DNA of 60,808 nucleotides, the filler included, from Bipalium vagum (Eukaryota), in assembly GCA_037834085.1 (NCBI GenBank). It is 3 parts of 3 records of this genome, joined end to end, with 100 filler letters (N's around TTAATTAATTAA, not from the genome) between each part and the next. Parts side by side here need not be neighbours in the genome. Positions count along the whole stretch, not along the records: positions 1 to 23,694 come from JBBMKC010206043.1; 2 more parts are not named here. One strand, given 5' to 3'. A model generated the notes under the pieces. It was not told the DNA's origin and searched no databases. It saw only the letters and a list, made by a program, of their open reading frames with translations. The position numbers and the translations under genes were made by a program. Positions 1-60,808 of the stretch are shown here, one piece after another (the first letter of the stretch is position 1; every line of letters starts with the position of its first letter).

Positions 1-773
1 TTTAAACCCTATTGTGGTTTCTACCCTATACTTTACAAGGGTTGTCAAGGATGTGTCCTTGGCTAACCCAACATTATCAAGGACTTTTAAATGATACCAT
101 TTTTTTCATATAACTAATATTATTATTAAATGATATGGTAAAACAAGAACTTTAAATAACTAAAAACATGAATAACTTTTGAATCAACTTGATATATATA
201 TTTATTTATTTATATTTAAAAATATATGAGGAATGATATATAAATACAGTGAGTTAGCTTTATCAATAAATAAGATGAATTTATGAATTTTAAAATTTAA
301 GAAAATATTAACATGCTTAAAATGACAATGATATCTTCATTTTTAAAAGTATTAAATAAATTTAAAAAACAAAATAGAATTAAAGGCAAATCTATGCTAA
401 AATAAAAAAATTAATTATTTAAATAATTTTTATTCTAATATTCTTACACTTGATGACATAAACCAGATTGTTTTTAAAAGGTTGCAATAACACAAGCGAA
501 TATACTCATCGTCAAAAGTCTTATGCAGGTAAAAATTTATTTTAAAACTAATCAACATTTTCACAAGAATTTTTCACAAGGTTTGCTAAAAACATGTGAC
601 ATCTTTTTTGGAAGTGCATTCATTGATCCTTTTCGACATCGATTCAATTAAACAAGAACATTCCTCGTGATTTAGTTCATTCTTTTGTTCATTGAGACGC
701 TAGAGAAGTTGTAGTAGAGTTGCTGATGGATAATCATATGTTAAAGATTCTCGTCAGCCTATGATGTATGTGA

Positions 774-849
774 GGATTAAACATTTTGAGATAAGAAACA
801 TTTTGAGATAAGAAACATTTTGAAATAACGGATTAAACATTTTGATAAA
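774..849. repeat. Short tandem repeat, ~17-bp unit aaacattttgagataag
   Basis: About 3 units, flanked by duplicated ggattaaacattttga. Confidence 0.8.
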
Positions 850-2119
850 CAAAAAGATTCATTTAAACAAGTTTTTTAAAATAAGTAAATTAAATAAGAT
901 AATATTTCAAAATATATAACTATGAAATTGTGTATAGTTATAAACATATATATAATAAACAAGGTAAACAGGTAAAATCAATCAATAATATCAATTATAA
1001 AGTCCAGAAAATATTTAAGGAATGGAAATGATTTTACAATTAGTATATATATATACCACAATATATACCACAAATTACTGTCATATTAATTACTTAATTC
1101 TAGCATGTTCATAAAAGTATAAAATAAGTCTGGTGTCATAAATATTTTAAGATGAGTCGTTTAGTTTAAAGATAATTTTAATATATAAATCACTTAATTT
1201 AGAATTAGTGTACAATAATAATCATTTTTAAAGAATCATGAAAAAGTAATCGTTAGTAATAGAAAATTTTTATGCATATTGAAAACCAAGGCCTTGTGAT
1301 GAATGCTGAGAAACAGGTAAAGGACAGGGTTCTATCAAATTTAACAAATCATCAAATCTATTGTACAAAAAAATTTCGAAATGGTAAAAGATCTTAGAAG
1401 TTAGTCATCATACTCACTAGGCTTTTACTGAAACCCTTATGATGAGAAGTTTACTGTATACCAGAAACGTCTTGACTCTACTATTTGTATCCTGAAGAAG
1501 AATTTGTCTTGAACAAGTTATTCCAAAGCAACCATTAGCTTTGAATGGATGCTTACGAACACGAACCTAGTAGACAGTTTCTGAGTTGCTAGCTGTATTG
1601 ATAACAACCATTCGTGGAATCATCAGAACGTGATAGATGATTCATTTTGCGACTATATTTTGATGCTATTTCCAAGTAGAATCTACATCATTATCTGGAC
1701 AGAGAAGAGGTGTGTATTTTTCGAACAATGTCGATCTGAGAACTGACCACTAAATTAACATCTCTACTGTATCATATAACTTGGTTTCTTTATGTTTTAT
1801 TGATTTCCAATTTTTTTTAACATTCCACAGGGATTACAGATTTGAATTTTTATTTATAATAATTAATCACAATAAAAATTAATTTTTACTGATTTCAAAT
1901 TGAATTAATTTTTGATTAAGTTCACACAATATAAAAATTATAATGGATCCAGTTTATTCTTATTAATTTCCTAAAACAGATAAATAATTTTAATTAAAGA
2001 ATACATTATGAAATAATTAATAAACTTTAAAGAATAATTCTCGCAGTTTGTTTTAATAAATGCGACGTATAAAATGAAGTAATTAAATATATCGTTACAT
2101 TAATAACTTAATCTAATAA

Positions 2120-5057
2120 ATGAAAGCATTGATATTAGTTGGTGGATTTGGAACTCGGCTCAGACCTTTAACGTTGACATTGCCAAAACCAATTGTCGAG
2201 TTTTGTAACAAGCCGATGTTGTTGCACCAAATCGAAGCTCTTGTTGAGGTTATAAAAAGATTTTCTTACTATGACATGATTGCTAACATTTTTTATCAAA
2301 TAGGCTGGTGTTTATCACATAATTCTAGCGGTCAGTAGGAGCGCGGACCGGAGTGATTTGTTGGAAAACGAATTAAAAATCCACGAGGAACGGGTAAGAT
2401 TCTGAAATAATTCATGTCATTAATGCAACAAACCATTATCAACTTAAGCTCCACATCAAAATCACCTTTTCCTACGAATACGAGCCCATGGGGACAGGTG
2501 GACCAATTGCTCTGGCTAAGGACTATCTGTCCAATGATCAGTCTCCGTTTTTCGTGCTAAACAGTGATGTAATCTGCAACTTTCCTTTCATAGAAATGAT
2601 CCGATTCCACAAGACCCACGGCAAAGAAGGAACGATAGTAGTAAGATTTGAACATTATTTTCCATTGGCTGTTGTCGATTATTATTGATTATTATCCTTT
2701 ATATTTTTCTGTATCCATCTTTCTAGGTAACCAAGGTGAGTGAACCTTCAAAATATGGTGTGGTCGTTTACAACCGTGACGGACTTGTCGACCGTTTCGT
2801 GGAGAAGCCTCAGGAATTCGTCAGTAACAAAATCAACGCCGGGCTTTATTTGTTTAACACGTCGATACTGAATCGAATTCCAGTAGGTCTTCTATGTTCC
2901 ATTGAGAGATGATCGTTTTATTTTTTGTCTTCTATCCTTTTCAATTTGTTCAGCTCAAGAATGTCTCGATCGAAAAGGAGACCTTTCCTAATATGGCCGA
3001 AAACAAAGAGCTTTTTTGCATCGAATTGGAAGGTATTATCTAATATTTCCCAATAATCAATTATGGATTTTTAGTTATACAAAAAATTGATTAACAATTA
3101 TTCATCAATGATTTTTTATATTATAATTAATATTATCGATTATTACTATAAATTATTATTGATTATTTAATTTATTGTATTTATTGAATATTATAATTTT
3201 TTCGATTCTAATAAATTATTTTTTATTGATTTAAAATAATCGACTATTATTGACTTTTATCGATAATTATAAAATATAATTTTTATTGATTTATTTATGA
3301 ATTACTTTTTAAAACTTTCATTCAATTTAAAGTGACATTGTTGAGTTTCCATTTCAAACTATGAGTGGGGGTTAAAAATATTTATTTTATATATTTTAAC
3401 AAATATATGAACTGTGCTTAGTAATTGTCTAATACACTTATTGACACACTTTCTCGTCAACCCTCTTCTCTCTGTCAGTGGTTCTGCTTGTGCATGTCTG
3501 TGAATATTTCAGAATTGTGATTTTATTTGGAAATCAATATCGCTTGAAAAATTATTATTAAAAATAATTTTTGTATTTTTCGGGAATTTATCATGGATTT
3601 ATAATTTTGTTATGTTATGTTGATTATAATTATTATTCATATAATAATTATTTATTATTGTGTCGGTACATGTCTTTATTTTTCAGGATGTTTTTTGTTT
3701 ATAATTAATGTGCATGGGATTGTTTACATCATGTTTACGATGAGATGACTTTTTAAAATCAAATCAATTTTCAATAATCACAATTCTGTTCGTTACACAC
3801 ACTAAAAATCAGTTTTCCAGATACACTTGGAGACAAAACAGGTGTTGAACAGCCAAAAATACTCATTTTTATCGACGTTTTAAACTCAAGAGTTTGTTAT
3901 TGATCTATTTTCATGGATCGATCGTTTTCCATCTTTCAATTTCTTTATCTCTATTTTCACTTTCATTCTCATTATTTTCTATATTTCTTTATATTTTCTC
4001 TATCTCTTTTTCCTATCTTTACCTTTCTCTTTCCTAATTTATTTCATTTATTATTCTTACTTTTTCACTTTGCCTTCTCTCCCTTTCTTAATTTCGTTCT
4101 ATCTTTGGTTTTCGTCATATATTTTAGTATAATAATTTTTCAAAGATTATATTTTTATTGATTCTAATTGAAGTCGTTTCAGTTATCGACCTGTTTTATT
4201 ATTGACTATTTATTTTAGCTAGTGATTGATTACATACTTTCCTTATATATATTATATTGATCCCCTTATTGATGAATTGATTATCACACTGGTTTCTTTC
4301 ATTTTTACCAATCTATTCTTCAAAGTTTTTATCGGTCAATTTTTTAACGATGTTATTGTTCGGTATTATTATTATCCGATTTCTTATTCCTATTTATCGA
4401 TTTGATTTATTAAACGGTATCATGTCTAGGATTCTGGATGGATATCGGTCAGCCAAAAGACTTTCTCTTTGGAATGTGTCTCTATTTGGACAATGTCAAA
4501 GAAAAAAACGGCTGCGCTCTTTTCCGAACCGGCTCGGGGTTTCTTAGCAACGTTCTCGTTGTAAGTAATTTACTTTATCCGCTTTCTTTCAATATTGGCC
4601 TTTCATTTCTTTTTCACTGCTCATTTTCTCTTCTCCTTTCAAGGATCCAACGGCAGTTATCGGACAGAACTGCGAAATTGGACCCAACGTTGTCATCGGA
4701 CCGAATGTCGTCATCAGGGACGGTGTGAGAATCAAACGGAGCACCATCATGGGCAATACCGTCATCCACGACCACTCTTGGATCGATTCGTCGATAATTG
4801 GATGGAGGTGCACTATAGGTCGTTGGGTGGGTTTAATAATATTCGATACTAATAGTAATAATAATCGATAATGATAGTCAATTAAAGTATTGATGAGTAT
4901 GCTTCGTTTAACTGTTTTCATTTAGACTCGAATCGAAAACGTAACGGTACTTGGAGAGGACGTCCACGTCGCCGATGAAATATACATAAATGGTGGTCGA
5001 GTTCTGCCGCACAAAAGCATTTCTGAATCCGTTACGGAGCCTCAAATCATCATGTGA
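2120..5057 (+). CDS. GMPPB: Mannose-1-phosphate guanylyltransferase beta (GDP-mannose pyrophosphorylase B), complete, 8 exons, 363 aa
   Basis: Exons 2120-2248, 2304-2393, 2449-2640, 2727-2882, 2954-3032, 4430-4560, 4644-4826, 4926-5057; all GT-AG and in frame. Motifs [46 protein letters not shown], hexapeptide repeats [13 protein letters not shown] and C-terminus [18 protein letters not shown]. Confidence 0.97.
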
Positions 5058-5859
5058 TGCTATTTTAAGATTTTTTTCTTACTCTCTGTTTTTCGTTGGA
5101 TTTTTATATATCTCCTTTTCTTTTTGGTCTTTCTTATGAAACGTTTAATTTTTTTGAGGTTCGTTAGATAATGCTCACAATGAATTTCAACCAGGCGGTA
5201 GATTAACAGTAAAAAGAGTGAATAGACGGTTGTCGTTGTGAATTCCGATAATAATAAAGTGATTATGGTTGTTTGAGATGAAGTGAATTATTACGAAAGG
5301 GACAGTTCAGGAAAGCGTGTTGAGCTATGGTTGGTGCGTGAATATTATCGAACAAATATAGTTTATGGGGAATATATCGTACTATATAGAGGACCAAAAG
5401 TATACACGTTACACTTTGCTATGAATGCTTACACAGAAACATTGAGCTAAATTCTCCGCTCAAAAATCAATGCTATTTAATGGAAAATATAATTTTATAA
5501 TTATATACAGGTGTTGCAATTTAAAATTACATTTTCACTTCCGTTATCAATAGAGGAAAATTAATTAAGTAATTGACGATTTATAGACTTAATTTTAAAA
5601 TCCCTTTTGGAGTACCCTTAAAATATTTATATTTTTTATTAAGATGTTCGTATTTAGCCTCGAGCTTATGATTTAATGTGACCTAGTTTATGTTACTAAT
5701 TTTTGTAGTTACGAATCAATAAACTTAAACTAACAATAATCTAAAACTAATCGATGCACCAGTTAAATAGACAAAATAATCGAAGTAAATTAACACTTAT
5801 GACAAACTCGCACAATTGCTGTTTCAAATATCAAGTTGGCATTAAATTAATAAGTGTTG

Positions 5860-6086
5860 AGATTTGGTGTTAAAACTTGGAAAGTGGCAGGGAGTCCAGC
5901 AGCCGATTAAGACTGAAACGTGATTGTGTGTTTTGCTACGGTGCGTTTCGTTTTGTGTGTGGCAATTAATTGAAGGAGGGATCATTTGATTGAATATTTT
6001 TCGGAAAATCAAGATTTTACCTGTTTGTGAGTAGGTGTGTTCAATATTTTCTGACTTGGTTGAAAATTTGCTCATCATTCATTGGT
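5860..6086. repeat. Dispersed repeat, copy 1 (homologous to 40915-41128)
   Basis: Shared blocks atttgattgaatattt..ggaaaatcaagatt, ctgtttgtgagtag, ttcaatatt.tctgactt, tcatcattcattggt. Confidence 0.85.
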
Positions 6087-6253
6087 AGTTTACTATTTAA
6101 GAAATATGTAAAAAATTGATGGAAATATTGAAAATTCAGTTCTTATAATATCTGTTAGGTTGAGGAATAACTACGTACCGTTTTTAAAAATCGTATTTAA
6201 AGTACTAAAAATTTACTCACGACTTTTATTTTATAACACATTTAACACATCAA

Positions 6254-6407
6254 GTCTATGACATTATTTCCGTCGTTCATAATCCCTTGGTCCCAACGGT
6301 CCACAAGTTTCTGAATTCCACGGCGGAAAAAGTCTTATCTCTTGAGCCAAACCATTTGGTAAGCCAATCTCGTAATTCTTGTTCGTCACCAAATGGTTTG
6401 CCACTTT
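6254..6407 (-). mobile_element. Mariner transposase C-terminal relic
   Basis: Minus-strand translation GKPFGDEQELRDWLTKWFGSRDK / FRRGIQKLVDRWDQGIMNDGNNVID (one frameshift), typical of mariner C-termini. Confidence 0.75.
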
Positions 6408-6984
6408 TATATAATCTTTACAAATTCAATATCAAAGTAATAATAAATTCACAAAAATTCAATGGTTAAGAGTGGGGTAAATAAACAGGCTCAACTTATT
6501 TCAATAACTAAAGATAAAAGAGAATTAAATTAAAGAAAATAAAATAAATGAACACAACAGAAAACAATGTACTGACGAGATATTGTAATATGGGTCCTTA
6601 GATCACCAGTTAGGCCCATTTGGTTTTCCTAGAAACGATCAAACTCAACAGGACCAATTTTTATCAAATCTTGATTTCATAATTGAATTTTTTTTTAATA
6701 CCTTAGCAGAGTGCTTGATCCAATTTATTCTCTTGACCGGGATGAGTATTCTTAATTTAATTCACTGTTAGACAGTTGCTTCTGACGTATAATCTTCAAC
6801 AAAAAATTCTTAGAATAGAATAGAATCCAAACTAATATTTTCGCCATTTTCTAGGAGGCAATATCTTTAAAAAATCATATCTATCATGAAGGACCACTTG
6901 CTTTCGCCACCCTTTTGACCAAATATGAAAATTTTGCGGCTGTCGGCACTGCTGAAATGTGGCGGAGAAAAAGATATCAAAAAA

Positions 6985-7870
6985 ATGGAGTTCTATCTAC
7001 CAAGAATATTTATTCAGTTCCTATTTTCGGACTATGACAAATTCATCTAAATTTTTATCCTTATTATTATTAATTACAAATTATATTGGTTGTCTAAAAG
7101 GAAGTTCTGCAGTAAACGAAACAAATGATAGTCTCACGGTGCAATATCAGGACTATAATGAGGATGTAACAAAACTTTCCCATCAAGATCCTTCAATTTG
7201 TTCCAAGTCATCAAGGACACGTGGTCTTCCGTTGTCATCGTGAACAAACAACATATTTCCTATCGATCAATTCTGACAGCATTTTATTGCAATTTCATGC
7301 TGTACCCTAGCTAATTGTTGATAGTAGAGAACAGAGTCAACTTTTTGAGTATTTCTTTGCAGATGATTCTTTTTTAATCCCACCTTGGCTTCAATTTTGC
7401 CTTTGCCGTGATTTTTGGAATCTCACCACTTTTTGTTCATGACTTTTTTCTAACATCGTTCTCGTATCTGATCTATTTTTCGTCACCCACAATAAAACTT
7501 TTCAAGAATGGTTCCATAGAGTTTTTTATCACCAATGTTTGGCATATTGAAATTTTGTCTATTAAAATTTTCGGTGTTAATTGATGCGGAATCCAAACAT
7601 CAAGTTTTTTAAAATGGTTTAAAACAGTTTGATGATGAATACCGAGGTCTTCTGTGATTTCACGGTTACCATATGACTGTCTTCCTCCACCGTCTGAAAG
7701 ATTTCATTGATTTTTTAACATGTTAGCCGGCCAGAACGAGATTCGTCTTTGACGTCGAAATTTCCAAATCAATGTTACCATTCACGGACTCTTCTATCAA
7801 ATACAGCATCTGAAGTAATTTTTTCGCAGACTGCGTTACATTTCTGCTTTTAATGAAAAAACATTTCAAA
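6985..7870 (-). mobile_element. Degenerate near-full-length mariner transposase
   Basis: RRVREW..FGNFDVKDESRSGR, IVGDEK*IRYENDVRKKS, HDDNGRP, VLLHPHYSPDIAP*DYHLFRLLQNFL, with stops and frameshifts. Boundaries approximate. Confidence 0.85.
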
Positions 7871-8530
7871 AGGTATTACATTTCTTTTTTATTTATGTCT
7901 ATTTCTAAACATAAACAAATTTTTATTAAATTAATAATAAAATGCCAAACTTTTAAAAGTAATTTGAAAGATCTGATTACTAAATTTATATAATTGAAAT
8001 ATTTAAACAAATAAAATATCAATATAAATATCTGTAGAAGTTTTTCCCCGCCTTTTCTCAAAATCAGCAGAAACTTTTTAGATAACCCAATATTATTAAT
8101 ATTGGAAATTTTTAATAATTACCATTCTCTTCTTTGAAAAAATGAAAAAACATAATTTCAAAAATTTTTATTATAAACGAAAACAACGACAAAAAACACA
8201 AATTTCCTCAAACCACATCAGAAAAATATCCGACAGAAAAATAGCACAATTACAATGATAAAATCAACACCCAACCCTTCACCCATTGAAATCCTCTCAC
8301 CAAATCAGGTAATAAAAAACAATAATAATAATAAATCGATGATGATAATAATACTAAATCAATAAATTATAATATAATCAATAATAAAATTAATTAATAA
8401 TAATAAAATAATAATCAATAATTAATAAAAGTAATCAATATAAATAAATCAATAATAATTTTGAAAATTTCAATAAAAATAACAATCATTTTCAAATATG
8501 TTTGTTTTGGCCTCGACTAAGATTTCCCGA

Positions 8531-9595
8531 TCAATAACTGCCCGAAATTTGACCGACTCCGCTGGAACCATAACCGCCCGAAGATTTCCAGTTGACGTGG
8601 GACACTTGGAAAACGCTCCTGGGATCCAGATTGGAGCGAAAGGCGGACGCAACGCGAATCTGTGAAATAGAAAACAGTTATTGATTTTTTCAACAGTCAC
8701 ATTAAAAAATCAAATTATAAATCCATTCCGGCATGCATTTGATCAATATAAAACAAACGTGGTTCATTTTTAGTTAGTTATTTTTTCTTTGTTATGGATT
8801 TATTATATTATTTTAAAAATATTATTGATTTTTTATTATTATTTCTGATTTAATATAATTTTATATTTATTATCATTATTAATTATTGTTATTATTCTTT
8901 ATCAAAATTATAATTCATAATTAATATTATTGTATAATTTTTATACAATTACCAATATCCTCAAACCTGCTACTGATAAATTCGTATTTATTATAAATTT
9001 TTTATAATTAATTTACTTTCGATGGATATTCATAATTATTAATATTTTAATTATCTTCATTTATTCTAATTTTTTATTTTCTTATTATTGTATCATGCAA
9101 TTTGATATTTTGTGCAAAAAAGCAGCCGAGTTCACTCAATTTCCATTCAAAAAATGTTTCGGGCGACATTCACTTCTTTCACTCATAAAACATTTTCATG
9201 CGTTTGAATTTTCAACTTTTTACCTTTGTTAAAATCAATATTTCACCAGTAAAACCATCTTTGGTTGGACATTTCATTTCTTTTTATTATCATTTATTAT
9301 TATCATTATTATTATCATCATTGATTAGGCCAATTATAGTTCTTATAAAAACAATATATAATATATTATTTTATGATTTTTATTATATAATTTTATTTCA
9401 TGTTATTATTGAGCTTGATAAAACGACTGCCTACTCTCTCATTGGTAATTTCGGACACTAAATACATAAATAATAAAATCGTAACAACATTAATTATGAA
9501 AACATTGTTTTCCTTTATTATTTTTATTAATTATTATTACTTTTTTGTTTTTATAAATATTGATAAATACTTATTTTGAAAATCGTATAATTACA

Positions 9596-9636
<41 letters not shown>

Positions 9637-12228
9637 TAATAATCACAATCACAATGGAAACAATAATTTTCTATTCTGAACAGTAACAAAAAGAACATTT
9701 AAAGAAAGGGACTGAGATCTACTTGAGCAAAAAATAAAATAAAATAACTGTCAAAATAAAGCTGACCCTAAGTTACGAGAAAAGAACCCTTTGATTCAGT
9801 TACCGAAGTTCGAATTTGTGTAGGCTGACTTAAGTTTTGATGATGACAAAGTAAAGTTGGAAGGGTACTAGTAATTGCAACAGTGAAGGGCTAACACAAT
9901 AAAAATCTCGCAAGACAGAAACACACTAAGGTTTTGTCCAATACGTCTCCAAATAATAATAATAGTAATAAATATTATTATTATTATTATTTTCATCACC
10001 GATCGGAAAGTGTCAATTATCAATTTCAGGAACCACAGACATCAACAGAAAGCCCAGGTAGACCACACCAATAATCAATTTTCATCGATGCTTTCGCAGC
10101 TGAGAACTGGTCCACTTCCAGTGAAACCGGAGGCCAATTGCGGTGAACTGCAACTGGACAGGTGGTTCTTCTCCTTCATCGTGCGACACTCGTATTTGAG
10201 ATTGGGCAATTTAAATCTTTGGATTTCCGGTTCGGTGATATTGATTCTCCGTTCATTGTTTTGTGTTGCAATACACGAGGACTGGCGACGCCGAGCTGCT
10301 GCCTGCAAAGGCTCGATTCCGTCGTCGATTTGAGCCAGGGTGAACCTTCGTACTCTTCCGTATACAATGTCGTTCCGGTTGTCCAAATCTGGTTGGAAAC
10401 TGTTTTTCTGCAATCGTTAAATCACACTGTGTATTTGTGCATCAGTAGCGTTGAAAGCACAGAGAAGAAATGGACATCACAAATCATGCGATTGTGATCG
10501 TTCTCAATTAAAGGTTGAAAGTGAAAAACGGCAGTGTTGTTGGAATTATAAAATCAACAATATCAATTTACAAATCATCAAAATCGATAAAATCAATAAA
10601 ACCTTAAAAATCTAAAAATAAATCGCTAAAATCGAAAAAATAAAGCTCAGAAAATTGATGAAACCCTAAAGAATCGATATAATTATAAATCAATGAAGTT
10701 GAAAGGTCGGCTGAAAATCCCACCTGTGTCTGCAGACGAGACAAGCCACGAATCCAAAGAATTTGAGCGGTACTCTTCAAATCGTCATCGTCGTCGTCAT
10801 TGTTTTCCAGAGCTGCATTGTTGGCGGCCTCTTCTTCTTCGTCGTCGGAATCACTTTTGTATTTTCCCAAGACTTTGGAATCGCTTAAAGAAGAAAGGGG
10901 TTTTTTCTTGGTCCACGGCATTCGCTTTGGCAAAACTGATGTCGGCACATAATTGATGATCTGAAATAAAATCCGTTAATTTTTTCGGTGTTGTCAGTGG
11001 AGTACATTGTTCAGTTCCGCTCAGATTACAAAGGCAAGAGAAGGGTTTTATCTGGAGAAAATTATCTCAGAAAAAAGAAAAATATCACAGATCAAAGACA
11101 ATAATTGAAAGAGCAAAGTTTCGAACACGATCCTATTTTGTCAGGGAGAGAAGGTTCAAAGTTTTTGTCAAAAAATTTAGAAGAAGAGGATAATTTTTCA
11201 AAAGAACCAAGAAAATATTTGAAAAAGAAATAATAAGATTAAAGATTTAGCAATTTTAAAAATAAAATATTAATTAATAATGTTAAATAATAATCATAAT
11301 AATGATTTATTATTATTATTAAATTCAAAATTAATTTTAAATAACATAAAATGGAAAATTATCATAAAATAATAAAAACATTTTTTCAATAAAGATTAAG
11401 TTTTAAATATTGATTTAGACAAAATTCCCCATATATTTGTTACATTTGCAAAGAAAAGTCTAAAACGTTGACCAAATCTGACAAAAATGTTAGAGAAATG
11501 GGCTTTGTTGGCTAAAGTGATGTCGAACTTTTAAAAGTACTCTTTTACCTTTTATTTATTTATTGATAAAAAATTGCTACTTTTCTCTGCTGAGTGATTT
11601 TATTAATGAAAATATTTCATTTTAAATAAAAATATTTCAAAATCGATAAGCCAATGTTTATTACAATTTATTGATTATTACTATTATTTTTATAATAATA
11701 ATAATAATTATTATTATCATTAAATCATAAGAAACAATAAGAATCAATGAAAAAATGATGACAACCTGCCCCCATAAAAGCACTCCAATTCCAAATAGCA
11801 AGCACCAGAACCAATGGTCCAATTCCAAAGCCGCAGTGTGCAAAGCATAACCGCCGAATTGGACGATGAAGACCTAAAATGAATTTTAGAAAAGATTTAC
11901 CAAAAACGAAAAGACGAAATACAGAATAAAAAGTCAGAAATATTAATCGATGGAAATCAATCGAAATCGATACCTGGCCGAAAAACGTAGACACCCAAAT
12001 GAGAATAAAAAGCAAATTGCGATGGATCCCATCGAAAACGTTTCGTTGGCCGTGTATTTTTCGTGAATTGAACTCGTTGAACAGCGTCATCATGACAAAG
12101 GTATTGAAGATTACCGTGAAGTGCTGGGTGGGCTTATTGATTCCTCTGTCCGTTAGACCTCTTCCGTTTTCAACATCCAACAAAATGTTACCTAAATGTC
12201 GAAGACGAGACTCCATTACTTTCAGCAA

Positions 12229-12307
<79 letters not shown>

Positions 12308-14710
12308 TAAATCTTGTTTTATCAAGTTTTAATTATTCTTGTTTTCTTTTTATTATGCATAATTATTTACTTTATATTTTAATTTATTATTACTAATATT
12401 TAATATTTTCATTATCACAGTTTTATTATTATCATTTTAAAACTATTATGAATTAATAATAATATTTATTAAAAACATCTATTACGCAATATCCATAAGT
12501 AACAATGTGCAAATTTAAATAATAATTAGAAAAGGCCCCACTTACCGTGCCACAGTAAATAAAACGTGACGGCCAATTGGTAAATCGACTGACCCCAAAT
12601 GTTCTTGATCATTCGTCGGCTGATTATCGGTTTTGTTCGGCCGTATGGCGCTCTTTCCAACAGTTCCTCAGTCGGCCTTTCTGTTGCCAAGGCCAAAGAT
12701 GCTAAAGTGTCCATAATCAAGTTGACCCATAACATTTGGACCGCTTTCAAAGGACTGTCCTGGAACAGAGAAAAATAGTTTGAAGATTGGACGTACATTT
12801 TCCATTAATTTATCTCAGTTTAGTGTCTCATCAATAGACTTCATTGAGTTTAACGATAAAAGTAATTAAAAACTGCAGTAGAATTTCGATTTTTCGCCAA
12901 TGACCCTTGGCGAAACAAAATCTGGACAAAGTTCGAATATCACTCTTAAACTTGGTAACTAAGGCAGAACACCGAACAAAAGACTTAAGTTTTATTCCAA
13001 CCAGCAGATGTAATACGACACTGTTTCATTGTTTGGATAACAGATTCTCGATTTCCTTTTTTGTCAAAAATTCTTTTTATATCTTTCTTAGCTGTATCAG
13101 GGTTTTTATCAAGAAAATCGATAACGCATCCAATTTGTGGAAACACATCTTGAAAACTCATTTCACCGATGACAGTGTTGCTGGAATATCTCTAATGGAT
13201 AGCTCAAAATCATCTCCTGACGTTTGACATCTCATTCCCATAACTCTACTGTCTCTTCATCCTCCATCCATGGTCCACTTATCATAAATTTAAATGCATT
13301 CTCATCGAAATTTGAATCCCTTTCAATATCGCTCATTCAAAGTCACTCTCTCTGTGTCATTTAAGTTAATCTTCCTTCTTTAAACCATTCTCGGTCCACT
13401 TTATCTTTACCTTCTACATTAATTGTTCCTGTTTGCTTCCATCAGTTTCTTTTCTAAGTGTTCTTCCAATTTCCTGCCAGTACAAGTCCATCCATTCAAC
13501 ACATTCCTTCCCATTCACTTTGCTGTCATTTCCTGTTGCATAATTACTGAAAAGATATCGACATGGTCTTTTGTAACCTTCTTTAAGGCTGCAATGATGC
13601 CAGCATCCAATGGTTGTAGACTCGATGTAAAATGTGGTGAGATGACAGAAATTTAACATTTCACAAAGATTTTCTTTCTTTGTCCATTATCCTTAAATAA
13701 AATTATTTTCCTATTTTTCCGTACCTTTTACGAATCTAAGTTTTCAAACCAACTTCGATATCATGCTCTTTTGAAAATTCTACCATGGTTATAGAAAGTT
13801 TATCACTCCGGGCTGCATCCGAGAGTCACTTTTCTTTCGATACTTTTGTGTTGGAAAATTTTGATTTTATGCAATGCATTTTGTGCGGTCTCAATTGATA
13901 ATAAAGAACGCCACCGTTCATATTATAAATAAATTGATGTTTATATACTTCGCAAATATCAAAAAGTTTCGATCTTTCATTTTCAATCATCACTATCACT
14001 TATCGCTACCTCTCCATGGAAAAGCTTATGCTTATCGATTACCTTTTCATAACATTTTATATTCACTGAGCTTAATATTGACTGAGATTGTTAGACCTAA
14101 CTTTGGACAGTAAGACCTGCTTTTGTTTTTAGAATAACAATATTTATTATAACATTTCGATTTCTTGCCAAAACCATCTCTAATATTTATTTTTTATTTT
14201 AATTGTTTACTTATTATTTATTGTTGATTTTATAATTTTTTCTAATTAAAAATTTACAATTATTTTTTATTTTATTTATGGATTTTGTTTATTTTATTAT
14301 TTTGCTAATTATTTTCAATTTTTATGATTCCAGGGATTTAATTTTTATTATTTATTGATTATTTTAATATTTATATTATTTATTAATGATAAATTATTGA
14401 TATATATATTTAATTAAAATTAGTAAATTTATTTTTTATTTGGTTCTTAATTTTTATTAATTATTGATCTTTTATGTTTTTTTAAGTCCCTTTATTTTTG
14501 ATTATTTATCAACTCGGATATGTTAAAAAAAACTATAAAATAGTTAAATGTTAATAAATTTCAGTTCTTGGTATTTTTTGCCTTTTTGCAAAGATGTTTT
14601 AATAATAAAAAAGAATAATGAATAAAAATAAAATTATTATTGATAAAGTCAAATAATTAATAGTGATAAAATATAAACATGATAAAATATTTATAAATAT
14701 ATAATATATA

Positions 14711-14780
<70 letters not shown>

Positions 14781-17700
14781 CGAGATCTCACTGTAATGAA
14801 ACAAGCACCAAGGAATGCCACAATCACAGCAACGACATTGACTGTCAGTTGAAATTGAAGAAATTTAGCGATAGAATCGTAAACGTTCCGTCCCCACATG
14901 ACCGCTTTGACAATACTGGTAAAATTGTCATCTGTCAAAATGATATCGGACGCTTCTTTGGCCACATCTGTTCCGGCAATTCCCATTGCAAAGCCAACGT
15001 CAGCTTTTTTCAATGCAGGTCCATCATTGGTTCCGTCACCGGTCACGGCTACGACTTCCCGGGTTCGGGTCAAATGGCTGTCAATTATACCCGACACAAG
15101 AATGTATTTATCTTGTGGAGAAGAGCGTGCCAAAACTCTCAATTTCGGCCAAATCTAGATTCGACAGAAAAATTAGACAGTATTTCCAAGGAACTGCTTT
15201 TCAAACCAGAACCGTAAGCCCGAATTTTAAATTGAGGAGAAAAGAAAATTTGAATTGCAATCCCAGTTTAGTCCTTTTTTTACAAAATTTACTTTTTCAC
15301 ATTGAAAGACACTTACAGTGAATAACTTTAGATAAAGAGTGATTTATTGATTAATTAATAAAAAAACATTTCCTCCATATTTTAAAACTCCATTTCCTTA
15401 AGTGTTTTAACGAACTGTTTTAATTAAATAATAATAAATATCGATTTGATTTGTATTAATATTATCAATTATTACATTTTTAATTTTAATTTATTATAAT
15501 TATTTATTGTTTTTCATTTATTAATATTTTTATTTAACTGATATATGATTTTTATTTTTTTTAATTTTAAGTATAAATATTTTTTGTATATTTGGTCATT
15601 TTATTATTAATCATTATGAAAATTGTTAATATATATATATATGTATACAAAAAATTTAATAACATTATTATTATTAAAATAATGTTAAAAAATAAAATAT
15701 TAATAATAATTTTGCAAAAGGATATCAATGAAATAAGACATGAAACCAAAAGTAGAGAAAAAGAAATCAAAAGATAGATGCCAAGATGAGAGAAAGAAAT
15801 CAAAAGATTACCTGATCGATAAGTTCCTGACTTACATTCCCTGTTTTTGGATCCCTAATTCTTTTGTTGAACTCTTTACCTTCCAAAACGAGAAAGTCAT
15901 CACCAGGATTCAGAATGCCGCATTTGATGGCAATGGAACGAGCGGTATTGATGTTGTCTCCCGTTACCATACGCACGGTGATGCCGGCTCGCTGACACTT
16001 TTTGATTGCAGGTGGAACCTCAGGGCGAACCGGGTCTTCAATCCCAACGATTCCCAATAGAGTGAGTCCAGAGATCAATTCTTTCTCGTCTTCCAAATTC
16101 AACTTTTCATCATACAACCCCTGTGGACCGCCACTTTCTATGGCCTTCGGTGCTAAAACAATAAAAATAGGAGCAAAGATCAACTTGACCATTTGAATAA
16201 AAATTAATCTATTAAAAAATCCTAATTTTTAATTGATTTCTTTCTTCTTTTTCTTCTCTTTTTTTCTATTCCTCTATTTCTCATTTCCTCTCCCTTACAC
16301 TTTTTCCCTCTTTTCTCCTTCACCTTTTATTTTCCCCTTTTTTTCCTTTTATTTTTCTTTTCTGCCTCTATTAATATTTTTCATTATCTTTCTCCTTCCA
16401 ACTCCTTTTCTATCTGATTCACCTTTACTCTCTCCCTATTACTCTTCCTCCTTCTCTCCCTCTCCTCCTCCCATCTGTGATACAACCAATTAAAAATAAT
16501 TATACATTTCACGAATTCCTTGTACGCCAATCCGATTGTTCTCAGCCCATCACTAGCCATTGGTTCGATGACCTTTTTCACCAAATGATCAATATCCGCC
16601 CCACTGAACGGTTTTATATTTCCTTTTTTAGAAATGACAAAAGAGCACCTGAAAAATAATTAGAAAAAAATTAAAATTTGACAGATTTATAATTGATGCA
16701 AAAGAAAACAAAAAAATGAGAGTAAATGAAAAAAATTAAGTTATAAAAGAAATTAGGGACAGTTTCGATAGAAAAAAGAGGTAAGGCCAATAAATGATTT
16801 CAAAAAAATAAATGGCCGATAATAAAGAAGACTAAACATTAGGAAAATTACGAAACAAGAAAAGGGAGACAGTCATAGATTGAAGAGGAAAAGCCGAAAC
16901 ACAAATTGAGAAGAAGAAAAAATCGATGACGAAAAAAATTTGGTTTTAAAAAATGAAAGAAAATAGGATTAAAGAATAAAAAAAAGAAAAAAACTAAAGT
17001 TNNNNNNNNNNNNNNNNNNNNNNNNNNNNNNNNNNNNNNNNNNNNNNNNNNNNNNNNNNNNNNNNNNNNNNNNNNNNNNNNNNNNNNNNNNNNNNNNNNN
17101 NNNNNNNNNNNNNNNNNNNNNNNNNNNNNNNNNNNNNNNNNNNNAATAAAATGTAAGAAAAAAGGATTATTAAAAATACAGAGGGAAAAAGTAACAAGAG
17201 AAAGAATAAAAAGGTGGTCGGAAAACATTAGTATGATGAAGAGAGAAAAAATAAAACGATTTTCAAAAGTCTTAAAATAAAGTTAAAGTCAAATATGCAG
17301 ACAACGTTAATCGATAAAAGACCAATCAAAAAGTTAAAAAGGTAACAAAAAATATCAATGTAACTTTTGAAAAAGAAAAGGATCTAGAAGAGAGGAAAGA
17401 AAATTACAAAAAGGTTAATCTAAAAAGGAAGAGAAATAAATAAAAAGTTTTAATTCAAGACATAGTTTGAAAAAGATCTGTAGAATGGAAAAAGAAGTGG
17501 TAAGAGAAAGAAAGAAAAAAGAGATTGGAAGGAAATTCGTTACAGAGACATACTTGGTGAGAATAATTTCCGAAGCTCCTTTAGTGAACAAAACCAGTTT
17601 CCCTTCATCTTCAATAATTGTGCTCATCGATTTTCGCACGGAATTAAAAGTATAAACTTTGACTAGCTTTTCCTCGGGCCACTGGTTTCTCAGTTCATTA

Positions 17701-20700
17701 TAATCTCGTTTCAATGGACCATTAACAAATCCCAGTAAAGCACATTCGGTCTTGTTGCCGATTTGTGATGGCAATTCGTTGGCATGGCGACTGGGCTAAG
17801 ATGGTTAATGAAAATTCATGGACGCATGAGTGACAATAGAGAAAAAATAACAACAGACAAATACCATCAGTCGTGACGTGTAGCTGCTGTTGACGGAAAT
17901 ATTTTTCGTCAACATGTCGGCCAGATTGAACGTCAATTGCTCAAACGAAGGCAGGTGTTGGCGATAATGTGTAGCGTTGAAATATGCTTGCACCACCGTC
18001 ATCCGATTGGTTGTCAAAGTGCCCGTCTTATCGGAGCAAATAACGGTTGCGTTGCCCATAGTTTCACAAGCGTCGAGATGTCGAACCAAATTATTATCCT
18101 GCGAAATCGATCAATTTTGTAATGGATTAATTCAATAAATAATACAAAATACAAATAATAATTATTAAATAACAATGGATTTGATTGATTAAGTGTAAAA
18201 AAATTCCAATAAGAAAATTAATCTACCTTCATCATCTTTTTTACAGAATATGCCAAGGAAATGGTCACGGCCAGCGGTAATCCTTCGGGAACCGCTACTA
18301 CAAGCACAGTGACACCGATAATCAGAAAGTTTATCATTGTCTTCAAATGATCCATTTTCCACGATTGTCCTTCCAGATAATAGGTTGTGACGCAAAACTT
18401 GATGATCAATATTGTTACGGTCAAAGAAGCGACAATTGTTCCTGCAATGAGAAACGATTTTGTCAATTCTGTCCAGCTCTGTGTTGTGTGATCAAAGAAC
18501 GGAAAAGAACATTTTTCAGTGATTGAAGAATGGAGAGGGAAATATTTCGTACAAAGAAAAGAAAAAAATAGTTTAAAATTAAAAAATAAAAATATAATAT
18601 ACTTTAAGAAATGTCTTAAAGAAAGATATGTGAATGAAAAAAAGAAGAAATAAAGAAAATTAAAACGTTAAGAGAAATATCGATTAAAAAGAGACAAAAT
18701 ATGAAAATCTTGTTAATTTTATTTTAATTTTTTTAATATTTTAATTGATATTTTATTTTTATTTTAAAATATTTTTTATCTTTTAATCAATTCATCAATA
18801 AAAACTTTTAATATTATTTTATTTCTTTCTTTTTATTAATATTTAATTTTATTAATTTACTTTTACCAATATTTTAAAGGTTTATGGTGTTTATAAGCTC
18901 TTAGCACAAATATATATTTTTATATTTATCATTAATACGTTAAGTTTAGTTAATTATAATTTTTAAAATTATTTTATTATTTTTTTATTGAGCTTATGAG
19001 GTGTTGATAGAATTCAAATAATATTTCATTTATCATTTTTGAAATTATTTTTTTATTAATATTATTATTATATACAATTTAAATATGAAATTTTAAAAAT
19101 TACTTTTTAAAATAATTTAATTTGTATTGTATTTTAATTTTCGCCTCTTGGCCGATTTTTAAAAACTTTTTTATTATCTAATAAATTAATTTTAATTAAA
19201 AAATATATTTTTACTTAATTATTTTTTAATTACTCTTTTCCTTTGTCTTTAGTTATTTCAGTTCATTTATTTAATATTATTAAAAGTCAATTTTTTAAAG
19301 ATTTTATCTATTTTTTAAAGTTTAACAGTAAATATTTCAATTGAACAAACCCTAAAACCTTTACTGCACTCTTTGATTCTAACCAATAGAAAGTTGACTT
19401 TATTTCCCAATTAGTTTCTCTTAAAAACCAGACACATTGAACGAAATTGTAAACCGATTTCAAAAGCTTGATTTTTATTAATGTCCACCTGATGCCCTCC
19501 ACGCAAGTTGTCAAAATCAATTATTAAGAAACTTGTGTCGCTCAGTAAAATTGACAAAGTTTGATTTGTTTATTTCAAAAGAAAAAAGAATTTCGAAAGG
19601 AAAAAAGAGGTTTGAAAGAAAGAGCGAAAGAACGAAAGAAATTTTAACATTATCGAGCCAAGATTGACATTTAGTGATTTTTGATAATGTGAAACGAAAA
19701 TGTCATGCTACAAATCTGACGGAAAAGAATGACATTTTATTTACTGCGATAAAATTAGTATTAATAATGGCAATAAAATTGTTCACAAACACTAGGAGAA
19801 CGACGATAATCAGCGAAGAATGTCAAGAATCCAACGATTTCAGTTCACTGACCCCCAGGTGTCATCACATCGTAGGATTAGGGCGCGCGTACTTGTTTAA
19901 ACTAATAATAATAATTTACAAATCAATCTTTCAATCATTTGTCGTTTGGAAACCAAAAATTCTAACGGAAGATTGTGAAAAAGAATTGTGCACTAAATAA
20001 AACGGAAGAATCTCATCTTTTTTTTATAAAATTAACCAAATTTTCTTTAAAAACCAATTTTTCGCCCAATTTTTTCACAAAAAATTAATCAGTTATTATT
20101 TTATTTTCTTTTTATTAATCTTATTTGTGAGATAAATTAAAAATTAGTCGGGGGATTCATTTTCAACTAACATTATTGATTTTTTTATTATTATTTATTT
20201 TTCTTATTTTTCTTATTATTATTGGAATCCACAGTGAAATCCACAGTAAAACTGGTAAAAAAAACCAGTCTGATCAAATTCAAAATCAAAATCCAAAGAT
20301 TCCAAATGAACCTCAGGAGTTGATGGAGAGTGACGACAGCTCTCCGAAACTTGTTATCGACATCGGAAACATTTGATTTAATATTTGAAATTTGATTTGA
20401 ATTTGAATTTACATTTTACATTGATGTGCATGAAAAGACTTCTTAACGCATACTATCTTTATTTTTATATCTCTGAAGAAAGAATGTGATTTTGTATTTT
20501 ATATTGTTAAAATAATATTTAAATAATTAATAAAATTATAAATTATAAATCATTTTTAAAATAAATTAAAAGTTGATTAAAAGTGGAGTTAGATGTTAAT
20601 TAAAATATTAACTCACGTGAATAATCATTATTATTATTATATAAATTAAACAATTTACTATAAATAAATGTCGTGGAAGTAGGGTTACTAAATATAGTAA

Positions 20701-23241
20701 GTTCTATAGTATAAGAACTTACTTAAAATAAAACCGCCCACACATAAATTTATATTTAGTAAGTTTGAATAGAGCCAATGAGAATATATAAGCTCCTGGT
20801 TTTCACATTCGAAACGCCCTTAATCAATCTGAGAATACGCATATAGCTATTCAAGTTAAAAGATATTTAAGACGCCGGTAATAATAATATTTTTAATAAT
20901 TCCAAAGTTGTTTAATCGATGGAGTTAAACTTATATAATTAATTAATTAACATTTGTTTAGTGATAGAAGGAAATTCTTCCCATCACTAACTTTTTAATA
21001 TTTTCTTTATTCTTTTTTATTGTTCTCTCGCTAATTCGATTCTGCTTCGCTCTAGAGACAGGATATGCATTTTTGTTAACAGGACTTCTCTGACTATCGT
21101 AAAGTCAAGATGATATTTCCATTAATTAAATAATTGTGTGTAATTTTGAATATTGTTTGATTGAATAGATTTCTAACCTTGTATTTGTGATAGCAAATAT
21201 ACCTTATTTTATTAATAGCTTTGTTTATTCGTGAGTTTTCTATTATTTACACTTCCTTCGAGGGAGTTGGTGAGTCCAGTTGTAAGCGACCCTTGTAACA
21301 GTTTAGCTTGCGACCTAGACCGTAACATTATTAATTATTATTATAATATTAATTAAAAATCTTAAACTAAAAAATTGAGTAAAAGTTAAAGGTATATTAA
21401 ACGAATTTCTAAAATGTCAAATTAAAGTAAATTTTTAGAATAAAATCATAGAGACCAATAATTAAAAAAATCTGAAAAATCAGAAATTCATACATGTAAT
21501 TCGACAATAATGTCATACAAGTAAAAGTTTTTTAAAAAATTTTTTATGAAGATATCGCAATTACTAAAAATTATTATTATTTATTAATATTAATACTATT
21601 TTTTTTATTTATCCAAATCTCACCGATTTGCCCAATTGTACTTGCCAACTTGTTCAATTTCACTTGTAGAACGGAACCCTTCTTTTTTGTGAAACGTTTC
21701 TTCTTTTCCGACTTTCCCATATCGTTTAACTCTTCAGATTTGTTTCCGTCACCACTGGCCAAATTGTTCAGATTTTGATTTGAACTGTGTCCCTGGGCTT
21801 GGTCCTTCTTTCCGTCAGTTAATTTCAGCAATTCAACTTCTGCAAAATAACATATTTTTGTCACGGGAAATATATTCGATTTTGATTTTGTTTTTTCACA
21901 TTACTTTCTTTATCACCACCTTGAATGGATTTGAATTTCAAAGTTGTATCAACATTTTTTTCCGATCCGATTTTCACGGAATCTCGACTGGACTTTTTAG
22001 TGTCTCCGGTATCTTTTTTATCTTGATCCGTTGCTCCGAGTAAAGAAAATATGATACCGGCTTGTGAGTTTAGACCCACAGCAGTGACCAGGATTTTAGC
22101 CGAACCTTCCATCACATGAGTGCCTTAATCAACATAAAAATCGGAAATCGATCGCTTTTGACATTTTAATATTTTTGATAAACACGTTGAACAAAAACAA
22201 TCAATGGGAAAATGTCTAACAGTCAGAAATGCATTAATTCTATAAATCTTAATCAAACACCGAAGATTTTATTGAGATTTTAACGATTTAGAAAACTTTT
22301 AGACGTCAGACTGTCATATAAGCAATAATTGATCTTCATTTCACAATTTCAAACACAATTGATTTTTTCTCTGCATAATGTATAACAATGACTTAACCAT
22401 CACTTGTTTCAAAAATCAATAGAAATATTCCAACCTCAATTCTTCTTTTGGAAAAAAAATCAAAAAAAAGAATTGATAAAATATTAAAATTATGAAAACA
22501 GAAAATTCAATTTTAAAAAATATGTCGAATGTTGAGAGAAATTTCAAAATTATTGGCATATTTTTCTTTTATATTACTCGTTGATTTATAGAGAAGATAT
22601 ACAATATTTTGATATTTTTGATTTTCTCAATTTCCTTTTAGGAAACATTTAATGGCTTAATTATCAATTTCAGTTTATGACTATTTTCAACAAATTATTA
22701 TTGATTTTTTTAATTAATTTTATTACTGTCATTATTATTATTATAAAATTGCAAAATGCACCTGATAGCATCATCGGGTCGGTATCAACACCTTTTTTCA
22801 CATGGTCAGGCTCTCCTGTCAGAGAACTTTCATCTATTTTGACATCGTTACTTTGGATAATAACGCCGTCAGCCGGCATCAAGTCCCCTACAGAGAAAGT
22901 GAAAAATAATGAGAGATGGACAGAGAAAGAGTGAGAAATAGAGACAGGTCACGGAAAATGTGTAGCGAAAATAATTAATGGAAAATTGTTACCATATTTC
23001 ACTTGACAGATATCTCCAACAACAATGTCACCGACAATTATTTCTTTAACAACTCCTCCACGGATAACAGAAATTTTGTGATTTCCCTCAATTTGGTCTT
23101 GTAAGCCACGAAACTGACGCTCCTTTTGCCAATCATTGAATGCCGTTACCAGAACGACGACTATTACCGCAACGAGAATGGCAACGCCTTCGATCCAACT
23201 GGCATCACCTTCAGTACTATCGCCGTGACTTGAACCACTGA
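8531..23241 (-). CDS. ATP2B: Plasma membrane calcium-transporting ATPase (P2B/PMCA), 5'-truncated at contig end; isoform using the distal last exon
   Basis: Exons (-): 23241-22993, 22887-22762, 22123-21905, 21839-21624, 18441-18227, 18098-17865, 17795-17554, 16648-16506, 16152-15812, 15154-14792, 12759-12546, 12191-11974, 11873-11766, 10960-10724, 8659-8531. Motifs [35 protein letters not shown] (phospho-Asp near 18030), [42 protein letters not shown], and CaM-binding [14 protein letters not shown]|IRVASAFR. The N-terminus and TM1 lie beyond the spacer. Confidence 0.96.
10075..10407 (-). CDS. Putative alternative terminal exon of the PMCA gene (a-type C-terminus, ~110 aa)
   Basis: GC-rich open frame inside the last PMCA intron, preceded by acceptor gattgcag| (10408-10410) in phase 0 with ...LQTQ|. 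Encodes KNSFQPDLD...[12 protein letters not shown]...SCESIDEN*. Other nearby AGs exist, so the exact acceptor is uncertain. Confidence 0.6.
   Translation of the reverse strand, partial: KNSFQPDLDNRNDIVYGRVRRFTLAQIDDGIEPLQAAARRRQSSCIATQNNERRINITEPEIQRFKLPNLKYECRTMKEKNHLSSCSSPQLASGFTGSGPVLSCESIDEN
12235..12307. repeat. (ATT)n microsatellite
   Basis: About 24 perfect units in a PMCA intron. Confidence 0.95.
13200..14110 (-). mobile_element. Degenerate pogo/Tigger (CENP-B/DDE_1) transposase in a PMCA intron
   Basis: Fragments [39 protein letters not shown] and [22 protein letters not shown] (pogo PP.TS.LQPLD.GII motif). Boundaries approximate. Confidence 0.75.
14714..14778. repeat. (AAT)n microsatellite
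   Basis: About 20 units just inside a PMCA intron donor. Similar tracts lie at ~9597-9640 and ~34558-34598. Confidence 0.95.
17002..17144. other. Ordinary scaffold gap (143 N) in a PMCA intron
   Basis: N run without the linker; PMCA exons on either side join in frame (..ILTK|CSFV..). Confidence 0.95.
20669..21327. mobile_element. Candidate solo LTR in a PMCA intron
   Basis: ~660-bp block of higher complexity bounded by TGTCGTGG..CCGTAACA, with an internal TATA-like gaatatatataag. No clean target-site duplication. Confidence 0.3.
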
Positions 23242-23694
23242 CTGAAAATTAAAAATATTTTTAAATATAGATTTTCTGGGAAATTGGCAAAATTATATTT
23301 CGATCACTCCATTTATGATTTTTTTTAACATTTTCCAAACCAAAATAAATATTTTTTCCATTTTTTCGGGATACGTTAATATTTTTTGAACTTTCAAATA
23401 ATCAGTTCAAATATTTTCCATTTCGATCAATAGAAATATCAAATTTAAAATATGAGCTTTTTATTCTATAAAAGAGTATGGTAAAAGATAATATTAAATT
23501 TATATTTCATTTTGAAACTTTTGCACTCATGATAACTACTTCTACTTCTAATAAAATAAATTAATAATAAAATACGAATTATATAATCATCCTTTTAATT
23601 GCCTCCTGATTTTTACTTTTCTCAGATTATACATTCAACTATTTTTACTTCCCTCTGAGGGGAAAGTAAAAAAGATGACCCCTATTATTATTAT

Positions 23695-23794
23695 NNNNNN
23701 NNNNNNNNNNNNNNNNNNNNNNNNNNNNNNNNNNNNNNTTAATTAATTAANNNNNNNNNNNNNNNNNNNNNNNNNNNNNNNNNNNNNNNNNNNN
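23695..23794. other. Artificial contig-joining spacer
   Basis: 44 N + TTAATTAATTAA (23739-23750; palindrome with stops in all six frames) + 44 N, exactly 100 bp. Confidence 0.97.
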
Positions 23795-24709
23795 CAGTCG
23801 ATTCTTAATATAAACATATTTAACGCAACCTCCGATCGTTACACTCTCTAAATCCTTCTGATATCTAAAAGCTATTTTGTGTTGAGGTTTAGTAAAGTGA
23901 ATAGAGGTAAACAAAACCACTCAAAACCCCAACAGATGTGATGAGACAAACCTTTTTGATGTTTCGTTTTCTTTTTAGATTTTTTCTTCGTTGTATTTTT
24001 ACGAAAACATGTCTGATAGTTCCCTTGATTTTTTTCTGAGTTTATTACTTTTTCTTTAAAAATGTAATTCTTCTTTTATTTTTATTTTGTCCTCTTTCAC
24101 ATACACTTGCAATGATCAAACGTATTTCTAAATATAAACCAATTAAATTCATAACCCAAACTTTGTTATATAAATATGCATTAAAAGCTTATGGCGTGAA
24201 ATAAATTATAAATGATTATAAATACATTTTAGTATCTGAATGTTAATAAAATCATTGGTATATTATTCATTTGCTTTTTTCCATTTAATATTTATTTTTA
24301 CATTAAACGAAACTAAAGCCAAAAAATATTTATATTTGGCATAATTAACAAATAAAATAATAAATTAAAAATTGTTTAAAAACCTTATGTTTTACATTTA
24401 AAATTCATTTTTATGAATACTTGATTAAAGTGTTTTTGCTGGTATATTAACAAATCCAATCAATGTTTAAAATAATTCTAAATCATCTTTGAAATTGGTA
24501 AATTAAATTAATGAAATCAACTATTATATTCTATTAAAATCTAAAAATATTTTAAAGTTTTAGTACATTATTGACAATTTAACATTTTTTTAAAAATAAC
24601 TTAAACATTTAATTATAAAAATATTTTTATTTGAATAAATTAAAATATCAACTTAAATTGGCGCATATTAAAAAACTTTATTTTTAAGAATTTCTGTTTA
24701 TAATTAATT

Positions 24710-27700
24710 ATGAATTCATCTACCTATGGAAAGTCTCCTAAGATCAAACGCAATAAAACGGAATTAGACATTGAAAAGTGTCGAGCAGAAGGCAAATGGT
24801 TCAAATCTCGTGACTTAGCATCACAATTTCAAAACGAAAAACGATCATCAACATTAGGATCCCTATATTCAATTGTAATGGCCGAATTCAAGTTAGAAAT
24901 AGGCTACAACGACAAAGACATCATACCACTTGAAGAAGCTTTAGAAATCAAACGATATCTTGACGATGCCATGAATTCCATTGATGACGGATATAAATTG
25001 GAAGCGAAAATTTTATCGGCCAAATTGAAATATACTCAGAAAAAATACGAAGACGCCGTCAATTGTTTGGAAGCATTGAACTTGAAGACGATCAGAATCG
25101 AGCAAGGCAGTTCCAGATTGACGAAACTAATCGCCGAAGGATTCGCAATCATCGGCCTGTCACTAGAGGAAATGACCGGCACAGACAAGAATCCTCCAAA
25201 GGACAATTACGACAAGATAATCGAGCATTTGGAAATGGCAGGCGACTTATGCATCTACCACTTGCAGGAGCTTGACAAATCGATCGGAACCAGCTCAGCC
25301 AATATTAACGGAACCGTCTCCACAACCACCAGTAGCAGTGATGACGTGGACTACCGAGGTTTGGTATCAAAACTCATAAACAAAGCCATCCAGCGATCAC
25401 CGATTATTTCCATAACGACAAACAATTTACAAAAAGCCGTCAGTCGCTACCGACAACTATTGCGGTACTGTGAAACGGACAGTACGAAATCCCTACGTCA
25501 AACTCTGAGTCGGCAATTGGCGGAAGTGTTGCTCCGTTGTTTGTGTATCAGCAATTACCAGAAATACGAGCTGGAGACCGAGCGGAATGCCAGCCAATCG
25601 ACGATGATTCCGAGCACAGCCGCCATGTGGAAGCAGCCAATGAAATACCCTAGCGATAGGTTTTGCCCTTCGGATCACAACCAGGAAGTAATTCTTCTGT
25701 TGCTGATCAGCGAGTTCCTGGCAAATCAGGAGGCCGTGTTGAACCGGTCCCATGAGCTCAAGGAGGCTCGCACATCCACTTTGCGCAGCAGTCAGGCTGT
25801 CTACGATTTACTGGCCATCGTCCTGACGCGCCGTCACTGTTTCCCTTATTTGTCTCAGCTGCAGCAGCACGCACTCAAGTTCTCATACAAAGAGTTTCAC
25901 AGCTGGTTTCAGCTGGCGCTATCTTTGATGAGTGGCGGTCAATATTATCGGTCGTATCTCGTTCTGAAAGAGTGCCAGCGAATCGATGAGAATCGACCAA
26001 TCGTTTTCGTGCTTGGAGCCGTTCTTTGTTTGGAACGATTGCAAAATATCGAGGATGGTATCCAGATGGCCCAGCGCGCCGAGGAGCTCTACTTGGCGGC
26101 CAACGATTCGATAATGCTGTCTCGAGCACGATTATTGATCGGCCGCGGTTACTCCCAATCGGCGCTGCGTACTCGGGTAATTGAAGATCGTCGCGCTCTC
26201 CAACAAAAGGCTATGCATCAATATGAGCTGGCGGCTCGCGACGACCCGCTGGACTTTCAGAGTAGGTTCCAATTGGCTGTCGAGCAGGCTTGCGCGCGAC
26301 AAATCAAAGCGGCCCTGGAATCTTGTCTGGCAGCGATCAAATTGGCCGGAAACCATTGTGCGTCGTTGCATCTGTTGGCGCTGCTTTACAGCTCGTTGGC
26401 CCGATTGCAGGATGCCTGTCGAGTTGTGGACGGAGCCATTATGGAACACCCAACTGACGTGTCGTTGCACAAGACTCGGTCGAGGTTGCAATTGGCCTTG
26501 CACGGGCCCGTTGCGGCATTGAAAGCATACCGGGGTGTCTTGGAGGCTACAAAGGATCAGGAAAATGAACCAAGTGCTCCGTCCACGGGTATCATGAACG
26601 GGTCGATTGCAGCTAGTAAGCTGGAAACGTCTTCATCGGTAATGGGTGGTATGTCGTGTCAGTTGGATGAGAATAAGCAAAATCAAATGGAAGCACTGTT
26701 AGGGTTGACTGAGCTCTATTTGGATTGCAATATGATCAAAGAAGGTATAGCGTGGTTGGATACGGTGTCTGGAATGGGAGTCAGTCATTATCAGATTCTC
26801 TATTTAAAGGCTAGGGTGCTTGAAGAGCAGGGTCACTTAAAGGAAGCAAGAAATATGTACGAGAACGTTTTAGCTATAAATGGAAGTCATCTGAAAGCTC
26901 AGCAGCGATTGGTAAGATATTGATTTTCTTTAAAAAATAACCGTCAATCAAGGGAATTAAATGATTGCGGAATCCTTTTTAATTAATCGCCCCAACTAAC
27001 TATATATTTAAAATTCACAATAAATAAGAAGTCACTTAAAAAACAAACAACATTATTGATTATCAAGGTGTGAAAACAAGTAACTCAAAAATTAAAATTT
27101 TATCTACTACTAGTTAGTTAGATTTTGTTAGATAAAAATAAAGAACAAAAACTATTAATATTCCGGAAAAATACTATTTGAGGTATGCAGTAATCATTTT
27201 GATGGTTTCCTCATGAATTTAATTTATCTTTTTAACTTTCACACCTATATTTTTCATCAGAACTATTTTAAAATTTGAACTATTCTAGCACATTAAATGT
27301 AAATAAATGGTTAAACCATTATGTACTTTATTATACTGAAATGTTTTAATATTTAAATTTCGTTATTGTGTTAATTTTCTCTGATTTCTGCCTTTTGTTT
27401 TCAATATATATTTTTTTACAGTAACCTGATCAAAAAATATATAATTAATAATTTTAAAATTAATTTTACATAAATAATTTATTTATTCATTATTGCAATT
27501 AAGAAGTTTAAATTCATTTAGTAATTTTTCCTATTCCCGTAATAATTTCAATGTATTTTAACTTTTTGTTTATATTTAAACAATATATTAAAATATTAAC
27601 TAGTGCATTCTTTAAAATTTCGCGCATCAGACATTTAAAAAGATTTAGTTTATCCGTAATTGAAAATTATTTTTACATAATGGATAAAGATATTTTGAAA

Positions 27701-28176
27701 ATTAAAAATCCAATGATTCGTTTTCATAATGAAACATAAAATTCGAAAATTTTTGAGAGCTCTCTTTTTAGGGAAAACTACTTCAGAAATTAGGCCTTCA
27801 TCAGTTTTCAGAAAAAGTTCTAAGGGATGCTCTTTCCCTTGATCCAAATAGCAGTTTAACATGGCAACTTTTGGGCGACTTGTTGACAGAAATGTGTTCT
27901 CTTTCAAATTCCTTGATTAAATATGACGCATCGTTGGCGGTTGATGGCGAAAACGAAGACATGAAACATTTATTTACATCCAGAATTGACAGCTTCGACA
28001 ATTCGGATTCAGAAGATTACGAGAATGCTTTTTCCAAGTTATCACTCAACGCACAAAGCCACAGGGAAATGGTCGCCTATGCTACAAAATGTCTGACGGT
28101 AGCAGCCGATCTTGAGCTGACAGAGCCTATTGAATCATTTTATGTTTTGCCCCGATCGATAAAACAGTTCTGGTGA
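24710..28176 (+). CDS. TTC7: Tetratricopeptide repeat protein 7 (PI4KA complex scaffold), complete, 2 exons, ~868 aa
   Basis: Exon 1 24710-26911 (..KAQQRL|gtaag) and exon 2 27772-28176 (ttttag|GKLLQKLGLHQFSEKVLRDAL..). TTC7-like motifs: ELDIEKCRAEGKW, LSRQLAEVLLR, FCPSDHNQEVILLLLISE, VYDLLAIVLTRR, FHSWFQLALSL, LHLLALLYSS, and C-terminal ATKCLTVAADLE..P..F.VLPR. Confidence 0.92.
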
Positions 28177-31100
28177 TCAAGGACATCGATCGAATTAACC
28201 GGATTATTATTATATAGAAAGATTTATTTTTGATATTTATGAGAAGAGTATAAATGAAAAGCTTCCACTTCATTTATTATTTTTTATTACTGACGCTTCC
28301 ATTTGACGTAGTTGTTAAAATTCTAATTTTAAAAACATTTTTGTTCTCAGCTACGTGCTCCAAGCACTATCTGTATGCGTTATTCCAATAAATACATGTA
28401 AAATATTGTTGGGAAAAGTTCTGAACGAAAGCCGTTGATTCATTTTTATTGTTTTATAATTTTCTTTAAAATGTGAAAGTATCGATTATCTCTGTTATTG
28501 ATCTAAATTTTTTTTTAAAAATAGAAAATCAAACGAATATGTTTGATTTGTTTAAATCATCCATTTCTCTTCAGAATAATAAGTGTCATTAAACTGGAGG
28601 ATAAATTTGTCGATTTATTCTTTTTGTTAAATTGATGAAGTGTGCAACATTTTTATAATGTTTCTAGTTAGCGATTATAATGGTACAAAAGAGAATAAGG
28701 TTTTAAATATTATTTGAAAGGTTTACTACAGTAATTTTTGACTACCAAAAACTTCGTCTTTAACATACAAAAATTCTCACGGTTGAAAAAAATTTTATTG
28801 CCAGACTATGCTTTGTCATCCTGGCATGAAAATCTCCATTACGTAAGATACGTATTAATTATTTTGAAAGAAATTAATATACTTAATCTCCACTGAAAAT
28901 AAAAAAAAACAATTAATCATGTTTTTAGTAGGATTTCATGAGATTCCGTGAAAGTCAACATTGAAAATACTGTCCTTAATGGTCAACATACCAGAAATAT
29001 TAATCTTTAACATAAGCTTTGCCTATATTCATATCCCTCTAGTCATCCATCCGTGCTTCAAGCATCCCATAATAGGTTATACCGACTCGACATCCGAACT
29101 TTATCCAGGGGGCTAAAACAAAATTTTATTTTTTTTAAAGTCTCTTGAAATTGTATTAATATTTTTATTAACCAAGACACCATCAGAATCAATAATAAGT
29201 TTAAAATATTTTTTCAACAGTATCACAAAGCAATGTTGAGAAAATGATTACCTTTACTACTTCTACTGCCACTGCACTAGACACATTTAAGAATCAATGA
29301 TATTGTAATTTATATTCACTATATGATAAAATGAATCAAAATAATTAATGAGAGTCGATAGCTTAATTTTTTATAATATCAACGGAACACAATTATCTCC
29401 GACTAATTTTGATTCGAGCTCCTATTGTAATCTCTCAGAAGAACTAATCAAGAAAATTAAATCCTGTTCAGTGGATACATACATTTATCTTTAGTCCTCA
29501 TTGGGGAAAATTACTTTACTTGCAGCAGCTGATCATGACCTTAACTAATACTCAGGTAGTTAATGATGCCATTTTCATTAATTTTTTATTATTATTACTG
29601 AGAAACGCCAGCATATGTTATAATTTTAGTAATTTTTTTCTTTGCTCTATAATTAATTCTATATATAATAATAATTAATAATAAAATTTAAACTGATCAA
29701 GAAGCAGCAAACTATAATACTAAGATGGTAGTTTACCCTGAATTAATTAATTTTCATATTATTTATATTTTCAACTCTGTTATATTGCTGATTATTTAAT
29801 TCCTAAATAAACGCATCTGGATAAAAAACGATCATTTATAAATTAATGGGGCGAACTAAAACTTGAAAATAAGACTTTCGGTTAATTGTCTGGTCAAGAA
29901 ATAACAAAACATACAGGTTCTTTCAATTTCTTTTTTCAATGATCCTTTGATGAGCTTATTTAATAGAAATGTTAAATAGAATCTCCATAATTCGAACTAT
30001 GATTTTGAAAGGCTAATAGCATGAGGTAGAACGCTGCCCAAAATTTTTAAAATTTAAAACACGGGGCATATACCTATCGGAAGATTGCTTGAAAATATTT
30101 TAGGGCCATTTTGAAATTGTTGATGTTAGAAAAGAGAATCCAGAGATAAGGCAAGTCTCGATCTAGGATCTGAGTTGGAGAACTAATGATGAAGTATAAT
30201 GTTTAAAGTAACTGACAATAGCATTCAAAGTTATAAAATTCGCATACAGTTTAAAGTATAATATATAAGTAATGATTAACAAGCTGATAGGTAAAGGGCA
30301 CAAAAATGAAATTACAATTTTATTCTTTGAATATTTTAGGTTTCATAATTTTGTCTTATTTTATTTTATAAAATCAATATAGTATCACTTTTTATTCTTT
30401 TTCAGACAAAAGATTAAATATGAAATAATAATACATAAGTGAATGTCTGTGGTTTTCAAGGATATGGAGTCAACCTTGTCGAGATCGGTAGTCTTTAGAC
30501 GACCACAAGGTGTCTCACTGATAATCAAAATCATCAATTATTATAGTAGGACCTCTAGAATTATTTATCATTAAACATAGCATATCAATAAATAAATCAC
30601 TTACCAAAGTGCCGAACAGAATGCTCTACTAGAGTTCATCTTTATAACTGAAACAACAAAACTGAAAAATTGAATTTTTTGTTTTCTTTGCCTAAACGTG
30701 CATACTGCGAAGATTTTGCATTTTAATTTTCTTTTTTCCATTTTAAAAAACCATTAGTTTCTGCGATTATCTTATTATAATTTTTATAAAAATATCATCG
30801 GTCAATATTATTTCAGTATTTAATTATCTAAATACATCTTTTTTATCGATTAATAAAGTAATTTAATTCAAAATAAGTTGAGATATTTTTGAGAATTCTG
30901 TTGATAATAGTACTATATTGAGATTTTCTTACTGCATACAATTTTTTCGAGCAATTTTTAATAAAATTTATCAAATTATAAAAATATCTGTTAAATAACT
31001 TTTTCAAATCAGAATATATTTAAAATTAATTTTAGACTATGTAATTATGAATTATTTGAAACTTTAATATTTGCAAGATTAAAATCAACTAAAATATCTT

Positions 31101-31282
31101 TAAATTAATTTTTAAAACTCAAATAAGACAATTCGATAAATAAATCAAAATTTTATTGATCGTTATTAAAATGAATTATATCAAAATTGATTAATAGAAA
31201 TTGACCAATAGTTTTAAATGATAAATAAATGTTGGAGGGATTTAAATTTATTTTAGAATAGCTCTTAAAAATATATTGTTAA

Positions 31283-34200
31283 ATGGTATTTGAATCTATA
31301 GTTGTTGATTTGATAAATAAATATCTTGGCGATTATATTGTAAAACTAGACAAATCTCAATTGAAGTTAGGTCTCTTGGGAGGTAATCAGTTTTTTCTTT
31401 GTACATTCATAATATTGGTTTTTTAAGGTAACGTAAATCTAGAAAATCTTGATATTAAAGAAAATGCATTGGATAATTTCGACTTACCAGTTAAAGTTCT
31501 CCAAGGCCATATAAGTAAAACTTGTTTTTTGTCATTTAAAGAATAAATAAAATTGTAAAAATTTGGTTTCATATTTTCTTTCCATTGTCAACATAAACTA
31601 TTTCAAAAGGCACATTTTGTTTTCAAATTCAGAATTCCGATAAGCTTGCTTTTTAGTATTTTCTCTTGTTTTACGTCTTTTATTTCAATATTATATTGGG
31701 TGGATGAAAAGCTTTTCCGTATTTAGAATCCTTGAAATTAAATAGAAAGAGTCGAATAAAAGTATTTATTTAGCTATAATGATGCATCTTTATATTTATA
31801 TTCTTTTGCCATTTTTCAATTCATTATTCCATCACTGAAAACTTCGTCAATTTTTTGGTGGAAAATTAAAAAATCTCTTACATTATTGCATAAAACTAAA
31901 CTTTACACAAATGAAAGTTTTTCGGTAATTTAAATGAATGATAACCTTGTTAATGCCAGATCCTGACTTTGTGGTGGATGCAATATTACTTTCCATGGAA
32001 ATGATCATGATCTACTTTTGAACATTATTGACAATTTTATTTGATGTCTTATAAAATATTAAGAAATTTTCACATCTAATATTTTATTTTAGAAAAAATT
32101 GTTATTTTTTCACCAAATCTTTTATAAAAATACATTTTAATAAATTATCATAAATAATGTAAATTATCAAACGGTACCATCTCGTTTCATAAATTCACAT
32201 CTCTGAAACTTTACAATTTTACTTAATATGAACCAATATGTACCAATCTCAAGAATAACCTTACTCACTTCGAACTATTGATGTATATCCGTGAACTGCT
32301 TGTTTATGTATCTTTGTTTTAACTAAAAATGGCCTATTGTTCGAATTTTAACCTTTAACCTTTATCGGTGATATCGGACTCTTCACCTGAACATTTCCAA
32401 AACGCACAGTTTAATTATATCTCTTTAACAAAGGATAGCAGAATAAATATTTATTGGAACAAAATTGAATTTCGTGAAATTTGATCTTCTTTTTAAAACC
32501 TTCATTTTTTCAAAATATTTTATTTTCTTACAGAAATTCATTCAAGATCCATTGAATAAATCCACAAAAGCTAGTTGTTAAGAAAACCATTTAAATGTTC
32601 GATTTATTTTATTGAATCAAATCAATAATAAAATCATTAAAATTTATCTAAATTAATTTCCATGGCATTTTAAAACTAAATAAAAATATGTGGGAAGGCT
32701 AAAAAGTACTTAGATTCAACCCAAAATAATTAAGTCGCCTCAACAAAATTTTTTTAATAATACGTATATATCTATAGGTCTCATTTCTCGATATAACTTC
32801 CATAGACACACTGTTCACCAACCGACCATACCATTGAAACCTGTTTAAAGAAATTCTGATCTTTCATGATAAATTTTGTTACTTTATTTTTCATTTCATC
32901 CTTTAAAAACAAATTTATGTCATTGAAAATGTTTCTTCAAACGATTGAACAACCAAAAATCACTGGGTACACAATCTGGACTGTATGGATGATCCAAGTG
33001 CACAATTACAGTTTTTGTTTATGTGTCTTATGTTTTCTTGGATTTGTGAATGTGAGGATTATCATGGAGCCAAAAAAGCTCATAGCGGCGTTGGGTTTTA
33101 AGTATGAGGTAATCCGAATTTAGGATTTCAGTAAAATCAAGCCTTAAGATGCCGTTTCTGTCTTGAAAGACGTTCAATATGGCACATTTACGTTGCGAAA
33201 TTCCGAGCCGCAAGACCTTGAATTGTTTCTCATTTTCGAAAACCCATTCCTTTGACTCTTAGAGAAAAGAATGTAGACATTCAACGGCGTACCATCTCTG
33301 GTGTTTATATTGGATAAAAAATTTGATTCGACTGCCCCCACAGAAGATGAAGTTTTCTTTCACAGGCCATTTTTGGTCTAGCCATTATTTCGGCTGTTAA
33401 AAATCTCGTCACGAATTGCTCCATAAGTTTTGAATTCCCATTTGCTATAGAAGTAGCTAGAAGGTTCTTTGGCGTACATTTACCTTCTCATAAAGCTGCG
33501 TTTGAGTAATATTTAGTAAATTGTCACTATCTTTCAATTTTAGTAATTTCTTCACTAATTTCGACTCGTCTTGTACTTTTGATTGCATCGGACTCCTGTT
33601 CTACTAGTTCAATAATTTCGGATCCAGTTATGTTGAATTTTATTTAAGATCTTCGATAATTCTGGTAAGTACTTTTTAGCTTTACCACTTAAATAATATT
33701 ACAATATTATGAAGAATATTTTTAACCAATGTATCCTTTCTCTTTCTCTTATTCTCTTAATATTACTGGAATAATGTTTTCAGGCAAACTCACTTTGAAA
33801 ATCCCATGGAAAAATATCTATTCAGAGCCGGTCATTGCGGAACTGGACGGTCTGTATGTGTTGGTATTGCCAAATTCCGGTAGATTTTATGGTTGAGCAA
33901 TTGATTGGTTTTTTGACATGATTTTTTTTAGAAATCAAGTACGACGCAGTAAAGGAACAGAACTACAAAATTGAGACCAAAAAGAAGGAGCTGGAGTTAA
34001 TAGAAACCAATAAGTTGAAAAGAAATGAGACGAGTAAGTATAAATCGAGAAAGGAATTGAGAAACAGATGAATATTGATAATATTATTAATTTTATAATT
34101 ATCATTACAATATTATCAGAAAAGGATGCTGTTGTCAAGGACTCATTTGCGGAGAAATTAACGGCCCAAATTGTAAAAAATTTACAGATCAATATCAGCA

Positions 34201-34557
34201 ATATTCACATTCGTTATGAAGATACGTCAACGAGCCCTTCAAACCCGTTTTCTGTGGGACTGACATTAGCTAATTTATCTTTCCAGGTAACATTTTACGA
34301 GAAACGAGTTTTTTAATCGATAATTTATTGTAAATTTTTGATTATCATTTTATTTCTTATTTGAAAATGGTAGTGACCTTAATGTACTAATTTTTTATTG
34401 ATTAAAATTATTATTGATTCTTATTTTTTAGTCATTAGTTATTGTTTTTTCATAATTATTGTTGAGTTTATTAATATAATTTTATAATAATAATAATAAT
34501 TATTATTATCTACCATTATTAATATTTATAAATTAATAAAATAAATGATATATTTGA

Positions 34558-34601
<44 letters not shown>

Positions 34602-37600
34602 TAATGATTATAAAAATATTCGATATTCAATTGAGTTTATTTGACAGTATCGAAATATATATTGGTGGAAATAATTTTTTAATAAAATGTTATCTATTTA
34701 ATTCTTAAATATTTCTATTGAAATATTGATCCGTTTTCACACCGTATAAAATTCATGATAAATATTGACTTAATGATCCATCGATTTATCTATGTTTATA
34801 AAGTCTGATGATCTCTACTTCTGCAAATAATAATTCCTATTTTGAAATCATCAATTACGTTATCCATTTTTTCTATGAGTGTGGAGTCTGCCTGTCGAAT
34901 CGAACTGATTTTGTTTATATTTCGGGCTGTAAAATTAGACAATTTTTGATAAAGCAAAGTTTGAGACGAAATTTTATTGATAATTTTTTTTGATGTTCTT
35001 TTTTATTGATCTTAATGACAAAGAAAACATTTGATTCAGACCTGTGATGTAAATGGAACGAGAATAATTATCAAGGATGATTCGATCAAAGACTTTTACA
35101 AGGTACATATATTATTTATTTTTTACGAGGAAAAGATAGAAAATTCATTTGTTGATGAATTTTTTGACCGTATTTTCCATTTTACTCAGTCTGTGAACAT
35201 GGACTCGTTGGCCGTTTATTGGAACAGTAATACGAAATTGTTTTCCAGCTTGAATAGAGCTACGTTGAAGGTAAATAAGCACGTATTGATTGATATTGAT
35301 TGATTTCGAACATTTTCCTTTACAGGCAACAATGAAGCAAAATATCAGCTCCAGCTCAAATCGATTAACAAATATCACTTATTGTTAGTTTTTTTTTCTT
35401 TCTGTTACTTTCTTCTTCTATTTTTCCTTTCTGTCTTACTCTTATTTACAATCCCTGTTTCCTTTTTTCTTTCTCTCCTCTCATTTATTTTTCAAATTTA
35501 TAAATTCTTAAGTCGACTAATTTTTTATAGTGATATTCTCGTATCTTTCTCCTTCCTTTCTCCATTTCTAATTTTCTTTCTCTCTACTTGTCTTCTTCCT
35601 TTTAGTCTGTTTATTTAGACCTTTATTTATATCTTTCTCTTTTGCATTGTCTCCTGTTTTCTTTTTATCTCATTCTTTTTCTATTTTCCTTTTAGGATTT
35701 TTCATTTTCTCATATCTCTTTCAATCATTCTTTTTATTATTCCAGTGATAAAACCCATTTCATGTTCTGCCATGATGCAAATTCACATGAAACCCGAAGT
35801 GACTCAATTCACCGTTCCAAAACTCAGTTTGAATTTGACCCTGAACCAGATTGGCTTTCGAGTCACTCGTAATCAGTATGGAGATGTGATGAATTTCGTA
35901 GGGTCTATCGATCGAACGGTGACGAAAAATCGTTATCGCAAGTACAGGCCGGATGTTCCGCTGAAAGCACCGAACATTAGAAAATGGTGGTTGTTTCCCT
36001 ATCAAGTGGTTTTGGAAGAGCAAATTCGACGACGTCGTCGCATGTGGTCGTGGGAGTGTATCAGGGCTCATCGACAAATGTTCCATCTTTATGTCGATTT
36101 GTGGGAAAAGAAAATGCTTGACAAGAAACTGACGGAGCAGGAATTGAAGCAAATCGAGGTGGGTTATTGATTATTGATTTTTTATTATAATTATTAAGTT
36201 ATTTTATTTTAAATTTTATTATCGACATTATTGGTGTTTTTTTATTTTTTATTCATTGTTATTTATTATTTATTTTTATATTATGTGAATTTTAATTTCT
36301 TATTATTTTTATTAAGTGTCATTTTATTTTTTATTATATATATTATATAATATTGTATTATATATATTGTTTTGGTTTATTTTAATTATTTATTATTAAT
36401 TATTTAAAAATAAATAAATATTAATATTGTTAATAAAATTTTAAAATATTCATTTTTTTAATATTAATGGTATTATTATTATTATTATTATTATTAAAAA
36501 TATTGCTATTATAATTGCTTCTTTTATGAATAATTTTAATAACAAATTTTTTATTATTTTAATTTTATATTATTTTTTTCCAACCTCAGTAATAAAAGCA
36601 ATGTAATTATTCTCAATTTTAATTCAGAAAAAATATATAATGAAGTTTTCAAATCAATAATTGTCTATTTCTATGAACAAGTGTCAGCCCTCATAGAATA
36701 AGCTTAATTCAGAAAATTGTTTCGGTAAAGTTTTCGATCTCAACATGTTTTCTGTTTACGTCAAGGTCCCTATAATTTGTTTTGATTATTGTTAGTACTC
36801 TTATTATCGCAAATGACCAAATTGTGAAACGATAATCGACATGCACAAAAAGTGTTCCAGGGAAAAGTAAAGCACAATAAAAAAACAATGTTTCTAAAAA
36901 TATCCTGCAGGTATTCATTCAGTAATCGCTTAGAGAAGAAAGAAAAAACAATGAAAGCAAACAACGATAGAGAGAAAGACTTACCTTTTCAAAATGGGGC
37001 ACTGTCACTTTTACCAATAAATATTACACCACTGATAGTTGGGATTGAGGAACAAGTGAATGTTAAGAGATCACAAAAGTAATATTAAATAAAAATAGAT
37101 CTTGGCCTAGAATATTTCTCATTTAATCAATAAAAATGTGCTGGTTAAAAATGATAATTTCATTTTTTGATAACAAGTCTGCTAAACTTAAATCATCTCA
37201 AATTTTTGATTCTAGGGAAAATCAATTGAGTAAATTAAAATCTAGGACAATAAAAATCACTTTTGCGATTGTCTCTTTAATTTATCTGAACCAAACGTAC
37301 TTTCTTCATATCGACGCCAATTCGTAATTCCTTTTCATTTCTTTCTAATCAAAGAAGGCATATCTTGACATAATGAAAATGACACCTAAGATCTCATGTG
37401 TTATAATTTTTCCTTTTTTTCGTTATTGATTTGAATCAAAATGGTTGAAATATAATTAATGGATAGAGGGGGGAGAGGCGGAGGCAGTGCGTACACTAAT
37501 CACTGACTCTTGAAATTTGATCGATCAATTAAAAATCAAGATCAGATCATTCTTCTGTAAGCAGCATACATTAAAAATAAATGAAAAATTAAGTTTATAA

Positions 37601-38774
37601 TGCATGATAATATTTTTATAATGAGCTTTTTAAAGCTTCGTAATTATTTAATTTTAATTAATTAAATGATTTTAAAATTAAAAGTAATAATAAAAAAATA
37701 AAAAATAAAAAGGATGGTTAAATTAATTTAATGAATATTTAAAATATTTAAAATACAGGATTTTTCCTTTAATTTAGTCAAAATTTATACTAAATTAAAT
37801 AAACATTTGACTAAATTAAATGAATATTTGACTAAATTAAATGAAAAACCCTGTAGCATTATAAAAGGTAAATAATTTCAATTATAATAATATAAAATTT
37901 AAATGAAATCAATGATTAGATTAAATCAATAAATTTATAAAAGCAAAGAATTGATAATCCAATGATGTGATAATTTTATTGTTTTGTAAATCCTTTTATA
38001 AAGAGTTTATTTCAGACCATTGGAATTTTTATTTTGAAATCATAATTTATTTAATTTTAGGAAATAAAGGAGTTTGTAAATTATATAACATAAATAATAT
38101 AAAATAATAACTAGTATAATATAAATTTAAATTAATAAAAATATATAAAATAATGATTAATTAATTAAAAAAAATATATTTCAAATTATAAAAAAAATCA
38201 GTCATTATAAGTATTAAAACTATATTTAAATTTATAATTAATTCATGAAACTTTAAAATAAAATAATTCTTTTTACAATTTTTACGAAAATATTTTAAAA
38301 ATAAATAAATAATATATATATGTCATGGTTTTTATAATGTGCTTGCATTGATACATCATAGAGAACTTCAGGATTTCTTTCGATCTCATATCCTATAATA
38401 GAATGCAGAAAGAAATATTTTATATTTTAGTCATATATTATTTTTTAAACTAGTTTTTCTCGGTTTAAATTTATAATGATAAATATTTAGGCACCTATTG
38501 ATTAAAATTATTTATATCTTACTAATTATAATAATATATTTTATAATAATTTTTGTAATAATTTAAAATCAATTAAAATGAGTTAAAGAAAAATAATAAT
38601 AAAAAATACACATTAATATATCTTTATAAGAAAAATGTTTTTTGTTTTTTCCTTTGTTTTTTCTAATAATAATTTGATATTCGTTTTTTATTTCTGATTG
38701 TCAAATTTTAGAAATGTGAATTGGAACTGGACTTGCTGAATATCACATTATGTCGCCAACAAGCCGAAATGAAG
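31283..38774 (+). CDS. VPS13: VPS13A/C-type bridge-like lipid transfer protein, N-terminal chorein domain (first 10 exons; 3'-truncated at contig end)
   Basis: Exons 31283-31382, 31428-31514, 33784-33879, 33932-34033, 34120-34286, 35040-35102, 35190-35270, 35326-35383, 35746-36158, 38712-38774. Translation [120 protein letters not shown] matches the VPS13A/C N-terminus. Confidence 0.95.
31694..32727 (-). mobile_element. Internally deleted mariner relic in VPS13 intron 2
   Basis: Weak TIR-like ends (tattgggtgga.. / ..tcaacccaaaata) and [14 protein letters not shown] on the minus strand. Confidence 0.6.
32780..33490 (-). mobile_element. Mariner transposase relic in VPS13 intron 2
   Basis: LHDNPHIH and [28 protein letters not shown] on the minus strand. 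Confidence 0.8.
37756..37853. mobile_element. 98-bp MITE (Tc1/mariner type) in a VPS13 intron
   Basis: 27-bp TIRs caggatttttcctttaatttagtcaaa / tttgactaaattaaatgaaaaaccctg (2 mismatches), TA on both flanks. Confidence 0.8.
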
Positions 38775-39301
38775 GTCAGTGTTTCCATCTTTACTTTTCT
38801 TAACTTTTTAAAAAATTAATGATATTAATTTCTTCAGTATTATCAATATTTTTAATTTATAATCAATAACAATATTTAATTAATTCTAATCGATAACAAA
38901 AGTATTAAAAATCCATAACATTTTTAAAATAATTACCAATAACTTTGTGCTAATCTGATTTTTTTTATATTTTCAATGGTGTCACAGATAAAAAATAAAC
39001 CGTCAATAAAACGAGTGAGTGGTAGAGAAACATTATACAGCAATATATATATTATGATTATTATTTATATATATAATGTCGTCGTGTTCTGTGAAATGGA
39101 AGCGGAGAGGTTTTTTGTTGTATGTGATGGATGTTGTAAATCGACTAAACCAGTAGTCCTTTGTAGGAGAGAGGTGATAAGCAAATATTCCATCCTCTTA
39201 ATTTTAAAAATTGGTAAATTTTACATTTCAAAATTTTCTTAATAAATATTTAAAAATTATTTATTGAAAACCATTTGTTTACATTGTTACTATAATTCGA
39301 A

Positions 39302-39401
39302 NNNNNNNNNNNNNNNNNNNNNNNNNNNNNNNNNNNNNNNNNNNNTTAATTAATTAANNNNNNNNNNNNNNNNNNNNNNNNNNNNNNNNNNNNNNNNNNN
39401 N
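39302..39401. other. Artificial contig-joining spacer
   Basis: Identical 44N-TTAATTAATTAA(39346-39357)-44N design. Confidence 0.97.
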
Positions 39402-39892
39402 TTTCATTAATTATAACTATTTATTACTTTGGAACCAAATCAGGTAATCTTATATTTATTTTGTTTTAATTAAAAAAAATAAAGAAATTATTATTATGAA
39501 TTATTATGTTTTATTTAATATTATCAACAACTAAATAATTATAAAAGAATAACAAATAACACAATGTCAATAATAAAACAATGTTAATGTATAGAACAAT
39601 TATATTGTTAATGGATCACAGATCACAAAAATGTCATTATTGATGGATTTGTTGGTCATCATTGGTTTGAGTATGAGGCTGATCACTGCTGGATCCTGTG
39701 GTTGAGCTCTGTTGCTTGAAGATGTTTGTGGATCCTGCAGATCCCATCAGTTCAATAATTTTTGGGAAACCGACAGCTATATTGGTCGAGATGAAAACAG
39801 TTTTTAAAAGAGCTCCCAAAACTAAAAATTATTATTATTCACATCTCATTCTTCCATTGACTTAAATTCATTGTGGATAAAGAGAGAAAGTA

Positions 39893-40104
39893 CAGGGTGT
39901 TTCATAAGTAACTGACATTTTTTAAATGAATGATTTATTATTAAATTTTTAATTCTTGGAATTCTTGGCCATTTAGAAAATATTATTTTCCATGCGTAAA
40001 TTTTATGTCTAAATAAATTTTTAAAGAAAAAATCTGTCTTAGTTTTCATTTTTATAAAAAGATATTTAAAAAATAAAATAGTCAGTTACTTATGAAACAC
40101 CCTG
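39893..40104. mobile_element. 212-bp MITE (Tc1/mariner type)
   Basis: Perfect 24-bp TIR cagggtgtttcataagtaactgac / gtcagttacttatgaaacaccctg with TA target-site duplication. Confidence 0.9.
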
Positions 40105-40914
40105 TAATAATATTACAATTTTTGTTACTATTGAGTAAAAGTAGTATTGATGATTTGTGTTGATGATTTGTAACAAGATATTGATTATAAAGGAACTATT
40201 CGGAATATGTTTCTGTTTAATGAAAAAAATTTATTATTGTTAAATAGTGTAATTAATGCTTGATTTAATAGACTACTCGTTATTCAGGTTGATATTAAAC
40301 ATTGAAGCGATACAAAATAAATCGGCCCCTAATCGGTAGTCTTTTCACTTTTCTGCAGAGCATTTTCTAGTATTCTAAGAAACAAATTGCCAAGGAACAA
40401 TATAAGTTCAGGTCTTCAACGTCCCACTCTGTCCTATTCCATATTTAAAGTCATTGACATTGCAGCATTAAAATCTAAATACTGTCATTGCTCTTGAGAT
40501 GGTGTCAGTGATAGCTTTGGTAGTGTTGCCACTTCGTGTTCTTCTTAAGGCACAAGGACTTTGTTAAAAATTATGAATCATTGCAGGAATAGAAATGAGA
40601 AAGTATACGGCTTTCATAATTTCAACAATTATTATTATTACATTCAATTTCCTTCGATTTGAAAATTAAAGGTAAATTAGTACACGTATGCTGATGGATA
40701 AATCAGTAAATAATTTCATAGTATTTTGTTTTAAAAGTATAACCTAGACCACTTTGAAACTTGAAACGATTATATCTTTTGTTAATATTCAGTAAAATAC
40801 TAACAAATTTTTGGAGTCTCCTTTCTCTGACTCCAATTTATAAATCGATGATAGTTGGATTGACACACGAGTAATAAAGATATATGAATAAATAGAATTT
40901 TGCGTTTTGCGTGT

Positions 40915-41128
40915 AGTGGTGTTCAGACTGAAAGAGTGGCAGAGACGTTTGGAATGGTGAGACGTGTTTGAGTGTTTTGCGTCGGTATCTGTGTTTGGCA
41001 AGTAATGAGAGAAGGAATGATTTGATTGAATATTTGTTGGAAAATCAAGATTGTGAGTGTGTCTGTTTGTGAGTAGATCTCTTCAATATTGTCTGACTTA
41101 GTCCAAAGTTTATTCATCATTCATTGGT
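40915..41128. repeat. Dispersed repeat, copy 2 (homologous to 5860-6086)
   Basis: Same blocks, same orientation, on a different contig. Confidence 0.85.
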
Positions 41129-43263
41129 GGAAGGAAAAAAACAGGAATATTATCGATATTATATTACTGACAGTAGATATTATCGATCGCAACAATAAAT
41201 CATCGCCGTTGTTCAGGCATTTAAAGAATATATCTAAGTTGATACAAATATTGAAAAATTCATATCTTTTCTGATACTGTTTTACCAAATCTTGTATTAT
41301 ATACCTGGATTCTTTTTTAGGAAAAGTTAAATTTTATTTTATTTTTAATTTTTTTATTTTATCAAAACAATAATATTATATTATATAATTTCGGTTAATT
41401 ATTTTGTGTTAATATTGATAATGGCAATATAAGTTATGATGATAATAAAAAAATTATAGCAAATGAAAAAATGATAAATTATTATTACCACTTTTCTATA
41501 TTAAAAAATAAACCTTTTTTATGTTGAATTTTCGGAAGCCTAATCCATTCAATCATTCAGCTCAAACGTTTGGGCCGAGCTGAATAATTAAAAATCTCGG
41601 ATTGACATTATCCTAATTGGAAAGGGGAACGGATAGGCACACAGATCTTGTGTACTTAGCATTGAGAGCAGCTGTATAGTTAATTATTTAGCTCAGGCTA
41701 TTAAGGTCTGGTTGAGCTGGATAATTGAAAGCTCCAGGTTTTTGCGTAGGTAAAGCCAGAAGATTAAAGATGTCCTGTTCTGATTAATTATTGACCGATG
41801 GAGGAAAGCTGGGGCGTGTATAAGTAACTACAAGATTCTCTGCAGTCTGAACAAAAAATTAGAGTTAAATCAAAGAGAACAAAACTGAGAACAAGAACCA
41901 AAGAGAATAGAATCAGTGATATTATTGTTACGTGATTTTTTGTGGTGAATACACTGATTTGAACGAACCATTATTTCCAATTTGGAGTCAGGATAAAATT
42001 TGAATTTATTTGATAATTAACAAAAATAACAGATAAGAAGTTTTAAATCAAGGTCAATTGTTACTCGATTTATCATCTTTTGTTAGATTGGATTTTGTTT
42101 TATTCAATTGGTTTGAGATTTGTTCTACAAAGTTTATTTTTTATTCACTGAATCCTCAATTCTCAAATTTCTATGAATTTTCAAATTCTCAAAGCTCTCT
42201 TAGTTTTCCTAAACTTAATAAATTTCCAATTCTCGCTTAGTTCTAAATGTCATCAGACAACTCTACTAATTCGTACTTCGTTCTGGTTCTAGGAACTCAA
42301 CTACTCCATTAAATCGGAGTATTAGAGTTAGTGCGATTTGTCAATCGTTTCTTATATTGATCCAGCGCTTATATTAATCCAGAAAAACAAAAAATAATTA
42401 TTGGAGGGATTCGAAAAATTGATAAATATGAGTCTCGAACTTAAACAGTGTCATATTTAGATTTGTCTAACAAAATTCCAGAAAATCATTCATATATTTA
42501 CCTTTACTTTTTTCTCCTACGGCAGGCATCAATACCCATGCGAAAAGAAAACAAAAGGTTTCATTCTAATCATTCCCACTGCCTGTATTAGTGTCTAAAA
42601 CCAATACTTGTCTCTCCCTTTTTTCTTCGGTCACACCCAGACCTCCAAATCTTTGGTAATCCCTAAACTTTACATTGTACTCATTTATCAGATTTTTAAA
42701 TTTGAAATTTGATTGTTTTTTAATATCTCTTCAGTTCACCTACATTTGCTTAAATATATTATGTAAATAGTTTATTTGTTACACATGAAATTCTTCCTAA
42801 ATGTTATTTGAAATAAACAAACTTGAAAAATGAATTCTCTAACAAGATTTTGTTTTATCTTGGAAATTTAAAATAAAATAACCAATGTTCTATCTTGAAG
42901 AAATTAAACAAAATTTTTCTATTTAGCAATAATTACCATTTTGAATAATTAAAGTAAATAACTTGCTTTGAAATAGCAATGTGTTAATAATTTTAATTAA
43001 GAGAATAAATTCAATTATATTTTTGAAATGAGCTTGATTAAAAATTTAAAATTAAATTGAAAATGAATTCAATTATTTATCACTATAATATAAGTGATTA
43101 AAGTTAAATTATGAAATATTATTAAACTTGTTTTATTTTATAAATTAACAGAATTAATTTAAATATATAGATTTTGTTAAAACTTCGAAATTTAATTTAG
43201 CGTATAATTTAATGCTTAATAAATTTAAATAATAATTTTTTGATTGTATATTTTTTGAACAAG

Positions 43264-44127
43264 ATGAGCTGTAGCTTTGAAAAAATTTTAACGGATGTAA
43301 AAAATTTAACTGAACGTTTAAAGAACACTAATGAAACTACCAATAAAATTATTAAAGACACTTCTTACTTTTACGTGAAATTAAAGTCCATGAATGAAGT
43401 AAGTTATTTTGATGATACTGAATGAAATGACATTTAATAATAATAATCATAGCTCCAAGATAAAATAACAAAATTATCTAAGAATTGTAATCAGGCTGAT
43501 ACAATTGAATTATCATTTAGTAGTAACATGGAAAATTCAAATCTCGAAAGATTACGAATGGAAAATTTTGAATTGCGAGAATTGCTTAATGAATATCAAA
43601 CAGCTCTGGAATTAATTATGACTCGGTATAGATCAGATGTAATTTAATTTCGTTGATCTTTTATCTGAAATTATCTGTAATTTTAGATGAATAATTTCAT
43701 GCACTCAGGCAATCTAGAGTCTCCTTTCAATTCCACGTCAGTTCAACATGATTATGAGTCACAGAAAGCTATCGAACTAGATCTAACAATCAAGTACGTC
43801 GAGTTATATAAGAAAGCCATTGAATCTACTTCTAATGCTGAGATGAATGTTGAACGACTGGAAAACAGTATAAAGCTGCTTCATTCAGAAAACGAAATTA
43901 TGAGGAACATCCTGGGACTGATCGATCATCAATATTATGAAGAAGTAGCAACGACAGAATCAGTAAAAATGACTTCCTATGTGAAAAACAATAGTTCACC
44001 TCATCACATTAAAAATTCTCTTCTTACAGTTGACGAAAAGAAATCTTCGGATCATATTTTAGACTCATTTAGTGACGATGACCGATGCTCAGTTTCTTCA
44101 GATGCATCCGCAAAGACCCTCATTTGA
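43264..44127 (+). CDS. FGFR1OP2: FGFR1OP2/SIKE family coiled-coil protein (STRIPAK-associated), 3 exons, 253 aa
   Basis: Exons 43264-43398, 43453-43638, 43687-44127. MSCSFEKILTDVKNLTERLK and LRMENFELRELLNEYQTALELIMTRYR match the family N-terminus (MSCTIEK.L.DAK.LVERL / ENKELR..LEEHQSALELIMSKYR). A second coiled coil follows (LHSENEIMRNIL). Confidence 0.85.
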
Positions 44128-47100
44128 TTGGATAACAAAAGCAATCGAGATTGTTAAATTGATTGATTCTCCAAACCATAGCTTAATGATCCCGATTAAC
44201 GATTGTAATTTGAAGTGTTTTTGTACGATTATCCCTCGTGATAAACCATGAAGAGCAGAGTGGATTTCGTTCGTAGATTGTTATTGAAATTTCAAATGAT
44301 CTTTGACTTTATTTCATTTCAGGTTTTTTGTGATGCTGGTTCAGATACGATCCTACTTTAATCGTATCGATTTTACCCGTTTGTGTCAATACTGTTTTCA
44401 TAGACTATAATCAATATAATTTTCGCTTGTTTTTAACAAAAAAATCATTGATCGATCTGGAATAAAGCAAAATAGATTAAATATTTTCTATCGATATTGT
44501 TTCTGTTTGAGTATGGTTTTCGTTTTAAGATTTCATTGCATTTGATCGGTTTTTTTATTGGATTACAGAGAAATTATTTTGTAGTTTGTCCTCGTCATAT
44601 CAACGAATCGTGACTTACTTTATAAACAGTTTTTAAGATAAACATTTAATAATTCATTATCAAATTTATTTTCTAAAATGTTTATGATTTTAGGTTTGTT
44701 TTAGAAAGATTAATTCTTAAATCTGAAGTTGAAAAGTTTGTTAAAGATGTTCCTTTATGATTTAGTGAAATCATATCCAGTTGATGCTAAATAGCTTTTA
44801 GAATTTGAGTATTACGACATTCATTATATGCAGGTTAATAATTAATATGATAAGTAAAGATCAATTTGGATTATAAAAGGTAACTCTTGAGAATTATTGT
44901 TAAATGTGCGCTTGCAGTGTCCATTGTTTTAATATTGATTTCTATGATAATTTGAAATTGGTGAGTTCAAATTAATAATTCACAATATTTGGATAACTTA
45001 ATATAAATTTAATATTGAAGTCGATGTATACAATAACCAATGATAAATGACAGTTTAAAGGTAACTGATTTTGCCCAATAAACTTATTTAATATGCAATG
45101 TCTCTGTTTAAATTAGTCCGGAAATTTATGTTTTAAATATCAAAGTTGACAAAAGATTGATGTTTTTCATCAGTAGTAGACATTAGTGATTAACGTATGT
45201 AGTTTGTGTTTAAAACAGAAACGAGTGCAAAATAATTTTTATGACGTTTTATCAATCATTTTAATGTTACAACATATTTCTTCGACAAATTAATCAGAAA
45301 CTTATGTCAAATTGAGAACTATCAATCAGTTTTTTTTAGAAAGTTAGAGAGACAAGAGACTTACTGAGTTTAAGTCTATTTTGAACAAAATAACAGTAAT
45401 AGATTCATATGTAAATAAGGTACATTAAATGATTTATCTATAGGCCTAGAATTTTATATCGAATAAATTATTATTTGGTTACTTTTTCCTAAAAGTTTTT
45501 TTTCAAAGTAAATCTATCATGCTAACCAGAAAGATTGAAATTAATCTATATTTACTGATAACTGAACTAATTGTTTAGTTTTATTTATTAAATAAATTTT
45601 CAATTTAGTTTTGAGATTCTGACAAATATAAAAGAATTTATTATGAAAAAATGAAATTAACTAAACCCGTAAATAAGATTCCCAATAAACAGGAGAATTA
45701 ATACAATTTTTCTGGTTGATGTTCATTTTAAAAAGATTTTATCTTACATTCTATCCAAAATATGTTAATTGAGGAAGTAATTTTTTTAAAAAATAATGGT
45801 TTTTTAATCTTCTAAATGATTCTATCGCTAAATCGTAAAAGTTTTCTATCTTAGTTTATTTTGTCTCCGGCCGACTTTTATTCGATGTCCAAAATAATTA
45901 AATATTTTTTTAATTTCAAAAGATTAAATCTTTCTCGATGAAAGAACAACAGAAAAACACATGTAATTACAATCACCATTTTCCCTCTAAGCTTTTACTC
46001 TATTTGATTTGTTGACACGCCAAAGTCTTTATATTTTCTCTGATTGTTAGTTATCTTTTAATTTCTTTAACACACAAGTCCAAATGCTCTTTTCTTCCTT
46101 TCCAAAAAATTAACTAACTTGTTTATTGATTGAATAAGTTAATAGTTATCATTTTTTAGGAAAAGGAAAATCTATACATCTGACTTATTGAACGGAAAAT
46201 AAAAATATTCATATGGTGATTAATTTTTTAAGAAAATGGATTTCAGAAAATAAAATATTATATTATAAATTGTTATAATTATTAAAATCAAATAAATAAA
46301 GTTTATGTCATTTTTATTATATATATTTTTTATACAATTGTGATTTTGTTTTAACTGAATATAAACAGTTCCTAAGTATGGAAAAAAATTATCGAACTGT
46401 TAAAAAATGTTTTGATAAAATATGAAGAATATTTTTTAATTGATGTATATTTTAAAGTTTGTAAAATTATACTAGTAAATATTTTGATAATGTTACAATT
46501 TTTTGGCAAAATCATTTTTGGACATTTGTATTCAAGTATTCTGTTTCTAAAATTTTTGAACAAATCTTAGATTAATTTAATATCTGTATATCGGTTTAAA
46601 AATGTTAATAAAGAAGTAATGGTAGTTTCGCACTTAATATGAAAAAGGGTTAAATTTAAAAATCAAATCATATTATTATATTAAAGATTCGAACAAATAT
46701 CTATTTGAATTGGAGGTAAAAATTTATATTTGTTAATAAGAAAACATTAAACTTGTTGTATAACATAAGGATGTAAGATTGATGAACTCTCGGTTCTTTT
46801 AAATGTTTTGAAATTGTTACTTTAGGTTGACCAAGTAATTAAGAAGTAATCTATATTGATAGAAGACCACAATAAACTTCTTTGATGAAAGGACATGGTT
46901 ATACAGTAAGAAAAATCAAGTCTACAAAAGAAAAAACTGAGTAGCAATTAATTATACTATTCTTTAGAGGAAATAGTTAGGTACAATTGCAAATAAATTG
47001 ATTGAAAAAATTGAATCAATATAAAAACATCCTCAAAATCTGAAACAGAATAATAATTTTCTTTTTTAAAATTATATTAGCCATAAGATTCGTGGAATTT

Positions 47101-47410
47101 TTTTTTACTATTCCGAGCTTTACTTTACATTCTAGTAAAACAAAATTAAAGAATAAATATTATTTCAGATGTCATTCAAATCTCTCACGTATAAAAAATA
47201 TTTTAGACAATAAATTTTTATCTGTTGTTGTTATTATGGAAGAAGAAAATTTTTGTCCATTGTTTAGAAAGCGCATTAAAACATGTTTATTGATGATAGG
47301 ATGAACATAACATTTTTCTTCCTCGATTCTTCAGCATATTGGATAAAATTTTTTATAGTAACTATAGTTATAGTTTATTTATAATTAACAAAATTTATAC
47401 AATTTTAGAA

Positions 47411-48060
47411 ATGCCTTCATATGTTTATAAACTTTTACTGAGTATAATCATTTTAATAATTGCTATTGCAACTCAACTTGATTTCAGTGATGATGAGATT
47501 CTAACAAATAAGACGGCCAATATAAATGTTCCAATTGAAAAATGCTTCCAAAGAATATGCGATTTTCAGGATTATCCACAGGTAATTTGTAGTAATTTTC
47601 AATATCTGAAATAATTATTAAATAGTGGATGTCAATGGTTTCAGACATCAAGATTCACGGGTTACATAGTAATGTTCGTTTGGGAACAAAATTTTCAACA
47701 ATAACTGATATTGGATATTTAGGTACAATACAGTATATTTAAAATTATAAAATCTTTTTTCTAGGAACAATTGAACAAAAGAATGTTGTTACATCCTTCT
47801 CACAAAATAAAAAATTCAGTTTTACAACTTTCAGCTTTTTTAATACTCAAACTGACTTTAGTTTCTCAGTTACAACTCGAGACAAATGTGTACTGAATTT
47901 AGTAATGAAAACCAAACAAAATAATATTTTCTTTAAAGTTTGCAAAATTTTCATTAAATAATATTTATTAATATTTTAGAAAATATTTGTCCCTGTTTTG
48001 AAATTATACTATGGAAATTGGGCTACTCAAAGTCTGATGACTTTAAAATTGAAGATTTAA
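47411..48060 (+). CDS. Membrane-anchored or secreted SRPBCC (START/polyketide cyclase-like) fold protein, 4 exons, 173 aa
   Basis: Exons 47411-47581, 47626-47722, 47765-47937, 47980-48060, joined by 44/42/42-nt GT-AG introns into one open frame. It has an N-terminal hydrophobic helix (LLLSIIILIIAIA), then TANINVPIEKCFQRICDFQDYPQWMSMVSDIKI (SRPBCC beta1-alpha1-alpha2 pattern), a beta-rich core and an amphipathic C-terminal helix. Confidence 0.75.
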
Positions 48061-48150
48061 CGGATTCGTACTCATTTTGTTTTATTAATGACAAATATTC
48101 TGAATTCTGATTAAATGTCCAATGTTTCAAGTTACAAAAATAATCTGTAC

Positions 48151-48175
48151 TATATATATATATATATATATATAT
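48151..48175. repeat. (TA)n microsatellite
   Basis: Perfect TA run between the SRPBCC and FAM177 genes. Confidence 0.9.
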
Positions 48176-48498
48176 TTAGTACATATGTATTATAGATTAT
48201 GTTTTGATTTTTACTCCGGTTGTACTTAAAATGGATTTTTTGTTAAATGAATAAATTCAACTCAAAAATTTTCAAAGAATAGTTTATAAAATTTCAGTTT
48301 ATTAAAGTCATAATATTAAAAGAGTTAAAAATTAGTAAAATGTCTAACAAAATTAGTTTGTTTTACTGATTTAATTAAATTTACTTTACTATAATTTATA
48401 AATAATCTATTTAAATATAAAATTGATTTTTGTAGTTTTGATTTTGTTTATTTTAGATAATATTCAATTAAGAATTTTATTGAAGAATTTTTCACAAA

Positions 48499-48756
48499 AT
48501 GAGTTTATCTGAAAATCTATATATTTATTGTAATGATGGAGCTATTAATAAAACAGACATCAGATATGTAAATGATTTAAATGAAAATAATAATGAACTC
48601 AATACCAAAACGTTATGGGGTTCAATTGCATATTGGATAGATTATTGTGGCGAGTCATTAGCCTGGATGTTTGGAATTACATCTCCAAAATATGATTACA
48701 TTTTGAGTGAACAAAAGTACTTACTTTCGAAGCGTAATGCTTCCGAAAATTTCTAA
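48499..48756 (+). CDS. FAM177: FAM177 family protein, minimal 85-aa form
   Basis: Single ORF. WIDYCGESLAWMFGITSPKYDYILSE matches the family core CDFLGEK.A..LGI.TPKYQY.IDE, and YIYCNDG resembles the N-terminal IHF.DG motif. Confidence 0.78.
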   Translation: MSLSENLYIYCNDGAINKTDIRYVNDLNENNNELNTKTLWGSIAYWIDYCGESLAWMFGITSPKYDYILSEQKYLLSKRNASENF

Positions 48757-50394
48757 ATTGTATTTTACTTTAATAAATTGTCATTTTGATATATACTGGA
48801 TTTTAAATGCACACAATTCTCACTACTTAATAAATTGTATGCAAATATAAATTATTCATTTAAGTTAAGTTATGATTTTGTAATCTTTTGCTTGGTAACT
48901 GCACTCAGAGGGATCTAGTTTTATCTCTCTAAAGAAGTTATTAATACTTTCAATAACCTATCAACCGCCTGTTTCTAATAATAAGACTTTTTCAACGTCA
49001 TAAATATTGCTGACCTAAACAAAAGGAATAAGTTCTTTTATATGGGATATGAACTCTATCAGATACCTTAGTAAAGTCTAAAATATGATGCATCAAGTAT
49101 ATTCTATCAAAAATACGAATAATATTACAGAAAAATTTCCAGATCGAAGCTAAAACAATTAATTCTCAGCTTTCCAGAAATTTCGGAAACAATATTTATT
49201 TTGAACAGATTTTTCTCTGTAGTAATTATTTTGATCGATACTCGTTATTAAGTTGTCTATAGTACACAGTTTTTTGAAGTTTCAAGATAGAGGGTTTACA
49301 CTTTAATTTAACTTTTAAATGTTCATATATTTAAAGTTGATGCATTTTAAAGGTATATTTAAATTTTACACGATGTATCACGATGAATAAATTAGACAAC
49401 TCCATACGAGAAATTAAAATTTAAAATTTCAATGAAGGTAACCACCAGAAGCAAATATCCGAGGAATTAAAGATTAATAAAAATACAGTGTATTTTGTTA
49501 ATATTGATATTTTCTATTTGATGGTTTCCACTAAATAAAAGTTTTAGACTTATGTTATTGTTTTATAAAAGCGTGTATAACTCAATTATTTTCTTAATTA
49601 CATATTTTTTCATGGACAATTTGATATATGATAATCTCCCAAGCCTGTTTCACGTTATTTATTCAGTTTCTCATTTCTTTTAAAATCTCAATACAAAAAC
49701 ATTTTATATCTGAAAATAAATTGAGTTTATCTTAATATCATTATTATTGGATAAACCGAACGGTTTCTACTCTAAATTGTTGAATTTCTTTTTTTTGAAA
49801 ACGTTAAGTTTAATTAGTTTTTTATTATGATTAATTAAAGTGTTGTGATTTTTCATAGTTTGGCAAGTTAAAGAACATAAAAAATTATCTACAGCTGATG
49901 TAACAAGTTTTTTTACCACGGTTTTCACGACCAAGCTTCCATTTTAATGTATTAAAAATCATTATAGAAGAGCAGTTCATAATATTTTTGAATTTCGACA
50001 TACGTTTTCCTTTCCTCAGTTAATTTTTGGATTAGTGACCAGCTTCGGGTGCAATGTTTACCACAACCTATTTTTATGCTTTTCTAATATGTTTTTTCAA
50101 TTAAAATAATTTTATTTTAAATAAATTCAATTGCTTTAAATGATAAATATGTATATATAAACAATTTATTAATCTACGTATGTTAATTAATAATAATAAT
50201 ATTATTAATAATTAAATTCATAACCCTGTAAATATGAATAAATTAAAATTATTTTTCTCAATGCTATTCGTTGAAGGTCTTATAATTTTTAACCAATTTA
50301 TTTAGAGGTTTATCAATAATTGTATACTACTAAATAAGAACAGAATTCAATCAAAAGCTACGTCAGTTCTAATGTCGAAACGATAATAGATATT

Positions 50395-53300
50395 TCAATC
50401 TTTATAAGCATTTAAAAGTTCTGGCTCTGTGGAACTAGGAATGCACGTTATCACTGCAATCAATATGGAACTAATATATAAAACGAAGAAAAGTCGGTCA
50501 AGAACGAGAGCCAATGTTCTCCACTCCATGGAAATAAGATTTTTTCTACTGTTTTCTTTTTGTCGATTTACAAACATTCTTATATAACGTTTTAATTCCC
50601 TAATGTCATTTTCCAAGGTGGTATGACAGCGCATTAATAATGGAGAATCCTCAGTATCTGTTATTGGGTTAGGTCTAGCGGCTATTGATGTAAGCGTACT
50701 TCTGTATACAGATGAATAGGAACGTGTTGGTCTAATATTTGCTTGCCAAACATTACCTAAAAAAGGGAAAATTATTTTTATTTTTATTAATGGAAATTAA
50801 CCTTCAGAATTGTCATTCATGTTGGAAAAGTGATTATTATTATAATTGTAATTATTATTGTCATAGTTAATGTTATTATTTGGAGACTTGTCTTGTGATA
50901 ATTGGGCCTCAGTTGATTGTATTGGAGATGTCAAAAATTTGTTTGAATCCAAATTTGGTATCTTTAAGCGACATTTTCTAATGCATCCATTTTCTGTTCT
51001 AGTTAGAACCTGATCCATTAAGTTATTTACTTCGGGTAGAGGAATATGTTGACGCACTAATAATAATCTCCCCAAGCCCTCTATGACAATCTGGAAAGTT
51101 TAATAATTTATTTCTGATTTTTTAATAAAAAAAAACAAGTTTTCAATATCATTAAAAATATAAAATAGACATAAAAGAGTTGAGCTTAAAAATGATATTA
51201 AGAATATCCTTAAAATCTGTAAGGAAAAATGACTAGGTTTTCCAAAAGGACCTGTGTAGCTTTTAATAAATGAACATAGAGCTAAAAATTTCAAAATTTT
51301 ATTTAAAATAACAAGTAAAAAATAGTAAGAGAAGGTTTTATGGTGTAATTGAAGTGGAAGTCAATTGCTATCACAAACATTAAGTAGAAGAAATTTAATT
51401 TAGATAAGTCACACCCAGTCACTAATTGTCTAATAATATGTAGATATCTTTGCCTAATGAAGATGACAGTTATTTTTGTTGAAATAAAATGGAAATAAGT
51501 CTAATAGAAAGGCAGAATACCAGAAAGTATAACAGAGAATTATAGAGAAAAAACATAGCAAGAACTATAGAAAGATTATAGAAAGATAAATCTCGTTGTG
51601 AACGGTTTCAGTTACTAGAAGAGCAAGGAGATGCTTTCGTAATGGAAATTTCAGCCGTCACAGTTGATGAGTAGAATAACTGTTTTAACAGTTGGTTCGA
51701 AAGCATGCAAAAACGAATTAATAGTGATGGAAAATATTTTGAAAATCAATAAAAAATTTTGAGTGTTTTTAGTTTTATTTTGATGACTATATGCAGAACT
51801 TAAAAGAAACTACTTATCAATCGTTTAATAATAATTACAATACTGATTTGTTTAAATAAAACATTTTATTCAAGTACATATCAGACTGAAGTCAGATAAG
51901 TGAATAATTAAAGTAAGATATGTTAATTTTTAAATTGTTAGGAGATGGATGTAAATTACAAAAACCAAGCTTATATTCATCATTGCATGTTGTATGAGTG
52001 TAACTGTCGATTAAAACAATTTTGAAAAATATCAGATATGTCTATTGTAATACAGTGCAACTTCTATTTTGAACAAATTTCTGAAATGGGCCACTTCTAT
52101 AATCGGATCAAACTCTATATTTGGACCAATAATTTGTACTTATCATATTTCTCGATATTTTCATATAAAAAATAAATTTCTTGGTCCAAAAATTTCAAAA
52201 TTTTTTAAAAAAATTTAATAATTGGTTTTAATAATATTTTGGTATATAACATTTTCAAAATCAGGAATGAGTAAAATAAACTAAAATTACGGATTATTTA
52301 ATTCAAAAACGTTGAAATATATTATTATTTATTGGACTTATTTTTTTAAATTTCTATTATTACATCCATATAAACTCATATAAAACATGAACAGTGCCTT
52401 TTTATGTCTTAACTTCTAATATTTGACCAAATTCTATTTTTAGACAATTTTTGAAATTTTGTGGTCCAAAATAGAAGTTGCACTATATTTTCAAAATTAG
52501 CAAGTTGCGAAATGATTCGATCGACTTGGAATTGTCAATCTTAGAAAACATAACAAGAAAAGAGATTTAAAATAATATTTTATAAAAATATGATATGCTG
52601 ATTGTAATTTTTGAAAAGATCAAAACAAATAAAAGACATGTCTTACAATAGTACCTTGTAAGCAGTATACTAAATAAAGAGAATCTGTGGAACCAAGATT
52701 TTACCCTAACTAGATATCATCCGGTCTTTGGAGTATTTAGTTTGAATTAGTGAAAATTGGTTATGAAATGCACTTAAAATTCTACTGTGAAATTCGAGAT
52801 TGTTTAAAAAAAGTATAAATAAATCTTTTTCATGAGTTAGACTACAAGCCGCAAAAATTATGCAGTAAAAATTGAAAATCTCCACACGGGAAAGAAGATT
52901 TAGCATTATAGCATTTTTTCAAACAAAAAGCTTAAAAGAATAAAAGCTTAAAATTCTTAAAAGAATAAAAGCTTAAAATTCTTAAAAGAATAAAAGCTTA
53001 AAATTCTTAAAAGAATAAAAGCTTATGTTTTCAGTGAGAAACTCAGTACCAGGTAAAATAACAATACCAAAATTGTGGAAATGTTGAAAAGAAATTTTAG
53101 ATAAAATGATGAATAATATGAATAAAAGATAAAAAAATATATAAAATTACCTGTAATATTTATTATTAAAGATTTGTATTAATTACTTTTTAAAATTATA
53201 TAATATAATAATATAATAAAATAATAATTTAATTGATATTTTGATAAAAATAATATTTACCCTTCTTATGAAAGAAGGAAGAGGACCTGCATAATCTCCA

Positions 53301-56300
53301 CGAAAATAATAATTTATGACCAATGTGGCGAGAAATGTTGACAATGTAATCATGATCATATTCAAACAAAAAAATCCACCTGAATATAAATATTGTCATA
53401 AGTTTTATTGATCTAATCCAGTACCGATTAGTGGAAACTTCTTTACTGCACTTGGTGTAGACTCTGCTAATAATAGCAAAAGAACGAAAAAAGCTACGAA
53501 GATGTTCATTCCTAAAAATATTCAACATATATATTTATTCCAATAAAATTATTATTAAGTGTAAGTTGCCACTTTAAACCTAGCAAAATTTCAGATGTTA
53601 TCTAATCATCTTTTATGGTTTAAACTTGGTATAGTTATGGAAATTCTTCATTACAGATCTTCAATAAACTTCAAAGACCAGAACTGATTGTACAGAAAAA
53701 TATGCAATATCAAGATGTTCAAGACTCGAAAGAGAAAATAGACTTAATCATTACAAATGTAGAGAAGAAGATTATTTACTTGGTTGATTTAAAATGTCCA
53801 TTGATTCTACGAAACTTTGATAATAAAAACATCGTAAAGTATTCGGACTTGAAAAGAAAAATTAAACTGACAAAACCTGATTATAATATCCAATTGAAGA
53901 CACTGATTATTGGGTATTTCGGGACTAAAAATCCAGATGCACTAGACATACTAATCAATATTAGAATTCCAAAAAGGAAATCAAGTGCACTCTAATGTCA
54001 TTTGCATTACAAAAACATTGATAAATCGGCGAAGAATTGGAATTTCCATGCTTCGGGATATTTGATTAATTTTATATATATATATATATATAATATAGAT
54101 TGAAGAAAATCAACTTTTTGCTGAATGAAATTTATCATAAACCCAGGCTGGTTAATTACATCTATGGCACTTGTGCTTGTTTATTTAATTTTTTGAGCCT
54201 TGTCTACGTCAAATTTGTTGTATAAATAAAATGTTATGAATGGTTTGGAAATACTTTAAGGATAAGTTTTTAATTACAATTTTTAAAATATAGATGTTCA
54301 GTTTGTGGCTTGTAAATAAAAATTTTTCGTCTCCGTGAAAATGTAATACACCACTTCTGAAAAGTGACTTCTGAAACCGTGTGCGAATTGGGGTGTGAAA
54401 TCCAAAAACTATTTTTAGTCTCAATACATCAGAAATCGTGACAATGTTAAACTGTCGTCGACGACTTCATACTATCCTAAACAAACAGAATTTCATTTGA
54501 CGGTAATAACTAAACTTGTTTATCATTTGGAAAAATGTTCACAGTCAAATGATTTTTACGTGAATTAATAAAATATTGGTACACGAATGACCTTTCAGTT
54601 TAAAATTAGAGATCAAAAATTGCAATTATTTTTGCACCGTTTTAATATTTAAGATTTATGAGGAAAACTTATGTATATATATATATCCTGTAACAAAAAT
54701 AATTAAATAAAAAATTATCTAATTAAAATAATATGAAAATTAAATAGAATTTTTAAAAACCTAGCATCATTTTCGCAGGGGATTCAGGAGGTAACCAGAA
54801 AACAACAAGTGTGAGACTGGACAGCAAAATACAGGGAATTACCAAAATCGAAACATAGAAACTGGGATTGCGCCTTAAACGCACTAAGTATCGTAATACT
54901 GGATAATGTTTTTTGATAAGTTCTCCTCTGCCGTCAGTATGAATTCTGGAACGGAATTTCATTACTGATTTTATCTAAGAATATAAATGCTAATTTCACG
55001 ACATTCTGGAAATTGAACATTCCTACAAATTTAGAATAAAAAATATTAAAAATTTTTCTGGAAATCAATTCCACTTTAACACTTGTGCATATTTTTACAT
55101 TATCGTTGGCTCAATTAATTTCAATTAATTTATTCAACTTTCAAAGAAGTTTTTTAAAAGTTGTTTTAATATTTTTAAAATTACTTTTAAATCTTCATAT
55201 TCGAATTTAACTTTTTCAATTTTAATATTATAGTAATATTATTATATTTATATATAATAATTCGTTTTCTTTTGGGTATTTCATCTTCCAAAAAACAATT
55301 TCTTAGGCAGATTAACATTTTACTTTCTCATATATTTTATTAATAATTTTACAAATGAAGAAAATAGTTTGCCTAATTTTCCCGAATAAAACAATCAATA
55401 ATCAGGATAAAAATCTAAAACTTTCTTTTATGTACAAGGTATGTTGGAATGGCTGCCATTCAAAAATTCTCCGTAATATATTCATTAATTAAGTCTGGAA
55501 ATTTTGATAATGCTAATTGTTTTTATGACAGTTGAATAATAGAATATTATTTTCTGTTGGAAATTCTCTGTCGTAAAACAATTTCAAAATATTGTACCTA
55601 ATGAGATTTATAATTATTATTTATTTAATAATATATTAGTTAAATAAAGTGAAAATGGTTAAATAGCTGGTGTTAAAATTAAAGATCAAATAATTATTAC
55701 ACTATTTTTAATAAAATTAACGATTATAATTTATTCAATAAATATATAATATAATATTTAATAATAATCAATTTTTTTTAATATTAAAAATTATTGATAA
55801 TAATTTTTATGATATACCTGTTTTTTATCAGTTCCATTTCTGCCATGCCTTTTATCATCTTCTCCATCAGCTCGCCATTCATTACTTGGAAGATAATCAT
55901 TAAAATCGATAAAGGGCGTGGAATCATTTGACCCATCAGGTATCCACCAGCTAATTTTCATCTGAGTTACGTCATATGCCCATGAACCAAACTCTAGCAT
56001 ACATATCTAAAAAAAATAATAATAACATAACACTTTAAAATACTATATACTTGATTATCGAAAGGAAAATAAGTAATTTCAACTGCACAAGTGCTTTTGA
56101 AAATTGCTTGAGGAACCCATAAAGTTATTCCTGTATGTTTTACAACAACCCTAGCAATGCGAGCTTCTTTCAATCTTACATCAGCACTAAAAACGTTTAT
56201 AGTTTATTAATAATTAATACAAAACTAACAAATTATAAAGCTTAATATCAGGTGTCCATATTTGATCTGGAAATACTCTGATTTCCGTTATCCCAGCGTG

Positions 56301-56668
56301 GTCGTCCGGATTCCATGACAGTAAGTTATCTTGCCATCTCTATACTGTACTCTAAAAGTTTTCATCAAGTTACTTCATACTTACATACATAGACCAGCAA
56401 TTAGTTCGTAATATTTGCTTGTTTTCATCCAAGTCAAGTATCTGTATTAACTGTAGTCCATACTGTACTTTCATAATATCAGAAGTCTTGCTAACTGGAC
56501 GACCAATGATTCCATAATGAAGATAATTCTCAAGGAGAGTTATGGTCAGATTCTTTTCCACTGATGGCCATATTACAGCTGAGTTTTCTAATGGAAATTG
56601 GATAATATAAGGAAAATCATTTGAAAAATACCTTTTAAAAGAAAAAAGAGAACAATTAAGACCAGCAT
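50395..56668 (-). CDS. Cys-loop nicotinic acetylcholine receptor-family subunit, non-alpha, anion-selective (ACC-type) signature; complete, 10 exons, 581 aa
   Basis: Exons (-): 56668-56632, 56587-56385, 56339-56230, 56186-56051, 56006-55818, 54974-54761, 53511-53425, 53379-53261, 51090-50802, 50756-50395. Signal peptide MLVLIVLFFLLK, GRPV, WTPDIKLYN, Cys-loop CAVEITYFPFDNQIC, GSWAYD, M1 LVIPCILLSSLTLVVFWLPP, M2 PAKMMLGMNIFVAFFVLLLLLAE, M3, and M4 EWRTLALVLDRLFF. Confidence 0.95.
51590..51751 (+). mobile_element. Mariner C-terminal relic in an nAChR intron
   Basis: VDE*NNCFNSWFESMQKRINSDGKYFENQ*. Confidence 0.7.
52053..52485. mobile_element. 433-bp pogo/Tigger-like MITE in an nAChR intron
   Basis: TIRs cagtgcaacttctattttg / caaaatagaagttgcacta, TA flanks, and internal partial repeats of ttcta.(a/t)atttg.acca. 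Confidence 0.8.
52931..53025. repeat. 25-bp minisatellite, 3.8 perfect copies
   Basis: cttaaaagaataaaagcttaaaatt at 52931, 52956, 52981 and partial at 53006. Confidence 0.95.
53600..54092 (+). mobile_element. 3' fragment of a non-LTR retrotransposon with restriction-like endonuclease (R2/R4/NeSL type)
   Basis: ORF 53702-53995, KIDLIIT..IYLVDLKCP..NIVKYSDL..LKTLIIGYFG, resembles the REL motif (R/K)PD..I..ID...P..K..KY..L..IIG.LG. It is followed by a short 3' region ending in (TA)n. Confidence 0.7.
54200..54646 (-). mobile_element. Mariner 5' relic
   Basis: TIR-like aattgcaattatttttgcaccgttttaata end and a degenerate RTRFQK..FRSG helix-turn-helix segment. Confidence 0.45.
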
Positions 56669-57289
56669 TAAAATAAATATAATAATATAATGTATTAAGA
56701 AATGAAAATCTCTGATTCTGATTGGTCAACAGAAAGAAGGAAATATTGATTGGGAAATATTTTAATGAACTCTGGGGAAGAAAATAAGGGATAACATCCT
56801 TTTCCTTAATCTATGTGCATTGATTGATTGCTGAAAAAAAGAAAAATAATATGAAATCCAGATCTACCTTCCACGACTTAACATATCGGTCGTCAATAAC
56901 GAAGTTTGTAATTTGTCAATTTTTTTTTCCTTTCATTTTTTTGTAGTGTACAACTCTTGGATCTGTTTTATATTAAAAGTAAGCGAAAATTGGTACAAAG
57001 GAAAATGTTATTTGGTAGAATAAATATAATTTTTCATTTTTCAATATTTTTACAAAAATCTTATTGTAAAATAATAATAAAATAAAATTATAATTAATTA
57101 TTACAAAATATTATCGAGATACATTGACTGAAATTCTTTAGGTGGAGAGAAAAGGAAATTCAGAATTGAACAGTGGAGTTTGCTGATGTTTTGCTAACAT
57201 GTTGGCAAAAGTTACTTTTCATCAATGTTCTGATAGTTTTGGGATTAATGAAACATTTCAATACATCATAAAAGATCACAAGTTACGAT

Positions 57290-58100
57290 ATTAAAAAAAA
57301 GTTTCCGTTTTTTAAGTAAAAACAATAAAAAATTTTCATATAAGAAAAAAACTTTATTGAATCAAATATGCTCCATTTTATTCGATAACCATTTATCTGG
57401 TAACTTTATAATGTCATCATTGTAGAATTTCTGATCAAAAAAACTGTACAATGTAATTTTCCTAGTGTTTCTTTAAAAACATTGGAATTCCATCAAGAAA
57501 ATCTGCAGAGACTGAAACAATCTTGACTTAACTCTGAAACCATCAGAACTCCTCGATTAAACTGCTAATTTTTGATGAGTCATTAAAAATATGAGTGGTC
57601 GGGCGTTGTGATGGAACAAAATAGCTTTTCTGTTGAGTAATTCAGGCTTGGTTTTGCAATCCTTCATGGGGCTGTATCTTTTTTGGATCAAAACCTGTTT
57701 CTCAAATTATTATCTCTGATCATATTTTTAAGAAAATTTATATTTTTCAATGAGGATTCACAATTTTAAATTCTGCTTATTCTTTTTCTTGTAACCCAGC
57801 TTTTAAAGATGATTTCAAGTAATTTTAGTTAATGATAGATCCTTGGTAATGTCATAACTTCTTATGTGACATTCTTGTTTGATTACTTTCATGATTTCAT
57901 TGTCTGTATCTGCTATTTATCGGTAAAAACAAGATGCATCTTTAAACTCAAAGTTGCCTTGATAAAAATTTTGAGAATGACTCCGTACATGTTCTTTGTA
58001 ATATGGTATCAAATCTATGAATGGCTCATATTTTTGACTATGACTGGCATTTTTCCATTTCTGGAAATAGAACTACACAACACACTGAATTTCTTTATTT
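57290..58100 (-). mobile_element. Mariner transposase relic
   Basis: HHNARPL..MTHQKL and DQKFYNDDIIKLPDKW on the minus strand. Boundaries approximate. Confidence 0.7.
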
Positions 58101-58299
58101 TGAACTTATGCAATATCTGTTAATTCGGATAAACAAATGTTATTAGTATAATTTTAGTATGAATTATTTATTCTAAGAACTTGATTTTAATAATAAATTT
58201 ATTACAGATTGAATTTCAAGCTGTAATGCAAATTAAAACAGTCTATGACGAAACTATGAAATAGTTTTAGGTCGTCTAATATAATCAAGAAATGTTTTC

Positions 58300-59034
58300 G
58301 AATAGGCAAAGACATGAAATTAAATAAAAAATATATTATATAAATGATATTCTTTTTAAATTATGGATTGCCTATTGTTATCAGGAACATATTATCATCT
58401 TCCAGGAAGCATAAGAATTCCTCATTCAAAAAACTGCAACAAAACGAATTTGACATTCAATATTAGTAAAAGTTTTGCCATTCAAGAAAGTTTGCATGGA
58501 GCGAAAAAAGTAGATATCAGATGAGAAGAGGTCTGGGTTATGATGGTAGATGAGGCAAATAGATTGAAAAACAATGCCTAAACCGTTTACTTAATTTTGA
58601 CGTTTTACTTGGATTTCCATGTTCTATTTTTTCAATTAATCAATGTAAATATCAGAATTAATTTTTTGACTGCTTGATAAAATTTCGAATTATATGATAA
58701 TCCAACTAAAAGTATAGAATAACTTTCTTTTGATGATTATCAGCCTTGGAAGACCGCATTGCTTATTCTGACTTGCAACATGATCTTTTAGATGAACCTT
58801 TTTGTAGGAAATTCATTTTCATCATCGGTTACTATTTATTTCAAAATGAGATATTTTTGTTGCATTTGCTAAGGAAATCACATATCTCAAAGGTTTGTCT
58901 AATGTGACTTTCCTTAAAATAAAGAGGAGTTTTATACGTACATCATATGCTCAATGATTATGTTATTTAAAATGCACTTAAATTAAAGTTAATTGTCTGT
59001 GAAAAATGATATTTACTTTCTTTTCTACCCAATA
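58300..59034 (-). mobile_element. Mariner relic with TIR-like end
   Basis: YHHNPDLFSSDIYFFRSMQTFLNGKTF and GILMLPGR; end tttactttcttttctacccaata resembles a mariner TIR. Confidence 0.7.
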
Positions 59035-59199
59035 TACAGTAAAACATATTTTTTTTAGTACTCTTAAAATTATTGGCGCAACTCTTAAATAGCTCATCTG
59101 ACCTACACTGAGGTTGCTGTGGCCTTAACTAAAGAACTCATCACCTCATCCTCTAAAAAATATATCTGATGGGGCTCTTTAATTATCTTGACATGTTTC

Positions 59200-59560
59200 A
59201 ATTTCAATGGAAAGTCAGTTCTAGCGTTTGTTTCTTAAAATCAAAACCAATGGTGGTATCACAGAAATTTAACTGATATTTTCTTTTTTCTGAATGCATA
59301 CGGTGATGATAATTTCATTTCCAGCAAGATAACTGCCGATGTTAATTAACAAGATTCAATTTGCACTGGGTCTAAGTAAAAACAGTTGAATATATGCCCC
59401 GGCCCGAATATTCACTTAACATTAATCCGACAGAAAATTTATGGGGAGTGCCTGTTCATTAAGTTTATGAAGGTGGAAAGAAAATGGGAAAGAGAGCATT
59501 TGAAAACCTGCTAAATTCTATGAGACAAAATTTTTCAAGTTATTAATAATCAATGTGCAA
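59200..59560 (+). mobile_element. Tc1-like transposase relic
   Basis: FHFQQDNCR and PEYSLNINPTENLWG correspond to Tc1 FQQDN / SPDLNPIENLW motifs. Confidence 0.7.
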
Positions 59561-60808
59561 TTAAATATTAACAACTCACTTTTATTAACTTTGTTTCACA
59601 CTTTCTGTTTAAAATCTCTTTTTTCGAAGCGTGTCAATAAATATTGTTAGCTTAATTTAACTCGGTTTTTATATCTTCTGTATTAAAATTTTAAGCATTA
59701 TGGATTTTAATTTTAAATTCAACAATAAAATTTACTTATTACAAAAACAGTCCTCCATCGAGATCCGAATCCTTAGTCCACGAGCATCTGGATCGATCCT
59801 CCGGTGTTTTTGGTATTCTTCAATTGGTTTGCTGATGAAAAACAAGTTCCCTTTCGATTACTGGGATTCGGCAACAGAGCAATATGATCGTTCGTTGTCT
59901 GGCAATCTAGTGCAACCAGGTTCTTATAATAATTAAGTCCAGGTGAAAATTCCTTGGGTAATCAAAAATAAATATCTTCTACTGAAGAACATTATTTAAA
60001 TCACAATTATATATTTTGTATAACAAACAAATCCTCTTCCGAGGAAAATTTGCATCGTGTACCATTTTCTTTATTTTTTTTTGCATTGATTGGTTGATTT
60101 TTGATAGTTGGATTGTCTGCCTTCCCCGCTCATTTGGATATTCCCTGAATGTATTAATAGAAAGGGAAGGTAGTAGAGAAGAGAGAAAGAGACAGAGAAG
60201 AGGTACATAAGATAGTCAGAAATAAAATGATAATAAGAGATAAAAGATAATAATAATAAGATTTAAGATTATATAATAAGAGATGATAATAATATTAATT
60301 AGATTTTTTAAAAAATTAATTAATTAACCAACAATATTTTAAACAATTAATCAATTCTTTTTATATATTTTTATTATTCAAGAATAAATTAACACGGCAG
60401 TACTTCTGTTCAAATGTTACACACGGAAAATGTTTGCCTATGAACGTAAAAAAACGGCAATAATATTGTGAGCATATTGTAAAGTAAAACATACATTATA
60501 CCTATGTATCGGCTTACATACCGAGAGATAAAACAATAAAGCAAAAAGTTCAGTCTATATTATCAGTCAATCGGTCAATCCTAATTAAGTTTTCTACAAT
60601 CGTCTTACATACCGAGATAAAAGAACAAATAAAAATTGTAGCTATACATTTGAACAGGGCATTGCACTAATGTTATCATAATTATTTAATTTTTATTATT
60701 TTTTTTATTTTTATTATTTTCGTTATTATTACTATAAGGAATTATAAAGATTTTACGTAATCTTTATAATTCAGTAAAATCAATAATTACAATTGTTTTA
60801 ATTATTGA

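Follow-up and report, generated by a model that had tools for sequence, protein, structure and literature searches.

A candidate pair of alternative site C exons, one encoding a conserved flatworm tail, in a PMCA gene of Bipalium vagum

The 3′ end of a PMCA (P2B Ca2+-ATPase) gene of Bipalium vagum carries a donor, directly after the residues LQTQ, that likely splices to either of two downstream exons, one of which would complete the calmodulin helix while the other would attach a conserved flatworm tail. The gene was analyzed within a 60,808-nt stretch of DNA from genome assembly GCA_037834085.1, here called the window, and all coordinates count along that stretch. Judged from sequence and from comparison with relatives, both exons are very probably used in this animal.

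Alternative splicing at site C is a textbook property of mammalian PMCAs, and the window splits the calmodulin domain at the same QTQ junction that separates the a and b variants of PMCA1-4 (ATP2B1-4). Site C splicing is already known, as are the PMCA exon duplication dated to Bilateria and the flatworm isoforms present in automatic annotations. What appears to be new is a flatworm tail without a Pfam family, in which the distal calmodulin anchors are gone and two basic, kinase-like motifs, RRFT and RRQS, are retained. The literature searched does not describe site C tails of flatworms, although subscription papers and unseen supplements may do so.

Tail-swapping at site C would extend to flatworms, with one of the alternatives being a separate conserved module rather than a near-copy of the calmodulin half-helix. 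If kinase control replaces calmodulin control, flukes and tapeworms would possess a calcium-export isoform that is regulated unlike the pumps of their hosts, a host-parasite difference that is directly testable in Schistosoma or Echinococcus with peptide assays and with RNA data already in the public domain. Should the tail play no part in regulation, the arrangement only adds an ordinary case to a splicing pattern already known.

The pump gene and its site C junction

The body of the gene consists of 14 exons on the minus strand (23241 to 10724), separated by 13 GT-AG introns and forming 1041 open codons. The exon translations contain the DKTGTLT phosphorylation motif, PEGL and GDGTND, while PF12424, the C-terminal calmodulin-binding domain, matches above its curated cut-off (E = 2.6e-5). 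Both the sequence matches and a quick tree group the pump with animal PMCAs. On the basis of these motifs, the PF12424 match and the grouping, we class the gene as a PMCA, and calmodulin-stimulated Ca2+ transport is the predicted activity.

The best matches of the window pump are tapeworm and fluke PMCAs, with a top identity to any relative of 68%. The quick tree (25 rows, including two long branches, with no SERCA or SPCA rows and with named rows that include no free-living flatworm) places the pump inside the flatworm clade with a support of 100, and outside the orthologue clade of flukes, tapeworms and one Cichlidogyrus sequence with a support of 99. By this position, the gene belongs to a flatworm and either comes from a lineage beyond that orthologue clade or is a paralogue beyond it. 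The first approximately 120 residues of the relatives' PMCAs have no match within the window. N gaps (two short) lie at 23695-23794, between the first PMCA exon found and a head-to-head TTC7 gene, so either the missing 5′ exons are inside a gap or the scaffold is joined at this place. The longest PMCA intron (18442-21623, 3182 nt) follows the site A region and contains several GC-richer patches.

The last constitutive exon (10960-10724, minus strand, 237 nt) is preceded by AG and encodes an acidic linker and the N-terminal half of the calmodulin-binding site (W1-Q11, aligned to PF12424 positions 1-15). It ends ...[14 protein letters not shown], then GT. The phase-0 donor at 10724, after LQTQ, has a score of 9.8, the top of the 14 donors. 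The proximal exon (10407-10075, minus strand) follows a 316-nt intron (10408-10723, minus strand) with a weak acceptor; it is preceded by AG, opens in phase 0 and spans 333 nt, encoding a non-b tail of 110 aa and a stop. The distal exon (8659-8531, minus strand) is likewise preceded by AG and in phase 0, with 129 nt encoding a b-type tail of 42 aa and a stop. The initial annotation had described this layout of an exon ending in LQTQ|gt and two phase-0, stop-ended frames, and its coordinates, phases and lengths were reproduced exactly.

Its assignment of the junction to site C is also supported. According to the passages used from PMC12693652, the PMCA calmodulin motif comprises positions 1-18 (W1-F18) and is split at QTQ; the window junction shows patterns 1 and 2 of those passages and is followed by at least two coding exons with different tails. 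Together, LQTQ and the distal exon restore V14 and F18 and yield W1, L5, L8, V14 and F18, an intact calmodulin helix. The GC contents of the two site C exons are 0.48 and 0.535, compared to 0.40-0.49 in the 14 constitutive exons and 0.15-0.34 in the introns. DNA contigs from run X1, which is possibly the source sample and hence not independent, match 9662-11668 and 8017-9277 without differences, introns included and with no splice joints; none of these contigs spans both site C exons.

We scanned the 149 open AG acceptors from 10723 to 4900 with a position-specific matrix built from 65 b-type tails. The acceptor at 8659 scored 19.5 bits and the next best only -0.7, which singles out 8659 as the one b-type acceptor of the set. 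The distal tail ends in SGSY. Compared to the mammalian b variant, the distal form has the intact W1-F18 helix but lacks a C-terminal PDZ ligand. The initial annotation had pointed to the missing ETSL/V ligand and to an unusually short b-like tail, and both features turn out to be unremarkable: an E[ST]x[VIL] ending occurs in none of 22 flatworm b-type tails (versus 15 of 56 others), and lengths of at most 42 aa are seen in 5 of the 76 distinct b-type tails compared.

The resemblance of the distal exon to its relatives stops after about 14-18 residues. A phase-0 donor-like site through which it could be prolonged lies within it (8600-8608, minus strand, last exonic base 8606, score 6.3), and neither the matrix nor tblastn with 136 tails found a continuation of the distal exon, or a third exon, in 4900-10723. 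Another b-type exon, which is long (220-290 aa) and has the motif LK[AV]V[RH]AF, occurs in flukes and tapeworms (P0154, P0164, P0039, P0030 and P0172), and the same two methods did not find it in the window. In arthropod entries and one further entry (P0063, P0041, P0068 and P0099), QTQ and the b tail are separated by a short VIGGE...DQA cassette.

A conserved tail in the proximal exon

We built a profile HMM from the tails with which 14 fluke and tapeworm PMCAs continue after LQTQ and searched 2636 six-frame segments of the window. The proximal frame matched with an E-value of 2.6e-12, compared to 0.32 for the next best segment. An in-frame stop at 10419-10417, just before the exon, means that only the AG before 10407 brings the conserved motif into frame. 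This acceptor has a score of -0.7 and ranks 37th of 85 AGs; scores of 0.0 or below also occur at 4 of the 14 constitutive acceptors.

Alignment to relatives delimits a conserved core, LDxRxD..[10 protein letters not shown]..G..PL..ARRQS (10276-10386, minus strand), that is 46-50% identical over 50 aa to six fluke and tapeworm tails. By kinase consensus, the core contains two predicted basic, kinase-like motifs, RRFT (10339-10350, minus strand) and RRQS (10279-10290, minus strand). RRQS is kept in all 23 distinct cores compared across relatives, while the corresponding count for RRxT is circular, as the tails had been selected by that motif. On this homology, the proximal exon is real coding sequence and a conserved flatworm module, a point that the initial annotation had missed.

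Searching 1.84 billion representatives with a profile returned four matches, three of which add the monogenean Protopolystoma, a contig protein that clusters with Fasciolopsis and also carries the proximal tail, and a 119-aa protein (from contigs of about 1.1 kb) whose similarity to the window exon runs along its length, with an E-value of 3e-12. The fourth match, the ankyrin-repeat protein P0184, was dropped as chance. A word-based search for the tail beyond flatworms gave 17 matches among 7987 scored candidates, of which the 16 that were named are all flukes or tapeworms, and a second such search gave 15 among 7994, again all flukes or tapeworms; relatives were crowded out of these tail searches, so absence beyond flatworms is weak evidence.

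A different origin would be that 10075-10407 is part of a separate gene or a transposon. The annotations of Taenia solium (P0179) and Protopolystoma (P0181) do list the exon as a protein of its own, and remnants of transposons lie nearby. However, those stand-alone entries begin at the exon boundary or shortly before it, the proximal exon has no match in Pfam, and its homologues are joined directly to LQTQ in the full-length PMCAs of many flukes and tapeworms. The joined homologues exclude this origin for any practical purpose, and the separate gene models in at least two genomes can be flagged as annotation errors. In T. solium, the PMCA model itself (P0012) runs from LQTQ into a tail of unrelated sequence instead.

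Automatically annotated fluke and tapeworm isoforms in NCBI/UniProt show a corresponding arrangement, in which LQTQ is followed by b-type exons and by an orthologue of the non-b exon. The Opisthorchis felineus gene CRM22_007480 has three proteins (TGZ62340-2) that share 1230 identical residues up to LQTQ and then diverge into one non-b and two b-type tails. Among 14 pairs compared, eight non-b/b pairs from six flatworm species have 801-1247 identical residues up to the junction; the remaining pairs comprise one non-b tail against a cassette form, one cross-species pair sharing 569 residues and four pairs sharing 20-39. These isoforms are mostly automatic gene models, from annotations that also hold short junk tails after LQTQ. 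Four Logan contigs of 4.5-4.9 kb encode pumps of 1286-1334 aa, one with a non-b tail and three with b tails, and because whole pumps are encoded within such lengths, the contigs are likely spliced transcripts.

The coexistence of both tail classes in six species bears on whether only one site C exon is used in B. vagum and the other is a relic. The weak proximal acceptor and the short reach of the distal exon's resemblance would fit a relic, but both frames are open and GC-rich, the class motifs are kept, and the proximal core has retained its identity to distant flatworms. We consider a relic quite improbable, and use of both exons remains the preferred reading.

In flukes and tapeworms, b-type tails fall into two or more classes and an internal donor is apparent, whereas the window has one b-type exon and lacks that donor, and its pump branches outside their orthologue clade. 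Five proteins (P0149, P0153, P0169, P0171 and P0192), which include tapeworm and Opisthorchis database isoforms, exit the non-b tail once 70-76 residues have been read and continue in a b-type exon. In the matching terminal forms shown, the residue after this exit is Val, for which a codon starting with GT is expected, an observation made at the protein level only. By analogy, part of the window's proximal exon could also be inserted in frame into the calmodulin helix before the b tail resumes, similar to the mammalian c/d-type inserts. At the aligned exit site, however, the window reads ES|IDEN with the codon ATC, so that the relatives' donor is absent, and the phase-0 GTs inside the proximal exon have scores of only 1.5, 2.0 and 2.6. 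The relatives' forms are themselves possibly gene-finder chimeras. An additional in-frame form in the window is improbable.

The same five proteins lend some weight to another arrangement, in which the proximal exon would not end the transcript but act as a cassette that carries a stop. It would be spliced on from 10069 or 10000 to 8659, with the distal exon serving as 3′ UTR, much as in mammalian a forms; the proteins would be unchanged, and a single poly(A) site would be used instead of the two that the initial annotation expected. A donor-like site (10063-10071, minus strand) has its last exonic base at 10069, 6 nt after the proximal stop, with a score of 5.3, and that at 10000 scores 5.9, both inside the constitutive range of 1.1-9.8. 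The first AATAAA past the proximal stop is at 9528, with none within 540 nt. With only 6 nt between it and the junction, the stop would escape nonsense-mediated decay. On the other side, the donor matrix was derived from only 14 donors and comparable scores are common in window sequence. We regard the cassette as a serious minority reading; the choice between two tails, which it leaves intact, is the reading carried forward here.

Predicted control by calmodulin and kinases

According to the proposed mechanism, the donor at 10724 would choose between two acceptors, the near one weak and the far one stronger. The distal choice would produce a classical autoinhibited pump that calmodulin releases, using the anchors W1, L5, L8, V14 and F18. 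The proximal choice would retain only the W1-Q11 half of the calmodulin site, followed by the conserved tail. Because only this N-terminal half is kept, autoinhibition and calmodulin dependence would be weaker in the proximal form, similar to what a review infers about the a forms of mammals, and the passages used from PMC8835232 state that only the b form keeps the calmodulin site intact. Weaker calmodulin control of the proximal form is thus a probable outcome of the predicted sequence.

The initial annotation had contrasted an intact pump with a truncated, re-tailed one. An intact W1-F18 helix in the distal form and a new tail in the proximal form both hold up, while the word truncated is accurate for the calmodulin helix only, since the re-tailed protein is 68 aa longer. 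Unlike its mammalian counterpart, the window's alternative exon has 333 nt, its own conserved core and no clear b-type first half-helix. The anchor positions of the window's proximal form are occupied by S14, P17 and D18, compared to R14 in 10 of 11 and L18 in all 11 neodermatan non-b variants. As aligned, the neodermatan tails may keep Leu as a substitute anchor at position 18, where the window exon is one residue longer and has Asp.

RRFT and RRQS fit the PKA consensus, and they could act as PKA/PKG-type phosphorylation sites that tune the proximal form. PKA and PKC are listed among PMCA regulators in the passages used from PMC13464777. Kinase control through the tail is a tentative prediction that we place somewhat short of an even prospect. 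AlphaFold models of a non-b relative (P0037, 31 sequences, mean pLDDT 32) and a b-type relative (P0130, 62 sequences, one helix at 984-1013 across the junction with pLDDT of about 51-65) were too poor for comparison, and neither was used.

Origin of the tail and neighboring genes

The passages used from PMC9741552 assign ATP2B1-4 and the fly PMCA to a duplicated-exon event of bilaterian age and also name mca-3. They do not name the exon, and we infer that it is the one at site C. In this tandem-duplicated exon substitution, which the PMCA genes of vertebrates, arthropods and nematodes share, the alternatives are homologous, whereas the window's proximal exon could be no more than a copy that has eroded heavily. 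The term 'platyhelminth' is absent from the main text of PMC9741552. The portions used from PMC12092002 show mca-3a and mca-3b, and those from PMC13423992 and PMC5641333 contain no information on flatworms.

Mollusc and arthropod matches show several IRVV/LRVV-type tails after the same junction. Profile-profile comparison of the proximal exon with b-type exons using hhalign gave no significant homology (E = 0.12-0.18). The window exon starts with NSFQPDLD, near the NAFQMDLD of a mollusc b-type exon, and in a post hoc comparison with nine mollusc FQxDL tails its mean z was 3.25, with p < 0.05 for 8 of the 9; the neodermatan tails had a mean z of -0.21 to the same mollusc tails. Two further tails were picked by eye and provide no more than hints. 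The lophotrochozoan-type tail P0055 has z of 3.1-4.2 to neodermatan tails and -0.2 to the window, and the tail of a Schistocephalus paralogue (P0065) has z of 4.0 to the window (7 of 2000 shuffles) and 1.2-2.5 to the orthologues. Descent of the proximal exon from an eroded tandem duplicate is conceivable from these similarities, though we lean against it.

A more specific and rather unlikely version is that an ancestral duplicated exon for the calmodulin half-helix became a phosphorylation module, with its calmodulin anchors lost and two PKA/PKG-type sites fixed before the fluke/tapeworm/monogenean split and perhaps before the flatworm PMCA duplication. The pump would then be switched by cyclic-nucleotide kinases instead of calmodulin, throughout parasitic flatworms and with no vertebrate-host counterpart.

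Broken transposase-like remnants occur at 7100-7703, 6200-6470 and 13414-13686 (all minus strand); we take those downstream of the PMCA gene to be mariner-like and the one inside a PMCA intron to be pogo-like, and the two frames tested had no match in Pfam. Tail to tail with the PMCA gene lies a nucleotidyl-transferase gene (2120-4871, plus strand, PF00483), presumably resembling mannose-1-phosphate guanyltransferase. The TTC7-like gene (24704-26923 and 27772-28176, plus strand; PF19440, E = 2.8e-62) has a single open frame of 739 codons, while the other genes of the surrounding region have many short exons. The window also contains N-terminal exons of VPS13 (34044-36170, plus strand, PF12624) and exons of a Cys-loop ligand-gated channel (50395-56810, minus strand), which match PF02931 and, weakly, PF02932.
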